A stretch of DNA of 64,000 bases from Candidatus Omnitrophota bacterium (GCA_023247035.1 JAHFHG010000003.1:15081-79080); one strand, 5' to 3'; shown: positions 1 to 64,000, numbered from the stretch's first letter. Numbers and translations are program-made. Notes: generated from the sequence alone by a model not told the origin.

Positions 1-108
1 AAAAGTCAAAATGAGACTCAAGTTACAAAGTGATCGTCTCCGTCCCCTTGTCATTCCCGCGTCCTCCGGCGGAAAAACGGGTTAACCAATGAATGGAAGG
101 AAATCTTT

Positions 109-1056
109 ATGCCTACCGGATTTCTTTATGATGCGCGTTATTTGAAGCATCAGACAGGCGCCGGGCATCCCGAATGTCCCGAGCGGCTGGCGGTCACTTT
201 CGATTATTTGAAAGCGCAGCCGTGGTTTAAGGATCTAAAACATTTTTCAGCCCGCCTTGCCGATGAGAAATGGATTCGATCCGTTCATTCAAAAGAATAT
301 ATCCTTCGCGTGAAGCAAGCTTGCGAAAGGGGAAAGCGCTATTTGGATACGCCTGACGTTGGAATCTCTGCGGATTCTTTTGAATGCGCACGATTGGCTG
401 CGGGCGGGGCGCTGGAACTCGCGGATCAAATGATGAGCGGAAACACGACAAATGGATTCGCCCTCTTAAGGCCGCCCGGCCATCACGCCGGAGAAAATTC
501 CGCGATGGGATTTTGCCTTTTCAACAATATCGCGATCCTGGCGCGTTATCTCCAAAAAAAATATGGCTTGGAAAAGATCCTTATTCTGGATTGGGACGTT
601 CATCACGGAAACGGAACCCAGCACACGTTTGAGGAGGATCCGGGCGTATTTTACGTGAGCCTTCATCAATATCCTTTTTATCCCGGTACCGGCGCGGCTT
701 CCGAAACCGGAGTCGGGCGCGGCCGGGGAGCGACCTTGAATTGTCCGATGGCCGCCGGTTCGGGCGATTCCGATTATCAAAAGTCCTTTTCTGAAATTAT
801 CCTTCCCAGGACGGATTTTTTTAAGCCCGACGTGGTCCTGATCTCAGCCGGATTCGACGCGCACGAAAAAGATCCGCTCGGCGGTATTCGTCTTACCACG
901 GAATGTTTTGCCTGGATGAGCCGGCGCATGATTGAAGTCGCAAACAAGTTTTCAAAGAACCGGCTTCTGTCTCTTCTTGAAGGCGGGTACAATCTCGATG
1001 TGCTTCCCGCCTGCATTGCGGCGCACCTGCAAGTCCTAAAAAGTGTTAAAGTGTGA
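109..1056 (+). CDS. Histone deacetylase / acetoin-utilization (AcuC/HDAC) family amidohydrolase
   Basis: 315-aa ORF with HDAC-family signatures: GHHAGENSAMGFCLFNN, metal-binding DWDVHHGNGTQ, and a C-terminal LEGGYN motif. Confidence 0.85.
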   Translation: MPTGFLYDARYLKHQTGAGHPECPERLAVTFDYLKAQPWFKDLKHFSARLADEKWIRSVHSKEYILRVKQACERGKRYLDTPDVGISADSFECARLAAGGALELADQMMSGNTTNGFALLRPPGHHAGENSAMGFCLFNNIAILARYLQKKYGLEKILILDWDVHHGNGTQHTFEEDPGVFYVSLHQYPFYPGTGAASETGVGRGRGATLNCPMAAGSGDSDYQKSFSEIILPRTDFFKPDVVLISAGFDAHEKDPLGGIRLTTECFAWMSRRMIEVANKFSKNRLLSLLEGGYNLDVLPACIAAHLQVLKSVKV

Positions 1057-1128
1057 AAAATCAAGGCGATCTTTTAGAAGCATTCTAGCCTTAAATAGAT
1101 CAAAAAATAAAAATATTAATCAGATGCT

Positions 1129-1156
1129 TTGACTCTAAAATTTTTTTCTATAGAAT
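1129..1156 (+). promoter_or_regulatory. Candidate sigma70-type promoter (TTGACT-N16-TAGAAT) for the secreted paralog gene
   Basis: TTGACT at 1129-1134 and TAGAAT at 1151-1156 with a 16-nt spacer in an AT-rich intergenic region. A 9-bp perfect inverted repeat aactttgaa/ttcaaagtt lies just downstream (about 1165-1191). A purine-rich RBS GGAAGGAG precedes the ATG at 1252. Confidence 0.4.
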
Positions 1157-1251
1157 TACTGCTTAACTTTGAAACCCGGTCATTCAAAGTTTCTTCCACA
1201 GGGCAGCAGTGGAGGAAGAAAAAGGGATAAAGGCCGGAAGGAGCTAAACAA

Positions 1252-2061
1252 ATGTTTAAGTTAGAGAAGTCTCGCAAAGGGCGGGGAATAGGTTTGGGAA
1301 TAATTATGATCGCAGGGATTTTGAGCGCGTCAAGCGTGGTTTTGGCGCAGCAAGCAGGATTTGACCCTCAAAGGTCTCAGGCGTTGTCGGCCTACGAAAA
1401 ACAGTTGAAGGATTTTAGTCTCCAGCTTCAGCAGTCTGAAGAACCGCTGCGCACCTGGCGGTCGATGCTTGATCAGGACAAGGAAAGTGTTCTGAAATTT
1501 GATTCCGAGCTCAAACAAATGGGAACCAATCTTTTGGATGCTCACGGTTATTTAGCTCAGGCGACTCAGCAGCTTATGGATCGCGCGCGCGGGCTGGGGC
1601 ATGGCGAGTTGGCAGACGCCTGGACGAAAGAACTTAGCGGCCAAGAGCAGCAACTGGCGGAATGGCGGAAACAACGTGAAGAGTGGGAGAAATCCGTTCA
1701 GGAATGGATCCATCAAAGACAAGAGTGGAGTGCGCAGCTTGAAAAAAAGTTCCAGGATATTGATACGCTGAAAAAAGAAGTAAGCGGCGCGTTTCAGGAA
1801 ATTGAAAGGGCAAAAACACAGAATAATTGGCAGGACATTCTGAACAGCCTGACCGCCAAACTTGCGGATTTCGGCGGAAGGCTCAGCGCTATGTTCTTTG
1901 AATTACAAGGGTTCAATACGGAACTGACTCAAGGAAGCCAAAATTTGCAAGCCTCTTATGGAGCATTTTCAAAGTGGGCGGAATTCCTTGAAGGGTGGAA
2001 AAAGCTTCTGATCGATTGGGAAAGTCAGATCAGCCAGATGGAAGCCGGAAAGAAAGAATAG
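1252..2061 (+). CDS. Secreted Trp-rich alpha-helical protein, one copy of a roughly 230-aa uncharacterised repeat domain (paralog of the next gene)
   Basis: N-terminal signal peptide (KSRKGRGIGLGIIMIAGILSASSVVLAQQ). The helical domain has regularly spaced conserved Trp/Gln residues (LAEWRKQREEWEKSVQEWIHQRQEWSAQLEKKFQDI...KLADFGGRLS...FLEGWKKLLIDWESQ). It aligns position by position with the domains of ORF 2152..4149. Confidence 0.75.
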   Translation: MFKLEKSRKGRGIGLGIIMIAGILSASSVVLAQQAGFDPQRSQALSAYEKQLKDFSLQLQQSEEPLRTWRSMLDQDKESVLKFDSELKQMGTNLLDAHGYLAQATQQLMDRARGLGHGELADAWTKELSGQEQQLAEWRKQREEWEKSVQEWIHQRQEWSAQLEKKFQDIDTLKKEVSGAFQEIERAKTQNNWQDILNSLTAKLADFGGRLSAMFFELQGFNTELTQGSQNLQASYGAFSKWAEFLEGWKKLLIDWESQISQMEAGKKE

Positions 2062-2151
2062 GCTTCCCTTGGAGTAAAAAATAATCCGATTTTCATTTAT
2101 CTATTCCTTTTTTAATAACAATAACAACCGCAGCGGCGAGGAGCGAACAAA

Positions 2152-4149
2152 ATGTTAATAAGAAACAGTAGAAAGTTAGGTTTGAGTTTGGGAATTATCA
2201 TCGCAGGGATTTTGAGTTTAGGGACCACAGTTTTCGCACAAGAAGAAGGAGCGCAGGAAGGCCAGCAGCAGGAAGCGCCGCCCCAGCCTGAATATCAAGA
2301 ACCCGCTCCGGAACCCACCGCTCCGGCCGAGGTTGCAGCGGCAGCAGCTCCTGCTCCCGCAGAAGCGGCTGCGGTCACAGATGCCTCAGCTCAACAAGAG
2401 TACGAAGCTCAACGCGCGCGCGCCTTGGCCGCTTATGAGCAGCAGGTTCGGGACTTTGAGGCGCAGCTTGGCCAGGCTGAACAGCAGCTTCTCGGCTGGA
2501 AAAACCAGCTTCAAAACGATAAAAATTTTCTTATCAAATTCAATGCCGAACTCCAGCAGCTCGCCGGCGGGCTTAGAGATGCTTATGGGTATTTGGTCCA
2601 GCAAACTCAGCAGCTTATTGAGCGCGCCCGGAAATTAGGAGATAACGATCTGGCTAATGCCTGGGAAAAAGGATTGGGAGATCAGAAGAGCCAATTGGAA
2701 GACTGGGATAAGCGACATCAAGCCTGGACACAGTCCGTTCAGCAATGGACCGGCGAAAGAGAGCAGTGGGGCCTGCAGCTTGATAAGAAGCTCCAGGATA
2801 TTGAGGCGTTGAAAAATGAAGTGCGCAATCTTTTCCAAGAAATTGAAAACGCCCGGACATTGAACGATTGGCAGGGAGTGTTGAACAACTTGAATGGAAA
2901 ACTCGCTGATTTCGGAGGCAGGCTCAGTCAAATTTTCGTCGAGCTTCAAGGTCTCAGCAGCGATTTGGCTCAGGGAAGTAATGAACTGCAAACCGCTTAC
3001 CAGGGTTTCGCTCAGTTGGGCCCGTTCCTTGAAGGTTGGAAGAAGCAATTGGTGGATTGGGATGCCCGGATGAATCAAAGAGAAGCCGGGGGCGGCGCGG
3101 GCGGAAGCAGGGAAAAGGAATCCGTCCAGGCTCCTCCGGGCCGGACCCAGGACAATCCGAGTTGGGAGGATTCTAAAAAACAGCTCCGGGATCTTCAGCA
3201 GATTTTGCAGAATTACAATCGATGGCTCCGTGACTGGAGCGGTGCGCTGAATCAATACCGCGCTGAGCTTCAGAAAGCGGATCAGGAACACAGAGGTCTC
3301 GGCCAGAGTCTCGCCTACGCCAGCCGTGATCTGGTGGCGCAAACAAGGCAGCTTCTTGAGCGTGCAAGGAGAATCGGCGACCGGGATTTCGCTTCGATTT
3401 TGGAAAAAGAACTTTCCTGGCGCGAGCAAGAACTCGCCCATTGGGATCAGAATCAGGAGCAGTGGAGCCGCCAAATCGCGGATGCCGGAAAGCAGCTTGA
3501 TGATTGGGCCAGGGCCCGAGATGAAAAATTTAGGGAAATGGATCAACTGACTCAGGAACTCGACGGGTTGCTCCAACAGATCGAAACAACGAAGGATGTC
3601 GAGGCCTTGGGGAAGGCCTTGCAGGATATTCACGCTAAAATGAATTATTTTACGGACAGAATTCATTCCTTCGCAGCTGAGTTTGAGTCCTTGGGGAACA
3701 ATTTTTCAAGCTGGACCACAACGCTGAACCAGTTTGCCGGCGTATTGAGCAACTGGCAGTATCATTTGGAAAACTGGAAAAAACATTTGGCGGAATGGGA
3801 GAGAGAATTGCAGCAAAGAGAAAGAGGCCAGGTGCCTTCTTCTCAGATCCGTTCGCAGTGGAGGAGCGATCTCGCGCAGTGGCAGTCTCCGCAGTTCAGC
3901 AGTCCGGCGGCAGGCAGGCTGTTTTCTTCGGCATCTTCGCAGCCCATTTCGATGAATCAAGTTAAGAGACAATTTACCTGGCAGAGCCTCATTCAGCAAT
4001 TTCTAGGCGGAAAAAGTCAATCTTCGCTGGGGACGACAGAGGCTGCTTCGACTTTCGGCGGCGCTTCTTCGGCCTCTTCGGCGGCGATGCTTCAGGCCCG
4101 CGTCAGGCAGCTTGAGCAGGAACTTCGCCAGGCGCGAGCCGGCAGTTGA
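2152..4149 (+). CDS. Secreted Trp-rich alpha-helical protein with two tandem copies of the same domain plus a Pro/Ala-rich linker and a Ser-rich C-terminal tail
   Basis: Signal peptide (SRKLGLSLGIIIAGILSLGTTVFAQEE). PAPA-rich low-complexity linker (APPQPEYQEPAPEPTAPAEVAAAAAPAPAEAAA). Domain copy 1 (AYEQQVRDFEAQL...FLEGWKKQLVDWDARMNQREAG) matches gene 1252..2061 residue by residue. A more diverged copy 2 (ILQNYNRWLRDWSG...WQYHLENWKKHLAEWERELQQRE) follows, then a Ser-rich tail. Confidence 0.75.
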   Translation: MLIRNSRKLGLSLGIIIAGILSLGTTVFAQEEGAQEGQQQEAPPQPEYQEPAPEPTAPAEVAAAAAPAPAEAAAVTDASAQQEYEAQRARALAAYEQQVRDFEAQLGQAEQQLLGWKNQLQNDKNFLIKFNAELQQLAGGLRDAYGYLVQQTQQLIERARKLGDNDLANAWEKGLGDQKSQLEDWDKRHQAWTQSVQQWTGEREQWGLQLDKKLQDIEALKNEVRNLFQEIENARTLNDWQGVLNNLNGKLADFGGRLSQIFVELQGLSSDLAQGSNELQTAYQGFAQLGPFLEGWKKQLVDWDARMNQREAGGGAGGSREKESVQAPPGRTQDNPSWEDSKKQLRDLQQILQNYNRWLRDWSGALNQYRAELQKADQEHRGLGQSLAYASRDLVAQTRQLLERARRIGDRDFASILEKELSWREQELAHWDQNQEQWSRQIADAGKQLDDWARARDEKFREMDQLTQELDGLLQQIETTKDVEALGKALQDIHAKMNYFTDRIHSFAAEFESLGNNFSSWTTTLNQFAGVLSNWQYHLENWKKHLAEWERELQQRERGQVPSSQIRSQWRSDLAQWQSPQFSSPAAGRLFSSASSQPISMNQVKRQFTWQSLIQQFLGGKSQSSLGTTEAASTFGGASSASSAAMLQARVRQLEQELRQARAGS

Positions 4150-4154
4150 GAGCT

Positions 4155-4209
4155 AGAAAAAAACCCGGTGAGGTCACATTTCAGTGAAACTTGCCGGGCT
4201 TTTTTTTTA
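4155..4209. terminator. Bidirectional rho-independent terminator between convergent genes
   Basis: A-run (4155-4163), then stem CCCGG...CCGGG around an internal tcac/gtga palindrome, then T9 (4200-4209). It lies between the + gene stop (4149) and the - gene stop (4219), so it reads as hairpin plus U-tract on both strands. Confidence 0.6.
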
Positions 4210-4218
4210 TAACTCAAG

Positions 4219-7200
4219 TTATAATAAATCCAATTGCAGGTTTTTGGGGGAGGCAGCCTTTCCTTTGAAAGAACTCTTCTGTCTCTCCAGAAGTTTTTCT
4301 TCAATGTCCTTTAGAAATGGCGAGGCTTTTTGATCTCTGAAACTTCCTCTCCAAAACCGTTTGTCTGCGTGCGTAAGAAATAAGCGGTCCTTGGCGCGTG
4401 TCATTCCGACGTAAAAAACGCGTCTTTCTTCGGCAAATTCTTCCTGATCTTCAGACGCATCTGCCCATTTCAAGGGGATCAGGCCGTCTTCGCATCCGGC
4501 AATAAATACTACGGGAAACTCGAGGCCTTTGGCGGCGTGCAGCGTCATGAGAGAAACCCGGTCAGAGCGCGCATCCCAAGTGTCCATATCCTGCTCCAGA
4601 CTCATTGCAGACCAAAATAAATTCCAGTTTTCCCCGCACCGCCGGGCGATGGCCTTAAGTTTTTCGAAAATCAATTCTGCTTCGCGTGAAGAAGAAGGGT
4701 CCGGAAGCTTTGATTGGGCGAATGTTAAGCCCTCAAGCAGGCTGGTCTCGTATTCAGTTTTCTGAATTTTGCGCAAGATGCCTTGGACGTTTGAATCGTC
4801 GATGAGCGCCCGGTGGCTGCACCTCTGAAACGGCATTCCCGAACGGGACAAGGCTTCTTCCAGGACGGAAGCCTGCGCCTCGGTCCGGAAAAGAATTGCG
4901 AAATCCGAGAAAGAATAAGGTTTTTCACTTTCTCCTTCCGACCTGCCGGTATCGACTGAAAAAAAAGAAATGCCCCCGATCATTTTCTCGATCCTTTCAA
5001 CGATGAATTCCGCCTCAGCTTTGTCGGAACGCGCCTGATGAATGACCACTTTGCCGGTATCTTCCAGGAAGGCTTCGAGGGCGCGATTTTCGATCAGGCC
5101 GGCGGAGGCCATGACTTGATGGGAAGCCGAAAGGATCGATTGCCCTGAGCGGTAATTTTTGATGAGATGAATTTTTCTAGCGCCGGGAAAATCCTCTTCG
5201 AATCTTAAAAAAAGTTTCACATCGGCTCCGCGAAAACTGTAGATAGCCTGGTCCGGATCGCCGATCGCGCAAAGGTTTGGCTTTTCAGAGACCAGAAGCC
5301 GTATGAGCCGGTACTGCAATTCGTCGATATCCTGATATTCATCAATGGAAATCCAAGGGCGCTTCTTACGATAAGATGCCGCCAGATCAGGATCTTCCCC
5401 AAGCATTTTTACGGGAAGGGCCAGGAGATCGTCATAATCCAGAACGCCATTAATTTCTTTTTCCTTTTCCAGGATTTTCCGGGCGGACTGGATTTCGGGA
5501 TTGGATTCGGATTCTTTAAGCGTTCGTTTCAGGCGGGAAATTTCTTCGAGGATTTTTGAAGCCTTGCGTTCCGCGAGCCCTAAAGAGTTTTTCAGCAAGG
5601 TTTTTCTTTCCTCCTCCCCGGCAATGCGGAATCCACGCGGCAGCCCGGCCGCCTCGCGGTTTTCCTGAAGGAATTGAAATCCAAAGGCGTGAAAAGTAAC
5701 CACGGGAATTTTTGACCAGACGCGGGGGACAAGCGATTTCAACCGCTCCTGCATTTCCTGAGCCGCCCGGCGCGTAAAAGTAATGGTGAGGCACTGCTCG
5801 GGCGGGATCTTATGATTGAGGATCAGGTTGGCGACGCGGTGAGTCAGGACGCGGGTTTTGCCTGAACCCGGGCCGGCGAGGATCAACACAGGCCCGTTTA
5901 GCGTTTCAACGGCTCTTTGTTGATCGGGATCCAGCGTCAGTGAACTTTCCTCTTTACAAATTTTATCGGAGGGAAGAGAGGGAAGCGTGGAAGGGTTTCG
6001 GGCCGGACGAATTTTCTCGTCCTTGCCGGCGGATATTTTTTGAGGACGCGCCGCCGTTTCCTCTCCGGAATCAAATAAAACACGCGCGGTCGTTTTTGCT
6101 TTCAATTCCTTTTCGGTAAAAAGTTTGATCTTTCCGTATTCGCCGTCAAAACCCGCTTCGCGGATCACCTTGCCTTGCCGCATCCGCGAAATAGCCTCTG
6201 TAACGAGAGGCGAGGCGGATTTTCCGATCTCTCCAAGCGGAAGCCCGTTTAAGATTTCAAGCTCCGGCCCTAATTTAGCGAGAAGCTGTTCATGATTCTG
6301 CGCCACAGCTTGGCTCGCCGCGCCGCGGTCCAGAATCTCGGAGATGATTTCCGGCAGCGGAATGAGATTCTTGAAATCACCGGCTTGGCTGGGTTTCTCG
6401 CCTTGAAAACGGTCCGCAAGCTCTTCGACCCGGTACATCACGCCGAGCGTCAGAGGTTTTTTACATTCCGGGCAAATGCCTTGATGAGAACGGCTTTCTT
6501 CGGGCCGGAAGCGCACGCCGCATTTCCGGTGGCCGTCCAGGTGATATTTTCCTTCTTCGGGAAAAAACTCGACGGTCCCCGAAAAGCCTTTTCCGGTTTC
6601 GAGCGCCGAACGGATTGCGAAATAGCTGAGTTCCGTATCGAAAGCGCTCGCCTCGCGGCCCAGCTTTTGTGGGGAATGAGCGTCGGAATTCGAAACGAGC
6701 CGGTAGCGGTCCAGGCTGGAAACCCGCCAATTCATTTCCGGGTCCGAGGACAGCCCCGTTTCAACCGCGAAAATGTGATCCGCCAAATCTCCATAACATT
6801 CGCTGACCGTATCGAAGCCGGATTTCGATCCGAGAACGGAAAACCAGGGTGTCCAGATGTGAGCGGGAACGATGTAGCACTCCGGGCTTGCCTCCAGCAC
6901 GATTTCCAGCAGATGCCTGGAATCGAGCCCTAAAATGGGCCGGCCGTCGGAGCGGATATTTCCGATCTTGGAAAGAGACTTGTTGATCTTCTCCGCGGTT
7001 TCGATTGAAGGCGCGTAAACGAGATGATGGACCTTGCGGGTTTTGTCGCCCTTTTTGTAGATCGTTGAAATTTCCACCGAAAGCATCAAACGTGTCGCGC
7101 CCCGGCAGACCGGCGGAAGTCTCTGAAAGACTTTTTTTTCAAGATCCTCCCGCAAACGGAAGAGGCCCGGCTCGGCGGGGACAAGTTTTTCTTTGATTTC

Positions 7201-7350
7201 ACTCATCCACGCAGGGTGGGTGAAATCGCCCGTTCCGATGACGGTGATTCCTTTTTTGCGTCCCCAGTAAGCCAAATTTTCGAAATCGCAGTCCCGGCTG
7301 GTGGCGCGGGAATATTTGGAATGGATGTGGAGGTCCGCGAAGAAACGCAT
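4219..7350 (-). CDS. Fusion protein: N-terminal PHP-family phosphoesterase with Zn-ribbon (COG1379-like) plus C-terminal UvrD/PcrA/Rep-like SF1 DNA helicase
   Basis: 1043-aa ORF. The N-terminus MRFFADLHIHSKYSRATS...GTGDFTHP is a PHP His-motif. CGVRF...CPEC is a Cys4 ribbon. From about residue 470: DPDQQRAVETLNGPVLILAGPGSGKTRVLTHRVANLI (UvrD Walker A), DEYQD (motif II), and GTDFLSVRFGN... The C-terminal helicase 2B/2A part has GMTRAKDRL. Confidence 0.8.
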   Translation of the reverse strand: MRFFADLHIHSKYSRATSRDCDFENLAYWGRKKGITVIGTGDFTHPAWMSEIKEKLVPAEPGLFRLREDLEKKVFQRLPPVCRGATRLMLSVEISTIYKKGDKTRKVHHLVYAPSIETAEKINKSLSKIGNIRSDGRPILGLDSRHLLEIVLEASPECYIVPAHIWTPWFSVLGSKSGFDTVSECYGDLADHIFAVETGLSSDPEMNWRVSSLDRYRLVSNSDAHSPQKLGREASAFDTELSYFAIRSALETGKGFSGTVEFFPEEGKYHLDGHRKCGVRFRPEESRSHQGICPECKKPLTLGVMYRVEELADRFQGEKPSQAGDFKNLIPLPEIISEILDRGAASQAVAQNHEQLLAKLGPELEILNGLPLGEIGKSASPLVTEAISRMRQGKVIREAGFDGEYGKIKLFTEKELKAKTTARVLFDSGEETAARPQKISAGKDEKIRPARNPSTLPSLPSDKICKEESSLTLDPDQQRAVETLNGPVLILAGPGSGKTRVLTHRVANLILNHKIPPEQCLTITFTRRAAQEMQERLKSLVPRVWSKIPVVTFHAFGFQFLQENREAAGLPRGFRIAGEEERKTLLKNSLGLAERKASKILEEISRLKRTLKESESNPEIQSARKILEKEKEINGVLDYDDLLALPVKMLGEDPDLAASYRKKRPWISIDEYQDIDELQYRLIRLLVSEKPNLCAIGDPDQAIYSFRGADVKLFLRFEEDFPGARKIHLIKNYRSGQSILSASHQVMASAGLIENRALEAFLEDTGKVVIHQARSDKAEAEFIVERIEKMIGGISFFSVDTGRSEGESEKPYSFSDFAILFRTEAQASVLEEALSRSGMPFQRCSHRALIDDSNVQGILRKIQKTEYETSLLEGLTFAQSKLPDPSSSREAELIFEKLKAIARRCGENWNLFWSAMSLEQDMDTWDARSDRVSLMTLHAAKGLEFPVVFIAGCEDGLIPLKWADASEDQEEFAEERRVFYVGMTRAKDRLFLTHADKRFWRGSFRDQKASPFLKDIEEKLLERQKSSFKGKAASPKNLQLDLL

Positions 7351-7475
7351 TTTGATTTGATAAGTTATCTTAAAATGCCGGAGTTGTGAATTAAAATATA
7401 GGCAATGACTTTAATCCGGGCAAAAAAAGTTGCTGACTCTCGAAGTTCTTTGAATAGAATAAGCATTCATTCTTT

Positions 7476-7548
7476 GCTGGCGTAGCTCAGCTGGTAGAGC
7501 GGCTGTTTTGTAAACAGCGGGTCGGGGGTTCAAATCCCTCCGCCAGCT
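7476..7548 (+). tRNA. tRNA-Thr (anticodon UGU)
   Basis: Manual fold: 7-bp acceptor GCTGGCG/CGCCAGC, D-arm GCTCAGCTGGTAGAGC, anticodon stem GCTGT/ACAGC with loop TTTGTAA (UGU), T-arm GGGGGTTCAAATCCCTC. Confidence 0.8.
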
Positions 7549-7563
7549 AAAAATCGTTTTTAC

Positions 7564-7649
7564 GGGGAGTTACCAAAGCGGCCAAATGGACCTGACTGTA
7601 AATCAGGTGGCTTATGCCTTCAGAGGTTCGAATCCTCTACTCCCCACCA
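7564..7649 (+). tRNA. tRNA-Tyr (anticodon GUA), long variable arm, CCA encoded
   Basis: Acceptor GGGGAGT/ACTCCCC, D-loop AGCGGCCAAATGG, anticodon stem CCTGA/TCAGG with loop CTGTAAA (GUA), long variable arm, T-arm GAGGTTCGAATCCTC, and ACCA 3' end. It closely parallels canonical bacterial tRNA-Tyr. Confidence 0.85.
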
Positions 7650-7652
7650 GTT
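7630..7652 (+). repeat. attL: 23-bp direct repeat (3' end of tRNA-Tyr), gaatcctctactccccaccagtt
   Basis: Exact 23-bp match to 12177-12199. The copy at 7630-7652 is the T-arm/acceptor 3' end of tRNA-Tyr. Confidence 0.8.
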
Positions 7653-7731
7653 TTTAGCCGCCCTCTGAAATTCCTTAATTGACGAGGGGTTTCAGAGGGT
7701 ATATATGGATACCAATTTCATCCGGCTGTAA

Positions 7732-7986
7732 TTGATACGCATTGCGCGAAATGCTGGCATTTATGATCTTACCGAAGTTCATGCCCTCCGGCATACCTTC
7801 GCCAGCCAGCTCTTAATGCGCGGCGTTGACCTTCCTTCCGTTCAAAAACTCATGGGGCATAGCAAAATCGAAACCACGCTGATTTATTCTCATCAAACCA
7901 CAGATCATTTGCGGGATGCTGTGGAAAAACTATCAGCAAACAGGCAATGGATTTCATACGATATCACTCAAAGGAGAAATGAATAA
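7732..7986 (+). pseudogene. Tyrosine recombinase (phage integrase) C-terminal fragment, N-terminal about 250 aa missing
   Basis: 84-aa ORF carrying the catalytic-domain motifs HALRHTFASQLL (His-x-x-Arg box) and GHSKIETTLIYSH (catalytic Tyr). Only about 80 bp separate it from the tRNA, so no room for an N-terminal domain. Confidence 0.7.
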
Positions 7987-8123
7987 TGCTGAAAAGCGCG
8001 ACTTGGGTTTTACTGGCGTCAATACTGCTCACTATGGTCTCGTGTGACAAGCCGATTTAAAAAGTTCAAAACAACGATTGCGTATCAGAATATAGATATC
8101 AATATATACAAAACGTAAATGGT

Positions 8124-8315
8124 GTGTTTGATAAAAAACTCGGGATTATTTTTTACTTAAACAATCCCCCCACTGAATTTGTCGCCATTTCTCCTGTGGA
8201 CGAATATCTTTGGGGAAGAAATCCTGAAGATTTAAGAAAGTTTATCAGTTTAGATCGCGCTGAGACGTGGAAAAAAGGTATGGGTATTGAGGTGCCGGAA
8301 AAAGAAACAAAATAA
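8124..8315 (+). CDS. Hypothetical small protein (island cargo)
   Basis: 63-aa ORF in the AT-rich stretch of the island; no recognisable motif. Confidence 0.25.
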   Translation: MFDKKLGIIFYLNNPPTEFVAISPVDEYLWGRNPEDLRKFISLDRAETWKKGMGIEVPEKETK

Positions 8316-9135
8316 TATTCTAAATTTCTCGCCGTCTGATTCTATTAACCACATTTCATTTTTAAACGAAGTTACGCCTTATGAAAACGTGATTGAAAAA
8401 ATGGCTCAAAAAATCTATATGCCAGGCATCAACAAGATTAATTCGTTTATGGATTTGAAAGGTGCCAGAATGTGCTCGCAATTGGGTTTGTCATACGATC
8501 GCACAACATTGATCAATGTGCTTCTCGGATTGATGGAGAAAGATGAAATTCCGGAGGTTTGGAAGAAGAAAATTATTGATTTGATTTTTGTGTTCGACAA
8601 ATATGGACGCAAACCGTCGCATAAAGCGGATTTTTCGAAACTTTTCAAATATGAGTTATCGAGCGTTGATTACTATCACGAAAGGGCTGGAGAAATCTTG
8701 CGCAGAAATAGGTCGAAAGAAAAATCGCTCAAAGATTTGATAGCAAACGCCAAAAGCGGAAAGCCTCATTTGAAAGATAAAGCATTGTACCGCTTAATCG
8801 CGATTGATCCGCGTTGGCTTTACGATGACTGGATTCAAGAGCGAGTCGTTGATGCTTGCAATTCGGGAAACCGTTTCTTTCTACAAAGCTTGGGGGATGC
8901 CCTTTCCAAAGCCGCAAAAGCGTTTATCCCTATTCCGAGAAAAGATTCACGGGCTGATACAGTAATCAAATATTTAAAGAGGAAGGGACGATTAAACATC
9001 CTGCCGCGAAAATTAAAACAATTATCAAAAGAAATTGACACTATAGCAGACCTGAACGCCGATATTTCCCCAAATAATCTAGCCAAAATTCTTAAAAGGT
9101 ATAACCTCCGTTCTAGAATCCATCGAGATTTATAG
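8287..9135 (+). CDS. Hypothetical protein (island cargo, AT-rich; likely true start near 8401, MAQKIYMPG)
   Basis: 282-aa ORF, Lys-rich and markedly more AT-rich than flanking DNA. A strong terminator follows. No recognisable domain. Confidence 0.5.
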   Translation: MRCRKKKQNNILNFSPSDSINHISFLNEVTPYENVIEKMAQKIYMPGINKINSFMDLKGARMCSQLGLSYDRTTLINVLLGLMEKDEIPEVWKKKIIDLIFVFDKYGRKPSHKADFSKLFKYELSSVDYYHERAGEILRRNRSKEKSLKDLIANAKSGKPHLKDKALYRLIAIDPRWLYDDWIQERVVDACNSGNRFFLQSLGDALSKAAKAFIPIPRKDSRADTVIKYLKRKGRLNILPRKLKQLSKEIDTIADLNADISPNNLAKILKRYNLRSRIHRDL

Positions 9136-9149
9136 CCTTCCTTAAAAAA

Positions 9150-9184
9150 GGACACAACTTTCGTATTTTTGTGTCCCTTTTTTG
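9150..9184 (+). terminator. Rho-independent terminator
   Basis: GGACACAA-loop(ctttcgtattt)-TTGTGTCC followed by a T-run, immediately after the stop at 9135. Confidence 0.7.
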
Positions 9185-9210
9185 AACTCGTCCTTGTTTA
9201 AAATGCTCCT

Positions 9211-9528
9211 ATGGCGAAACAAGTGATGAGGCGTGATTCTTCCGATCCAAGTATCTGCATTTCAGAAATCCAACTTTTCCCTATAAAACCCCACAAGAGC
9301 CTTGTCGGGTTTGCCTCCTGCGTTCTCAATGGGCAAGTTTATATCGGCGGTATCGCGCTTCATTGCGACCTTGCAAATCAATCCTTCCGCTGTGTCTATC
9401 CCACGAAGAAATTCAGAGACGGCAAAGAAATGCCTATCTATCACCCGATCACCAGGGAGGCAGGCGAAGCTATCCAAAAGGCCATTGTAACGGAATGGGA
9501 AAATTTGATTAAACGGGAATATTTTTAA
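9211..9528 (+). CDS. SpoVG-like protein
   Basis: 105 aa; matches the SpoVG pattern: ISEIQLFPIKPHKSLVGFASCVLNGQVYIGGIALHCD...YPTKKFRDGKEMPIYHPITREAGEAIQKAIVTEW. Compare SpoVG TDVRLRRV...[20 protein letters not shown]...[23 protein letters not shown]. Confidence 0.55.
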   Translation: MAKQVMRRDSSDPSICISEIQLFPIKPHKSLVGFASCVLNGQVYIGGIALHCDLANQSFRCVYPTKKFRDGKEMPIYHPITREAGEAIQKAIVTEWENLIKREYF

Positions 9529-9551
9529 TTTTATTTAAAAAGTGGTGAAGC

Positions 9552-9878
9552 ATGGGAAGTCAAAAGCGAAAAAAAGGCAAGCACCGGGATTTTGTGGCAT
9601 TTTTAAGACCTCTGCTTGATTCGCCGGAATGGCTTGATCTTTCAAATTCGGCAAAGCTTGCCTATCTTTATTTCAAAAAGGCCTACGTCGGCCACAACAA
9701 CGGCGAAATCAAACTCTATTACAGCCAAATGGGCAAGGTCCTTAAATCATCCGCAACTTTCAGCAAAGCGATCAAGGAGCTCGAAAACAAGAACTGGATC
9801 AAAACTGAAAATCAAGGCGGACTTTTCAAAAGGGCGTCCACTTACAGTCTTACTTTTCTTCATGACAGATTCCGGTAA
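9552..9878 (+). CDS. Hypothetical basic protein (possible winged-helix DNA-binding/replication-associated protein of the island)
   Basis: 108-aa ORF with a Lys-rich N-terminus; no firm motif. Confidence 0.35.
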   Translation: MGSQKRKKGKHRDFVAFLRPLLDSPEWLDLSNSAKLAYLYFKKAYVGHNNGEIKLYYSQMGKVLKSSATFSKAIKELENKNWIKTENQGGLFKRASTYSLTFLHDRFR

Positions 9879-10020
9879 GGGGATGGCAAATATTTAGAAT
9901 ATCTTTGCAATTTGAAGCTGAGTTTGTGCGGAAAACCGGCAGACAGGTTCAAAAAATAAAGCTGGAAGTGCGGTCCAGGGATTGATTGGCTTTAATTTTT
10001 GAAGTGGGCAACTTTAAAAA

Positions 10021-10596
10021 ATGAAGGTGCTTCTGATGGAAGAAGACAACGAATTACAACAAAGGCAAACGCTTTCATTGAATGATTTGAATGAAAAGGA
10101 GCGGCAAGCCGTTGAAATGCGGTATTTGGGCAAGACCTCTCAGGAGATTGGAGAGGCAACCGGCTATAACGATGTTTATGTCCGCAATCTATTTATGCAG
10201 GGCGGCCGGCTTGAAAAGGCGTACCGGGACTTCGCGCATATTCAGCAAGGCTTAGCACAGGAAAAGGTGGCTTCCGCCTTAAATCGAGCAAGAGAAGAAG
10301 CCCTAAGCGCCATTGAGCGTATTATCGCTCTTTCAAAAGATGCCAGCAATGAAGCGGCCATTTTCAAGGCAAATGAATTTTTGCTCAGCGTGGCAGGTGT
10401 TAACGCTCAAGTCACCTTGCGGACCTTTCTTCTCAACAAGTCTTATGAGCACGCCTGCAAACTCGTTGATGACACCTTTAAAGACCTCTACGGCAAGACA
10501 ATCCGCGACAGCGCGGGCAAAATGACACTTGTGGAGCTTGCCAAGCAGTTTAGTGATTTAGGAAGGGGCGAAGCAAATCAAATGGATGGAAATTAG
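10021..10596 (+). CDS. HTH DNA-binding protein (sigma-70 region-4 / LuxR-type helix-turn-helix)
   Basis: 191 aa; the N-terminal ERQAVEMRYLGKTSQEIGEATGYNDVYVRN resembles a sigma-70 r4/ECF-type HTH; the rest is helical. Confidence 0.45.
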   Translation: MKVLLMEEDNELQQRQTLSLNDLNEKERQAVEMRYLGKTSQEIGEATGYNDVYVRNLFMQGGRLEKAYRDFAHIQQGLAQEKVASALNRAREEALSAIERIIALSKDASNEAAIFKANEFLLSVAGVNAQVTLRTFLLNKSYEHACKLVDDTFKDLYGKTIRDSAGKMTLVELAKQFSDLGRGEANQMDGN

Positions 10597-10602
10597 CGCG
10601 AA

Positions 10603-10809
10603 GTGGAAAAGTTTTTGACTCCGAAGCAGTTAAGCGAGTTTTTGCAGGTCGACCTTTCGACGGTCTATCTTTGGACTCATACGGAGTTTATCCCGCATTA
10701 CAAGCTTGGCCGCTCGGTTCGGTTTCTCGAAGGTGATGTTTTGGAATGGCTTCGGAAGCGGAAATTCCAAGGACGGATGACTTTAAAGTATGAAGTAAAC
10801 AGACTTTGA
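10603..10809 (+). CDS. Excisionase / AlpA-family HTH DNA-binding protein
   Basis: 68 aa; LTPKQLSEFLQVDLSTVYLWTHTEFIPHYKLGRSVRFLEGDVLEWL is a typical Xis/AlpA (MerR-like) HTH_17 signature. Confidence 0.65.
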   Translation: MEKFLTPKQLSEFLQVDLSTVYLWTHTEFIPHYKLGRSVRFLEGDVLEWLRKRKFQGRMTLKYEVNRL

Positions 10810-10894
10810 AAAGGCAGCAAGATACGCCCGACTTTTCTGCACCTAATTGCATTTTAGTCTTGACTTTTCGGCAGTTTGCTTCAATATAGCCAAC

Positions 10895-12013
10895 ATGAAA
10901 CGAAGCCTCGAAGCACTTATCAAGAAAGACTTGGATAAGAAGATAGTCCTCCTGAGCGGACCCCGCCAGGTGGGGAAAACCACCCTTGCCAAAGCCCTTT
11001 ATCCAAAGACCGCCGAGTATTTTAATATCGACAGCGAAGAACACCGATTGCTGATCAAGAAAACTGCTTGGCGGCGGGACTGCGAGCTAGTGATTTTTGA
11101 CGAACTCCACAAACTGAAGAAATGGAAGAACTGGATCAAGGGGATTTATGATACCGAAGGAGTACGGCCAAGACTTCTTGTAACAGGTTCGGCGAGGATG
11201 GATGCCTATCGAAAAGGAGGCGATTCTCTGGCAGGTCGTTTTTTTTCATACAGACTGCATCCTTGTTCGGTTGCTGAGGTAAAAGATAAATACCAGGCAG
11301 ATGAGGCGTTGGAAAGAATTTTACGGTTCGGCGGTTTCCCGGAGCCATTTCTTAGGGGCAACGAAGCGGCTGCAAAACGTTGGCGGCGTTCCCATGCGGA
11401 CCGTATTTTGCGTGAAGATTTGCGTGATATTGCTTCAATCCGTGATTTGAAGGGGATTGAAACGCTCGTTGAAATGCTTCGCCGTTCGGTGAGCAGCACA
11501 GTTTCCTACGAATCACTGAGTAGAGATTTGCAGACCTCTCCCCACACGGCTAAAAACTGGATACATATGCTTGAAAACCTCTATATCCTTTTTGTGGTAA
11601 CGCCTTATTCTCACAATATTGCCCGGAGTCTGCTCAAGGCACCCAAGGTCTATTTTTATGACACGGGTTTTGTTAAGGATGATCCCGGAGCAAGATTTGA
11701 AAATGCGGTGGCTTGTGCTCTTCTTAAACGGCTGCACTTTTTAGAGGATACGGAGGGAGAAAAATGTTCTCTTCACTATGTTAGGGACAAGGAAAAAAGA
11801 GAAGTTGATTTTCTCACCATCCGGGAAGGGAAACCCGAATTTTTAATTGAAACCAAAGTCGCCAACCCCGATATAGCTCATCTAAAACATTTTTCGAGAT
11901 CATTAGGTAGAGTAAAACCGATTCTCCTCGCCAGAGAACTCAAACGTGAAATTCAGTTGGAAGGCGTTCCAATCAAAAAGGCGAGTCATTGGCTACAAGG
12001 TCTTGAGGCTTGA
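10895..12013 (+). CDS. AAA+ ATPase (AAA_14 / DUF4143 family)
   Basis: Walker A LLSGPRQVGKTTLAKAL near the N-terminus (start taken at MKRSLEAL), Walker B-like LVIFDELH, and the C-terminal DUF4143-like segment REVDFLTIREGKPEFLIETK. Confidence 0.75.
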   Translation: MKRSLEALIKKDLDKKIVLLSGPRQVGKTTLAKALYPKTAEYFNIDSEEHRLLIKKTAWRRDCELVIFDELHKLKKWKNWIKGIYDTEGVRPRLLVTGSARMDAYRKGGDSLAGRFFSYRLHPCSVAEVKDKYQADEALERILRFGGFPEPFLRGNEAAAKRWRRSHADRILREDLRDIASIRDLKGIETLVEMLRRSVSSTVSYESLSRDLQTSPHTAKNWIHMLENLYILFVVTPYSHNIARSLLKAPKVYFYDTGFVKDDPGARFENAVACALLKRLHFLEDTEGEKCSLHYVRDKEKREVDFLTIREGKPEFLIETKVANPDIAHLKHFSRSLGRVKPILLARELKREIQLEGVPIKKASHWLQGLEA

Positions 12014-12176
12014 AAGCCAAGTTATATTTTTGGGACCAAATTGGGACCAAAGAAATTCAAACTCCATCAAACGCAATCGATGCTATCGGAACAGTAGAAA
12101 GCACGAAACGCTTGATAAATCAGGCGACTTCGCGCATCATATTCAAAATGCGGGAGTTGTGAAAATCCGATTTTAA

Positions 12177-12199
12177 GAATCCTCTACTCCCCACCAGTT
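12177..12199 (+). repeat. attR: second copy of the 23-bp tRNA-Tyr 3'-end direct repeat
   Basis: gaatcctctactccccaccagtt, identical to 7630-7652. Confidence 0.8.
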
Positions 12200-12498
12200 C
12201 TGCGAATCCACTTAATCATCGGGCTGCACTCAAGCAGGCAAAAACCAAGACTCACCCAAACACTCACCAATTAAAATAGAATCGGTTAAACAAATCCGTC
12301 CTTTTTTGTTCATGCGTTAATCGCCCCGCTGCCCATGATTTGAATCGGCGCCGGTGAATTTGGAAAAATATTACGATCCGAAGCAAGAGTCCAAATCGAA
12401 GAGCAAGAGGACTTGAGCGCGAATCCGGATTTTCTTTCCGTCGGATACATTCTCTCCGGAGCCGTTCCATTCGGGGCTTGTGAGCCAGTCGCGGCCTT

Positions 12499-12786
12499 GT
12501 GTCCCTGCTGATTATTCCGGCCGTCACCGGAAGCGCGGCCGCCAAGATTGAGGAATTGAATCACAAAGAAAATAGGCTAAAAATCGCGGCCGTTTTTTTG
12601 GAAAATCATCCCGAGCTATTAAGACAAATCCCGAATATTGAGGATATGATTCGGTTTGACGGCCGGCCTCGAATTCTTTTTGTGGATCAGAAGATGCTCG
12701 CCCTTGCCGCTGATTATTTTGTCCGCGCAGAAGTCCGCTTTAAAAAAGTTAAAATGGAAAACGAAAAAGCGCAATTCAAGGCTTAA
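12499..12786 (+). CDS. Hypothetical protein
   Basis: 95-aa ORF in a low-coding-density stretch after attR; no motif recognised. Confidence 0.25.
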   Translation: MSLLIIPAVTGSAAAKIEELNHKENRLKIAAVFLENHPELLRQIPNIEDMIRFDGRPRILFVDQKMLALAADYFVRAEVRFKKVKMENEKAQFKA

Positions 12787-13057
12787 AATTTTGTGCGCTG
12801 TTTTTGAATTTTTCCTTGTGTTTTTTCTTCTTTTTTATAAAGCTTTCAAAACCTCCAGTCGAAGAATCCTATTATTAAAGCTCAAGAATTTGATAAAAAG
12901 ATTTAAGTATTGACATTTTTATTTTCAGATGCTAACTTTCTTTCCGTTATCCCTCTCCTCTTGAAAAGCAACTTTAGAAAAAAGGGGGGTTGACGATACT
13001 TATTCAAGCACTGGCTCCGCCTCATTCACTGTAGCGTTTGCACTTTGAGAGGATAAA

Positions 13058-13531
13058 ATGAAAACAAAAAACAGTTTTGGGTCATTCTCCTTCCCCCCGG
13101 CTCCTTTTGTCTTGACTCTCATTCTTTTATTAATGGCACCGCTTTTTTCCATGGTTTTTGCGGAGGAGCCAGCCAAAGTTACAGATGCCGTCAATGTTTT
13201 TGCCTATAACCCAGATAATCCCGCGGAGATTCATCCTTTATATGCCGGAGACACCCTTCCATTTGATTCGGTTGTTTATCTCGCTGATTCAAAAAGCAGG
13301 GTCACTTTTACTCAGCAAGGTGAAACCGTAGTGCTGGACCAGCCCGGTTTTTATGATACTTCAGGACAGCCGGTGGAAGTTACCGCCGAAGTCCACGCGC
13401 AGGTCGAAAAACTTGTGAATGCCAAGACTGCCGTAGCGGCAGCGGAAAGCCTCATTGAAGATGCGAAAGCCGGCGATTCCCTAGGCTTATATGTAAATGA
13501 ACCGCAAAACGTTTCAAGTCCATCAGAATAA
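13058..13531 (+). CDS. Secreted hypothetical protein
   Basis: 157 aa; N-terminal signal peptide (FVLTLILLLMAPLFSMVFAEE); acidic mature part. Confidence 0.5.
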   Translation: MKTKNSFGSFSFPPAPFVLTLILLLMAPLFSMVFAEEPAKVTDAVNVFAYNPDNPAEIHPLYAGDTLPFDSVVYLADSKSRVTFTQQGETVVLDQPGFYDTSGQPVEVTAEVHAQVEKLVNAKTAVAAAESLIEDAKAGDSLGLYVNEPQNVSSPSE

Positions 13532-13570
13532 TATAGGCTTGCGCATCCAATTAGAAATAGGGAGATACAG

Positions 13571-14806
13571 ATGAAAAAGCTGCTAAGTTTGGGGATGGTA
13601 CTTTTTTTGTCTTTTTGCGGAACGCTTTCGGCCGGGGAAGAGATCAGCGCTGTAACGCGTGACACCGTGGGAGGTAAAAAAAAGTGGTTTGACGGCGGCG
13701 GCATTGGTTTGGGGCCTGAAAAGCTTTGGCGTATCAGCCCGGGCTTCAAATACTCCACCCTGTATGACTCTAACGTAAACCGTGAGCCGCACACTAAGCA
13801 AGATCATGATATCATCATGCAGTTTATTCCCTCCATTGCCTTAAGCCGGATTGGAAGTAAATTCGGCATCCTTTCAGATTATGAGATGAACTATCAATTA
13901 TTTTTGCGGGATTCGGATCAAACCTCCTTCAATCATCGTTTTAATACCAAAGCCTGGTATGAAAGCGAGCGGCTTAAAGTAAAATTGCATGAAAGTTTCG
14001 GGTGGGTTAAAACTTACGCGACCACGGAACAGACTGAGCGAAGAATAGTCATTTTCAATAAAGTAAATCCTGAGGTCTCCTACCGCGTGACCTCTAAAGT
14101 CAGCGTTTCTTCAATCTATGAAAATTCCATTTTCCACTACAAGGACACCGTGCTGGAAGAAAATAGCTACATCCGAAATGATATCGGTGGGCGCGTTTAC
14201 TACCACGTGACAGACAAGACGGATCTTTTTTTGCAGGGATCCTCGATCTTCACAGATTACTATCAGACCGAGTCGGAGAGTTTTGATTCTCATGGCTACG
14301 GGATTTATGTCGGCGTTATCGGTGAAGTGACGGATAAAACCATTGTGAATCTCAAGACCGGTTTTGAAAGCCGTGATTACGACAACGGCACGATTAATTC
14401 TTTTGACAATTGGGTAGGAGAACTCGGGCTGCGCCACAGCCTTACGGCAAAAAGCGATGTCACCCTAATCGCAAAACGGGGGATCGAGGAATCTATTTAT
14501 CGAAATACGGGTTGGTACGGTTTTAATAAGTTCTCCCTTCATTATGACTACCAAGTCACGCATAACATTGCCGCGCAAATCATCGGCGGGTTTCAACATA
14601 ACGGGTACCCGCGCCAAACGTTCGAAGGCCCGATCCGCCGGAAAAGAAAAGATAAAATTATCACGGCAGAAGCCAAACTGAAATGGGAGCCGATTTCAAA
14701 CGTGATTCTCGCGGGCGGGTATACCTACGGAACACGGATTTGTAATTTTGACGAGTTTGATTACATTGAACATGCCATTGAAGCGTCGACCTCATTGAAG
14801 TTTTAA
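13571..14806 (+). CDS. Putative outer-membrane beta-barrel protein of the polysaccharide export module
   Basis: Signal peptide MKKLLSLGMVLFLSFCGTLSAGEE; alternating amphipathic Y/T/S-rich strands; C-terminal ...STSLKF ends in an aromatic residue; immediately upstream of a Wza-like gene. Confidence 0.5.
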   Translation: MKKLLSLGMVLFLSFCGTLSAGEEISAVTRDTVGGKKKWFDGGGIGLGPEKLWRISPGFKYSTLYDSNVNREPHTKQDHDIIMQFIPSIALSRIGSKFGILSDYEMNYQLFLRDSDQTSFNHRFNTKAWYESERLKVKLHESFGWVKTYATTEQTERRIVIFNKVNPEVSYRVTSKVSVSSIYENSIFHYKDTVLEENSYIRNDIGGRVYYHVTDKTDLFLQGSSIFTDYYQTESESFDSHGYGIYVGVIGEVTDKTIVNLKTGFESRDYDNGTINSFDNWVGELGLRHSLTAKSDVTLIAKRGIEESIYRNTGWYGFNKFSLHYDYQVTHNIAAQIIGGFQHNGYPRQTFEGPIRRKRKDKIITAEAKLKWEPISNVILAGGYTYGTRICNFDEFDYIEHAIEASTSLKF

Positions 14807-15402
14807 TGAGGCTATTTTTTTTATCAGGCGCCTTTTTTTTTGGTCTTGCCGGGCAGTGCCCGGTAATTCCGCATTTGTTTGACCCCATAGCTTTCGCAAA
14901 AGTAGAGCAAGGCAGTTCCTTTCAACTTCATGCGGGTGACCGTTTGGCGATCGCCGTCTACCGCGAAGAAGATCTCTCAGGCGTTTATGAGATTGATCCC
15001 GCCGGAGCCTTGAATTTTCCCCTTGTCGGAGAAATGCGCGTTGCCGGTCTTCGTGTCGATGAATTGCTCGGCCGGCTGAATTGGAATCTGCGAAAGTACC
15101 TCGTCAATCCTCAGGTCAGTGTTTCCCGGGCGGAGACCACGATTAAGTCCATTTCAGTTTTAGGGCAGGTCAAAAACCCCGGAGCTTTTGACTATGCCCC
15201 CGGCCTCACTGTGATGAGGGTTATTTCCCAAGCGGGAGGGTTTGACCGAGCGGCGAATAAGCGGAAAATCCGGGTCGTCAGAATTGTGAGCGGAAAAAAA
15301 GAATCATTCATGATCAACGGTTCGGCGATTATTAACGGGGAAGAAGATGATCCGGCGGTTGAGTCCGGCGACATGATTTTTGTCTCCGAAGCGATTTTTT
15401 AG
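14806..15402 (+). CDS. Polysaccharide export protein (Poly_export + SLBB domains; Wza/GumB-like periplasmic component)
   Basis: LHAGDRLAIAVYREEDLSGVYEIDPAGALNFPLVGEMRVAGL is a Poly_export motif. VLGQVKNPGAFDYAPGLTVMRVISQAGGF is an SLBB domain. Confidence 0.75.
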   Translation: MRLFFLSGAFFFGLAGQCPVIPHLFDPIAFAKVEQGSSFQLHAGDRLAIAVYREEDLSGVYEIDPAGALNFPLVGEMRVAGLRVDELLGRLNWNLRKYLVNPQVSVSRAETTIKSISVLGQVKNPGAFDYAPGLTVMRVISQAGGFDRAANKRKIRVVRIVSGKKESFMINGSAIINGEEDDPAVESGDMIFVSEAIF

Positions 15403-17226
15403 ATGATCATTCCAACGAATCCAAATCCAAATTTAAATCCTTATCAGCCTCAGCCCAAAAACGAAGACGTTGACTGGGAAGCAGCGCTGCAGGGCCTTTA
15501 CAGCCGGCGCTGGTTAATCCTCACGGTGACGGTCCTCGCGGGTTGTTTGGCGGCGCTTTTTACAGCGGTCATGCCGGACGTGTATACGGCCCAAACGAGC
15601 ATCCTCGTCGAGCGTTTCAATGATACGCCTCTCCACTACAAAGAAATCCTTTTTCCCACCGGCGAGCAGGGTCCCGGCTATTATGAAACCAAAGTCGCAT
15701 TGCTCAAAAGCCGGCCCATTCTGGAGCAGACCATCAAACAGCTCAATCTTCTGGAGCATTACCGGAAGGCAGACAAGCGGGTTAAGAATACGCAAGACGT
15801 GGTAAAGATACTGAACAAAAGGGTTCGCGCGAATGTCCTGGGCCGGACGCAAATTATTAGAGTTGAAATCAAAGATACCGACCCGCAGATGGCCGCACGG
15901 ATTGCGAATATCATTTCAGAGAATTTTGTGCGCGAGGCTTGGCGTGAACGCTTTTTTATCTCCGATCAGCTTCTGAAATGGTTCCCGGATGAAGCGGGGA
16001 CCCTGCAGAAGAATGCCCCGATCCAGCAATTGCGAAAACTTGAAACCGATGAAGTCATCACGTCTCTTCCCAGCGTCATGCAAGATTCCGTGCTCAACGG
16101 TATTAAGCAGGACCGAATGAAAGTGGATGCGGAAATCCGCGAGCTTTCCAGGCGCTATACGAAAGAACATCCGAAAATGAAAGAGCTGCGCGCCCGAGCG
16201 GATTATCTCAAAAGTGAACTTAAAGGGCAGATCGAAAGAATTGTCGGAGGCCTTAAGGCGGGACTTGCGGGCCAATTCAGCGTGAACAACATTAAGATTG
16301 TCGAAACCGCGACTCCGCCGTCGAAGCCTTCCGGTCCGAAGCGCTTGTTGATGGTCTTGGGTTGCACGTTGGTCGCTTTTGCCTTTAGCGCTTGGCTTGC
16401 CATTTTTCTTGAGTATCTCAACCGCCATATCCGCACGGAAGAGGACGTGAAGCGCCTTGGCGTGTCCTTTTTGGGCTATATGCCGCTGATCACGGATCTT
16501 GATCCAACCCGGAACGCCAAAAGCCTCATGGACATCATGGATTCGGATATAAGGCTTAATGACGACGTGATAAACATACGGACTTCGCTTCTTTTTTCTA
16601 TGCCTGCCGAGCAAGGAAAGCTGCTTTTGTGCACAAGCGCGATTCCAGGTGAGGGGAAATCAACGATCGTTGCGATGCTGGGACTATCCCTGGCGGAGTC
16701 AGGGTCCCGGGTGCTTCTTATCGATGCCGATATGCGCAATCCCACCCTCCACAAAATCTTCAACCTCGACAATGAGGAAGGATTGAGCGGCTGTCTTGCG
16801 GGCGCTGTGAAGGCTCGCGAAGCGGTTCATATCTTGGAGAAAAATACCTTGCTGCATGTGATGCCTGCGGGTCAAAAACCGCCTAATCCCGCGGTCTTAA
16901 TTGGGTCTTCAGCCCTGGGCCAGCTTATCAGTGAGCTGGCCGGCGAGTATGACAAAATTATTTTTGACGTTCCTCCGGCTCTCCACATTGCAGATGCGTT
17001 GATATTGGCGCAAAGAATGCATGGGGCGATTTTGGTTTTTGAGGAGGGTAAAATCCATCAGACCATCGCCAAAAAACTCATTGAAAAAGTAAGCGCAGCG
17101 CACGGCATTTTGATTGGAACCGTAGTGAACCGGGCGAAGTTCCAAAAACTGGATTACCGAGCCTACCATTATTATCATCAGTATCAAAAAAAATATTATC
17201 ACGACACGGTCGGCAAGCCCGACTGA
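15403..17226 (+). CDS. Wzc/GumC-like polysaccharide co-polymerase (Wzz domain) fused to a BY-type tyrosine kinase
   Basis: N-terminal TM plus Wzz-like coiled-coil periplasmic region and a second TM. C-terminal P-loop SAIPGEGKSTIVAMLGLSLAESGSRVLLIDADMRNP, Walker B IIFDVPP, and a C-terminal Tyr cluster YRAYHYYHQYQKKYYHD. Confidence 0.85.
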   Translation: MIIPTNPNPNLNPYQPQPKNEDVDWEAALQGLYSRRWLILTVTVLAGCLAALFTAVMPDVYTAQTSILVERFNDTPLHYKEILFPTGEQGPGYYETKVALLKSRPILEQTIKQLNLLEHYRKADKRVKNTQDVVKILNKRVRANVLGRTQIIRVEIKDTDPQMAARIANIISENFVREAWRERFFISDQLLKWFPDEAGTLQKNAPIQQLRKLETDEVITSLPSVMQDSVLNGIKQDRMKVDAEIRELSRRYTKEHPKMKELRARADYLKSELKGQIERIVGGLKAGLAGQFSVNNIKIVETATPPSKPSGPKRLLMVLGCTLVAFAFSAWLAIFLEYLNRHIRTEEDVKRLGVSFLGYMPLITDLDPTRNAKSLMDIMDSDIRLNDDVINIRTSLLFSMPAEQGKLLLCTSAIPGEGKSTIVAMLGLSLAESGSRVLLIDADMRNPTLHKIFNLDNEEGLSGCLAGAVKAREAVHILEKNTLLHVMPAGQKPPNPAVLIGSSALGQLISELAGEYDKIIFDVPPALHIADALILAQRMHGAILVFEEGKIHQTIAKKLIEKVSAAHGILIGTVVNRAKFQKLDYRAYHYYHQYQKKYYHDTVGKPD

Positions 17227-17285
17227 TCGGCTTCGCTTCTTATCTCCTCTTTGAATGAAATCCGACCTGGATTTCGTAAAACATT

Positions 17286-19289
17286 ATGGGTGTAACCAGC
17301 CAAAGAGAAGTGCGTGATTCACGGATTTCAGAAATTATCAATGCGGCTTCCCGGTGGATTGTTCCCGCCATTCTTTTTTATTCGACTCTTTCCGCGGGTG
17401 AGCCCCGCGCGTTGACGCTTTTTTCGACGCGGTTTTTGACTTTTTTTGGTTTTTTCCTCCATCTGCCTTCATTGTTTTCGAAGAAAAATGATTTCACCAG
17501 TTTTCCTTCCGCCCTTCTTGCGCCGGTTCTTCTCTTTTCCGTTTTTCTTTTGCTGGGAGTTTTCCAGATTTTTTCAGGCTTAAATATCTTCCACATTCAA
17601 GTCGGCAGCGTAAACCCCTATGCCACCCATTCTTCCCTTGCCCAATTGGCAAGCTATTTTGTTTTTTTCGCCCTCTGTATCCGATTCGTCTCACGCCCGG
17701 AAAACCTCGAGAAACTCCTTTTTCTTCTCGCCCTTCTTGTCTCCGGGGTCACGATATGGGGGATTGCGGAACGGTTTTTGGGGCGCCAGTTTTTTGGAAC
17801 CGACAATCCTTTGCAGGACAGCTTTGGCCCTTTTGTGAACCCGAATCATTACAGCGCGTTCATCGGGCTTTCGCTGCCCCTCTTTTGGAACGCCTTGCTA
17901 AACCGCCTGATCCCGCATGAGGCGTCTTTATCAAACCGCCCGGCAGGAGGGCAGCCGCTTTTATTTTGGAAAAAGATATTAAACTTTTTGGATTCTGGTA
18001 TCCTGTTCCTGCTTTTTCTTATCGCACTAGCCGTGGCAGGCTGTTTTTTATCGGGCTCTAGGCTGGGAGCTTTGCTCATCGTGTTTTCCCTCTTCTTTCA
18101 AGGAATAGTATTTAGCCTCAACCACCGGAGCGTCTTAAAAGCGTTCGGTTTGGCTGCAGGCGTCATCTCCGCCGCCGCGATTCTAGTGATACTGCCGGCG
18201 GGATTGGGAGCGGTCTTCCGGACCTTTGGCTGGGATTCATTAGTGGCGGCGTGGACGGAACGTCTTCAGGTTTCCGGCGACTCGCTGGGGATTTTTTTTC
18301 AGTACCCGCTCTTGGGCGCCGGGTTAGGAACTTATGGTTTTATATCGTCCAAATGGGTTGTCCTGAGTGATTCGGTCACGTGGGTTCACGCCCACAATGA
18401 TTATGTTGAGCTGCTCGCGGAAACCGGCCTTGCCGGTTCCCTTCTTCTGCTTACGGCCTTTGGAGCTCTGATTTTCGTCAGTCTGCGGGATTTTTCGAAT
18501 CATTCGCTGCATTCCCGCTCGATCCGGATCCAGGCGCTTTTTGCCGTCTTCAACATCGCCGTTATGGAACTGGCTGATTTCCCCTTGAAGGTGCCGGCGG
18601 TTGCGCTTCTTTTTTCCGCGCAGCTCGCTCTTTTGACTTGGCGCATTGCCAGGACCGATGATCTAAGGAGTTTAAGACGATCCGCTCAATACAGCCTGGG
18701 CGCAATTTTTTTGGTCGCCGCTATTTTTTTTATGGATTGGACCGTGAAGGATTATCAAGCCGCTCGGCTTGCCCAAAGCGTGACGGACCGGATTCAAAAT
18801 CTGGAAAAAGCGGTCCAGATTCAGCCGTCGAACGCAGAATACTGGTATCAACTGGGTTTGGAATATCTTAAAGCCAAGCCGGACGCGCCGGGCCGGGATT
18901 CCAAGGCAAGGGCGGTTGAGGCCTTTCGAAACGCCGTTCATTTAAGCCCGACCTATCCGCGTTACTGGTTTTCTTTGGGAGGCGTTGAGTATCACGCCGG
19001 GCTCCGGAAACAAGGTCTGGAGTCTCTTGAACAGGCGGCGGACTGGGCGCCTCATAAATCCGGATATTTACTGCATCTTATCGCCCTTTATTTAAAGGCA
19101 AGCGAAGAATCCTCCACAGCAGAAGAAAAAAATTTAAATTTGAATAAGGCCAAGGAACTTTCGAAGCGCTTGAACAGGATGAAGACGTTTCCCGGTGAGC
19201 AGGATCAAAGGCATTGGATGGGCGATGCCTATGAAAAGTTCGCCGGCTGCGCGCTTGAGTGGAATCTCAACCGGAAGGCCGGTCCATGA
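17286..19289 (+). CDS. O-antigen ligase/polymerase-family (Wzy_C) polytopic membrane protein with C-terminal TPR repeats
   Basis: About 11 predicted TM helices. The Wzy_C signature [22 protein letters not shown] is present. The C-terminal soluble part has TPR-like repeats ([12 protein letters not shown]..., [16 protein letters not shown]). Confidence 0.7.
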
Positions 19290-20911
19290 GTCCAGCCGCC
19301 GTTTCCGGATCAAGAAAGATCCCGCGGGTTGCAGTCGTTGGCTGCGGGGATTGGGGCCGGAACCTGATCCGGAACTTTCACGATCTGAAGGCCCTCGCCG
19401 CCTTGTGCGATACGGATGAAAAAAAGATTCACGATTTGAAAAAACTGTATCCGGAAGCCGAATTTTTTTCTTCCTATGCCGCAGTTCTCGCAGATCCTTC
19501 TCTCGAAGCGGTGGCCATTGCCACGCCGGCTGAATGGCACGGAACCTTGGTGAAACAGGCACTGCTTGCCGGAAAAGATGTCTTGGTCGAAAAGCCCTTG
19601 TGTTTATCCCTAGCCGAAGGCGAGGAAATCCTGGCGGCGGCAAAAGGGAGAATCCTTATGGTGGGCCATCTTCTCTGGTATCATCCCGCCGTTCTTGAGC
19701 TCAAAAAACTGGTCGACGAAGGCGCTCTCGGCCGCATTCAATATATCTATTCGAACCGGCTTAACCTGGGCAAGATCCGCCGGGAGGAAAATATCCTTTG
19801 GTCCTTCGCCCCGCACGACATCTCCGTGATCCTCGGCCTGCTCGGCGAAATGCCGCAAAGCGTCCAGGCCCAGGGCGGCAATTATCTGCGCCAGCAAATC
19901 GCCGATGTCACCGTCAGCCTCTTATCTTTTTCAAGCGGAGTCAAGGCGCATATTTTTGTCTCCTGGCTTCATCCTTTCAAGGAGCAAAAATTAATTGTGG
20001 TCGGCGATAAAAAAATGGCGGTGTTTGATGATTTGGAAACCGAAAGGAAGCTTGTCCTTTATCCTCACTCGATTCATTGGAAAAACCAATTCCCGGTGGC
20101 GAATAAGGCCGAGGGTTCTGCTGTCGCCGTCACTCCCGTTGAGCCGCTTTATGCCGAATGCCTTCATTTCCTCCAAAGTGTCCAAACCCGGATTCCGCCC
20201 CGAACCGACGGACGGGAAGGCTTGCGCGTTTTGAAAGTGCTTCAAGAATGCCAGAAGGCGCTTGAGTCCCATTTTCCAATACAATCTCAAGGAGTTTCTT
20301 TACCCGCAAGTTCCCGGAAATATTTCGTCCATGAGTCTGCTTTTATAGATGAGGGAGTGGAAATCGGCGAGGGCACTTCCATCTGGCACGTTTCTCATAT
20401 TCTCAAAGGCTCACGGATCGGGAAAAATTGCAGGATCGGCCAAAACGTGGTGATCGGCCCGAATGCCTGGGTGGGAGAGGGCGTCAAAATTCAAAACAAT
20501 GTGTCGGTTTATGAAGGCGTGACGTTGGAAGACTTTGTTTTTTGCGGGCCTTCGGTGGTCTTTACCAATGTCAATACCCCACGGAGTGAATATTCAAGAA
20601 AAAAAGATGAGTTCCGATCCACCCTTGTGAAACGAGGGGCAACTTTGGGCGCGAATTGCACCCTCCTTTGCGGCCTTACGATCGGAAGGTATGCCTTTGT
20701 CGGCGCCGGCGCGGTCGTCACGAAAGATGTTCCGGATCATGCGCTTGTGGTCGGCAATCCGGCCCGTATCGCGGGTTGGGCGTGTGAATGCGGCCTCAAG
20801 CTTGCGAATCCGGAAAGCAACGGTTATTCGTGCGAGTGCGGCAAGAATTATCGAAAAGATGAAGCCGGAAGGATCCTTTTACAGGACAACGTTGTAGAAA
20901 GCTTGTCATGA
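19286..20911 (+). CDS. Bifunctional Gfo/Idh/MocA oxidoreductase (WbpB-like) fused to a left-handed beta-helix N-acetyltransferase (WbpD-like)
   Basis: N-terminal Rossmann [17 protein letters not shown]...EKP. The C-terminal half has hexapeptide repeats [13 protein letters not shown] / [35 protein letters not shown]. Start taken at ATG 19286 overlapping the previous stop (ATGA). Confidence 0.8.
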
Positions 20912-22053
20912 TCAATGTCCCTTCGCTTAATTTAAAAGCCCAGCACGAAATCCTTCAGCAGGAAATTCTGGAAGCCATTGAGCGCGTCATCCGGAGCCAG
21001 CGTTTCATCCTGGGAGAAGAAGTCGAAATGCTGGAAGAGCGTATTGCGGCTTATTCCCAGTGCCGCTACGCGGTGGGTGTTTCTTCCGGAACGGATGCCC
21101 TGCTCGTTTCGCTGATGGCGCTTGGCATCGGCTGGGGCGATGAGGTCATCACAACTCCGTATTCTTTTTTTTCGGCCGCGGGCAGCATTGCGCGGGTAGG
21201 CGCCAAGCCGGTTTTTACGGATATTGATCCCTGCACCTATAATCTCGATCCGTCTCAAATGGAGCGCGCAATAACTTCCCGCACAAAGGCTGTGATCCCC
21301 GTCCATTTGTTCGGCCAGTGCGCCGATATGCCCGCCATTCTGGAGATCAGCAGGCGCCACGGCCTTAAAGTCATTGAAGATGCCGCGCAGGCCTTGGGAG
21401 CAGAATACCCGCCGTCCCGCCGCGTCGGCTCGAGCGCCGGCCTGGGATGTTTCTCGTTCTATCCCACTAAGAATTTAGGCGCGATGGGAGACGGGGGAAT
21501 GGTGGTGACTTCCGATCCTGATCTGGCCCAGAAGGTCCGGCTTTTGAGAGTTCACGGAAGCCAGCCCAAATATTATCATCCCTTGATCGGAGGCAACTTC
21601 CGGCTCGATGCGCTTCAGGCGGCGGTCCTCAATGTCAAGTTCCGCTATCTTGACGAATGGATCAGAAAACGCCGGGAACGGGCACGCCATTACAAAAAAT
21701 TATTTCAGGGAGCCCGGCTGGAAGAAAAAGGATGCCGCCTTCCCAAAGAAATTCATGCCGGCGCCGGACTTGCCCACGGCCACACCTTTAATCAGTTTAT
21801 CGTTCGAGTTCCTCAAAGAGAAAGAGACCCGCTCCGGACCCATCTTGGAGCGCGCGGCGTCCAGACGGAAATTTATTACCCGCTTCCTCTCCACTTGCAG
21901 GAATGTTTTGCGTATTTGGGCCACAAGGCGGGCGATTTTCCGCAGGCCGAATCCGCGGCCCGGGAAACGCTTGCGTTGCCCCTTTTCCCCGAAATGACCC
22001 AGGATCAGCAGGAATCCGTTGTGGAAGCCATCGCGGAATTTTATTCATCATGA
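20908..22053 (+). CDS. DegT/DnrJ/EryC1/StrS-family PLP-dependent sugar aminotransferase (WbpE-like)
   Basis: 381 aa; family pattern GTDAL...VITTPYSF...PVHLFGQ...DAAQALGA...[16 protein letters not shown] (the Lys in TKNLG is the PLP lysine). Confidence 0.85.
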
Positions 22054-23123
22054 AAATTGTGAGTGTTGTGGGAGCGCGTCCTCAATTTATCAAATGCGCC
22101 CTCTTGTCCAAAGAGTTGCGCAAAGGAGCGGATGAGGTGCTCGTCCATACCAGGCAGCATTATGATGAAAACATGAGCGCCGTCTTTTTTAAGGAACTCG
22201 AAATCCCCGAACCGGAATACAATCTGGAGGTTGGATCCGGAAGCCAGACAGGCCGGATGCTGCAGGGAGTTGAAGAAATCCTGCAAATAGAAAAACCTGA
22301 TTATGTGGTTGTTTACGGAGACACGAATTCCACCCTTGCCGGCGCTTTGGCCGCGGCCAAACTTCATCTTCCTGTCGCGCATGTGGAAGCTGGACTAAGA
22401 AGTTTCAATAAAAAGATGCCGGAGGAAATCAACCGGATTCTTACAGATCAGGTATCGAGCCTTCTTTTTTGTCCCACGCAAACAGCGGTTCAGAATCTTG
22501 AAAGGGAAAACATTCGAGAAGGTGTCCATCTTGTGAGCGATATCATGATTGATGCCGCGTATCATTACGGCGAAAAAGCAGAAACCGGCTCCCAAGTTTT
22601 GGAACGGCTCAGGTTAAAATCCAAAACCTATGCGCTTGCCACGATTCATCGGGCGGAGAACGCGGATGATCTTGAGCATTTTTCTTCCATTTTGTCAACG
22701 CTAGACAAAATAGCCAGGGAGATCTTGCCGGTGGTGATCCCCCTTCATCCCCGAAGCTATAAGCAAATGAAATCTAATCGTTTAAACTTTCCTTCTCTTC
22801 AAATCGTGGAACCGGTTTCATACCTTGATATGCTGCGATTGGAAAAAAATGCGAAAGCCATTTTGACGGATTCGGGAGGCGTTCAAAAAGAAGCCTGCGT
22901 TTTTCAGGTTCCCTGCATCACGCTTCGTAATGAAACAGAATGGGTGGAAACGGTGGAGGCGGGGTGGAATGTTTTGGCTGGCGCGCAGGAGGAAACGATT
23001 GTTCGCAGCCTTAAGAAAATTAAAAAGGGTTCTTATCTTCCTAATGGCTATGAGGCCAAGGAAAAAGATACGGCTAAAAAGATTACGGAAATACTTGTTC
23101 AACAATTTTCCATGGCGCGATGA
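22050..23123 (+). CDS. UDP-N-acetylglucosamine 2-epimerase (non-hydrolysing; WecB/WbpI-like)
   Basis: Start [15 protein letters not shown] (ATGA overlap with the upstream stop); motifs DYVVVYGDTNSTLAGALAAAKL...VAHVEAGLRSF...HPR...GGVQKEA. Confidence 0.85.
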   Translation: MKIVSVVGARPQFIKCALLSKELRKGADEVLVHTRQHYDENMSAVFFKELEIPEPEYNLEVGSGSQTGRMLQGVEEILQIEKPDYVVVYGDTNSTLAGALAAAKLHLPVAHVEAGLRSFNKKMPEEINRILTDQVSSLLFCPTQTAVQNLERENIREGVHLVSDIMIDAAYHYGEKAETGSQVLERLRLKSKTYALATIHRAENADDLEHFSSILSTLDKIAREILPVVIPLHPRSYKQMKSNRLNFPSLQIVEPVSYLDMLRLEKNAKAILTDSGGVQKEACVFQVPCITLRNETEWVETVEAGWNVLAGAQEETIVRSLKKIKKGSYLPNGYEAKEKDTAKKITEILVQQFSMAR

Positions 23124-24619
23124 TTAAAACAATCAAGCCAAGCCCTTTTCTGGCCCATGTTTTTTCGACCGCCGGAGCCTCGCTTGCGACCGCGGTTTCC
23201 AGTATTTTTGTTTTGCGTTTTCTTGCCCAAGGACTGGGAAGCGAATCGTTCGGTTTGTACTCCTTATCGAACCGCGCTTTCAGCATTTTGATTCCGTTCG
23301 CAAGTTTGATGATGGGGCTTGCGATGTCCCGCAACTTATCGTCTACGCCGGATCGTGAGGAGAAGAACGCGTATATCCTCTCAGCGTCCTCTTGGGTTCT
23401 TCTTTCCGTTGGTTTTGTTTGGATCACAGGGGTTTTGTTTCGAGAGAGGCTCAGCTCATTTTTCCTCGGGAGTTCACAGCGCCATTTATTGTGGTTTGCG
23501 ACCCTCTCGTCAGTGACCTTCTTTTCTTTTTATTCCCTTTTGGACGGCATTTACTTTGGAACTTCTAAAATTTTCAAAGCGAATCTGTGGCAATGGCTGT
23601 TAAGCGTGATCGGGCCTTTGGCCATTGCATTCCGGTTCCGGCACGCGCCGGTCTACCGGATTATTTTTCTTCTGAGCGCTTTATACTCCCTTGCTTTAAT
23701 TCCCTTGGCCCTGACCTGGTTTGGGATCTGGAAAACGAAAACAATCAAAGGGGACCTTCTCCGGCACAAAGGACGACTGATCGCTTTTAGTGCGCCCCGC
23801 ATTGCCGGCGGATGGCTGGCATCCTTGCTTCTCCTCATCGGGCCTCTTTTCGCGTCTCATTTTATTTCTTACGCCGAAGCGGGATTTTTGATGCTCGCCC
23901 AAAGCGTATTTCGCGTCGCGGAAATGGGGACGAACGCTTTTGCCTCAGTCGCATTGAGCAAAGCAGGGTCTTTAATCGGGGAAGGGAAGCAAGTTTTTTT
24001 AAAAGAGCGGGTCGGGGATATGATCGAAATGATTTTTCAAATCGGCCTTTTCCTTGCGGCGCATCTTTTTTTGTGGTCGGATGATCTCGTGATCTTATGG
24101 CTGGGGAACGAATATCTGAATGTCTCCTTGCGCATAAAAATATATCTTTTGGGTTTTATACCTTATTTTGCCTACGTGGTTTTAAGGCCAATTATCGAAG
24201 CCCTGGAATTTAAGCCGGTTAATGTTTTCCACTTGGGGATTTCTTGTGCCGCCGCGCTTAGTTTGGCGTTCCCGCTCGCGCGGGCGGGAGGAGCGCTCGG
24301 TCTTGCTCTTTCGACTTCTCTGGGGTTCTTGGTTTTGGGAGCATTAACCGTGCGCTATTTTGGGAAAAAAAATTTAGCGGGGAGGGCGATCTTTAAAATT
24401 GTTATGATCAATGCTGCTTTGGCGGTTCCTTTAATAGTCATTCAGCCTTGGCTTCGTCTCTGGCCGGGCTCCCTGCGATTCACCGCATCGATCACGCTTG
24501 AACTGCTCTTGGCGGCGCTTTACGTTTATGTTCTTTGGAGTTTGAAGTCCCGCTGGATCTTGGAGTTTCAAAAAAGACTCATTACCTATGACAGTTCCGA
24601 GGAGTCGGCCCATGATTGA
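23120..24619 (+). CDS. Wzx-type oligosaccharide flippase (polysaccharide biosynthesis protein, MOP superfamily)
   Basis: 499 aa, about 12-14 TM helices, typical Wzx N-terminal pattern. Confidence 0.6.
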   Translation: MIKTIKPSPFLAHVFSTAGASLATAVSSIFVLRFLAQGLGSESFGLYSLSNRAFSILIPFASLMMGLAMSRNLSSTPDREEKNAYILSASSWVLLSVGFVWITGVLFRERLSSFFLGSSQRHLLWFATLSSVTFFSFYSLLDGIYFGTSKIFKANLWQWLLSVIGPLAIAFRFRHAPVYRIIFLLSALYSLALIPLALTWFGIWKTKTIKGDLLRHKGRLIAFSAPRIAGGWLASLLLLIGPLFASHFISYAEAGFLMLAQSVFRVAEMGTNAFASVALSKAGSLIGEGKQVFLKERVGDMIEMIFQIGLFLAAHLFLWSDDLVILWLGNEYLNVSLRIKIYLLGFIPYFAYVVLRPIIEALEFKPVNVFHLGISCAAALSLAFPLARAGGALGLALSTSLGFLVLGALTVRYFGKKNLAGRAIFKIVMINAALAVPLIVIQPWLRLWPGSLRFTASITLELLLAALYVYVLWSLKSRWILEFQKRLITYDSSEESAHD

Positions 24620-25910
24620 TATGCCGCACGACTTCCACATTTTACTTTTCGGAATGATCGTCCTGCTTTTTTCGGCCATCTATATGCATTACTCCAACCG
24701 GATTTTTGATTTGAGTTCTATCAGTATCTCTTCAGTTTGGTATTTTGCTTATGTGGCGACCATTTTTATCCCGTCTTTTTTTACCTTTTACGAAAAGATA
24801 GGGCCTTATAGGTTTAACTACATCTATGCTATGGCCAGTCCTCTCATTACGGTGCCCGCGGGTATTTCGCTGGCGAATGTCTTATGGAAGTATAACCCTC
24901 AGGAAATTAAGCAATTTTACTTGCGGGCTATTGAAGACCGGCCGAAAAGTTTTATCCGGATTCTCAATTATTCATTTCTTTTGTTTATCGGTATCGTACT
25001 TTTCTTTTCGTGGTGTATCGAGCAAAGGGGTAAGCCTATCCCGGTTATTTATGCGCTGACCCATCCACAGAACCCATACCAGGATCTTGCGATGTTGCGG
25101 GACTATTCCTTGAAGTTGTTGGATTCTCCGTTTCGCTATCTTTACCACACGACACGAGATTTTTTGCTGCCTCTTTTGATGTTGGTGGCCTTGTGCAACT
25201 ATTATTATTCCCGCTCTCGGGGCTGGTTATTTTTCTTAATAGTATCTTCATGTTTCGGATTTTTTTTTGCCACCGCCAATATTGCAAAAGGGCCAACTTT
25301 TAACATTGCCCTTCTGTTGCTTTTAAATTTTTATATCATTAGACGAGGGAAGCTTCCCTCATGGATGGTGATTATCGGAATAGCCTTGGCCTTGATTTTC
25401 CCTGTCTTCATTTATATGATAGGAAATATAAGCTGGGACGGATTTACAAGTGCGTTTAGCAGAATTATGGAGCGGATTTTCGTCGCGCCGGCGGCAATCG
25501 GTTACTATTGCTTCGAAATTGTTCCGGAACGCCTGCCTTTCCAATGGGGACGCAGCATAGGCGCCATCGTAAAGCTCTTAGGCCTGGAGGTTGAGAACTA
25601 CAATTCATTTGTGACATGGTATATCATGGGGGTTGATTCCACGACAAGCATGTCGGGGGTTTTTGTGATCGAACTCTTCGGAGATTTTGCCTTTCCCGGG
25701 GTGATCCTTGGTGGGATTCTCGTGGGGATCGCCATGCAATGGGTTCATGTTTCGATCATTCGTAACCGCAAGACTTTATTTGCCATCGTGACCTATGTTC
25801 TCTTTATTCGTTTTTTTTCAGATCTAACTACTTTACAAATTGCCGGGGCCCTCATTCTGTCTGGGGCTCCCTTTTTATGGATTATGTATAAAGCAAAAAT
25901 TTTAGGTTAA
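24612..25910 (+). CDS. Polytopic membrane protein, putative Wzy-type repeat-unit polymerase
   Basis: About 430 aa with more than 10 TM helices and no soluble domain; sits in the flippase/polymerase part of the cluster. ORF-track start 24588; ATG 24612 overlaps the upstream stop. Confidence 0.35.
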   Translation: MIDMPHDFHILLFGMIVLLFSAIYMHYSNRIFDLSSISISSVWYFAYVATIFIPSFFTFYEKIGPYRFNYIYAMASPLITVPAGISLANVLWKYNPQEIKQFYLRAIEDRPKSFIRILNYSFLLFIGIVLFFSWCIEQRGKPIPVIYALTHPQNPYQDLAMLRDYSLKLLDSPFRYLYHTTRDFLLPLLMLVALCNYYYSRSRGWLFFLIVSSCFGFFFATANIAKGPTFNIALLLLLNFYIIRRGKLPSWMVIIGIALALIFPVFIYMIGNISWDGFTSAFSRIMERIFVAPAAIGYYCFEIVPERLPFQWGRSIGAIVKLLGLEVENYNSFVTWYIMGVDSTTSMSGVFVIELFGDFAFPGVILGGILVGIAMQWVHVSIIRNRKTLFAIVTYVLFIRFFSDLTTLQIAGALILSGAPFLWIMYKAKILG

Positions 25911-25946
25911 TAAAGCCTTACTTCCATCAAAGCTGAGGGAAAGGAT

Positions 25947-26768
25947 ATGGATCAGACTGAGGCCAGAAAAAAAGAAGAAATAGAATTCCACGACCGGCTT
26001 CGCGGAGAGGAGTTGGCTAAAGATTCGAGATTGTATAAACATTACCACTCGAACTCTAAATTCTATTCCGTGGATAGAGCAAACCGGAAATTGTGCGAGA
26101 CATGGATCCAAACAAAATGCCCGGGGAAAAGATTGCTTGATTTTTGCTGCGGCGACGGCGAATATTCACTTGCCGCAGCGCGGGCCGGAGCGCAGACTAC
26201 CGGGATTGACATTTCCGAGGTTGCGGTCCGCAAAAGCGCTGAACGCGCCCGGGTTGAAAATCTAACCAATGTACAGTTTTTGGTCCGAGATGCGGAAGCA
26301 ACCGGGTTTGAAGACCGTTCTTTTGATCTCATTCTTTGTGCAGGCGTTTTACATCATCTCGATCTAGACCATGCTTATCCTGAACTTGCACGGTTGCTGG
26401 CTCCTGGAGGAGAGATTCTTTGTATGGAGCCCTTGCGCTATAACCCCGTCTTCCAATGGTATCGCCGTCTCACGCCTCATTTGAGGACCGCCTACGAGAC
26501 GGACCATATTTTGAGAATGAAGGATATCCATAAAGCAAAAAAGTATTTTCGCAATGTGGACCTAAACTTTTTTCATCTTACCACTCTTGCGGCGGTTCCC
26601 TTCCGGAATACGCCTCTATTTTCCAGCTTGTTGAGTTTTTTTGAAAACATAGACTCCGTTTTGATGCGAATTCCCTGGATACAGAGGCTGGCATGGATGG
26701 CCATCTTTAAACTTTCAGACCCTATCTGTGATGAACAAGGGAAGAGTCCTTTGAAGAGAGCCCCTTAA
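25947..26768 (+). CDS. Class I SAM-dependent methyltransferase
   Basis: Motif I LLDFCCGDGEYSL, motif post-I GIDISEVAV, and ILCAGVLHHL. Confidence 0.75.
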   Translation: MDQTEARKKEEIEFHDRLRGEELAKDSRLYKHYHSNSKFYSVDRANRKLCETWIQTKCPGKRLLDFCCGDGEYSLAAARAGAQTTGIDISEVAVRKSAERARVENLTNVQFLVRDAEATGFEDRSFDLILCAGVLHHLDLDHAYPELARLLAPGGEILCMEPLRYNPVFQWYRRLTPHLRTAYETDHILRMKDIHKAKKYFRNVDLNFFHLTTLAAVPFRNTPLFSSLLSFFENIDSVLMRIPWIQRLAWMAIFKLSDPICDEQGKSPLKRAP

Positions 26769-26812
26769 AGTTATTTTGGCACCAGGATAAACAGATTTCA
26801 CTTCTTGCTATC

Positions 26813-27940
26813 ATGCGTCTGATTTCAGAAAAGGTTAGGATAGAATCCTATCAAGAACGGCATATCCCCTGGGTTCAGGAGTTCAATAGAAGGCTGGGGG
26901 GTAAATACGGAGCGTCAAAATTTCCAGAATCCAACGTTCCTTCTTGGCTGCCTCCCACGAAAAGTCATCGTCTTTATCAGGAATTCTTTCTGGCCGTCGA
27001 TGACGAGGCGGTTCGGGGAGCGTATATTCTTAAACACCAAGATTTTTTTATCAAGGGCCGCGCGATTTCCATAGCCGCCTATCAATTTCCAATCTCCGAG
27101 GGAATTATCAACCCGGATTTTATGGAAGTTGCTATTTTGCTTACCTTGGACGCTCTGCAAAGACAACCGAATCTCTTTGCTCTCGGGATGGGAAGCTATT
27201 CTGAAAGTTTTCCACGGCTTTTGAAGGCGATGCGCTGGAGTTTCTGTGAAATTCCTTTTTATTTTAAGGTCATACACCCGTTTCATTTTTTAAGGAAGAT
27301 TGCTTTTTTGCGAAAGGCCCTGCCGGGAAAAGTTCTTTTGGATTTTGCCGCGTTTACAGGGGTCGGGTGGTTAGGGATCCGCGCACTTCAAACTTTTAAA
27401 ACTCATCGGCCCATCGGCGCACGCATACGTGTTGAGGAGTTTGACGAATTCGATGAGAGAGCCAACATTTTGTGGAATAGAGTGAAACAGGAATATGCGG
27501 CCATTGCTGTAAGAGACTCTTTAAATTTAAATATCTTATATCCCAGATTGTCCCCGAAATTTAAGCGAATCCATGTTTTTGAAGGCGAGAGAAATATCGG
27601 ATGGGCGGTATTATTGGACACCCCCATGAGCTGCCATAAGCAATTCGGCTCAATGCGGGTCGGCAGTATCGTCGATTGTCTATCCCATCCCGACGACGCA
27701 GCTAAAATATTGAGCGCAGCGGCAGACTATTTGTCCCTCCGCCGTGTGGATATTATTATTTCGAACCATTCGCACAAAAGCTACCGAGAGGCTTATGAAA
27801 AGGCGGGGTTTTTTCGAGGGCCAAGCAACTTTTTATTTGCAGCTTCGAAGAAACTGGACAGCCTTATGGAGCCTTTTGAGGTAACAAAGGATCAGATTTA
27901 TTTTATGCGGGGGGATGGAGACGGTCCTATCAATCTATAA
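26813..27940 (+). CDS. Hypothetical protein (possible GNAT/FemAB-like acyltransferase fold)
   Basis: 375-aa ORF, good coding continuity; no unambiguous motif. Confidence 0.4.
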   Translation: MRLISEKVRIESYQERHIPWVQEFNRRLGGKYGASKFPESNVPSWLPPTKSHRLYQEFFLAVDDEAVRGAYILKHQDFFIKGRAISIAAYQFPISEGIINPDFMEVAILLTLDALQRQPNLFALGMGSYSESFPRLLKAMRWSFCEIPFYFKVIHPFHFLRKIAFLRKALPGKVLLDFAAFTGVGWLGIRALQTFKTHRPIGARIRVEEFDEFDERANILWNRVKQEYAAIAVRDSLNLNILYPRLSPKFKRIHVFEGERNIGWAVLLDTPMSCHKQFGSMRVGSIVDCLSHPDDAAKILSAAADYLSLRRVDIIISNHSHKSYREAYEKAGFFRGPSNFLFAASKKLDSLMEPFEVTKDQIYFMRGDGDGPINL

Positions 27941-27976
27941 CCTATAATATAAATGTAACGCGAGAATCGAAATCAA

Positions 27977-28924
27977 ATGGTAACTCGCTGGCCTGGAAAT
28001 AAAAAATTTGCCTTTACTATTTTGGATGATGCAGACTGCAACACATTGCAGAATAATTCTATCGTCTACGACTTTTTGAATGGACTAGGTTTCAAGACCA
28101 CTAAAACAGTCTGGATTTTTGACGGAGAGATTCGAGAGGACAACAGGCAGGATATTGGCGTAACGTGCGAAGATAGAAATTTTCTGGACTGGGTTTTGAA
28201 ATTAAAAAAGCAGGGTTTTGAAATTGCTTTGCACAGCGCCTCTTGGAGCCCCTCTCCGAGACAAAAAATCATTGAAGCACTGGATACCTTCAAATCTTAT
28301 TTTGGCGAAGATCCGAAAGTCCTGGCGCAGCATGCGGATACCCTCCCCAACGAAGCTATCTACTGGGGCGCCGGCCGGTTAAGCGGGCTTCACCGGAAGA
28401 TTTATGATGCCATTGCGCAAATCAAGAGAGAGCAGAGAAATATTTATCTGGGCGATTCCAAGGACAGCCCCTACTTCTGGGGTGACGTTTGCAGGCAAAG
28501 GATCAAGTACGTGCGGAATTTCGTCTACTCTGACATTAACACGTTGAAAGCGTGTCCCTTCCAGCCCTACCATGATCCCCATAGACCTTATGTGCGTTAT
28601 TGGTTTACTTCTACCGAGGGTCCCGAAGTGAATTCCTTTTGCTCGAGCCTATCATTGGAGAATCAACAAAGACTTGAAGAAGAAGGCGGGGCTTGTATCA
28701 TGTACACTCATTTTGCTAAAAATTTTGCGGTCGATGGGAAGTTAAATTCAAATTTTAAGGGGCTCATGGAAAGATTGGCCAAGAGGGAGGGGTGGTTCGT
28801 GCCCGTGTCTGAATTGTTGGACTACTTATTGAAACAGAATGGAGAGCATATTCTGTCGAATGCCGAAAGAGCAGGATTAGAAAGAAAGTGGTTGTGGCAT
28901 AAAATAAAGGTGGGCAGCTCATGA
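27977..28924 (+). CDS. Hypothetical protein (possible polysaccharide deacetylase-like)
   Basis: 315 aa; N-terminal FAFTILDDAD loosely resembles the NodB TFDDG motif. Weak call. Confidence 0.3.
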   Translation: MVTRWPGNKKFAFTILDDADCNTLQNNSIVYDFLNGLGFKTTKTVWIFDGEIREDNRQDIGVTCEDRNFLDWVLKLKKQGFEIALHSASWSPSPRQKIIEALDTFKSYFGEDPKVLAQHADTLPNEAIYWGAGRLSGLHRKIYDAIAQIKREQRNIYLGDSKDSPYFWGDVCRQRIKYVRNFVYSDINTLKACPFQPYHDPHRPYVRYWFTSTEGPEVNSFCSSLSLENQQRLEEEGGACIMYTHFAKNFAVDGKLNSNFKGLMERLAKREGWFVPVSELLDYLLKQNGEHILSNAERAGLERKWLWHKIKVGSS

Positions 28925-29640
28925 GCAACATTTTGATCTTAGGAGGCAGCAGCGGCATTGGCGAAGCTCTAGTGCGCTTAGCGGCGAAGGCTTCAAATCA
29001 GGTGGTATTTACTTATTTTCAAAACCAGGATAAGGCCAAAGTCCTAGAGCGCGAGACAGGCGCCAAAACTGTTTTTTATGATCAATCCACAGAAGCTGCG
29101 GTCAATGATCTCATTCAATATATCCTGACCAACAATTTTGATGCGCTCGTGAACAATGCGGCGGAACCCTATAAGCGTGAGACTTTGTTGGAGTTGAACG
29201 CGGATGATTTCTTGCAGTATCTTGGACGGGGAATACGAGGGGCTTTCAAGGTATGTCAAGCCTTTGCTTCTTCGATCGTTAAGAGAAACGGTTCTGGAAA
29301 AATCGTCCATGTTTTATCTTCGGTGGTGATGGGTTTCCCGCCGGAAAAACAAGCCAGTTATGTCGCTTTGAAATATGCCTGGCTGGGCCTCATGCGGGCA
29401 CAAGCGGTTGAATTCAAAAAACTCAACATTCATGTGAATGCCGTATCACCGTCGATGACGCGAACTCCTTTTATCGGCGATCTTCCAGAACGGTTTGTCA
29501 AAATGCTCGAGCAAACCTTGCCGATGGGTCGAATCGCCACCGCCGAAGAGGTGGCGGGTGTGATTCATTTTTTGATTTCCTCCCAAGCCAGTTATATTCA
29601 TGGGGCTAACATCCCTGTCACGGGAGGGCAAACGTTTTGA
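28921..29640 (+). CDS. Short-chain dehydrogenase/reductase (FabG-like ketoacyl reductase)
   Basis: Rossmann ILGGSSGIGEAL, NNAA motif, catalytic S...YxxxK (YVALKYAWLG). Confidence 0.75.
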   Translation: MSNILILGGSSGIGEALVRLAAKASNQVVFTYFQNQDKAKVLERETGAKTVFYDQSTEAAVNDLIQYILTNNFDALVNNAAEPYKRETLLELNADDFLQYLGRGIRGAFKVCQAFASSIVKRNGSGKIVHVLSSVVMGFPPEKQASYVALKYAWLGLMRAQAVEFKKLNIHVNAVSPSMTRTPFIGDLPERFVKMLEQTLPMGRIATAEEVAGVIHFLISSQASYIHGANIPVTGGQTF

Positions 29641-30077
29641 TGCCGGACTCTTTTGAACAATTGCATATTGGGCAAGAGTCGGTATTTTCGCACCGGATTA
29701 CTGATGAGGATGTGAAGAAGTTCGTTGAGTTGACCGGCGATACGAACCCTTTGCATTTGGATGATCTATTTGCCGTTCAACGGTCTTTTGAGAAACGCGT
29801 TGTCCACGGCATGCTGACAGCTTCCTTTGTCTCCACGGTGATTGGGACTCTTCTGCCGGGTCCGGGTTCGCTATGGTACGAGCATTCTTTCCGGTTCTTA
29901 AAGCCTGTTTATGTGGGACAAACGATTCAAGTTCATGTCCGGGTCCGTCACAAATCGAATGCCCAACGAGTGGTCGTGCTGGACGTTCACGTTTATGGGG
30001 AAGGAAACCACGTGGTTGTGGAGGGAGAGGCAAAAGTTAAAGTGTTGAACCCATTTAAAATTGAGGCGGCGCCATGA
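29637..30077 (+). CDS. MaoC-like (R)-specific hydratase/dehydratase (hot-dog fold)
   Basis: 146 aa; MaoC signature GDTNPLHLDDLFA...HGML. Confidence 0.75.
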   Translation: MMPDSFEQLHIGQESVFSHRITDEDVKKFVELTGDTNPLHLDDLFAVQRSFEKRVVHGMLTASFVSTVIGTLLPGPGSLWYEHSFRFLKPVYVGQTIQVHVRVRHKSNAQRVVVLDVHVYGEGNHVVVEGEAKVKVLNPFKIEAAP

Positions 30078-31867
30078 GCCGGATTTCATTCTTGGAAATG
30101 GACGCGCGGCTTCAGGCAGCTGATATGAGAGGGTACCCCGTTTGCCCAATCACCCTCTTAAGGAATGTCACCTTGGAAAATATCCAGATTTTTCTGCGAT
30201 ATTTCGCCTATGAAGCCGGGTGGAACGCTCAAGTTTCTTTTGGAGATTATGACAGCGTACTTCAAGAAGCGGTGAGCGACTCAAAAAAATTGTTTCCGGA
30301 TTCAAAATTTATACTTGTGTATTTATTTTTAGAGAATCTGTCTTGGAATATCGCCCGCAATTTCAACGGACTTTCGATGGAGGCCCTGCAGGTTGAGAAG
30401 GAACACGTGAAAAATTATCTCCGCTTGGCTCTTGAGGGCATCCGAACACACACGCAGGCCCCGGTGTTATGGCACAGCTTTGAGTCGCCCGTTTATCCAG
30501 CGGATGGGATCGGAGGCCCCCAGAGGTCTGGGGGACAGTTAGAAACCGTCAGCGAGCTCAATGATTATTTAAAGCAAATTTTAAAAATGCAACCCAACAC
30601 TTATGGAATCGATTTGAATTCTTGTCTTGCGCGCGTGGGTTACGACGCCTACTATGACAGGCGTTATTGGCATCTCGCACGGGCTCCTTACAGCCAGCGT
30701 GCGCTCAAGGAGATTGCCTTGGAAGATTTTAAATTCATCCGCGCATTAAGCGGGAATGTTAAAAAATGTTTGGTATTGGATTGTGACGATGTTTTGTGGG
30801 GCGGGGCGGCGGGCGAAGCGGGCTTAGAGGGGATTCAGCTTGGAAAATCTTATCCAGGATCGCCGTATTATGAATTTCAACAAGAGATACTCAATCTTTA
30901 TCATCGCGGCGTGATCCTGGCGCTCTGCAGCAAGAATAACGAGCAGGATGTCTGGGAAGTTTTCGACCGCCATCCCGAGATGATCCTTCAACGGCGTCAT
31001 TTTGCGGCCTGGCGGATCAATTGGAAGAACAAAGCCGACAATCTCCGTCAAATCGCCCAAGAACTCAATATTTCCACGGAACATTTGGTTTTTGCCGACG
31101 ATAGTGAGTTTGAGATCAATCTTGTGAAAGAATGGATGCCGGAGGTTTTGACGCTCCATCTTTCGCGCTCGCACGCTGTTGAATTTAGGGAGAAGCTGCT
31201 GCGATTAGACTGTTTTGGTCAGATCAGTTTTACGGCTGAGGATCAAAGCCGGTCTCAAATGATTCAACAAGAAACTGAGCGCAGGAAATTTCAGACGAAC
31301 CATCAGGATTTGCAGTCCTATCTGCGCTCGCTAGAGCTGGTGGCGACCCTTCGCTTGGCGGATGGGGTTACGATTCCGAGAATTTCTCAATTGACTCAAA
31401 AAACCAATCAGTTCAATTTGACGACCCGGCGGTATTCAGAGTCTGATATCCGAAGTTTTGCCGAAAGCCCCAATCACCGTGTTTTTAGCCTGTCTCTCAG
31501 GGATCGGTTCGGCGATGCGGGCCTTGTCGGTGTTTTTATCGCGGAGAGAGCGGGCTCATCCAATTGCCGGATCGACACTTTTTTGATGAGCTGCCGCGTG
31601 TTAGGCAGAGAAGCAGAGGTTATTTTTGCAGAGCGATGCTTAACGGCGCTTGCCTCCGAATGGGGCGTTAAAGAGTGGGCGGCTGAATATATTCCAACGC
31701 CTAAAAATGCCCTCGCGGAACGGTTTTGGGATCAATTTGGATTTAAAAGGAAAGAGGCGAAAGCCGCTCAGAGCGCCGTTCATTATTCATTGGAAGAATC
31801 GCAAAGAATTTTGATCAGCAATTCTATTATTCATGTTGAGGAGGAATTTTGTGGAACAAAAAGTTAA
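30074..31867 (+). CDS. FkbH-like HAD-IIIC domain protein (glyceryl/acyl-ACP loading enzyme family)
   Basis: 597 aa; HAD-IIIC signature KCLVLDCDDVLWGGAAGE, a second HAD motif VFADDSEFE, and a C-terminal acyltransferase-like region; followed directly by an ACP gene. Confidence 0.65.
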   Translation: MSRISFLEMDARLQAADMRGYPVCPITLLRNVTLENIQIFLRYFAYEAGWNAQVSFGDYDSVLQEAVSDSKKLFPDSKFILVYLFLENLSWNIARNFNGLSMEALQVEKEHVKNYLRLALEGIRTHTQAPVLWHSFESPVYPADGIGGPQRSGGQLETVSELNDYLKQILKMQPNTYGIDLNSCLARVGYDAYYDRRYWHLARAPYSQRALKEIALEDFKFIRALSGNVKKCLVLDCDDVLWGGAAGEAGLEGIQLGKSYPGSPYYEFQQEILNLYHRGVILALCSKNNEQDVWEVFDRHPEMILQRRHFAAWRINWKNKADNLRQIAQELNISTEHLVFADDSEFEINLVKEWMPEVLTLHLSRSHAVEFREKLLRLDCFGQISFTAEDQSRSQMIQQETERRKFQTNHQDLQSYLRSLELVATLRLADGVTIPRISQLTQKTNQFNLTTRRYSESDIRSFAESPNHRVFSLSLRDRFGDAGLVGVFIAERAGSSNCRIDTFLMSCRVLGREAEVIFAERCLTALASEWGVKEWAAEYIPTPKNALAERFWDQFGFKRKEAKAAQSAVHYSLEESQRILISNSIIHVEEEFCGTKS

Positions 31868-32084
31868 AAAGATTATGAGCCAGATTTTTCGTGTGGCTGA
31901 AGATCATATCCGGGAAGACGCCTCCTCTCTGACAATCGACTCCTGGGATTCGCTGGCGCATATGAATCTCATCGCAGCGCTCGAAGAAGAATTTGGCGTG
32001 CAGTTTCAAGATCAGGAAATCATTCAGATGACTAGTTTTGAGGCGATCCTTTCAAGCCTTGCTTTAAAAGCCGGTTCATCATGA
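31851..32084 (+). CDS. Acyl carrier protein
   Basis: About 77 aa; phosphopantetheine-attachment motif IDSWDSLAHMNLIAALEEEFGV (DSL Ser). The likely start is GTG 31851, 5 nt after the GAGGAGG RBS; the ORF-track ATG 31833 overlaps the FkbH stop. Confidence 0.75.
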   Translation: MEQKVKKIMSQIFRVAEDHIREDASSLTIDSWDSLAHMNLIAALEEEFGVQFQDQEIIQMTSFEAILSSLALKAGSS

Positions 32085-33394
32085 CCGTGGCGCAAGTCCA
32101 TGCCCGGCACAGGGGTGTGCAAAAGCCTTTAAAATCCTGCTTTTCAAGAGAAATTTCTAAGAAAATCCTACTTTTTTTCTTTTCACTTTTTTTTTCCCTT
32201 TTTTCTGGCGAGTTATTGATGCGAGGTTTTTACCCGCAGCAGCTCATTAAGACCGAAGGAATTTGGCGGCCTGATCCGGAACTGGGGTGGCGGCACATAG
32301 AGTCAGCTCGCCGCTTTATCAATAACGGCGAACGCCGGCCTGTCCTATGGGTGACGGATGAGAACGGTTTTCGCACGAGTCCTGTCCGGAAAAAAAGGGG
32401 ACAGCAGCCTGACGTGTCTCTTTTAATGATAGGGGATTCTTTTTTGGCGGCTCTGGCCTTGGATTATGAAAAAACGATTCCTGACCGAGTCGAGCGATAC
32501 TTTAAAAAGAAATATTCTATCCTGCCCCGGGTGGACAATGCAGGCGTGGGCGCGTGGGAGCCCGGGCAATATCTGCTTGAAACGCGCCGCGCTCTCAAAC
32601 AAAGACATTATGATATGGGAGTTATTTTTTTCTATATTGGAAATGATGTGATTGACCGTCTTCGATTTAAATTTATGCCGCAAGATATATCGCCCTCCAA
32701 GCAGTTAAGAATTCCAAGCGGATGGACGCCGCAGGCTTTCCAAAAGGATCTTATTTTACCCCTCAATAATTTTTTAAGAGAACGGTCTCATCTGTTTGTA
32801 TTTTTGAAGGCCCGGCTGCAGATTCTTTTGGCAAGAATGGGATTCACGGACTATTATTTCCCGGATATTTTTCTTAGGAAAGAGGCAAACTCCCTGAAAT
32901 GGGAGGCGACGGCGGCCATGGCGGAGCTGATTTATCAGGAATTTCAGCAGCGCAAGATCCCGGCCTTGTTTGTTCTGCTGCCGGTGAATTATCAGGTCCA
33001 GCCGCAGCTGCTTACCCGGTATAGAAAAATGTTTAATATTCCTCCGGATTCGATTGATCTTGACCAGCCCAATCAAAAATTGGCCGCTCAATTTCAGCAA
33101 AGATCCATTCCTTTCATAGATATGCTGCCTCTTTTTAGAGAGAACGCAAAAAAAGGTTTGAAGATGTACGGCTCAAGCGACAATCATCTCAATGCTGAAG
33201 GTCATGACACAGTGACGGAAGCCATTCTTCCGAAGGTGGAAGCGACATTAAAATTTAAATCGGAGTCTTTTAAAAATTCCATTGCCGATACCGGCCGGCA
33301 GCTTCGCTTGGTGAAACTGCGCAACAGGAGAGAAGTCCAAGGCACAAGGATCCCTTCGGTCAAGCCGGAGAATCACCGTTTTGTGGATGCTTAG
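32081..33394 (+). CDS. Membrane-anchored SGNH-hydrolase-like protein (AlgX/AlgJ-type polysaccharide O-acyltransferase/esterase candidate), paralog 1
   Basis: N-terminal TM (ILLFFFSLFFSLFSGELLM); GDS block LLMIGDSFLAALALD; C-terminal DxxH block SSDNHLNAEGHD. Clear paralog of 33401..34570. Confidence 0.6.
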   Translation: MTVAQVHARHRGVQKPLKSCFSREISKKILLFFFSLFFSLFSGELLMRGFYPQQLIKTEGIWRPDPELGWRHIESARRFINNGERRPVLWVTDENGFRTSPVRKKRGQQPDVSLLMIGDSFLAALALDYEKTIPDRVERYFKKKYSILPRVDNAGVGAWEPGQYLLETRRALKQRHYDMGVIFFYIGNDVIDRLRFKFMPQDISPSKQLRIPSGWTPQAFQKDLILPLNNFLRERSHLFVFLKARLQILLARMGFTDYYFPDIFLRKEANSLKWEATAAMAELIYQEFQQRKIPALFVLLPVNYQVQPQLLTRYRKMFNIPPDSIDLDQPNQKLAAQFQQRSIPFIDMLPLFRENAKKGLKMYGSSDNHLNAEGHDTVTEAILPKVEATLKFKSESFKNSIADTGRQLRLVKLRNRREVQGTRIPSVKPENHRFVDA

Positions 33395-33400
33395 CGCCTG

Positions 33401-34570
33401 ATGGAAACTTCCGCAGCCCCCAGAGTTCTCCGCTTCAACTTCCTAAAAAACGCCGCAGTTTTTTTGCTTGCGTTCTTATTCTCCCTGGCGCTGGGAGAGA
33501 TTTTAATTCGACTCGTCGCACCCCAGCAGTTGATCGTGACCAACAACCGGTTGTGGAAACCCGAGCCCGTTTTCGGCTGGCGGCATTTTGAGTCCGCGGA
33601 TACGCCTGTCAATACGGGGGAGCGCTTAACGCATCTGGTGACCGATGAACACGGTTACCGCATCAACCGATCTTTAACAAAGGGCGAGGAAGCAGGCAAA
33701 GCGGATATTTCAATTCTCATGATAGGCGATTCCTTTCTCGAAGCCCTGGCGATTGAGAATGAAGAGACGATCCCTCAGAGAATCAAGCAGATGCTTGAAG
33801 CAAAATATCATAAGAGAGTGCGTGCGGTTAATGCGGGCGTGGGCTCCTGGGAGCCTGGGCAGTATTGGCTTGAGGCCCGTCGTGCGCTTGCCCTAGCCCC
33901 CTATGATCTCGGAATCGTTTTTATTTACATTGAAAATGATATTGTCGATAAGGTGCGGACAACCTTCAGCCATAAAGAATTCGAAAAAAATACGACACTC
34001 CGACTCCCTCGGGAATGGACATGGAATTCGCTCATTAGCGCCGTTTTTTACCCCATCAATTTTTATCTGAAACAAAGATCCCAGCTTTTTGTATTTCTTA
34101 AAGAAAGATTTAATATCCTCTTGGCACGGATGAGGTTGACCGCCTATTATTTCCCTGTGATCTTTGAACGTAAAGAAAAGAATTCCAAGAGGTGGGAGAT
34201 TACCGCCGACGTTTGCCAAAAGATCCAGCAGGAATTCGAAAAGTATTCAACGCCCGTTTTTTTCGTGTTTCTCCCCACGGACTATCAGCTGGATCCCAGC
34301 GCTTTAAATGAATACATAAAAATGTTTGATATTTCTCTTCAGTCGGTTGATTTGGAACAACCCGATAAGATGCTCGCTCTTTCTTTTAAAAAAAGGTATC
34401 TTGATTTTATCGATACCCTCGTGCCGATGCGGGAAAGGGTCCGACGGGGCGTCAAAATGCACGGGCAAATAGACTCCCACTTAAATGCGGAAGGCCACCG
34501 CGCGGTGGCCGAAATCATCTTCGGGGAGGTCGAAAAATATTTGCCCCCACAACTGAAAGAAAATCATTAA
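33401..34570 (+). CDS. Membrane-anchored SGNH-hydrolase-like protein, paralog 2
   Basis: Same architecture: TM AAVFLLAFLFSLALGEILI, ILMIGDSFLEALAIE, QIDSHLNAEGHR. Confidence 0.6.
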   Translation: METSAAPRVLRFNFLKNAAVFLLAFLFSLALGEILIRLVAPQQLIVTNNRLWKPEPVFGWRHFESADTPVNTGERLTHLVTDEHGYRINRSLTKGEEAGKADISILMIGDSFLEALAIENEETIPQRIKQMLEAKYHKRVRAVNAGVGSWEPGQYWLEARRALALAPYDLGIVFIYIENDIVDKVRTTFSHKEFEKNTTLRLPREWTWNSLISAVFYPINFYLKQRSQLFVFLKERFNILLARMRLTAYYFPVIFERKEKNSKRWEITADVCQKIQQEFEKYSTPVFFVFLPTDYQLDPSALNEYIKMFDISLQSVDLEQPDKMLALSFKKRYLDFIDTLVPMRERVRRGVKMHGQIDSHLNAEGHRAVAEIIFGEVEKYLPPQLKENH

Positions 34571-34635
34571 AAAATTCATCCTTCCATACCTGGCTGGACC
34601 CGTTGAGGGTTTGAAAATGCTAGACAAAGGATAAA

Positions 34636-36150
34636 ATGCTTAAAAGTTCCGATTCTGTTTGTTTTACCTCTTTGCTCAGAATCTTTGCAACCATTGTGTC
34701 CTTATCCGGACTTTTATGTCTCCTCCGTTTTGTCTCCAACATTTCATTTTCCGAGCCTCTTCAATTGCTCACGTCTGGAAGTGAAGAGCTGTCCTTTTTG
34801 AGCTTGTGGAAATTTGTACATCACCAGCCTGTTTATATCGACCCTCATAAAATTCCATTTTCGCTTTCGTGTTTTAATTGGCTGTTTTACGTGGTCTATG
34901 GAATGCTCACTAAGGCAGTATTGTTTTTTGCGCGGATATCGGATCCATGGATTCCGACGATTGGAAGGCTGATAAGCTTGTTTTTTTCAGTCCTGGGGTT
35001 AATCATTGCCAGAAAAACATTGGTAGTCCTATGTAGGCATCCCTCAAAAAAAATGAATCTTTTTTTTCTTTTGGTTCCTTTTTATTTATTTTTTGGACCC
35101 TTAACAGCCTTTTGGCATTTGACCGCACGCCCGGATATCGCAGCGGTTGTATTTGAATTGCTCGCTTTTTATATTTTTATCAAAGAATTTGAAAACCGGC
35201 CCACCAGGGCAGCCTTGACGGCAACCTTATTTGCCTTTATTGCCTGGTCTTTTAAGCAGGTGAACATCTCTGTCTTTTTAAGCCTCATGATTTTTTGTTT
35301 TATCTATTACCGGCGTGCAGCCTGGATGATGGGCCTTATGTTAGCGTCTTTATGCTCTTTGGTGGTTTGGCTTGGAGGGCCTGACTACCGAGAAAACGCC
35401 ATTCTTTTTTTTCCGAAGTCAGGTTTTTCAAATGCTTTGGTGAGTAAACATTTTTTATATTATATTGTCCAAAGCCTTTTTGCCATACCTGGGTACGTCG
35501 CTATGGGAACGGTCTTCTTTTTCAAGACATTCAGAGACCGTATCCTGGGCGAAAAAAAATATCAGTTTTGCTTTCTCACTGCTGTCGTGACTTCGCTATA
35601 TGGGGGGGCCACATCGCAGAAAATAGGAGCTTCTGAAAATTATTTTATACCCGCAAGTATTTTTGCGGCGTTCTTCTGCCTTTTATTTTTATCAGATATT
35701 GTGCAAGACCGCATTCCCAAGATATTCCATATTTCCTTCTATTTTTCTGCGTCCATCAATATTTTGGTTCTTTTATTGATATTATTTGGAATCAAACAGC
35801 ACGTGTCACTACGATTTCAGCATAAGGCCTATTCGGAATTATTAAAATGCACCGAGTCACTTCCGCGTCCTGTCTTTTCTCAAACGCCCTATCTTAATCT
35901 CCCTTGGATGCTTGGAGGCGAGAATTTCGTGATCGTCGATCAACGCTTAGTAGGAGACGAGCATAAAGGAGTCTATGAAAGAGGAGGCATCCGAGGCCTT
36001 ATCCGGGAAGGATATTTTGCCACACTTCTTTTGGATAAAGGTCAGATGACCCCGCGTAGCGCCATGGATATACCGAAGGAAGACCTCAGTCATTACGTCG
36101 AGCAGCTGTCAACTTGCCCGCCGACCCATCTTGTTTTTATAAGAAAGTAG
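34636..36150 (+). CDS. Polytopic membrane protein (possible GT-C-type glycosyltransferase or acyl-transfer membrane component)
   Basis: 504 aa, about 11-13 TM helices, hydrophobic throughout. Confidence 0.35.
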   Translation: MLKSSDSVCFTSLLRIFATIVSLSGLLCLLRFVSNISFSEPLQLLTSGSEELSFLSLWKFVHHQPVYIDPHKIPFSLSCFNWLFYVVYGMLTKAVLFFARISDPWIPTIGRLISLFFSVLGLIIARKTLVVLCRHPSKKMNLFFLLVPFYLFFGPLTAFWHLTARPDIAAVVFELLAFYIFIKEFENRPTRAALTATLFAFIAWSFKQVNISVFLSLMIFCFIYYRRAAWMMGLMLASLCSLVVWLGGPDYRENAILFFPKSGFSNALVSKHFLYYIVQSLFAIPGYVAMGTVFFFKTFRDRILGEKKYQFCFLTAVVTSLYGGATSQKIGASENYFIPASIFAAFFCLLFLSDIVQDRIPKIFHISFYFSASINILVLLLILFGIKQHVSLRFQHKAYSELLKCTESLPRPVFSQTPYLNLPWMLGGENFVIVDQRLVGDEHKGVYERGGIRGLIREGYFATLLLDKGQMTPRSAMDIPKEDLSHYVEQLSTCPPTHLVFIRK

Positions 36151-36204
36151 TAGATTTAATTTTATGAATCCAAAGACTCTTTTTAGTCTAAGTTTTAACT
36201 CTAA

Positions 36205-36963
36205 ATGTGGTATCTGGTTATGAGTGTTCGTATTGCTCAAAATAAACAAAGTGAGGCGGCTTTTTTCAACGAATATGCGAAGCCGGAGGGCTACGATGTT
36301 TTTGAACAGACAAGCACCCGTAAATTAGTCGATACTTGCATTCAACTTGCCGGTTGGGAACAGGGAGGATTGATAGCGGATTTGGGGTGTGGATCAGGAG
36401 TCTTCACATCACTGCTTGCTGCGAATGGTTTTAAAACGCTGGGATTGGATTTAAGTCATAAGTTGCTCGTGTCTGGCGGAGTAAGATCGCCGCACCTACA
36501 GTTTATGGCGGGGGATGTCGAGTTTCTTCCATTGCGATCAGAAAGTTTGGATGGGGTATTGCTGAGCGGCATCTTGCATCACCTTCCCGATCCGACTCAT
36601 TGTGTGCGCGAAGTTTTTCGGGTCCTTAAACCTAACGGCGTTGTTGTGACCTTTGATCCGAATCGGCTCAATCCATTCATGTGGCTTTATAGGGACCGGA
36701 GTTCGCCATTCTACAGCAGTAAAGGCGTGACGGCAAATGAACGGCCCATCCTTTCAAGCGCGTTAATGGAAGTATTTTCTAAGCAAGGCTTTTGCGTTTC
36801 TGTTTCCTATTTATCCGGGCTGCATTATCGGTACGTGGCTTCAACGTTTGGCCGGTTTCTGCTGCCGCTTTATAATAAGGTTGACGATTATTTGTTCCGC
36901 TTGAGTTTTTTAAAGCCGTTCAGCGCGTTTGTGCTGGCACGAGGACTAAAATCGGCAGGATGA
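36205..36963 (+). CDS. Class I SAM-dependent methyltransferase
   Basis: Motif I IADLGCGSGVFTSLL; LLSGILHHLPDP; VLKPNGVVV. Confidence 0.75.
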   Translation: MWYLVMSVRIAQNKQSEAAFFNEYAKPEGYDVFEQTSTRKLVDTCIQLAGWEQGGLIADLGCGSGVFTSLLAANGFKTLGLDLSHKLLVSGGVRSPHLQFMAGDVEFLPLRSESLDGVLLSGILHHLPDPTHCVREVFRVLKPNGVVVTFDPNRLNPFMWLYRDRSSPFYSSKGVTANERPILSSALMEVFSKQGFCVSVSYLSGLHYRYVASTFGRFLLPLYNKVDDYLFRLSFLKPFSAFVLARGLKSAG

Positions 36964-38193
36964 GTGGGTATGGAAAATAAAATAATAAAAGGTCATTATG
37001 ATGTTGCGGTTGTCGGGGGAGCGGGGCATGTAGGGCTTCCTCTGTCGCTGGTGCTGGCCGATCGCGGCTATCGGACCTTGATTTATGATGTGGACAAGCA
37101 GGCTGTGGAAAAAATCAGATCAGGTGTGATGCCCTTTATGGAAAATGGAGGCGTTTCTTTATTGCGGAAAATGCTTAAAAAAAGGAAAATTGGATTTGCA
37201 GAAGCCCCCCAAGAGTTAAGAGCCGTGCCGAAAATTATTATTACCATCGGCACACCGATTGATGAATTTCTCAATCCTTCCTTAAAAGAGATTCAAAGTT
37301 GTCTTGATGATTTGTTTCCTTATTTATCCAAGGAACAGCTTCTTATTTTGCGTTCCACCGTCTATCCCGGCGTAACAGAATGGGTCTTTAAATACCTTTT
37401 GAAACGGGGCAAAAGGCTGAAAGTCAGTTTTTGTCCGGAAAGGATCGTCCAAGGCCGCGCCATTGAAGAGCTGCAAACCTTGCCTCAGATTGTCAGCGGG
37501 ATGACACCCGAAGCGGCACGAGAAGCCGCGAGTTTATTTCTAAAAATTGCCCCTAAAATTGTCCGCTTGCAACCGATCGAAGCGGAGTTTTCTAAACTTT
37601 TTTGTAATGCGTACCGGTACATTCATTTTGCGGTAGCCAATCAATTTTATATGATTGCTGAATCGGCAGGGGTCAGTTATTGCAATATTTTGAATGGCCT
37701 CAAGAAAGAATACCCACGTGCACAGGATATCCCTACGGCTGGATTTACGGCAGGACCATGTTTATTTAAAGACACAGCCCAATTAGCCGCTTTTTTCAGA
37801 AACAAATTTAGCCTTGGCCATGCCGCCATGTTAATCAATGAAGGGCTCCCTCAATATATCGTGGATTCTTTGCGTCAAAAATACGATTTATCAAAAAAGA
37901 CAGTCGGGATTTTAGGCATGGCTTTCAAAGCTGATATTGATGATGCGCGTGCGTCGCTTGCTTATAAATTGAGAAAGCTGCTTGCTTATCAAACCCAAGA
38001 TGTCCTGATTACAGACCCCTTCATTAAAAATGATCCCAACATTTTATCGTTCGAAGAAGTCGTAAAGAAAAGTGACATTTTAATTCTTTGTGCCCCTCAT
38101 CAGGTCTATAAGAAAGTCCGACTGGGAAAGAAAATCGTAGTTGATATTTGGAATTTCTGGGACAGTAAGAAGGATGGTCTAAAGAGGGTTTAG
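36964..38193 (+). CDS. Nucleotide-sugar 6-dehydrogenase (UDP-glucose/GDP-mannose dehydrogenase family; WbpA/WecC-like)
   Basis: N-terminal NAD fold VAVVGGAGHVGLPLSLVLADRGY; central GFTAGPC catalytic-Cys-region style; C-terminal UDP-binding domain. GTG start. Confidence 0.75.
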   Translation: MGMENKIIKGHYDVAVVGGAGHVGLPLSLVLADRGYRTLIYDVDKQAVEKIRSGVMPFMENGGVSLLRKMLKKRKIGFAEAPQELRAVPKIIITIGTPIDEFLNPSLKEIQSCLDDLFPYLSKEQLLILRSTVYPGVTEWVFKYLLKRGKRLKVSFCPERIVQGRAIEELQTLPQIVSGMTPEAAREAASLFLKIAPKIVRLQPIEAEFSKLFCNAYRYIHFAVANQFYMIAESAGVSYCNILNGLKKEYPRAQDIPTAGFTAGPCLFKDTAQLAAFFRNKFSLGHAAMLINEGLPQYIVDSLRQKYDLSKKTVGILGMAFKADIDDARASLAYKLRKLLAYQTQDVLITDPFIKNDPNILSFEEVVKKSDILILCAPHQVYKKVRLGKKIVVDIWNFWDSKKDGLKRV

Positions 38194-38194
38194 T

Positions 38195-39262
38195 ATGAAA
38201 GGAAAGATCCGGGTGGGAATCATAGGAGCGGGATTTGGAAGACGAGTCCATCTTCCCGCGTTTCAAAATGACTCGCGGTGCGAGGTGACGGCTCTTTTTA
38301 CCGACCACGAAGAAAAAAGGGACGCTTTTAAAAAGCAGTTGCCTCACTTGCGAATTTTCTCTGACTGGCAGGCATTGGTCCATGACAACGATATTGATCT
38401 TATTTCCGTTGCAGTTCCCCCGCGAGCTCAGCCGGAAATATTGAAAGCCGCTTTGGCAAAAAGGAAGCCTATTTTTTGCGAAAAACCGTTGGCCGCCTCT
38501 TTAGAGCAAGCCAACGAGGTCATCGAATTAGCACGGAAAACTCGAATTCCCGCCATGATCGACTTTGAGATTGCGGAAAACGATAAGTGGCGAACGGCCA
38601 AAAAAATTTTAGAAGAAGGCGGGATTGGAAGGCTCCGTCACGTCTCCGTAAATTGGACCCCTGTGGAAGTTCGCAATGCTGAACACTCTTGGAAAATGGA
38701 CAGAGATCAAGGAGGAGGTGTTCTCCATTCTTTTGTTTCCCATTCGTTTTATTATTTGGAATGGTTTCTCGGCAGGATGAAGAAAATTTCCGGAAAATTT
38801 TTCCATCCAGAAAACAACCCCCAAAATGATACCCTGGCACATTTCTGTTTAGAAACCCAACAAGGCGTGCCTGTCGTCTTATCCGTAAGCACGCATGCTC
38901 CCTTTGGGAAGGGCCATCGTTTGGAATTCTATGGTGATGAAGGCGCTATCTTTCTAGAGAATTCAACGAAGGATCACGTACGAGGGTTTAGCCTCAAGCA
39001 TGGCCATAAGGAAGACGGTCTCAGGGAAATTTTATCAGGGCCGGAACATTTTACGGGACGTAGCGATGAAGACGGTCGGATTTTTGCTGTCAGTCAGTTA
39101 ACGAAAAAACTTGTGGACTGGATACTCAACGGAAAACCTGAGAAGCCATCATTGATGGAAGGGTGGCGTGTGCAATATTTGATTGACCGGGCGCTAGAAT
39201 CGGCCGAATGCGATTCATGGGTATCATGCACTTCTAAGATGATAATCCCTTATGCCAATTAA
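38195..39262 (+). CDS. Gfo/Idh/MocA-family oxidoreductase
   Basis: IRVGIIGAGFGRRVHLPAF...EKP motif; C-terminal alpha/beta domain. Confidence 0.75.
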   Translation: MKGKIRVGIIGAGFGRRVHLPAFQNDSRCEVTALFTDHEEKRDAFKKQLPHLRIFSDWQALVHDNDIDLISVAVPPRAQPEILKAALAKRKPIFCEKPLAASLEQANEVIELARKTRIPAMIDFEIAENDKWRTAKKILEEGGIGRLRHVSVNWTPVEVRNAEHSWKMDRDQGGGVLHSFVSHSFYYLEWFLGRMKKISGKFFHPENNPQNDTLAHFCLETQQGVPVVLSVSTHAPFGKGHRLEFYGDEGAIFLENSTKDHVRGFSLKHGHKEDGLREILSGPEHFTGRSDEDGRIFAVSQLTKKLVDWILNGKPEKPSLMEGWRVQYLIDRALESAECDSWVSCTSKMIIPYAN

Positions 39263-40025
39263 GGACTTGCGCCAAATGAATGAGCTTGACATCGTGATTC
39301 CGGTTTATAACGAGGGGGAGAATATCATTCCCGTACTGGAACAACTGCATAAGGACGTGACTACGAAGTTTACAGTCTTGATCTGTTATGATCACGATCA
39401 CGACACCACGCTCAAGGCATTAGAGTCTTACAAACCGGATTTTGAAATCAAGTATGTTAAAAATGAAAAAACCGGGCCCCATGGTGCGGTGTTATCGGGA
39501 TTCAAGGCGTCAACCGCAGAAGCTATTCTGGTTTTTCCTGCAGATGATACTTATAATACCGAAATCATCGACCCTCTCATGAACCGGTTCAGGGAAGGTT
39601 ATGATCTGGTTGTGCCAAGCCGATTCATGCGCGGAGGCAAGATGGAGGGCTGCCCCGCTCTGAAGAGTTTTCTCGTAAGACTTTCGGCCTTCTCTCTCTA
39701 CCATTTCGCGCGCCTTCCGGTCCACGATCCCACGAATGGTTTCCGTCTTTTTTCAAGAAAGATTATCAATCAGATCGTGATTGAATCCACCTTGGGCTTT
39801 TCCTTTAGTCTGGAGCTTTTAGTGAAGTGCCACCGGCTGCGTTGGAAGATCGCCGAGATTCCGGCTGCTTGGTATGAGCGAAGAAAGGGGAAGAGCCGCT
39901 TTCGAATTGCGAAATGGCTTTTTGAATATCTCCGCTGGTATTTCTACGCATTTGCCACCCACTTCCTCAAAAGAGGGCCTGAGACCGTGCCTTTGCGTCG
40001 TGAGAAAGTGCTGAATTTAAATTAA
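39252..40025 (+). CDS. Glycosyltransferase family 2 (Dpm1/ArnC-like polyprenyl-phosphate sugar transferase)
   Basis: LDIVIPVYNEGENI, DxD-like FPADD, short soluble protein with a C-terminal amphipathic segment. Confidence 0.7.
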   Translation: MPIKDLRQMNELDIVIPVYNEGENIIPVLEQLHKDVTTKFTVLICYDHDHDTTLKALESYKPDFEIKYVKNEKTGPHGAVLSGFKASTAEAILVFPADDTYNTEIIDPLMNRFREGYDLVVPSRFMRGGKMEGCPALKSFLVRLSAFSLYHFARLPVHDPTNGFRLFSRKIINQIVIESTLGFSFSLELLVKCHRLRWKIAEIPAAWYERRKGKSRFRIAKWLFEYLRWYFYAFATHFLKRGPETVPLRREKVLNLN

Positions 40026-40027
40026 AT

Positions 40028-41032
40028 ATGGCTAAATCCTACTTGGTAACAGGCGGTGCCGGGTTTATCGGAGCAGTTTTTGTAAAACGGCTTCTTCGGG
40101 AAGGCAATACCGTCAGAGTTTTAGATAACTATTCGCGGGCTTCATCAACGCGACTAGCGGATATTCAGCATGAATGCGAAATTACTGCGGGGGATATTCG
40201 TAATCCATCGACGGTCATGGAGTGTGTAAAAGGCGTTGATTGTGTATGCCATCTGGCAGCGATCAATGGCACAGAAAATTTTTATACGAAACCGAATGAA
40301 GTTTTGGATGTGGGAGTAAGGGGGATCCTGAATGTCATCGAAGCCTGTTTAAAACAAGGGGTCAAAGAATTAATGGTTGCCTCCACCTCAGAAGTTTATC
40401 AAACACCCAGTTTCATTCCCACGGATGAGAAAGTCCCGCTGACCATCCCCGATCCCTTCAACCCCCGTTACTCCTATGCGGCGAGCAAGATGATTAGCGA
40501 AATAATCGCGATTAATTGCGGCCGCGAATATTTTGACCGGGTGATCATTTTCCGGCCTCACAATGTTTATGGTCCCGATATGGGATGGGAACATGTTATT
40601 CCCCAGTTTGCGGTTCGCCTGAAAAAGTTAGCTGAAAATGTGGCGGGAACTGTCCGCTTTCCGGTTTTGGGATCCGGCCGAGAAACCCGGGCTTTTGTTT
40701 TTATCGAGGATTTTATTGAGGGGTTAATGCTTCTTGCGAAACATGGCAAAAAAGGTGTAGAAATATACAATATCGGTACCACCGAAGAAGTAGCCATAGA
40801 GCAGCTCGCAAATAGGGCCGGGAAATTTTTCGGAAAAAAGATTGTAATCGTACCCGGGAAAACCCCGGAGGGTTCGACTCTCCGGCGGTGTCCGGACATT
40901 TCCAAAATTTCAGCATTGGGTTATAAACCGAAATATTTGCTCGAAAAAGGATTGCCTCTCACCTTAAGCTGGTATGAGGAGCATATGTCTGAAGCCCCTG
41001 GGGTCTTAACGGGCAGTCGTGGATCACGATGA
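40028..41032 (+). CDS. NAD-dependent epimerase/dehydratase (extended SDR)
   Basis: YLVTGGAGFIGAVFVKRLL; catalytic YAASK. Confidence 0.8.
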   Translation: MAKSYLVTGGAGFIGAVFVKRLLREGNTVRVLDNYSRASSTRLADIQHECEITAGDIRNPSTVMECVKGVDCVCHLAAINGTENFYTKPNEVLDVGVRGILNVIEACLKQGVKELMVASTSEVYQTPSFIPTDEKVPLTIPDPFNPRYSYAASKMISEIIAINCGREYFDRVIIFRPHNVYGPDMGWEHVIPQFAVRLKKLAENVAGTVRFPVLGSGRETRAFVFIEDFIEGLMLLAKHGKKGVEIYNIGTTEEVAIEQLANRAGKFFGKKIVIVPGKTPEGSTLRRCPDISKISALGYKPKYLLEKGLPLTLSWYEEHMSEAPGVLTGSRGSR

Positions 41033-42291
41033 AGAGTGATATTCCTTTCACATTCGGAACCGGGACAAGCATCATTGTTAAACGATGCCAAATTTGCGAT
41101 TCGCCTGATTTGGAGTCTATTCTCTTTTTGGGTTATTTACCTCCGGTGAATAGGATGCATTTTATCGGCGAACGGCCGCAAGAGGAGACAACGTATCCTG
41201 CCGAATTGCTTTATTGCCATCACTGCCGCCTGGTGCAATTAGGTTTGATCGTTGATGCTAAAGTGTTATTCCCATTTTCCTATCCTTACACAAGCAGCAC
41301 AACCAAAATTCTTCGGGAGAACTTTGCAGAACTGTATGAAGAGGCCAAGTCCTTGATTCCTCTCGGGCCCAACGATCTTATTGTTGACATCGGATCCAAT
41401 GACGGCAATTTATTAAGCAATTTCCGAGATCGCCATAGGGTCTTGGGCGTTACTCCGGAGGAGATAGGAAAAATTGCTATCGAGCGCGGGATTCCAACCC
41501 TCCTGGATTATTTGAGCGATAGGGTCGTCGACCAGATTCTTCGAGAGGATGGGCAAGCAAAACTGGTGACTGCTACGAATGTTTTTGCTCACATCGAGAA
41601 CATCAATGATGCCACAGAACTCATTTTAAGACTTTTATCCCCGGAGGGGGTTTTTATCTCCGAATCCCATTATCTAAAAGCGCTCATTGAGACCTTGCAG
41701 TATGACGCCATTTATCATGAGCATCTGCGTTATTACTCCTTGCATAGTTTAGTCTATTTATTCGAACAGCGCGGCTTGGAAGTTTTTCACGCAAAGCCCA
41801 TTCCAACTCATGGCGGCTCTATCCGTGTTTATGCGTCCCGAAAGGGTGTTTATCCTGTGCAAGATACCGTGGCAAAGCTGCTGAACGATGAAGAAAATTT
41901 TTTTATGAACCAGAACGGTTTTCATAAATTCCGCAAACGCGTCATCGAGTCCAAGTTTAAACTATTGACAATCTTGCAGGCCATCAAGTCAAAAGGTCAG
42001 AGTATTTATGGGATCAGCGCACCTTCGCGGGCCAGCACCCTCATTCATTATGTGGGCATCGATGACGGGATTCTCGACGGTGTGTGTGAAATAAAAGGCT
42101 CACATAAGATAGGAAAGTATGTTCCAGGAACCCTCATCCCTATTTTCGATGAAGAAAGATTGTTTACAGAATCGCCTGATTTTGCGCTTTTGCTGTCATG
42201 GCATATCGCGGATGAACTCATCCCTAAATTGACCGGAAAAGGATTCAAGGGAAGATTTATCGTCCCTTTACCGGAACCCAGAGTTGTTTGA
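41029..42291 (+). CDS. Zn-ribbon-containing class I SAM-dependent methyltransferase (TylCIII-like NDP-hexose C-methyltransferase family)
   Basis: N-terminal CxxC...CHHC ribbon (CQICDSP...CHHCRLVQ); MTase motif I IVDIGSNDGNLL; C-terminal C-methyltransferase-type domain. Confidence 0.6.
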   Translation: MKSDIPFTFGTGTSIIVKRCQICDSPDLESILFLGYLPPVNRMHFIGERPQEETTYPAELLYCHHCRLVQLGLIVDAKVLFPFSYPYTSSTTKILRENFAELYEEAKSLIPLGPNDLIVDIGSNDGNLLSNFRDRHRVLGVTPEEIGKIAIERGIPTLLDYLSDRVVDQILREDGQAKLVTATNVFAHIENINDATELILRLLSPEGVFISESHYLKALIETLQYDAIYHEHLRYYSLHSLVYLFEQRGLEVFHAKPIPTHGGSIRVYASRKGVYPVQDTVAKLLNDEENFFMNQNGFHKFRKRVIESKFKLLTILQAIKSKGQSIYGISAPSRASTLIHYVGIDDGILDGVCEIKGSHKIGKYVPGTLIPIFDEERLFTESPDFALLLSWHIADELIPKLTGKGFKGRFIVPLPEPRVV

Positions 42292-42387
42292 GCCGACTTA
42301 AATACAAGCTGATTCTGCATTCGATATGAAAACTAAGCAGCCGTCAAGATTGGTTAAAACTTATAATTTTTTCATCTCATCCTCCCT

Positions 42388-43395
42388 ATGAAAATTCTCA
42401 TCACAGGCGGAGGAGGATTTATCGGCAGCAGCCTTGCCTTAGCCCTTGGTTCGACGCACGATATCATTGCTCTGGATCATGGGCGCTGGTATTCTCTGCT
42501 TGAGCGGCGAATGCCTCCTTGCGTCTCGCTCGTGCGCGGCGATGTGAGCGACGCCGCTTTGCTGGATACGTTGCTGCCTGGCGTCAATATTATTGTTCAC
42601 CTTGCGGGAGTGGTCGGAGAAAGCAGGTGCAAGAACGATCCCGTGAAGGCTGTGATGTCGAACGTTTTGGGCACGCATATTCTTTTAGAACGCGCCCGCC
42701 GCCACGGCATCAAATTGTTTCTTTTTGGTTCGTCCTACTGGGTTTATTCCTTTTATGATGATCGTCCGATGCCGCTCACGGAATCAGACGAACTCCGAAC
42801 GGACAGTTTTTACGGTGCCCTGAAGGCCAGCTCGGAACGCGAGATTCAAGATTCTGCTCTCCCTTATATTATTGTCCGGCTTGCCAATGTGTACGGTTAC
42901 GGAACCGGAGTCGGCTCGTTGTGGCGGGCTCTTGTTGGAAAATTTATCCGCTCAGCCTTTGAAGGCAAACCTTTGACGCTCTACGGCGAGGGCAGCCAGG
43001 GGCTTGAGTTGGTGCATATCGAGGACGTGGTGAATGCACTGCGAGCGCTGATCGAATCAAAGACGGTTCGCAATGAAATCGTGAACATCGGGAGCGGCGG
43101 GGTTCATTCTATTCGTGACATTGCCCATACCGTCCAGCGTCTGGCGGTAACCCATTTGGGCAGCGCGGCGATCGTGCTGCCCGTACCAGCCCCGCCTGGA
43201 AAAATTTGGCCTGACCGCTGGCTTTCCATTGAAAAAATAAAGCAAATTGTCCCCTCATTTCCCCGGGTACCCTTTGAAGATGGGGTTCTGGAGGTCTTGA
43301 AAAAATATCAGGAGTTTCGGCCGGACAGTTGGAATCAGTTAGACCGCAGTGAGGCCGGTGAATTTACTGCGCCTAAACTTTCAGTTAAGGATTAA
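42388..43395 (+). CDS. NAD-dependent epimerase/dehydratase (extended SDR)
   Basis: ILITGGGGFIGSSLALAL; YGALK catalytic motif. Confidence 0.8.
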   Translation: MKILITGGGGFIGSSLALALGSTHDIIALDHGRWYSLLERRMPPCVSLVRGDVSDAALLDTLLPGVNIIVHLAGVVGESRCKNDPVKAVMSNVLGTHILLERARRHGIKLFLFGSSYWVYSFYDDRPMPLTESDELRTDSFYGALKASSEREIQDSALPYIIVRLANVYGYGTGVGSLWRALVGKFIRSAFEGKPLTLYGEGSQGLELVHIEDVVNALRALIESKTVRNEIVNIGSGGVHSIRDIAHTVQRLAVTHLGSAAIVLPVPAPPGKIWPDRWLSIEKIKQIVPSFPRVPFEDGVLEVLKKYQEFRPDSWNQLDRSEAGEFTAPKLSVKD

Positions 43396-43415
43396 GATAA
43401 GGAGGAACTTCGAAA

Positions 43416-44489
43416 ATGCTTGTTACTCTTGCACAAATCGGCTGCGGTTATTGGGGTCCCAATCTTTTAAGGGCTTTTTCAGCTCAAAGTAATTGCCGTG
43501 TTAAATGGGTTGCGGAGCTCAATCAGGAACGCCGCCGTTACGTCGAAGCCAACTACTCAAAGACAAAAACAACGGAGGATTGGGAACGGATTTTATCGGA
43601 TCCGGAAGTCCAAGCCGTTGTGATTGCGACGCCGGCTGCAACTCATTACGAACTTGCCAAGGCTGGGCTCGAGGCCGGCAAACACGTGTTTGTGGAAAAA
43701 CCTTTGGCGATGAACACGCAGGAAGCGGATGAATTGGCGCTCTTGGCCTCTGCAAAAGGCAAGACACTTATGGTGGGCCATACGTTTCTTTATAATCCCG
43801 CCGTGCGCTATATCAAACGAATTATGGACACCGAGGAACTCGGACAGATTTATTACCTTTACAGCCAAAGGTTGAATCTCGGGCAGGTCCGCTCCGATGT
43901 GAATGTTTGGTGGAATTTGGCGCCTCATGATATCAGTATTTTTCTTTACCTGATGAATGGAAGCCTTCCCGCTTCCATATTAGTGCACGGCCAGGGTTAT
44001 ATTCAAAATGGAATCGAAGACGTGGTTTTTGCTACGCTCTCCTGGGCCAATGGAATTATGGCGCATTTGCAGTTGAGCTGGCTAGATCCCAGCAAAGTTC
44101 GCAAGATCACCATTGTAGGCAGCCGCAAAATGATTGTTTATGACGATCTGCATGAAGATAAAATAAAAATTTTGGATAAAGGGATTGACCGTGTTCCAAA
44201 AGCAGGTGAAAGCATGGATTTCGATCATTTCAGCAATTATCAACTTCGCCCCCGGGTAGGGGGCATCTTAATGCCTCGGATTGAGAACGAGGAGCCTTTA
44301 AAACTGGAAGCCGCTCATTTTCTTGAATGCGTTAAGACAGGGATACCCTCTCTAACCGGGCCGGAGCACGCCAGGGCTGTTGTCGCTGTTCTCGAGGCGG
44401 GAGAAAAAGCGCTCCAGCAAAAAGGCGCTGTTTCGTTAATCGCCTCAGAGCTTGTGAAGGTTCATTCCCATAAAGACCTTATCCTATGA
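43416..44489 (+). CDS. Gfo/Idh/MocA-family oxidoreductase (WbpB-like; paralog of the N-terminal half of 19286..20911)
   Basis: Colinear with the fusion's N-terminal domain (HTFLYNPAV..IKRIMD..LGQIYYLYSQRLNLGQVR...NVWWNLAPHDISI versus [33 protein letters not shown]...[13 protein letters not shown]). Confidence 0.8.
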   Translation: MLVTLAQIGCGYWGPNLLRAFSAQSNCRVKWVAELNQERRRYVEANYSKTKTTEDWERILSDPEVQAVVIATPAATHYELAKAGLEAGKHVFVEKPLAMNTQEADELALLASAKGKTLMVGHTFLYNPAVRYIKRIMDTEELGQIYYLYSQRLNLGQVRSDVNVWWNLAPHDISIFLYLMNGSLPASILVHGQGYIQNGIEDVVFATLSWANGIMAHLQLSWLDPSKVRKITIVGSRKMIVYDDLHEDKIKILDKGIDRVPKAGESMDFDHFSNYQLRPRVGGILMPRIENEEPLKLEAAHFLECVKTGIPSLTGPEHARAVVAVLEAGEKALQQKGAVSLIASELVKVHSHKDLIL

Positions 44490-45589
44490 AACGTATCGCC
44501 GTCGTCGGAGCCGGAGGAAGTCCGGCCATCGGGTTCGAGCGCTCCTTGAGGGCTGCCCCCGAGCCGTTTGCATTGATTGGTTTTGATATCGACCCGTACG
44601 CGCTTCAAAGGGCCGAAACAGATCAGAGGTTTTTGACGCCTCGTCCCAAAGATCCTGATTACTTGCAGGTTATCTCAGGTCTCCTTGAAGAAACGGGGGC
44701 CGATTTATTGCACGTTCAAGTCTCTGCTGAAATGATCGCGATTTCGGGTTTACGGGAACGCCTGCCTTGCAAAACATTCCTGCCGCGTCATGAAACCGTT
44801 CTCATTTGTGAAGACAAGTATAGGTCCTACCTTCGGTGGCAGGAGCAAGGGCTCAAAGTTCCATGGACATTGCTTTTGAGGAACTCTGAAGATCTTCAAA
44901 ATGCGTTTAAAAATTTTGGACCGCGCCTTTGGCTACGTTTTACAAACGGTTCAGCGGGCCGTGGATCTTTTGCGACGAGCAATTTTGAAGAGGCCAAGTG
45001 GTGGATTGATTACTCCAAAGGCTGGGAAAAGTTTACCGCAAGTGAATGTTTGGAACGTGAAACCGTGACGTGGCAATCCATCTGGAAAGAAGGGGAATTG
45101 ATAGTCGCTCAGGGCCGTAAGCGTCTTTTTTGGGAATTCGGAAGCCGCGCCCCTTCCGGAGTGACCGGAATCACAGGCGCTGGTGTGACGTGCAGCGACC
45201 CGCAGGTGGATGAAATCTCGATGCGGGCGATTTTGAGCATTGACCCAAAACCCCAGGGCATCTTTGGCGTCGACCTTACTTACGATCGAAACGGAATACC
45301 CAACCCAACGGAAATTAATATCGGCCGTTTTTTCACAACCCATCAATTTTTTACCGTAGCAGGTTTAAATATGCCTTATATCTTTGTTCAGTGCGCTTTA
45401 AATGGCCCCTTACCTAAGTTTCTCCGGAAAGTTAATCCTCTGCCTCCCGGTTTGGTCTGGATCCGAGGGATGGATACTCAACCCATTTTGACAACAGTCG
45501 AAAAAATCAACGAAACGCTCGAGGAACTAAACGGCCGTCGTCAAAGGAAATTAACGAGTAACTTTTCTGAAAAAGAGGGCGCGAAGTGA
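44486..45589 (+). CDS. ATP-grasp-fold protein (candidate amide ligase)
   Basis: 367 aa; N-terminal Rossmann-like IAVVGAGGSPAIGF, central WLRFTNGSAGRGSF, C-terminal FGVDLTYDRNGIPNPTEINIGRF; overall ATP-grasp-like topology. Confidence 0.45.
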   Translation: MKRIAVVGAGGSPAIGFERSLRAAPEPFALIGFDIDPYALQRAETDQRFLTPRPKDPDYLQVISGLLEETGADLLHVQVSAEMIAISGLRERLPCKTFLPRHETVLICEDKYRSYLRWQEQGLKVPWTLLLRNSEDLQNAFKNFGPRLWLRFTNGSAGRGSFATSNFEEAKWWIDYSKGWEKFTASECLERETVTWQSIWKEGELIVAQGRKRLFWEFGSRAPSGVTGITGAGVTCSDPQVDEISMRAILSIDPKPQGIFGVDLTYDRNGIPNPTEINIGRFFTTHQFFTVAGLNMPYIFVQCALNGPLPKFLRKVNPLPPGLVWIRGMDTQPILTTVEKINETLEELNGRRQRKLTSNFSEKEGAK

Positions 45590-46704
45590 TCCCACTCGTT
45601 GATTTAAAAGCCCAATATGAATCCCTGCGAGAAGAAATCAATGCGGGCATCCAGTCGGTACTTGATAAGAGCGCCTTCGTTCTCGGAGAAGAAGTGCAAA
45701 AATTCGAGAAGGATTTTGCAGCTTACTGCAGTGGGAAGGTTTGTGTGGGGGTCGGGAATGGTACGGATGCCCTCTATCTTACATTAAAAGCCCTGGGAAT
45801 CGGGCCCGGGGATGAGGTCATCACGGTTTCCCACACTTTTATCGCCACCGCTGAAGCCATTTCGCTTACCGGGGCTCAACCTGTGTTTGTGGATATCCGG
45901 GAAGATACAATGCTGATGAATGCGGACCTTGTTGAAGCTGCTATTACAAAAAAAAGCCGGGCGATTCTTCCTGTCCATCTTTACGGACAGCCGTGTGATA
46001 TGAAATCCCTCTCAGCAATTGCGAAACGTTATAATCTTTGGGTGATTCAAGATGCAGCCCAAGCCCATGGCGCGTTTTGGCAGGGCCAGCCGATTGCCTT
46101 GTTGGGAGATGCAACGTGCTTTAGTTTTTACCCCGGGAAAAATCTGGGCGCTTATGGTGACGGAGGGGCGGTAGTCAGTCAGAATGAAGAATTGATTTCT
46201 AAAATCCGTAAGCTCGCAAATCATGGCCGCGTCACAAAGTATTCTCACGAGCTCGTAGGAGTGAATAGCCGTTTGGATAGCCTGCAAGCGGCTGTTCTGC
46301 GTATTAAATTGCGATATTTAAATCAATGGAATGAAGCCCGCTGCCGGCTTGCGGCCTCTTATCTTGACGCCTTAAAGGAAACGAAGGAAATTTTTTTGCC
46401 TTCTGTTCATAAAGAGGCTTCAAGTGTTTGGCATCTTTTTGTTGTTCGTATCCCAAAACGCGAGGATATAAGAAACCTCATGAAAGAACACAAGATTGAA
46501 ACCGGGATTCATTATCCGGTTCCGGTTCATCAGCAGCCGGCCTATCAGGGGCTCCGGATTCCCAAGGGCAGTCTCCCGGTAACGGAAAAAGCAGCCGCAG
46601 AAGTTCTCAGCTTACCTTTATATCCTGAATTGCTCAAAGAGAACCTTGAAATTGTGGCTCAAACTCTTAAAGAAGTGCTTGAGAGGCTTTTCTCATGGAA
46701 ATAG
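45586..46704 (+). CDS. DegT/DnrJ/EryC1/StrS-family sugar aminotransferase (second copy)
   Basis: GTDAL...VITVSHTF...PVHLYGQ...DAAQAHGA...FSFYPGKNLGAYGDGG. Confidence 0.85.
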   Translation: MIPLVDLKAQYESLREEINAGIQSVLDKSAFVLGEEVQKFEKDFAAYCSGKVCVGVGNGTDALYLTLKALGIGPGDEVITVSHTFIATAEAISLTGAQPVFVDIREDTMLMNADLVEAAITKKSRAILPVHLYGQPCDMKSLSAIAKRYNLWVIQDAAQAHGAFWQGQPIALLGDATCFSFYPGKNLGAYGDGGAVVSQNEELISKIRKLANHGRVTKYSHELVGVNSRLDSLQAAVLRIKLRYLNQWNEARCRLAASYLDALKETKEIFLPSVHKEASSVWHLFVVRIPKREDIRNLMKEHKIETGIHYPVPVHQQPAYQGLRIPKGSLPVTEKAAAEVLSLPLYPELLKENLEIVAQTLKEVLERLFSWK

Positions 46705-48071
46705 GGTTTGAAAGCATCGGCAATGCGACACTGATTTGTTACGACAAAAAGCCGGTTCTCGTCACAGATCCCTGGCTTACGGGCGGCGCCTACTTTGAAA
46801 GCTGGACGTTGTCCCATGAAATACCCGAAGAACAGATGAAAGCAATTCTATCCAGCGAGTATGTGTGGCTATCTCACGGTCATCCGGATCATCTCAGTTC
46901 TGCCTCCTTGAAACTTCTGAAAGGCAAAAGGATTTTATTGCCGGACCACGTCGGCTCCAGAATCTACGGCGAAATGGAGACGCAAGGGTATGATGTCCAC
47001 CGCCTCAAAGACCGGCAATGGATTAAACTGTCCGACCGAATCCGAATTTTAACAATCGCAGATTACTATCAGGATGCCATCATCCTGATTGATATTAATG
47101 GACGTTTGATTGTGAATACAAACGACGCAGGAGAACTCGGCTGGGGTCCTTTTGTAAGAAAAACGATTAAAAAATACGACATCTCATTTCTTTTGTCTTT
47201 GTCGGGTTTTGGCGACGCGGATATGCTCAACTATTTTGACGAAAGAGGAGAAAGGATCATGCCCATAGGCGCGAAAAGGATTCCATTCGGAAAGACCGTG
47301 GCCCTTTTTGCAGAGGGTTTTGGGGTTAAATATTTTTTGCCGTTCAGTTCCATGCATCAATACCGGAGATCGGATAGCCTTTGGGCCAATCGGTGTGTGA
47401 CCGCACTCTCCGATTATGAGGTTGGATTCGAATCCAAATCCTGTAAAATTTTGCCGGCGTTTATCCGTTACGACTGCCTCAAGGACCAATACCAATGCCT
47501 TAATCCGGCCATGAATCCCATTAAAGTTTTGCCTCCGGAGGAAATCGGTGACTCCTGGGATGATCCGCTTGAGCCGGGAGATTTTGAATTAGTCAAAAAC
47601 TACTTTAAAGCCGTCTCTCATCTTGAGCGGACTCTTGATTTTATTAATGTCCGTGTTGCAGGCAAAGATCACCGGATTGAATTTAACCGTCATAGGTTTG
47701 ACCGGGGAATCACATTCGAAACTCCAAGGAAATCGCTGATGCTGGCTGTCACACATCAAATATTTGATGATTTACTTATCGGAAACTTTATGAAGACGAC
47801 CCTGCATGGAACATGGCGTACGAAGAGCATTTATCCTTATTTTAGTCCCTATGTTCCCAAGTATGCTGATAATGGCAGGGCGAGGACGCGTGAGGAGCTT
47901 GCCGCTTATTTTAAGGAATATCGCAAGCGTGCGTTTCTCGATTACTTCCGCCATAAGATCGAAGAGGGCTCCACCAACATCCTTCGCCCTTTATTTTCTC
48001 GAGATTCTAAAGCCTTTCATGTTGGAAGGATTGTTTACTACAAATATAAACGACTTACCAGCGCTTTATAA
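46695..48071 (+). CDS. MBL-fold metallo-hydrolase domain protein with an uncharacterised C-terminal domain
   Basis: N-terminal ...VWLSHGHPDHL (HxHxDH) and a later DAIILIDINGRLIVNTNDAG; C-terminal 250 aa unknown. Confidence 0.5.
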   Translation: MEIGFESIGNATLICYDKKPVLVTDPWLTGGAYFESWTLSHEIPEEQMKAILSSEYVWLSHGHPDHLSSASLKLLKGKRILLPDHVGSRIYGEMETQGYDVHRLKDRQWIKLSDRIRILTIADYYQDAIILIDINGRLIVNTNDAGELGWGPFVRKTIKKYDISFLLSLSGFGDADMLNYFDERGERIMPIGAKRIPFGKTVALFAEGFGVKYFLPFSSMHQYRRSDSLWANRCVTALSDYEVGFESKSCKILPAFIRYDCLKDQYQCLNPAMNPIKVLPPEEIGDSWDDPLEPGDFELVKNYFKAVSHLERTLDFINVRVAGKDHRIEFNRHRFDRGITFETPRKSLMLAVTHQIFDDLLIGNFMKTTLHGTWRTKSIYPYFSPYVPKYADNGRARTREELAAYFKEYRKRAFLDYFRHKIEEGSTNILRPLFSRDSKAFHVGRIVYYKYKRLTSAL

Positions 48072-48186
48072 AAGAAACTTTTGTATCAAGACCCTGAAAT
48101 TGTATTGCAGAAATTTTGTTTTAACTATATATTAAGGCAGCCGATACTAATTTTAGCCTCATTAGCCTCACATCAAAGGAGTCGGG

Positions 48187-49734
48187 ATGAAAGTCGGTTG
48201 TGTTTTTTCACAGGATGATTACGCAAGCAAAGAGAAACCTCTTAAAAATGCGGCAGAAATTCCTTACGGCATTTCCATCATTGCCACCATCCTTAAAGTC
48301 AATCGTCATGATACCCGCCTTTTCGTTTTTTGCCCGGTCTCGCCGGTCGAAGAAATCCTCGAAGGTTATATAAGAACGGAACGCCCGCGTTTATTTTGCC
48401 TTTCGGCGGTTTCATCCCAATTTCTTTATATTGAAAAGGTAGCTCGTATTATCAAAAAAATTGACCCGAGTATTTTTGTCATTTTGGGAGGGCACCACGC
48501 CTCTCTGGCCCCCGAAAATGCCATTCAATCTCCTAACCTGGACGCCATTTGTATTGGAGAAGGGGATTTTGCAATTCAGGAATTAGCCGTCCAAATTGAA
48601 AAAGGGGAAAAGGTCACCCAAATTTCAGGGCTCTGGATTAAGGATAAAACAACGGAATGCATCGAGAAAAACCCTACTCGTCCCTTTCTGCAAGAGCTTG
48701 AAACCCTGCCTTTCATCGACCGCACGATGTGGGAACCCTGGATCCTGTTTCGGGATGAGCAAGCCTCCATCCTCGTCGGCCGGGGCTGCCCTTTTAAATG
48801 CACTTATTGCTCCAATCACGCTATTGCCAAATTGTCGGAAGGAACCTTTGTCCGGTTTCGTCCTCCTCACGATTTAGTCGGGGAAATCAAATATGTGTCG
48901 GAGCAGTATCCTAATCTCAGAAAATTTTATTTGGAAGTAGAGACCATTGGTGCTTATATCACCAAGGCGAAAGAATTATTCCGCGCAATCGCAGATTACA
49001 ATGGCTCTCGAGAAGAAAAATTAACCTTTAGTATGAATCTGGCGGTTCATTCTGCTTTTATGAGAAATAGAGAAGATGTCAGAGAGTTCTTCAGTTATTG
49101 CAGGGACGCGAATGTGGTCAATCTCAATATCGGCCTTGAATCCGGCTCGGAGAGAATGCGTAAGGAGATTCTTCGCCGGCCCCGCTATACGAATAAAGAG
49201 CTGGTTGAATTTGCAGCCATCGCTAAAGAGTTTGGAATCACTATTTCCCTCTATGTCTTAATGGGCCTTCCGACTGAAACCCCGAAGGATTTTGCCGAGA
49301 CTGTTCAAGCGGTGAGGGATATCAATCCGAATGAAGTCTCTTTATCTATTTTTTATCCTTATATAGGCACCGATTTATACAACATTTCAAAGGAATATGC
49401 CCCTGATGTGGATTTAGACCCGCGCGCTGAACGCACCAAAGCTGTTTTGAATATTCCGACCTTCCCCAGATGGCGGATTCGGTTGGAATACGTCCTTTTC
49501 TGGTACAAAGCTTTTAGAGGAAATTGGCCTCTTTTCAAGATATTCAGTTATATGGTGAAGGCCTACATTTCACCTCATGAAAACCTTCAGCGAGCTTACC
49601 GGTTTTTGATTAAGAAAAGCAGGTTCTTGTACCGGTTAAAAAATTTAGTTACGAAAAATTCAGTTACGATTACCGGGAAGTCAGCCGCAATCTTTCATGG
49701 GGAACGTGCCTTGGTCTCAGAAAGACTGGCTTAA
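48187..49734 (+). CDS. B12-binding-domain radical SAM enzyme (class B radical SAM, methyltransferase-type)
   Basis: N-terminal B12-binding-like domain, then VGRGCPFKCTYCSNH (CxxxCxxC). Confidence 0.75.
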   Translation: MKVGCVFSQDDYASKEKPLKNAAEIPYGISIIATILKVNRHDTRLFVFCPVSPVEEILEGYIRTERPRLFCLSAVSSQFLYIEKVARIIKKIDPSIFVILGGHHASLAPENAIQSPNLDAICIGEGDFAIQELAVQIEKGEKVTQISGLWIKDKTTECIEKNPTRPFLQELETLPFIDRTMWEPWILFRDEQASILVGRGCPFKCTYCSNHAIAKLSEGTFVRFRPPHDLVGEIKYVSEQYPNLRKFYLEVETIGAYITKAKELFRAIADYNGSREEKLTFSMNLAVHSAFMRNREDVREFFSYCRDANVVNLNIGLESGSERMRKEILRRPRYTNKELVEFAAIAKEFGITISLYVLMGLPTETPKDFAETVQAVRDINPNEVSLSIFYPYIGTDLYNISKEYAPDVDLDPRAERTKAVLNIPTFPRWRIRLEYVLFWYKAFRGNWPLFKIFSYMVKAYISPHENLQRAYRFLIKKSRFLYRLKNLVTKNSVTITGKSAAIFHGERALVSERLA

Positions 49735-49810
49735 CGCGATTATTTAACAGATTTTCGTACGTTCCATCGACTGCGAAGTGCCCCGTGTTAAGTTCTAAAC
49801 ACAACTTCCC

Positions 49811-51226
49811 ATGAAACTCAATTCTTCCAAAAGTCCTTCTCAGGGCGCCACGCTTTTTTTTATCGGCGGCTTGGCGGATATCGATTTGGCCACGAACCAA
49901 TCTTTAAAGAACACAATTAAATACTTGTCCGAGTTCGGTTATAACGCCCATTATTTTGGCGCTTTTCCCGCAGGTTATAAGATTCTTCAGGATCCCAAGA
50001 AGATTTTTAATGAGCGCGTTGTTTTTCACCGGTCGCCTCATTTTCTGACGCCCTTCTTTGATGGTGCGAAGTTTTTGAAAGATGCATTGGGGAGGCCGCG
50101 AAAGAAAGAACTGCAACTGAATCAGCTGAAGGCTGAGCGGAAAGTTAGATATACAGATGAATATAATCGGATAGCTCTTTTAGCTTATATGGGTTTTTTC
50201 TATATCTACTTAGCGATCGAGTCCTTTCGCGTGTTTTACTATACTCTTAAATTAAAACCGGACCTCTTTTACGGGATCGCAGGGCCGGGAAATGCTTTGG
50301 CGACACTCTTTGGTAAGCTCTTCGGTAAGCCTGCGATTCATCGATGGCAGGGATCTCACGGGTGTATGGCAGAAGACGTGCAAAGAAACAAGATACGGGT
50401 TTTCGACAAATTTATTCTTCCCGACTCCTCCTTTTCTTATTGGCTTCCATCCGATGCAGTAATTATGACGAATGACGGCTCGGGCGGAGACAAAAACTTG
50501 CGTTTATTGGGGATTCCGCCGGAGAAAATTCACTTTTTGATGAACGGGCTTGATCTCGAGGATATGACTCTTCCGCCCAATTGGGATCCTGAAGCGTTTA
50601 AAAGATCTCTGGGCCTTCAGGATAAAAAAATTTTGATTATGGTCTCACGTCTGGTCTTATGGAAACGAGTGGATCGAGGGATCAGATGTCTTGCTCATTT
50701 AGTGAATGAACTCGGGTTAAAAGATGTGGTATTGCTGATCTTGGGAGAAGGGCAAGTGAAAGCAAATCTGGAAGTACTTGCCAGAGAGCTTGGGCTTGCG
50801 GATCATGTGAGATTCGCGGGAGCAATCCCGCATAATCAGGTTGTCCAGTATTATTCCATCGCCGAGGCCTTTATCTCGCTTTATGACATTTCCAATATCG
50901 GAAACCCGCTTCTGGAGGCTATGTATTGCAGCTTGCCTATCTTTACGCTCGACGACGGCAGTGCGGATGAATTGCTCAAAGATGGGCAGAATGCTTTTTT
51001 GATCCCCTTTGAAAAGCTCGACAAAGAGTTGCCTTTAAAAGTCAAAGCCCTTTTAACGGACGAATCTTTGCGACTTAGAATCAGGGAGAATGTCAAAAAA
51101 ACGTTTCACGCCAAAGTTCTTTCCTGGGAAGACCGTATGGCAGTTGAAGATCAGATCATTCGAAAACTACTTTTATCCTCCAAATCGCCGGCTTTGGTTC
51201 CTCTCGCCGAAAATGTTTCAAAGTAA
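49811..51226 (+). CDS. Glycosyltransferase family 4 with an N-terminal extension, paralog 1
   Basis: GT4 C-terminal block RLVLWKRVDRG...EAMYCSLPIFTLDDGSADELL (EX7E). Paralog of the next gene along the whole length. Confidence 0.75.
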   Translation: MKLNSSKSPSQGATLFFIGGLADIDLATNQSLKNTIKYLSEFGYNAHYFGAFPAGYKILQDPKKIFNERVVFHRSPHFLTPFFDGAKFLKDALGRPRKKELQLNQLKAERKVRYTDEYNRIALLAYMGFFYIYLAIESFRVFYYTLKLKPDLFYGIAGPGNALATLFGKLFGKPAIHRWQGSHGCMAEDVQRNKIRVFDKFILPDSSFSYWLPSDAVIMTNDGSGGDKNLRLLGIPPEKIHFLMNGLDLEDMTLPPNWDPEAFKRSLGLQDKKILIMVSRLVLWKRVDRGIRCLAHLVNELGLKDVVLLILGEGQVKANLEVLARELGLADHVRFAGAIPHNQVVQYYSIAEAFISLYDISNIGNPLLEAMYCSLPIFTLDDGSADELLKDGQNAFLIPFEKLDKELPLKVKALLTDESLRLRIRENVKKTFHAKVLSWEDRMAVEDQIIRKLLLSSKSPALVPLAENVSK

Positions 51227-52607
51227 ATCTGCTTCTACTCCTGAGACTCTTTTTTTTATCGGTGGTTTGACAGATATGGATCTTGCCAGCAATCAATCTG
51301 TTAAAAACACCCTGAAATACCTTTCCCAATTCGGCTACCTTATCCATTTTTTCAGCGCCTTTCCCGAGGATTACCGAATTCTGCAAAACCCCCAAGAGGC
51401 CTTAGGGGGGCGCGTCGTCTTTCACCGGACGCCCAGGTTTTTGACTCCTCTCTATGACTTTATTAAATTTTTGAAAGATATTTTAGGAATGCGCCGCAAA
51501 AAAAATAGCCGTAAAAAAATCAATCCGGCCGAAAAAATCCGATATTTTGACGAATACAATCTCATGGGGCGTTTGTTTTACATTGCGTTCTTCCTTTTCT
51601 ATGTTCCGGTTGAAATGATCCGCGTTTCTTTTTATTATTTTCAGCTCAAACCCCAACTTTTTTACGGGCTCAATGGCCAGGGAACCGCCTTGGCTTCTTT
51701 TTTAGGAAAGCTTTACCGCAAACCCACTATTCAAAGGTGGCACGGATCTTTCTACACCGAAGAAGATGTTAAGAAGATACAAACGCGGTGGATCGACAAG
51801 TTTCTCGCCCTTGACGGCGGATTTTCCAAATGGCTTCCATCGGATGCTGTCATCATCACCAATGATGGAACCCAAGGAGATAAAGTATTTCGCATGATCG
51901 GGGTTCCTCCAGAAAAAATCCATTTTTGGATGAACGGAATGGATCTGGAAGGCATGAGCCTGCCGCCGGATTGGGATACTCAAAGGTTCAAAGAAGGATT
52001 GAGCCTTTCCGGCAAAAAAATCGTGATGATGGCTTCCCGGCTGGTCTTATGGAAACGCGTCGACCGCGGGCTGGACTGTCTCTACCGCCTAGTGAACGAC
52101 TACGGAATGGACGACGTTGTGCTTCTCATTTTGGGGCAGGGACAGGAAGATGAGCCCCTGCAGGCCTTGACGAAGGCATTGAATCTTGAGCCGTATGTCC
52201 GGTTTTTAGGCGCCGTTCCCCACCCTCAAATGGCGAAATACTATTCGATTGCAGATGTCTTTTTAAATCTGTACGATGTTTCCAATCTCAGCAATCCTTT
52301 ATTAGAAGCGATGTGCTGCGGCGCGCCCATAGTGACGCTTGACGATGGAAGTACGGCCGGATTGCTTCAAGAGGGCGTCAATGCTTTTTTAGTCCCTCAC
52401 GAGAAACTGGAAACGGATTTACCCTTGAGAGTCAGAGATCTTTTGACGGATGCCTCCTTAAGACGGCGGATTCAAGAGAACGCAAAAAAAAGCTTCCATG
52501 AAAAAGTTCTTTCCTGGCGTGAGCGAATGCTCCTTGAGCACGAGCTTCTTCAAGGCTTTATGCCCAAGCAGAAAAAAGTTGTTTCGGAAGCTCAAGTCCT
52601 CGTGTGA
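51213..52607 (+). CDS. Glycosyltransferase family 4, paralog 2
   Basis: RLVLWKRVDRG...EAMCCGAPIVTLDDGSTAGLL. ATG 51213 overlaps the upstream gene by 14 nt. Confidence 0.75.
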   Translation: MFQSKSASTPETLFFIGGLTDMDLASNQSVKNTLKYLSQFGYLIHFFSAFPEDYRILQNPQEALGGRVVFHRTPRFLTPLYDFIKFLKDILGMRRKKNSRKKINPAEKIRYFDEYNLMGRLFYIAFFLFYVPVEMIRVSFYYFQLKPQLFYGLNGQGTALASFLGKLYRKPTIQRWHGSFYTEEDVKKIQTRWIDKFLALDGGFSKWLPSDAVIITNDGTQGDKVFRMIGVPPEKIHFWMNGMDLEGMSLPPDWDTQRFKEGLSLSGKKIVMMASRLVLWKRVDRGLDCLYRLVNDYGMDDVVLLILGQGQEDEPLQALTKALNLEPYVRFLGAVPHPQMAKYYSIADVFLNLYDVSNLSNPLLEAMCCGAPIVTLDDGSTAGLLQEGVNAFLVPHEKLETDLPLRVRDLLTDASLRRRIQENAKKSFHEKVLSWRERMLLEHELLQGFMPKQKKVVSEAQVLV

Positions 52608-52610
52608 AAG

Positions 52611-53654
52611 ATGAACCCCGAAGAAGAATTGCCTTTCGCGTCACTGATTGTCCCTTGCCGGAATGAACAAAAGCACATTGCGGCCTGCCTCGATTCTATT
52701 TTAAATAATGATTATCCTCGCGGCCGTCTTGAAATTATTGTGGTAGACGGCTTAAGCGAAGACGGCACCCGAAGTATTTTGGAATCTTACCGCCGCAAAT
52801 ATCCTTTTATCCAAATCTTGGATAATCCGAAATGCTATGTTTCTTCGGCGATGAATCGCGGTCTTAGGCAGGCGAAAGGGGGCATCATTTTTAAGATGGA
52901 TGCCCATGCCGACTACCCGCCGGATTATCTTACTCAATGCGCCGGTTTTCTCTGCAAAACTCAAGCGCAAAACGTCGGGGGGAAATTTGTGGTGCGTCCG
53001 GGAGATCAAACGAAAGTGGCGAAAGGGATCGCGCTTGCTATGGGGCACCCGTTCGGAGGCGGCAACTATTATCGCTGGATGCATGCCCGCCGGTCGCCTA
53101 CCGAAGTGGAAACCGTTTCTTTTGGATGTTTTAAAAAAAAATTTTTCGATCAACACGGCCTTTCTTTTAATGAAAACTTAGCGAGAGGGGAAGATGTGGA
53201 AATCAATGCCCGCATCAAAAGGCTGGGCGGTAAAGTTATCTTTACTCCGGACATTCAATTCAATTATTATTGCCGGGCGGGTTTGAAGGAGTTCTGGAGG
53301 CATCAATACAGTTCCGGATTCTGGAATGTTTATGGAGCGCGGTACGGCACTCGATTGACGGTCCGCGCCCTGATTCCTTTGACGGCTCTCTTAACGTTGG
53401 GAGCAATGACCGTGCTTTCGACTTTATTTCCGCAATCCCTTGCGGTTCTCTCCTTATTGATTACATTGTATTTGATAATAAACCTCGGGATTTCCTTGAA
53501 ACTGGCTTGGAAACAAAAAGAACCTGTTTTTTTCATTTTAATGCCTATTGTTTTTGCAACCCTCCACCTCAGTTTTGCCTGCGGGGCTTTTCGCGGGACG
53601 TTGAAAAAATATGCGCACGCTTTCCAACCTCAAGCCGCCTTCGCAAAGACCTAG
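52611..53654 (+). CDS. Glycosyltransferase family 2 with C-terminal TM helices
   Basis: ASLIVPCRNEQKHIAACLDSIL, DGLSED, catalytic-region motifs, two C-terminal TM segments. Confidence 0.75.
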   Translation: MNPEEELPFASLIVPCRNEQKHIAACLDSILNNDYPRGRLEIIVVDGLSEDGTRSILESYRRKYPFIQILDNPKCYVSSAMNRGLRQAKGGIIFKMDAHADYPPDYLTQCAGFLCKTQAQNVGGKFVVRPGDQTKVAKGIALAMGHPFGGGNYYRWMHARRSPTEVETVSFGCFKKKFFDQHGLSFNENLARGEDVEINARIKRLGGKVIFTPDIQFNYYCRAGLKEFWRHQYSSGFWNVYGARYGTRLTVRALIPLTALLTLGAMTVLSTLFPQSLAVLSLLITLYLIINLGISLKLAWKQKEPVFFILMPIVFATLHLSFACGAFRGTLKKYAHAFQPQAAFAKT

Positions 53655-54468
53655 CCTTCAAGGCCTTCGGGTCGCTTTTCTGATGAGCGTCTACCGGGAG
53701 GAGCGCCCTGAATTCCTCCGGCAATCCCTTGAAAGTATGTGCCGGCAAACCTACGGCAATCTGGACATCCATATTTTTGAGGACGGAAATCTGGGGGAGG
53801 AGCTTTCGCAAGTTTTGTTTTTTTATGGGGGCCGGCATTCGAATTTATTTTTTCACCGGCACGCAGAAAATCGCGGGCTGGCGGTATGCCTCAATGAATT
53901 GATCGAAAAATTGAAAGACAGCTACGATTATTTTGCCAGAATGGACTCCGATGACGTTTCTTTCCCTGACCGGGTGCAGAAACAGGTGGAGTTCCTGGAA
54001 GCTCATCCCGAGATCGATGTGGTCGGCGGCTCGATTTTGGACATCGATGAATCCGGCCGGTATCTTAAAGAGGTCCGTTATCCCGAAGACCATCAAACAA
54101 TCGTGAAATTTTTTCAAAAACGAAACCCGATGGCCCACGCGGCCGTGATGTACCGCAGAAGCTATTTCGAAAAGGCGGGGCTTTATCCTCCGGTCCGGCT
54201 GGAGGACGGGTTGTACTGGATGCAGGGCATCATGGCAGGGTGCCGGTTCCACAATATCCCGGATTTCCTTTTGGGCGTCCGGCGCACCGAGGATTTTCTC
54301 AAGCGAAGATCTGGATTGAAGAAAGCCTGGGATGAGTTTAAAATCAAGCTCACCATTAACCGCCGACTGGGGTTTGGGGCAGTCGCTTATCTTTACTCCG
54401 TAGCGATTTTTCTCATGCAGCTCTTGCCCATTCCGATTAAAAAAATTTTGTATGAAAAATTACGATAA
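53611..54468 (+). CDS. Glycosyltransferase family 2
   Basis: VAFLMSVYREERPEFLRQSLESMCRQTY, DSDD (DxD), ...AHAAVMYRRS. Confidence 0.7.
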   Translation: MRTLSNLKPPSQRPSLQGLRVAFLMSVYREERPEFLRQSLESMCRQTYGNLDIHIFEDGNLGEELSQVLFFYGGRHSNLFFHRHAENRGLAVCLNELIEKLKDSYDYFARMDSDDVSFPDRVQKQVEFLEAHPEIDVVGGSILDIDESGRYLKEVRYPEDHQTIVKFFQKRNPMAHAAVMYRRSYFEKAGLYPPVRLEDGLYWMQGIMAGCRFHNIPDFLLGVRRTEDFLKRRSGLKKAWDEFKIKLTINRRLGFGAVAYLYSVAIFLMQLLPIPIKKILYEKLR

Positions 54469-55177
54469 AATACGCAACGCGAGCGCGCGGGACGGGCGAC
54501 TGTCCGGCTATTTCGTGCTCAAGCGGTCGCTTGATGTCCTGTTTTCTTTGTTTGCGGTGATTCTCTTGGCGCCGCTTTTTTTCGGGATTGCGGCGTGGAT
54601 CAAGAGGGAGTCGCACGGCCCCGTATTTTTCTCCGGCTTGCGCATCGGAAAAAACGGCCGGCCGTTTCGAATGCTGAAGTTTCGGACCATGATTGCGGAT
54701 GCGGATAAAATCGGCGGCTCTTCAACCCCTGGAGATGACCCGCGCCTTACCCGGGTCGGAAAATTTCTAAGACGGTACAAACTCGACGAACTGCCGCAAT
54801 TTTTGAACGTTCTCCGGGGGGAGATGAGTTTTGTGGGGCCGCGGCCTCAAGTGGAGTGGGCGGTCAAGCTTTACACGGAGGAGGAAAAGGCCGTGATGGG
54901 CGTTTCCCCAGGCATTACAGACTTCGCCTCCATCCGGTTTCGGAACGAAGCGGAAATCCTCCGCGGCAGCAGGAATCCGGATCAAGATTACCTTGAAAAA
55001 ATCGCGCCCGAAAAAATGCGCCTCGCCTTGGAATATGTCAGGAAACAATCTTTGGGAGTGGATTTAAAAATCATTTTAGCGACTGCAGGCACGTTGCTCG
55101 GGCTGCCGCCGGATTGGATTTTTAGAGGCTCCGAGGCGGGCAAAAAAGAACTTATCCCCGAAAATCAAACATCTTAG
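54452..55177 (+). CDS. Small bacterial sugar transferase (PglC/WbaP-C-terminal-like undecaprenyl-phosphate phosphoglycosyltransferase; initiating enzyme)
   Basis: Single N-terminal TM; hallmark KFRTM...DELPQFLNVLRGEMSFVGPRP. Confidence 0.85.
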   Translation: MKNYDKIRNASARDGRLSGYFVLKRSLDVLFSLFAVILLAPLFFGIAAWIKRESHGPVFFSGLRIGKNGRPFRMLKFRTMIADADKIGGSSTPGDDPRLTRVGKFLRRYKLDELPQFLNVLRGEMSFVGPRPQVEWAVKLYTEEEKAVMGVSPGITDFASIRFRNEAEILRGSRNPDQDYLEKIAPEKMRLALEYVRKQSLGVDLKIILATAGTLLGLPPDWIFRGSEAGKKELIPENQTS

Positions 55178-55192
55178 TGAAGGGGAAACGCT

Positions 55193-55993
55193 TTGGTCAA
55201 ACCGCAAGAATTAAAAAAAGGAAATTCCCGGACTCAAAGAGACGGAGTGAAGTCCTTTAAAACGGAAGCCGAACGCCAAGTTGGAAAAAATATCGAGCGC
55301 ATCTTTACCGAAAGTTCCGACAGCGTCGAGATCAAGCTCCGGAATTTTCCCAAATATGTGGGAAGGCAGCACCTCAAACGTTTCTTGGCCTTCTATGAAA
55401 TTTTTAAACGTGTCCTGCCCGTGAAAGGATCCGTTGTCGAGTGCGGCGTTTTTCGGGGATTTGGATTGATGTCCTGGGCCAAGCTGAGCACGATACTGGA
55501 GCCTGAAAATTTGACCCGCCGCATTTACGGCTTCGATACTTTTGAAGGGTTCCCTTCGATCCATCCCAAGGACCAAAGCGGCTACCAAAAGAGCGGAAGC
55601 GGGGACTTCGCAACGCAGAGTTACGACGAACTGCTCCAGCTCATCGGCGAGTATGACAACGACCGGTTTTTGGGATATTTTGAAAAAGTAAAATTGATTC
55701 GCGGCGACATGACCAAGACGATCCCGGATTTTATAAAAGATAATCGGCATTTGATTGTCAGTTTATTGTTTCTGGATTGCGATCTCTATGAACCCACTCG
55801 AGCCGCCCTCCAGCATTTCCTGCCTCGAATGCCGCGGGGAGCCGTTCTGGCGTTTGATGAGCTGGATAATCCGATTTGGCCCGGTGAGACGACGGCGCTT
55901 TTGGAAAATTTTGGAATTCGCAACCTTAAACTCGAGCGTCTGGAATGGGACCCTTATATCAGCTACGCTGTGCTGGACCGGAAAAATCGATGA
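55193..55993 (+). CDS. TylF/MycF-family (macrocin-O-methyltransferase-like) SAM-dependent sugar O-methyltransferase
   Basis: VVECGVFRGFGLMSWA, LFLDCDLYEPTRAAL, GAVLAFDE - a TylF-family pattern. Confidence 0.65.
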   Translation: MVKPQELKKGNSRTQRDGVKSFKTEAERQVGKNIERIFTESSDSVEIKLRNFPKYVGRQHLKRFLAFYEIFKRVLPVKGSVVECGVFRGFGLMSWAKLSTILEPENLTRRIYGFDTFEGFPSIHPKDQSGYQKSGSGDFATQSYDELLQLIGEYDNDRFLGYFEKVKLIRGDMTKTIPDFIKDNRHLIVSLLFLDCDLYEPTRAALQHFLPRMPRGAVLAFDELDNPIWPGETTALLENFGIRNLKLERLEWDPYISYAVLDRKNR

Positions 55994-56838
55994 ATCCTGC
56001 AAGCGGAAAAGTTCTTCGCAAACAAAAACTGTATCCCTCGCTCGCCAAAAGGATCCGGCAGAATGTGCTGCAGATGACGCACGACGCCCGGAGTTCCCAT
56101 GTCGGCACTTCGCTTTCAATGGCCGATCTCCTGGCGGTCCTTTACGGCGGCATTTTACGCGTGCGGCCCGAGGAGCCGGATTGGCCCGCGCGCGACCGGT
56201 TCATTCTCAGCAAGGGGCACGGCTGCGCCGGCCTGTACGCGGCGCTGGCCGAGAGGGGATTTTTTCCCCGGGCCTGGCTCGAGAATTTTTATCAAAATGG
56301 CTCGCGCCTTGCCGGACATGCGACTCACCACGGCGTCCCGGGAGTTGAGGTTTCGACCGGATCTTTGGGGCACGGTTTGCCGATGGCCTGCGGAATGGCG
56401 GTGGCCGGCAAGCGGGGCGGTGAAGATTACCGTGTTTTTGCGCTCTTGAGCGACGGCGAGTGTGACGAAGGTTCGGTTTGGGAAGCGGCCTTGTTCGCCT
56501 CGCACCATAAACTCGACCATTTGACTGTGATTGTGGATTACAACAAAATCCAAAGCCTCGGAGCAGTGAAAGATATTCTGTCCCTAGATCCTTTCATCGC
56601 CAAATGGGAGGCCTTCGGCTGGAGCGCGCGCGAGATTGACGGCCACGATACGGACAAAATCGAAAAGGCCTTTAAAGAAATGCCTTTCAAAGAAGGGAAG
56701 CCGAGCTGTTTGATCGCCCACACTTTGAAAGGCAAGGGAGTCGGCTTCATGGAAAATGCGCTTCTTTGGCATTACCGTTCGCCTGACGTTGAAGAGTTGA
56801 GGCGCGCCTTGAAAGAATTGGACGGGGGCGAAGAATGA
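55990..56838 (+). CDS. Transketolase N-terminal (ThDP/PP-binding) subunit, split form
   Basis: HVGTSLSMADLLAVLY...DRFILSKGH...GSLGHGL...LLSDGECDEGSVWEA; ATGA overlap with the upstream stop (ORF-track start 55945). Confidence 0.8.
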   Translation: MNPASGKVLRKQKLYPSLAKRIRQNVLQMTHDARSSHVGTSLSMADLLAVLYGGILRVRPEEPDWPARDRFILSKGHGCAGLYAALAERGFFPRAWLENFYQNGSRLAGHATHHGVPGVEVSTGSLGHGLPMACGMAVAGKRGGEDYRVFALLSDGECDEGSVWEAALFASHHKLDHLTVIVDYNKIQSLGAVKDILSLDPFIAKWEAFGWSAREIDGHDTDKIEKAFKEMPFKEGKPSCLIAHTLKGKGVGFMENALLWHYRSPDVEELRRALKELDGGEE

Positions 56839-57767
56839 GGACCGCTTTTTTCCGTACGCTCCTGGATTTAGCGGCGCAGGATGAGCGGATCCACCTTGTC
56901 GTCGCTGATATCGGTTTCGGCGCGGTCGAGCCCTTTGCAGAAAGGTATCCCGACCGCTTTCTTAATGTGGGAGTGGCGGAACAGAATATGATCGGGATCT
57001 CCGCGGGCCTGGCATTAAGCGGCAAGGTTGTCTTTGCTTATTCGATCAGTAATTTCCCAACGCTGCGCTGCCTGGAACAAATCCGCAACGACGTTTGTTA
57101 TCATAATGCAAGCGTCAAAGTTGTGGCGGTCGGCGGAGGATTCACCTACGGCGCTTTGGGGATGTCTCACCACGTTACGGAAGACATCGCCATTTTGAGA
57201 GCGCTTCCCAATATGACGGTCGTGGCCCCCGGAGATCCGGTGGAAACGGAATACGCAACCCGCGCCCTGGCCGCTTATCAAGGCCCTTGCTATTTGCGGC
57301 TGGGAAGGGCAGGAGAGCCGGTCATTCATAAACAAGGAATTGATTTTCAATTGGGGAAGGCGATTGAGGTTCGTCCCGGAAGTGACCTGACTTTGATTTC
57401 GACGGGCGGCCTCTTGGAAATCGCGGTTCAAGCCGCGGAGGCCTTGGAGGCTTGCGGGGCGCAAGTGCGCGTGCTCAGTATGCCTACGGTAAAGCCTTTG
57501 GATCAGGAAGCCGTGCTTGCCGCCGCCCGGGAAACGCCTGCGATCGCGACGCTGGAAGAGCACAGCGTGCTCGGAGGGCTCGGAGGAGCGGTCGCTGAAG
57601 TCCTGGCTGAATCCCTAGCAGAAAAGGTTCTTTTTAAAAGGTTAGGCCTGCCTTCGGTTTTTTCCTCCCACATTGGCGATCAGAATTATTTACGCGCAGC
57701 TTACGGTCTTTCGAAAAGCGGCATTGTGGAATCTTTGAAATCCCTTTTAGACCTCGTGCGAAAATGA
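56835..57767 (+). CDS. Transketolase C-terminal (Pyr + C-terminal domain) subunit, split form
   Basis: GVAEQNMIGISAGLALSGK...YSISNF...GPSH (here GMSHH)...TLEEHSVLGGLG. Confidence 0.8.
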   Translation: MRTAFFRTLLDLAAQDERIHLVVADIGFGAVEPFAERYPDRFLNVGVAEQNMIGISAGLALSGKVVFAYSISNFPTLRCLEQIRNDVCYHNASVKVVAVGGGFTYGALGMSHHVTEDIAILRALPNMTVVAPGDPVETEYATRALAAYQGPCYLRLGRAGEPVIHKQGIDFQLGKAIEVRPGSDLTLISTGGLLEIAVQAAEALEACGAQVRVLSMPTVKPLDQEAVLAAARETPAIATLEEHSVLGGLGGAVAEVLAESLAEKVLFKRLGLPSVFSSHIGDQNYLRAAYGLSKSGIVESLKSLLDLVRK

Positions 57768-58906
57768 CGGCTCTCCTTCCTTTGAAAACCCAGCCGGGCT
57801 GGAAAGTCCGCTTCGTGGATTATCCCCGGCAATTCCGGAAAATGGAAACCGAAATCATGGAGACAATCCATTCGGTCCTCTCGCAGGGCGATCTCATCCT
57901 CCGCCGGCAATTGCTGGATTTCGAAAGCGGTTTCGCGGAATTCGTCGGGACGCGTTTTGCCGTCGGATTGAGCAATTGCACGGACGCGATTCATCTGTCT
58001 CTCCGGGCCGCAGGCATCAAAGCCGGGGACGAGGTGATTACGGTTTCGCATACTTTTGTCGCCACGGCTGCCGCAATCCATCATGCGGGAGCTGTCCCGG
58101 TGCTTGTCGATATCGGCGACGACCACAATATGGATGTCCGTCTTTTGGAGAAGGCGATCACGCCAAAGACGCGCGCGATTGTGCCCGTCCATTTAAACGG
58201 CCGGCTTTGCGATATGGACCCGCTCATGACGGTTGCGGAAAAGCACGGTTTGATTGTGATCGAAGATTCGGCGCAGGCGCTGGGGGCTTCTTATCGAGAC
58301 AAACGCGGCGGATCATTCGGCGCTGCGGGATGCTTCAGTTTTTATCCCGCCAAACTGCTCGGCGCTTTTGGAGACGCCGGCGCCCTGACGACCCATAGTG
58401 AAGAAATCGCGGAAAAAGTGCGCTCGCTCCGGGATCACGGGCGAAACAAGGCAGGAGATATCGACGGCTGGTCTTTTAATTGCCGGATGGACAATCTCCA
58501 GGCCGCGCTGCTGAATCTCAAATTGGCGCGGCTTTCGGAATGTATTGCGCGAAGGCGGGAAATCGCCCGGCTGTATCACGAGCGCTTATCGTCCGTTACC
58601 GAGCTGCGTTTGCCTCCGCCTCCGGGAGCGAGCGGAATTTATTACGACGTATTTCAAAACTACGAGATCGAGGCTCCACAAAGAGACAAACTGGTTTCTT
58701 TTTTGAAAGAAAAAGGAATTGAGATCCTTATTCCCTGGGGCGGCAAAGGCGTGCATCAATTCAAGGCTTTGGGGCTTTCGGACTTTGAGCTGCCGCGCAC
58801 GGAGCGCCTTTTTCGAAACGTCCTGATGCTGCCGCTGCACACGGAATTAACCGACGATCAAATCGAATACGTGAGCGATGTTGTCCGCAAATTCTACGGC
58901 TGTTAA
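57764..58906 (+). CDS. DegT/DnrJ/EryC1/StrS-family sugar aminotransferase (third copy)
   Basis: CTDAIHLSL...VITVSHTF...PVHLNGR...DSAQALGA...FSFYPAKLLGAFGDAG. Confidence 0.85.
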   Translation: MTALLPLKTQPGWKVRFVDYPRQFRKMETEIMETIHSVLSQGDLILRRQLLDFESGFAEFVGTRFAVGLSNCTDAIHLSLRAAGIKAGDEVITVSHTFVATAAAIHHAGAVPVLVDIGDDHNMDVRLLEKAITPKTRAIVPVHLNGRLCDMDPLMTVAEKHGLIVIEDSAQALGASYRDKRGGSFGAAGCFSFYPAKLLGAFGDAGALTTHSEEIAEKVRSLRDHGRNKAGDIDGWSFNCRMDNLQAALLNLKLARLSECIARRREIARLYHERLSSVTELRLPPPPGASGIYYDVFQNYEIEAPQRDKLVSFLKEKGIEILIPWGGKGVHQFKALGLSDFELPRTERLFRNVLMLPLHTELTDDQIEYVSDVVRKFYGC

Positions 58907-59705
58907 AAAAGAAAACGGGACCGTGATCAGGCCGGACTTCACCACGGTCACGGAAATGCCCGGCAGCCGGGCCTCCCGCGAACAACTTTCGATGCTTTAT
59001 ACGCGCTATCACTTTGCGGCCTCGTTTTGCGCGGAAAAAGATGTTCTCGAGGCGGCGTGCGGCGCCGGCCCGGGATTAGGCTATCTGGGACGCCGCGCGA
59101 AAAAGGTTATTGGAATCGATATTGATGCACGCAATTTGAGTGTTGCGCAAAGCCACTATCGGGGAAGGCAGAATATTGAGCTGCTTTCTATGGATGCTCA
59201 CACTCTGGAATTTGAGGACGCATCGTTTGATGTCATCATCCTCTTTGAAGCTATTTATTACCTCAACCAGCCCCGGAGGTTTCTGGCGGAATGCCGCCGT
59301 GTTCTAAGAGACGGGGGAACGCTGCTTCTCAATACCGTGAATCCGGAATGGCGCGATTTTAATCCAAGCCCTTTCAGCACGCGTTATTTTGGGGCCCGCG
59401 AATTGCGTGATCTGCTTGAAAGTTCCAATCTTAAGGCGAATCTTTTCGGAGCCTTTCCGGGCTCCGGCTCTTCATTGAGATTTAAAACCATTTCATTTCT
59501 CAAACGGACCGCCGGAAATCTGGGGCTTATTCCAAAAACAATGAAGGACAAGGAATCCTTGAAACGCATTTTTTTCGGAAGGCTGGAGCCGTTTCCGTCC
59601 GAGGTCCGGGAGGCGATGGCTCAATATGCGGCGCCTGTTCCTCTTCCGATCGATGGCCCGGTCCCTCAATATAAAGTTCTTTACGCCGCCGGCAGAAAAA
59701 GATGA
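58878..59705 (+). CDS. Class I SAM-dependent methyltransferase
   Basis: VLEAACGAGPGLGYL (motif I), GIDIDARNL, VIILFEAIYYL, LRDGGTLLL; true start may lie at a downstream Met. Confidence 0.7.
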   Translation: MLSANSTAVKKENGTVIRPDFTTVTEMPGSRASREQLSMLYTRYHFAASFCAEKDVLEAACGAGPGLGYLGRRAKKVIGIDIDARNLSVAQSHYRGRQNIELLSMDAHTLEFEDASFDVIILFEAIYYLNQPRRFLAECRRVLRDGGTLLLNTVNPEWRDFNPSPFSTRYFGARELRDLLESSNLKANLFGAFPGSGSSLRFKTISFLKRTAGNLGLIPKTMKDKESLKRIFFGRLEPFPSEVREAMAQYAAPVPLPIDGPVPQYKVLYAAGRKR

Positions 59706-59971
59706 AGGCTTCAAATAGAAAAATCGCGGGGCTTGATCTTGATAGAAGGAGGAAATTCTTTTATAAGCAATGTCTCGTATGCTACTATAAAGGCTGAAAA
59801 AATAGATTGAATGTCCGGACGGTTGGAATATTCCTTCATCGAGGCATCCCTGCGTATCGGGTGGATTTCCAAGCAGAAGGAAGGCTCGATTGAGCGGTTC
59901 CGTAAGTAAAAAGAAACCTTTTAATAAAAAAATCGATCGCCGAAGCTGTCACCTATCGGAAACATTTAAGT

Positions 59972-61891
59972 TTGCTAAACACCTCATCGTTTCGCCAGTG
60001 CATCCCATTTTTGCGTAAAGCCGCTCTGCTTCTTTGCGACGCCGCGTTGGTGAACGCCTCTTTTTTTCTTGCCTTTCTCATCCGTTTTGACCAGACCCCT
60101 GAATTTTTCACCGTGATGGGAATCTACCAACACCTGATTCTGCCCATAACCGTCATCCGTTTGGCGCTCTTCTACGCGTTTGGGTTGTACGAGTGGTCCT
60201 TTCGATACGCCAGCTTAAGCGAAGCCATCCAGTTACTGAGCGCCGTCTGCGCGAGTTCCTTGATGATCTTTGCCTGTATTGCCTTTTTCTTTTTTCAGCA
60301 GTACCGGACGATGATCGGACGTTCCGTGCTGCTTATTGATTTTCTCATTTGTCTTTTCCTTTTGGCCGCTTCCAGGTTCTCCGTCCGGGGCCTTATAAAG
60401 TTCCAGCAAAAATTTAGAAACTATTTTCAAAAATTAGACCTTAACCGGACTTTAATCATCGGAGTCGGCGACGCCGGAGAGCTCTTGCTTCGAGAGTTTC
60501 AAAAACATTCCTATTTGAAGTACTGGCCGGTCGGTTTTTTGGACAATGACCGTGAAAAACGAGGGATGCGGATTCACGGCGTCAAGGTATTGGGCGCGCT
60601 TTCTGATCTGCCGCGGGTGGCCGTGAAAAAACATATCCGCACCGTGATTATCGTCCTTCCCCGAATTTCCCGGGATCAGATCCAGGAAATCATCCGGACT
60701 TGCCAGCAGCTTCAACTGGCCTGCCGCATTTTGCCTCCCGCTTCTCTTTTATGGTCAAGCCAGATTTTTCCTTTAAAGCTGAGGGATGTCGACGCCTCGG
60801 ACCTGTTGGGACGTGAAATCATTCAAACGGACCCGGCCCGGATGCAGGACTTTTTTAGAAACAAAAAAGTTTTGATCACGGGCGGCGGAGGATCCATCGG
60901 CTCCGAAATTGCAAAGATTCTCTCCCGGACTCAACCCCAGGAATTGATCCTTGTGGATCACGCGGAAAATAATCTTTACGAGATCCAAAATTATTTTCAA
61001 GAAAATCCTACGGAAACCGTCGTCAATTATTATCTTTGCGACGTGAAAAACCGGGAGGATATGGAAAAGATTTTTGACGCGCATCGCCCTCACATTGTTT
61101 ATCACGGAGCTGCCCACAAACACGTTCCGTTAGGCGAACAGTTCTACAAAGAGGGGATTTTGAATAATGTGCTCGGGACTAAAGTGACCGCCGATCTAGC
61201 CTGTGCGTATGGAGCCCGGACCTTTGTCCTGATCTCCACGGATAAAGCGATCCGGCCTGCCAGTATTATGGGATCTACAAAAAGAATCGCGGAACTTTAT
61301 ATTCAAAGTTTGAAGGACAGGGGGACGGATTTTCTCTCCGTTCGTTTTGGAAATGTCCTCAACAGCCGGGGCAGCGTGGTGCCGCTCTTTCAAAAGCAGC
61401 TGCAGGAAGGCTCTCCCGTCACCGTGACGGACGCCAACGTCACGCGCTATTTTATGGACCTTTGCGAGGCCGTCTTTTTAATCATGGAAGCGACCCGGCT
61501 GGGCTCGGATTCGGAAATCTTCGTCCTTGATATGGGAAAACCCATCAAAATTGTGAACCTGGCCCGCTCCCTTGCCCAGCTTATGGGAATCGCGGAAGAC
61601 CAAATGACGTTGAAGTATATCGGGCTACGCCCGGGAGAAAAACTGGAAGAAGAAATTGAACTCAACTCCGAAACTGCGATCCCGACCCAGCACCGGAAGA
61701 TCAAAATCTGGAAATCCTCCCGGCAGCCCGCACCTGAGGATCTAGCGAGAGCCATCGAAGAACTCTTTGATCTTGTCCAACAAGGCGCCCCGAAAAACGC
61801 GGTCATCCAAAAGCTCAGCGAGATTGTCCCGGAGTACAGGCCTGTTTCCAAGGATTTTGCAGGCCCGCAAGTTCTCAACGCCCCCCATTAA
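59972..61891 (+). CDS. Membrane-anchored nucleotide-sugar 4,6-dehydratase (WbpM/PglF/CapD family, Polysacc_synt_2)
   Basis: Four N-terminal TM helices, a CoA-binding-like linker (LIIGVGDAGELL), then VLITGGGGSIGSEIAKIL...YHGAAHKHVPL...STDKA. Confidence 0.85.
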   Translation: MLNTSSFRQCIPFLRKAALLLCDAALVNASFFLAFLIRFDQTPEFFTVMGIYQHLILPITVIRLALFYAFGLYEWSFRYASLSEAIQLLSAVCASSLMIFACIAFFFFQQYRTMIGRSVLLIDFLICLFLLAASRFSVRGLIKFQQKFRNYFQKLDLNRTLIIGVGDAGELLLREFQKHSYLKYWPVGFLDNDREKRGMRIHGVKVLGALSDLPRVAVKKHIRTVIIVLPRISRDQIQEIIRTCQQLQLACRILPPASLLWSSQIFPLKLRDVDASDLLGREIIQTDPARMQDFFRNKKVLITGGGGSIGSEIAKILSRTQPQELILVDHAENNLYEIQNYFQENPTETVVNYYLCDVKNREDMEKIFDAHRPHIVYHGAAHKHVPLGEQFYKEGILNNVLGTKVTADLACAYGARTFVLISTDKAIRPASIMGSTKRIAELYIQSLKDRGTDFLSVRFGNVLNSRGSVVPLFQKQLQEGSPVTVTDANVTRYFMDLCEAVFLIMEATRLGSDSEIFVLDMGKPIKIVNLARSLAQLMGIAEDQMTLKYIGLRPGEKLEEEIELNSETAIPTQHRKIKIWKSSRQPAPEDLARAIEELFDLVQQGAPKNAVIQKLSEIVPEYRPVSKDFAGPQVLNAPH

Positions 61892-61898
61892 AATTAAA

Positions 61899-61930
61899 AG
61901 CCGCTTCATTTCCATAAAAAGAAAGCGGCT
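61899..61930 (+). terminator. Possible terminator hairpin (no strong U-tract)
   Basis: AGCCGCTT-17-nt loop-AAGCGGCT immediately after the stop at 61891; followed by a GC-rich sequence rather than a T-run. Confidence 0.3.
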
Positions 61931-62394
61931 GCGCCTGCCGGATTGAAAAATCTTCTCGCTAACTTCCGCTATAAAATGCTCGATGAAATTCACAAAACAA
62001 TCTCGCTGTTATAAATTTTCAAAAGGATTTTCTCTTCCATCTTTTTCTCGATTTCAAAAAAATCAGAAAAAAATAAAAAAAAATAAAATAGATATTGATT
62101 TCTGACTTTTTTGGAGTATTTTTAGCGTCAAACGAATCAAGCGTTCGTTTATGTTTCGCCGAACCGATCCAATCAGAGCGATTTCCAGGACATTAGCCCC
62201 GGAAACGCTTCGCATTTCTCGGGGCCGCTTTTCCGCCGATTATTGGAGGACGCGGGAATGACAACCGCTTGTCTTACAAAGAGCGATGCTCCATGAATTC
62301 GGAAATTTGCAGAACTCAAGTTAAAAAATTACTGATTCATGGCCTGATGCTTCGTCAAAATGATAATCTGCCCCAGCCTTGTTCACGAGGAATC

Positions 62395-64000
62395 ATGAAG
62401 CCGCGTCTTTTTATTCGAATCACCGCATTTTTCACGCTCGCTTGCTTCATCGTTTCAGAAAGTGCCTTTGCCTCCCCGCAGATTCTTCAAAGTTTAAATT
62501 CATCCCCGGAAATTAATTCTTCGCTGGCGCAGCCTCTTTCCGTTCCCGCGGAACTGGGGACAGTCGTTTCTTCCTGGGGATCGCCCGCCTCTGTTGTTTT
62601 GATCGAAGACGCGCACGGAAATTACGACGCTCAAAAGAAAACGCAGGACCTGCTTAGATTTTTAGACCGCGAGCGGGGAATTTCTCAAATTTTTCTTGAA
62701 GGCGGCGTGGGCCGGCAGGATCCGGAATTGCTGCGCTTCTTCAAAGACCCTTCGCTGAATAAGAAGGCCTGGGAGTTTCTTTTAAGGGAGGCGGAAATCG
62801 GCGGCGGGGAATTGTACCTGTTGGAAGACGCCAAGAAAGTGCAGGCATTTGGTTTGGAAGAGCCGAAGGTCTATCTCGCCAATCTCAAGGCCTTCCGCCG
62901 CGTGCTTCAGAATCAGGCGCAGTCGGAAAAATTTTTGAAAGGCCGCGGCAAGGAAATCAAGAAAAACGCCTCACGCCATTTTTCGCGCCGGCTTTATTCC
63001 TTTTTCCAGGAATGGCTCCGGAGCGAGGAAGAAGACGGAGCGGATTTCTTAAGGTATTTCCTCGTCCTTCAGAGAGAAGCCAAGCGGAGCCTTCAGATTG
63101 ATTTGGGCAAGGCGAGCGAGCAGCGGGACTGGCCGATGCTCGTGCGGCTGGCCGAGATTCGCAAGCGGGAGAAGAAGCTTGATCAAAAGAAAGCCGCCAG
63201 CCAGAAGGAAATGCTGATGAAGTGGGCAAAGGAGCGGAGACTTGATCTCAAGCTCATTTCGTTTTTGGAAGCAAAGAAGGGGGAAAGTGCAAAAATTTAC
63301 GGCTACGAAAGCCGGCGCAGATTCTGGGAAGCCTTCCACGAGCAGGCCTCGAAGAAAGGTTTCGAGTTTGAGTCCTACCCTGAGCTTGTCCTCTTTGAAG
63401 GATTCCGGATTTTAGAGGAGGAGATCGGCGCGGAAAAATTAATAGAGGAAATGAAGTCGCTGGCGGAACGGATTTTCGAGAAATCAATTGAAACCGCCCA
63501 GCAGCGCCGGATTCTTGAAGAGGCGAAGCATTATCGTTTGCTTAAAAAATTATTCTCCCTGGAAATGAAGAGGGAGGAATTTGAGGAGTTGCGGCGTAGA
63601 GCGGTTAATAATGCCCCGAGAAGTCTTCTTTCCTTGTCATTCCCGAATGGTTTAATCGGGAATCCAGAAGTTAAAAAGCTGGATTCCCGCCTTCGCGGGA
63701 ATGACAGAATTTCTAAAGGTGTTATCAAAACTCATACCCCAATCCGCTCCCTCTACCGCCAAGCCCTTCAATTCTACCGGCTTGCGGTTCAGCGCGACGA
63801 AATTATGGTCAAAGAGCTGCTCAAGGAAAATGGGGGGAAGGATTCCTCAAAATTTTCGGTCGTCCTTGCCGGCGGATTTCACACGGACGGACTGGCGAAG
63901 ATTCTAAAAGAACGCGGCATTTCCTACGCCGTCATTCGTCCTCACATTCGGGAGGTTGAAGGCCGCAAACAATACGTGGCGTCATTAATGGGGGAAAAGG
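62395..64000 (+). CDS. Partial (3'-truncated by the window edge) secreted Tiki/TraB/GumN/ChaN-superfamily-like protein; not in the ORF track
   Basis: I translated the ATG at 62395 by hand: 535 codons with no stop up to the window end. Signal peptide MKPRLFIRITAFFTLACFIVSESAFA. N-terminal VVLIEDAHGNYDAQ (GxxH/ExH-like) and C-terminal VVLAGGFHTDGLAKIL (GxxH) bracket a helical region, as in the Tiki/ChaN fold. Confidence 0.6.
   Translation, partial: MKPRLFIRITAFFTLACFIVSESAFASPQILQSLNSSPEINSSLAQPLSVPAELGTVVSSWGSPASVVLIEDAHGNYDAQKKTQDLLRFLDRERGISQIFLEGGVGRQDPELLRFFKDPSLNKKAWEFLLREAEIGGGELYLLEDAKKVQAFGLEEPKVYLANLKAFRRVLQNQAQSEKFLKGRGKEIKKNASRHFSRRLYSFFQEWLRSEEEDGADFLRYFLVLQREAKRSLQIDLGKASEQRDWPMLVRLAEIRKREKKLDQKKAASQKEMLMKWAKERRLDLKLISFLEAKKGESAKIYGYESRRRFWEAFHEQASKKGFEFESYPELVLFEGFRILEEEIGAEKLIEEMKSLAERIFEKSIETAQQRRILEEAKHYRLLKKLFSLEMKREEFEELRRRAVNNAPRSLLSLSFPNGLIGNPEVKKLDSRLRGNDRISKGVIKTHTPIRSLYRQALQFYRLAVQRDEIMVKELLKENGGKDSSKFSVVLAGGFHTDGLAKILKERGISYAVIRPHIREVEGRKQYVASLMGEK
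63636..63705. repeat. Nested palindromic MITE-like element (ATTCCC-N13-GGGAAT ... ATTCCC-N8-GGGAAT) inserted in-frame inside the CDS
   Basis: Outer 10-bp inverted repeat gtcattcccg/cgggaatgac (63636-63645 and 63696-63705) and inner 11-bp inverted repeat cgggaatccag/ctggattcccg around an aagttaaaaag loop. The translation in the CDS frame is SFPNGLIGNPEVKKLDSRLRGNDR, typical of proteins read through such palindromic units. Confidence 0.6.

What the first reader, a model, noticed from the sequence alone, without database searches (positions are those of the whole stretch)
55990..57767. Split transketolase (N- and C-terminal subunits) embedded between sugar methyltransferase and aminotransferase genes
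Two overlapping genes encode the PP-binding half and the Pyr/C-terminal half of transketolase (HVGTSLS...GSLGHGL; GVAEQNMIGISAG...GMSHH). They are flanked by a TylF-type O-methyltransferase and a DegT aminotransferase rather than pentose-phosphate genes. In sugar pathways, ThDP enzymes of this kind transfer a two-carbon (glycolaldehyde/hydroxyethyl) unit onto a keto-sugar nucleotide to create C-branched sugars. Their presence here suggests a two-carbon branched or chain-extended sugar in the repeat unit.
Basis: partly seen in the sequence, partly recalled or inferred. Interest (0 to 1): 0.55.

Follow-up and report, generated by a model that had tools for sequence, protein, structure and literature searches.

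The report
Sugar-branching split transketolase in glycan operon
Two overlapping genes encode a two-piece transketolase from a widespread, uncharacterised clade that sits beside nucleotide-sugar 4,6-dehydratase genes, so it most likely adds a two-carbon side branch to a cell-surface sugar rather than serving central metabolism.

Summary
Window 55990-56838 encodes the ThDP-binding (PP) half and 56835-57767 the Pyr plus C-terminal half of a split transketolase (TK). The two genes are joined by an ATGA overlap.

They lie in a translationally coupled cassette: PglC-like phosphoglycosyltransferase, CalS11/TylF-like O-methyltransferase, TK-N, TK-C, DegT aminotransferase, class I methyltransferase, PglF-like UDP-HexNAc 4,6-dehydratase.

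In 82 related loci from more than 10 phyla, the same TK clade sits in one of two settings:
- in this cassette (50 loci);
- in a CDP-glucose pathway (rfbF-rfbG-rfbH-SDR-TK), the position YerE holds in yersiniose synthesis (11 loci, including Microcystis aeruginosa; also two more distant plasmid loci).

One Paenibacillus gene fuses a nucleotide-sugar SDR domain to TK-N.

The clade keeps the cofactor-binding and catalytic residues. It has lost His461 and Asp469, which bind the sugar phosphate and the aldose in canonical TK.

In the cassette, DegT and an aldo-keto reductase are mutually exclusive (38 versus 10 loci, none with both).

Best reading (about 0.6): the TK adds a C2 ketol unit to C4 of the 4-keto sugar, and DegT or the reductase then acts on the new branch carbonyl. 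No biochemistry exists for this. It is a new variant of ThDP-dependent sugar branching.

The parts
54452..55177 (+). PglC-like small phosphoglycosyltransferase. It would put the finished sugar-1-phosphate onto the lipid carrier.
   Evidence: Pfam Bac_transf at 1.7e-57. The DELPQ catalytic motif is present. Found within 6.5 kb of the TK in 34 of 35 full-flank class A loci, usually directly upstream.
55193..55993 (+). TylF/CalS11-like O-methyltransferase, an optional member of the cassette.
   Evidence: Pfam TylF at 1.2e-12. Nearest solved structure is CalS11, a TDP-rhamnose 3'-O-methyltransferase that acts on a nucleotide sugar, at 3.3e-40. Present in 24 of 82 related loci, immediately upstream of TK-N where seen. 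Its stop overlaps the TK-N start.
55990..56838 (+). Split transketolase, N-terminal subunit (ThDP diphosphate-binding PP domain).
   Evidence: Transketolase_N at 1.2e-44. Nearest PDB entry is 6YAK chain A, the split TK of C. hydrogenoformans, at 2.9e-76 and 48% identity. It keeps His26, His66, His100, Asp155 and Asn185 (E. coli numbering) and the WH(Y) histidine equivalent to His261. The GDG motif is SDG in all 65 aligned family members.
56835..57767 (+). Split transketolase, C-terminal subunit (Pyr domain plus TK C-terminal domain).
   Evidence: Transket_pyr at 3.8e-30 and Transketolase_C at 4.9e-25. Nearest PDB entry is 6YAJ at 1e-65 and 39% identity. It keeps Glu411, His473, Arg358 and Arg520. 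It has Gly for His461, Leu for Asp469, Ala for Glu468, Ile for Phe434 and Gly for Ser385; the first four of these positions are altered in all 71 aligned family sequences.
57764..58906 (+). DegT-family PLP aminotransferase, proposed to aminate the new branch carbonyl. The alternative is that it aminates C4 of the sugar.
   Evidence: DegT_DnrJ_EryC1 at 3.2e-101. The SFYPAK lysine motif is present. Nearest PDB entries are 7B0D and 3UWC, then named C3-type aminotransferases DesV, QdtB and WbpE (205-275 bits overall); the C4-type PglE and PseC score about 119 bits. It is below every named NCBIfam cut-off. It is orthologous to the cassette DegT of distant loci: 45.5% identity against 40% or less to paralogues. 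It is mutually exclusive with an aldo-keto reductase across 50 loci.
58878..59705 (+). Class I SAM methyltransferase, an optional member found only together with DegT. A possible N-methyltransferase.
   Evidence: Methyltransf_11 at 7.5e-24. Only weak PDB matches, the best being phosphatidylethanolamine and phosphoethanolamine N-methyltransferases at about 40 bits. Present in 19 of 38 DegT-type loci and 0 of 12 loci without DegT, Fisher p = 0.0015.
59972..61891 (+). PglF/WbpM-like membrane-anchored UDP-HexNAc 4,6-dehydratase. It supplies the 4-keto-6-deoxy sugar.
   Evidence: Polysacc_synt_2 at 6.7e-100 plus CoA_binding_3. The STDK and MxxxK motifs typical of PglF are present. Below the curated NCBIfam cut-offs for PseB and FnlA. 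Public gene calls start it at 60050. Within 6.5 kb of the TK in 23 of 35 full-flank class A loci.

Best explanation
The two genes encode an alpha2beta2 ThDP enzyme of the transketolase superfamily that has been recruited to nucleotide-sugar biosynthesis.

Proposed route; every step is inferred from context and residues, none from assay:
1. The PglF-like dehydratase converts UDP-GlcNAc to UDP-2-acetamido-2,6-dideoxy-hexos-4-ulose.
2. The split TK loads a two-carbon ketol unit on ThDP as dihydroxyethyl-ThDP. The donor could be a ketose or hydroxypyruvate and is unknown. The TK adds the unit to the C4 ketone, giving a tertiary alcohol with a 4-C-hydroxyacetyl branch.
3. The new exocyclic ketone is transaminated by the cassette DegT. 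In sister cassettes it is instead reduced by an aldo-keto reductase or an SDR, as YerF and Pau7 do for acetyl branches.
4. The class I methyltransferase and the CalS11-like O-methyltransferase decorate the product at the nucleotide-sugar level.
5. The PglC-like transferase puts the finished sugar-1-phosphate on undecaprenyl phosphate as the first sugar of the repeat unit.

Shown here: gene identities, operon coupling, cross-phylum synteny, and the residue pattern. Inferred: the acceptor, the regiochemistry, the donor, and what DegT aminates.
For: 1. Identity and coupling. Pfam and PDB matches are strong. ATGA overlaps link the methyltransferase, TK-N, TK-C and DegT.

2. Conserved cassette. The order PglC-[AKR]-[TylF]-TKN-TKC-[DegT-(class I/II aminotransferase)-(MT11)]-PglF occurs in 50 of 82 distinct related loci. 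These span Omnitrophota, Nitrospirota, Acidobacteriota, Chloroflexota, Elusimicrobiota, Planctomycetota, Verrucomicrobiota, Zixibacteria and others.

3. A second, independent dehydratase context. Eleven loci carry rfbF-rfbG-rfbH-SDR-[methyltransferase]-TKN-TKC-GtrA-GT2. In Microcystis aeruginosa LEGE 91341, the cytidylyltransferase, CDP-glucose 4,6-dehydratase and RfbH all score above NCBIfam curated cut-offs. Methylovirgula sp. HY1 plasmid pHY1 has the same layout in RefSeq annotation. This is the yersiniose pathway layout with the TK where YerE sits (PMC12247030).

4. Gene fusion. In a Paenibacillus cellulosilyticus plasmid, an NDP-sugar SDR domain is fused to TK-N, next to rfbF, rfbG, an NDP-hexose C-methyltransferase, TK-C and a TylF-like methyltransferase.

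5. Residues. The clade keeps the ThDP/Mg ligands and the catalytic His26, His66, His100, His261, His473 and Glu411. His461 is Gly in 71 of 71 sequences, and Asp469 is never Asp. The plasmid members show the same pattern. The clade sits apart from the C. hydrogenoformans and E. coli enzymes in a neighbour-joining tree.

6. DegT and AKR never co-occur (38, 10, 0 with both, 2 with neither; p = 6e-9). This fits two alternative fates for one carbonyl.

7. Precedents. The AKR Pau7 reduces the branch ketone of paulomycose (PMC4753412). The split TK DesAB cleaves a hydroxyacetyl group from a tertiary ring carbinol, the reverse of the proposed step (PMC3735941 and PMC12065433). Split TKs lack the inter-domain linker, which leaves room for bulky acceptors (PMC7661550).

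8. The cassette DegT resembles C3-type aminotransferases rather than PglE or PseC. No PglD-type acetyltransferase is in the cassette.
Against: - No transketolase has been shown to accept an NDP-keto-sugar or any sugar ketone. The miharamycin/amipurimycin proposal is still untested.
- If DegT aminates C4, as PglE does, it would consume the proposed acceptor. The DegT/AKR exclusivity would equally fit two fates of the C4 ketone.
- Loss of His461 and Asp469 is not specific to glycan TKs. A rhizobial split TK in a catabolic context (ABC transporter, FGGY kinase) has Ser461 and Leu469.
- PglF was not found within 6.5 kb in 12 of 35 full-flank class A loci.
- Six loci put the TK next to E1-alpha, E1-beta and a lipoyl E2, which hints at other chemistry.
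- The donor is unknown, and no donor-supplying gene is conserved.
- No C4-hydroxyacetyl-, dihydroxyethyl- or aminohydroxyethyl-branched HexNAc is known to me from bacterial glycans (own knowledge).
- The source genome could not be checked for a second TK.
Confidence: 0.6

Rival explanations
1. This is the housekeeping pentose-phosphate transketolase, and it lies in a polysaccharide cluster by chance.
For: All ThDP/Mg-binding and core catalytic residues are retained. Some bacteria, such as C. hydrogenoformans, have only a split TK (PMC7661550). Whether the source genome has another TK could not be tested.
Against: Synteny with PglC and PglF, or with rfbF/G/H, holds in 61 of 82 loci across many phyla. 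ATGA coupling ties it to sugar-modifying genes. His461 is lost in all family members and Asp469 is never retained. Summed NCBIfam scores (276.8 + 199.7) fall below the 488-bit transketolase cut-off. The clade occurs in cyanobacteria, which depend on a canonical TK for the Calvin cycle (own knowledge), and on plasmids of cultured bacteria. No pentose-phosphate genes are nearby.
Confidence: 0.03
2. The cassette makes a bacillosamine-like 4-amino sugar (PglF, then DegT at C4, then N-methylation). The TK does not touch the sugar ring. Instead it supplies or installs a C2 acyl group, for example N-glycolyl or N-acetyl through oxidised or dehydrated dihydroxyethyl-ThDP, taking the place of PglD.
For: The gene set PglF + DegT + PglC is the bacillosamine set, with the TK where an acetyltransferase would be. 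TK-like E1 enzymes that deliver glycolyl units are known in quinocarcin biosynthesis (own knowledge). Six related loci pair the TK with a lipoyl E2.
Against: Ten class A loci have an aldo-keto reductase and no aminotransferase, so there is no amine to acylate, yet they keep the TK. Class B loci are CDP-3,6-dideoxy pathways that pair the TK with an SDR. The cassette DegT is nearer to C3-type enzymes than to PglE or PseC. The window cassette has no carrier protein, lipoyl domain or acyltransferase. Direct acyl transfer from ThDP to an amine has no precedent (own knowledge).
Confidence: 0.12
3. The acceptor and regiochemistry are as in the best explanation, but the enzyme acts like DXS or YerE. 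It decarboxylates pyruvate and installs an acetyl (hydroxyethyl-ThDP-derived) branch, not a hydroxyacetyl one.
For: TK-C scores well against DXS models (154 bits to TIGR00204; DXS structures at about 1e-32). All demonstrated sugar-branching ThDP enzymes use 2-oxo acids (PMC12247030). The pocket is changed relative to canonical TK.
Against: TK-N is far closer to TK than to DXS (153 versus 34 bits). His100 and His473, which bind the C1 hydroxyl of the ketol unit in TK (own knowledge), are retained in the family. DesAB, a split TK, handles a hydroxyacetyl group.
Confidence: 0.15
4. The TK makes or remodels a free sugar phosphate precursor, for example a heptulose or octulose phosphate, that feeds another sugar of this very large cluster. 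Alternatively it acts catabolically or in salvage.
For: The window cluster encodes many other sugar pathways. Other split TKs are catabolic, as in the Rhizobium sp. T136 locus, apulose-4-P TK and sulfofructose TK (own knowledge; PMC11659671 is listed).
Against: The minimal conserved cassette (PglC, AKR or DegT, TK, PglF) contains no kinase, isomerase or nucleotidyltransferase to process such a product. The phosphate-binding His461 and, in the window protein and about half of the aligned family sequences, Ser385 are lost. The SDR::TK-N fusion ties the TK to a nucleotide-sugar-type SDR domain.
Confidence: 0.05

Closest known systems
Split-gene transketolase of Carboxydothermus hydrogenoformans (PDB 6YAK/6YAJ; PMC7661550)
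   Same: It has the same two-gene architecture (PP domain, then Pyr plus C domain) and is the best sequence match among solved structures (2.9e-76 and 1e-65). It has the same ThDP/Mg ligands and catalytic histidines. It presumably forms the same alpha2beta2 assembly.
   Different: Identity is only 48% and 39%, against 58-76% and 47-74% within the window's clade. ChTK has the canonical GDG motif, His461, Glu468 and Asp469; the window enzyme has SDG, Gly, Ala and Leu. ChTK is that organism's general TK, whereas this one is embedded in a glycan operon.
YerE/YerF of Yersinia pseudotuberculosis (CDP-yersiniose A) and YerE-like LPS branching enzymes
   Same: The proposed job is the same: ThDP-dependent addition of a C2 unit to C4 of an NDP-4-keto-6-deoxy sugar, followed by processing of the branch carbonyl. 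Class B relatives have the same rfbF-rfbG-rfbH upstream pathway (PMC12247030).
   Different: YerE belongs to the decarboxylase (acetolactate-synthase-like) ThDP superfamily and uses pyruvate. This enzyme belongs to the TK superfamily and probably transfers a ketol (hydroxyacetyl) unit. In the window the acceptor would be a UDP-HexNAc derivative, and the follow-up enzyme is an aminotransferase, not a reductase.
Split transketolases proposed for miharamycin/amipurimycin, and 13 Streptomyces split TKs (Krug et al. 2024, as summarised in PMC12247030)
   Same: These are split-gene TKs proposed to add a hydroxyacetyl unit to a keto sugar.
   Different: They come from actinomycete antibiotic clusters and none is characterised. 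The present clade is in cell-surface polysaccharide operons of many mostly uncultured phyla. The review states that LPS branching is done by YerE-like enzymes. I could not obtain their sequences to compare.
DesAB steroid-17,20-desmolase of Clostridium scindens
   Same: It is a split TK with non-sugar-phosphate chemistry. It breaks the bond between a tertiary ring carbinol and a -C(=O)CH2OH group, the microscopic reverse of the proposed branch formation.
   Different: It has a steroid substrate, works in the catabolic direction and belongs to a different operon (desABCD). The sequence relationship was not tested here.
Bacillosamine cassette PglF-PglE-PglD-PglC (Campylobacter and Neisseria)
   Same: It has a PglF-type membrane dehydratase with TDK and MxxxK motifs, a DegT-family aminotransferase, and a small PglC-type transferase for the initiating sugar.
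   Different: The window cassette has no PglD acetyltransferase. The split TK and two methyltransferases occupy that space. The aminotransferase is not PglE-like, and in sister cassettes it is replaced by an aldo-keto reductase.
AviB1/AviB2-type E1 branching enzymes with the AKR Pau7 (paulomycose)
   Same: A two-subunit ThDP enzyme builds a C4 two-carbon branch, and an aldo-keto reductase then reduces the branch ketone (PMC4753412). This parallels the AKR-type sister cassettes.
   Different: Those enzymes are pyruvate-dehydrogenase E1 alpha/beta homologues that use pyruvate. The window enzyme is TK-type, and the window cassette carries DegT rather than an AKR.

Membership tests
Canonical transketolase (EC 2.2.1.1, pentose-phosphate pathway) | ThDP/Mg2+ binding: GDG...N motif and the activating glutamate (E. 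coli Asp155, Asn185, Glu411). | tested here: met
   Asp155, Asn185, Ile187 and Glu411 are conserved. The first Gly of GDG is Ser (SDG) in the window protein and all 65 aligned family members.
Canonical transketolase (EC 2.2.1.1, pentose-phosphate pathway) | Catalytic histidines His26, His66, His100, His261 and His473. | tested here: met
   All are present. The His261 equivalent was seen as the WHY motif in 63 of 66 sequences.
Canonical transketolase (EC 2.2.1.1, pentose-phosphate pathway) | Sugar-phosphate and aldose recognition: His461, Ser385, Arg358 and Arg520 for the phosphate, Asp469 for the C2-OH of the acceptor (roles from own knowledge of yeast and E. coli TK structures). | tested here: not met
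   The window protein has Gly461, Gly385 and Leu469. Position 461 is Gly in 71 of 71 sequences, and position 469 is never Asp. Arg358 and Arg520 are retained.
Canonical transketolase (EC 2.2.1.1, pentose-phosphate pathway) | Score above the curated NCBIfam equivalog cut-off. | tested here: not met
   The best model is NF004559. The two subunits score 276.8 and 199.7 bits against a cut-off of 488 for a full-length protein.
Canonical transketolase (EC 2.2.1.1, pentose-phosphate pathway) | It is the genome's TK, or has pentose-phosphate neighbours. | tested here: inconclusive
   There are no pentose-phosphate genes and no second TK in the 64 kb window.
Split-gene transketolase architecture (ChTK type) | Adjacent genes for the PP domain and for the Pyr plus TK-C domains, without the inter-domain linker. 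| tested here: met
   Pfam domain layout. Alignments to 6YAK and 6YAJ cover residues 18-282 of the 282-aa TK-N and nearly all of TK-C. The genes overlap by 4 nt.
Split-gene transketolase architecture (ChTK type) | Assembly into an active alpha2beta2 heterotetramer. | not testable with these tools
   Shown for ChTK (PMC7661550). Only inferred here.
ThDP-dependent NDP-keto-sugar C-branching enzymes (functional class: YerE, AviB1/B2, proposed TKs) | Encoded next to an NDP-sugar 4,6-dehydratase that supplies a 4-keto acceptor. | tested here: met
   A PglF-like gene lies in the same operon. Relatives sit next to PglF-like or rfbG genes in 61 of 82 loci and in two plasmids.
ThDP-dependent NDP-keto-sugar C-branching enzymes (functional class: YerE, AviB1/B2, proposed TKs) | A partner enzyme processes the branch carbonyl (YerF and Pau7 are reductases). 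| tested here: inconclusive
   Sister cassettes carry an AKR or an SDR, and one has an SDR::TK-N fusion. The window has DegT instead, and its target carbonyl is unknown.
ThDP-dependent NDP-keto-sugar C-branching enzymes (functional class: YerE, AviB1/B2, proposed TKs) | Demonstrated C-C bond formation on an NDP-4-keto sugar. | not testable with these tools
   This needs an enzyme assay. No TK-type enzyme has passed this test according to PMC12247030.
YerE family (decarboxylase-type ThDP superfamily) | Acetolactate-synthase/pyruvate-oxidase-like three-domain fold. | tested here: not met
   Only TK, DXS and E1 families match, and no TPP_enzyme_N/M/C domains. It may work like YerE but is not a member.
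Bacillosamine pathway (PglF/E/D/C) | PglF-type 4,6-dehydratase and PglC-type phosphoglycosyltransferase. | tested here: met
   Polysacc_synt_2 at 6.7e-100 with STDK and MxxxK motifs. Bac_transf at 1.7e-57 with the DELPQ motif.
Bacillosamine pathway (PglF/E/D/C) | PglE-type C4 aminotransferase. | tested here: inconclusive
   The gene is DegT family with the catalytic Lys. PglE (1O61) and PseC (2FN6) score about 119 bits, against 205-275 bits for 7B0D, 3UWC, DesV, QdtB and WbpE. Sequence alone does not fix regiochemistry.
Bacillosamine pathway (PglF/E/D/C) | PglD-type N-acetyltransferase (left-handed beta-helix). | tested here: not met
   There is no hexapeptide acetyltransferase in the cassette 54452-61891. 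The only Hexapep domain in the window belongs to a WbpB/WbpD-like fusion at 19259-20911.

The most novel reading that the evidence does not exclude
The window carries one member of a large, cross-phylum and so far undescribed clade of split transketolases that are the TK-type counterpart of YerE. They form a C-C bond on the C4 ketone of nucleotide-activated 4-keto-6-deoxy sugars (UDP-HexNAc type here, CDP-3,6-dideoxy type in cyanobacteria and others). In DegT-type cassettes such as this one, the resulting hydroxyacetyl branch would be transaminated and N-methylated. The product would be a 4-C-(1-amino-2-hydroxyethyl)-branched, methylated HexNAc as the initiating sugar of the polymer, a sugar class not yet reported from any glycan.
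Probability: 0.3. Interest if true: 0.8.

Novelty: new variant of a known kind. Interest (0 to 1): 0.62.

Why it matters
ThDP-dependent branching of bacterial surface sugars is known only from YerE-like enzymes. Transketolase-type branching of a ketone is an untested proposal, limited to a few Streptomyces antibiotic clusters (PMC12247030).

If this clade does what its context indicates, three things follow. It would be the first TK-type sugar-branching system in primary glycan biosynthesis. It would be present in hundreds of species across soil, groundwater and cyanobacterial lineages: at least 547 candidate loci were found among species-representative genomes. It would point to unknown branched, possibly amino-branched, sugars on their surfaces.

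It would also give biocatalysis a natural transketolase that accepts ketones and makes alpha-functionalised tertiary alcohols, which the same review names as an unmet goal. Cultured carriers make the question directly testable: Microcystis aeruginosa LEGE 91341, Methylovirgula sp. HY1 and Paenibacillus cellulosilyticus KACC 14175.

Tried and rejected
- **Literature.** Eight full-text searches found no paper describing a TK in a PglC/PglF or rfbFGH cassette. There was one passing mention of TK subunits beside radical SAM, methyltransferase and glycosyltransferase genes in Campylobacter fetus. One search failed on syntax. The key bioinformatic paper (Krug et al. 2024) is not held.
- **Second TK in the genome.** Testing whether the source genome has another TK was not possible. 
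- **Residue signature.** I considered using the loss of His461 and Asp469 as a diagnostic of glycan TKs. I rejected this because a catabolic rhizobial split TK also lacks both.
- **Shared DegT lineage.** I tested whether DegTs next to the TK in class A and class B form one lineage, which would argue that they recognise the branch. They do not (33% identity). Only the class A cassette DegTs are mutually orthologous.
- **Alignment problems.** The MAFFT alignment misplaced E. coli His261 because the E. coli sequence had been cut at residue 330. I checked it by motif instead. In a second, smaller alignment, positions 358-385 were unreliable and were ignored.
- **Gene clustering.** Single-linkage clustering merged E1-beta proteins with TK-C in four loci. 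These were removed from the tree by their Gln473.
- **Promoter, terminator and tRNA scans** around the cassette gave nothing above background.
- **Structure prediction** was not run. Homology to 6YAK and 6YAJ is unambiguous, the active site lies between two chains, and the tool models only one chain.

Full report
**Observation**

The finding is accurate. Window 55990-56838 (+) encodes a 282-aa protein matching Pfam Transketolase_N (1.2e-44). Window 56835-57767 (+) encodes a 310-aa protein matching Transket_pyr (3.8e-30) and Transketolase_C (4.9e-25). The quoted motifs are present.

Stop and start codons overlap as ATGA at three junctions: methyltransferase/TK-N, TK-N/TK-C and TK-C/DegT. These four genes are therefore translationally coupled. 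An upstream ATG at 55945 exists. The 55990 start is the one used for the identical public protein.

The best solved-structure matches are the two chains of the Carboxydothermus hydrogenoformans split transketolase, 6YAK and 6YAJ (2.9e-76 and 1e-65). That enzyme is an active alpha2beta2 tetramer (PMC7661550).

**Surroundings**

The genes lie at the 3' end of a same-strand polysaccharide cluster of about 48 kb (13.5-62 kb). It includes:
- export and chain-length genes and a Wzy-like polymerase;
- a flippase-like gene and six glycosyltransferases;
- a UDP-ManNAc3NAcA-type gene set and an NDP-hexose C-methyltransferase set;
- a B12-radical SAM gene.

The immediate operon runs in this order:
- PglC-like phosphoglycosyltransferase (54452-55177);
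- TylF-like O-methyltransferase (55193-55993), whose nearest structure is CalS11, which methylates a nucleotide sugar;
- TK-N and TK-C;
- DegT aminotransferase (57764-58906);
- class I methyltransferase (58878-59705);
- PglF-like membrane-anchored 4,6-dehydratase (59972-61891), with the STDK and MxxxK motifs.

No pentose-phosphate gene and no second transketolase is in the window.

**Comparative genomics**

TK-N has thousands of relatives. The closest 120 are 65-100% identical and come from Nitrospirota, Omnitrophota, Acidobacteriota, Chloroflexota and Elusimicrobiota, among others.

The best 80 were fetched with 10 kb flanks. With three metagenome loci added and duplicates removed, 82 distinct loci were analysed by tblastn and by clustering of all ORFs. 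Three contexts account for 67 of them.

- **Class A (50 loci, including the window type).** The order is PglC-[aldo-keto reductase]-[TylF]-TKN-TKC-[DegT-(class I/II aminotransferase)-(class I methyltransferase)]-PglF. Among 35 class A loci with full flanks, 34 have PglC and 23 have PglF within 6.5 kb.
- **Class B (11 loci).** The order is glucose-1-phosphate cytidylyltransferase, CDP-glucose 4,6-dehydratase, RfbH 3-dehydrase, SDR, [methyltransferase], TKN, TKC, GtrA, GT2.
- **Class C (6 loci).** E1-alpha, E1-beta and a lipoyl-bearing E2 precede the TK.

In Microcystis aeruginosa LEGE 91341, the three class B pathway enzymes score above NCBIfam curated cut-offs (347, 474 and 763 bits).

More distant members (44-45% TK-C identity) in cultured bacteria show the class B arrangement in RefSeq annotation. 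Methylovirgula sp. HY1 plasmid pHY1 has rfbF-rfbG-SDR-rfbH-TKN-TKC. A Paenibacillus cellulosilyticus plasmid has rfbF-rfbG-C-methyltransferase-[SDR fused to TK-N]-TKC-TylF-like methyltransferase.

Class B is the layout of the yersiniose pathway, with the TK where the ThDP enzyme YerE sits and an SDR where YerF sits (PMC12247030).

**Active site**

Using E. coli TktA numbering (sequence), the window enzyme and all aligned family members keep Asp155, Asn185, Glu411, His26, His66 and His100. His473 and the His261-equivalent histidine are kept in the window enzyme and in nearly all members. The enzyme should therefore bind ThDP and form a ThDP-bound carbanion.

Other positions are consistently changed: GDG to SDG, His461 to Gly (71 of 71), Asp469 to Leu, Ala or Gly (never Asp), Glu468 to Ala or Ser, Phe434 to Ile, and Tyr440 to Gln. 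Ser385 is Gly in the window protein.

From established TK structural work (own knowledge), His461 and Ser385 bind the substrate phosphate, and Asp469 reads the C2 hydroxyl of the aldose acceptor. Their loss argues against ordinary sugar-phosphate substrates.

This pattern is not unique to glycan TKs. A Rhizobium split TK in a catabolic operon has Ser461 and Leu469.

In a neighbour-joining tree, the family forms one clade separated by a long stem from the C. hydrogenoformans and E. coli enzymes. Class B forms mostly one subclade. Window-to-family identities are 58-76% for TK-N and 47-74% for TK-C, against 48% and 39% to the C. hydrogenoformans enzyme.

**What the partners say**

Within class A, DegT and the aldo-keto reductase never co-occur (38, 10, 0 with both, 2 with neither; Fisher p = 6e-9). 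The class I methyltransferase (19 of 38 versus 0 of 12) and a class I/II aminotransferase (13 of 38 versus 0 of 12) occur only with DegT. The loci are not phylogenetically independent, so these p-values overstate the evidence, although the AKR type occurs in at least three phyla.

The pattern indicates that one carbonyl is either reduced or aminated, and that the amine is then methylated. There are two candidates.

- **The C4 ketone made by PglF.** In that case the TK has no evident substrate in the minimal cassette PglC-AKR-TK-PglF.
- **The new exocyclic ketone created when a ketol unit is added to C4.** In that case every conserved gene has a role, in parallel with YerE/YerF and with Pau11/12 plus the aldo-keto reductase Pau7 in paulomycose (PMC4753412).

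The window DegT is nearer to C3-type aminotransferases such as DesV, QdtB and WbpE (205-275 bits across the top matches) than to PglE or PseC (about 119 bits). It is orthologous to the cassette DegT of distant loci rather than to the window's two other DegTs. No PglD-type acetyltransferase is in the cassette. These points favour the second reading but do not prove it.

**Mechanism proposed**

PglF makes UDP-4-keto-6-deoxy-HexNAc. The TK forms dihydroxyethyl-ThDP from an unknown ketol donor and attacks the C4 ketone, giving a 4-C-hydroxyacetyl tertiary alcohol. DegT aminates the branch carbonyl. The two methyltransferases modify the amine and a hydroxyl at the nucleotide-sugar stage. PglC starts the repeat unit with this sugar.

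Retention of His100 and His473, which bind the hydroxymethyl group of the ketol unit in TK (own knowledge), favours a hydroxyacetyl branch over an acetyl branch.

An experimentally established precedent for TK-family chemistry at a tertiary ring carbinol bearing -C(=O)CH2OH is DesAB, the split-TK steroid-17,20-desmolase. It runs the reverse reaction (PMC3735941, PMC12065433). The missing inter-domain linker of split TKs has been suggested to give room for bulky acceptors.

**Comparison with known systems and novelty**

By sequence and architecture this is a split-gene member of the TK superfamily. It fails the substrate-recognition features and the curated score threshold of canonical transketolase.

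Functionally it most resembles YerE, but it is not a member of that superfamily. TK-type sugar branching has so far only been proposed, for miharamycin/amipurimycin and 13 Streptomyces split TKs, with none characterised. The same 2025 review assigns LPS branching to YerE-like enzymes. I found no description of the PglC-TK-DegT/AKR-PglF cassette or of the rfbFGH-TK arrangement.

I therefore rate it a new variant of a known kind. The known kind is ThDP-dependent C-branching of NDP-keto-sugars. The new elements are the enzyme superfamily, the cell-surface glycan setting, the breadth of distribution, and the possible amination of the branch.

**Limits**

Everything about substrate, donor and product is inference. 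Specific gaps:
- The source genome could not be searched for another TK.
- PglF is not always near the TK.
- Class C contexts suggest additional chemistry.
- No matching sugar is known from glycan structures.

My confidence that the TK acts on the 4-keto nucleotide sugar is about 0.6. My confidence that DegT aminates the branch rather than C4 is lower, about 0.3 overall.

Noticed in passing
L051, L054, L055, L058, L060, L062 (e.g. L058:367-6375): In six related loci the same TK clade lies directly after genes for E1-alpha, E1-beta and an E2 with lipoyl, E3-binding and catalytic domains, and before an NDP-sugar SDR. This pairing of two ThDP systems with a lipoyl carrier recalls glycolyl-unit delivery in quinocarcin-type pathways and is not explained.
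   Followed up: partly
L088:5097-7004 (Paenibacillus cellulosilyticus KACC 14175 plasmid NZ_CP054609.1): A 635-aa gene annotated only as 'SDR family oxidoreductase' is a fusion of an NDP-sugar epimerase/dehydratase-type SDR domain with a Transketolase_N domain. TK-C and a TylF-like methyltransferase follow it.
   Followed up: yes
window 19259-23123 and 36964-39262: The window contains a WbpB/WbpD-like fusion (GFO_IDH_MocA + Hexapep), a WbpE-like DegT, a UDP-GlcNAc 2-epimerase, a UDP-sugar dehydrogenase and a second GFO oxidoreductase. This set looks like a complete pathway for a 2,3-diacetamido-uronic acid (UDP-ManNAc3NAcA type). A fusion with the same Pfam domain composition, again next to a DegT gene, recurs in L004.
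   Followed up: partly
window 40028-43395: An NDP-sugar dehydratase-like SDR, an NDP-hexose C-methyltransferase (Methyltransf_13/14, TylC3-like) and a further epimerase/reductase suggest a second, C-methyl-branched sugar in the same polymer.
   Followed up: no
window 46695-49734: A 458-aa protein with no Pfam match carries an HGHPDH motif, reminiscent of metallo-beta-lactamase-fold enzymes. It is followed by a B12-binding radical SAM enzyme inside the glycan cluster. Campylobacter fetus also has radical SAM genes beside its TK subunits (PMC5013579).
   Followed up: no
window 24588-36150: Several long ORFs inside the cluster have no Pfam family: 24588-25910, 26813-27940, 27977-28924, 30074-31867, 33401-34570 and 34636-36150. 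They sit next to an AlgX/SGNH-like protein at 32081-33394.
   Followed up: no
14 loci, e.g. L085:5114-6280, L011:13037-14194: A class I/II (aspartate-aminotransferase-fold) aminotransferase directly follows the cassette DegT in 13 of 38 DegT-type cassettes and in no locus without DegT. Its role is unknown; it could supply an amino donor, produce the ketol donor, or perform a second amination. It is absent from the window.
   Followed up: partly
L019:10793-11729 and L054:10792-11713: TK-C is broken into two ORFs in two long-read-derived MAGs. This is either a frameshift error or a pseudogene.
   Followed up: no
window 7350-13500: A low-GC stretch (0.40-0.44, against about 0.5 elsewhere) lies between a UvrD-like helicase gene and the glycan cluster. 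It holds tRNA-Thr and tRNA-Tyr (7476-7649), an ORF with only a sigma-70 region 4 match, and an AAA_14/DUF4143 ATPase.
   Followed up: no
L089:5153-8451 (Rhizobium sp. T136 plasmid pT136c): A split TK sits beside a sugar ABC transporter, an FGGY kinase and tpiA, which is a catabolic context. It also lacks His461 and Asp469 (Ser and Leu). Loss of these residues therefore marks non-pentose-phosphate split TKs in general.
   Followed up: partly
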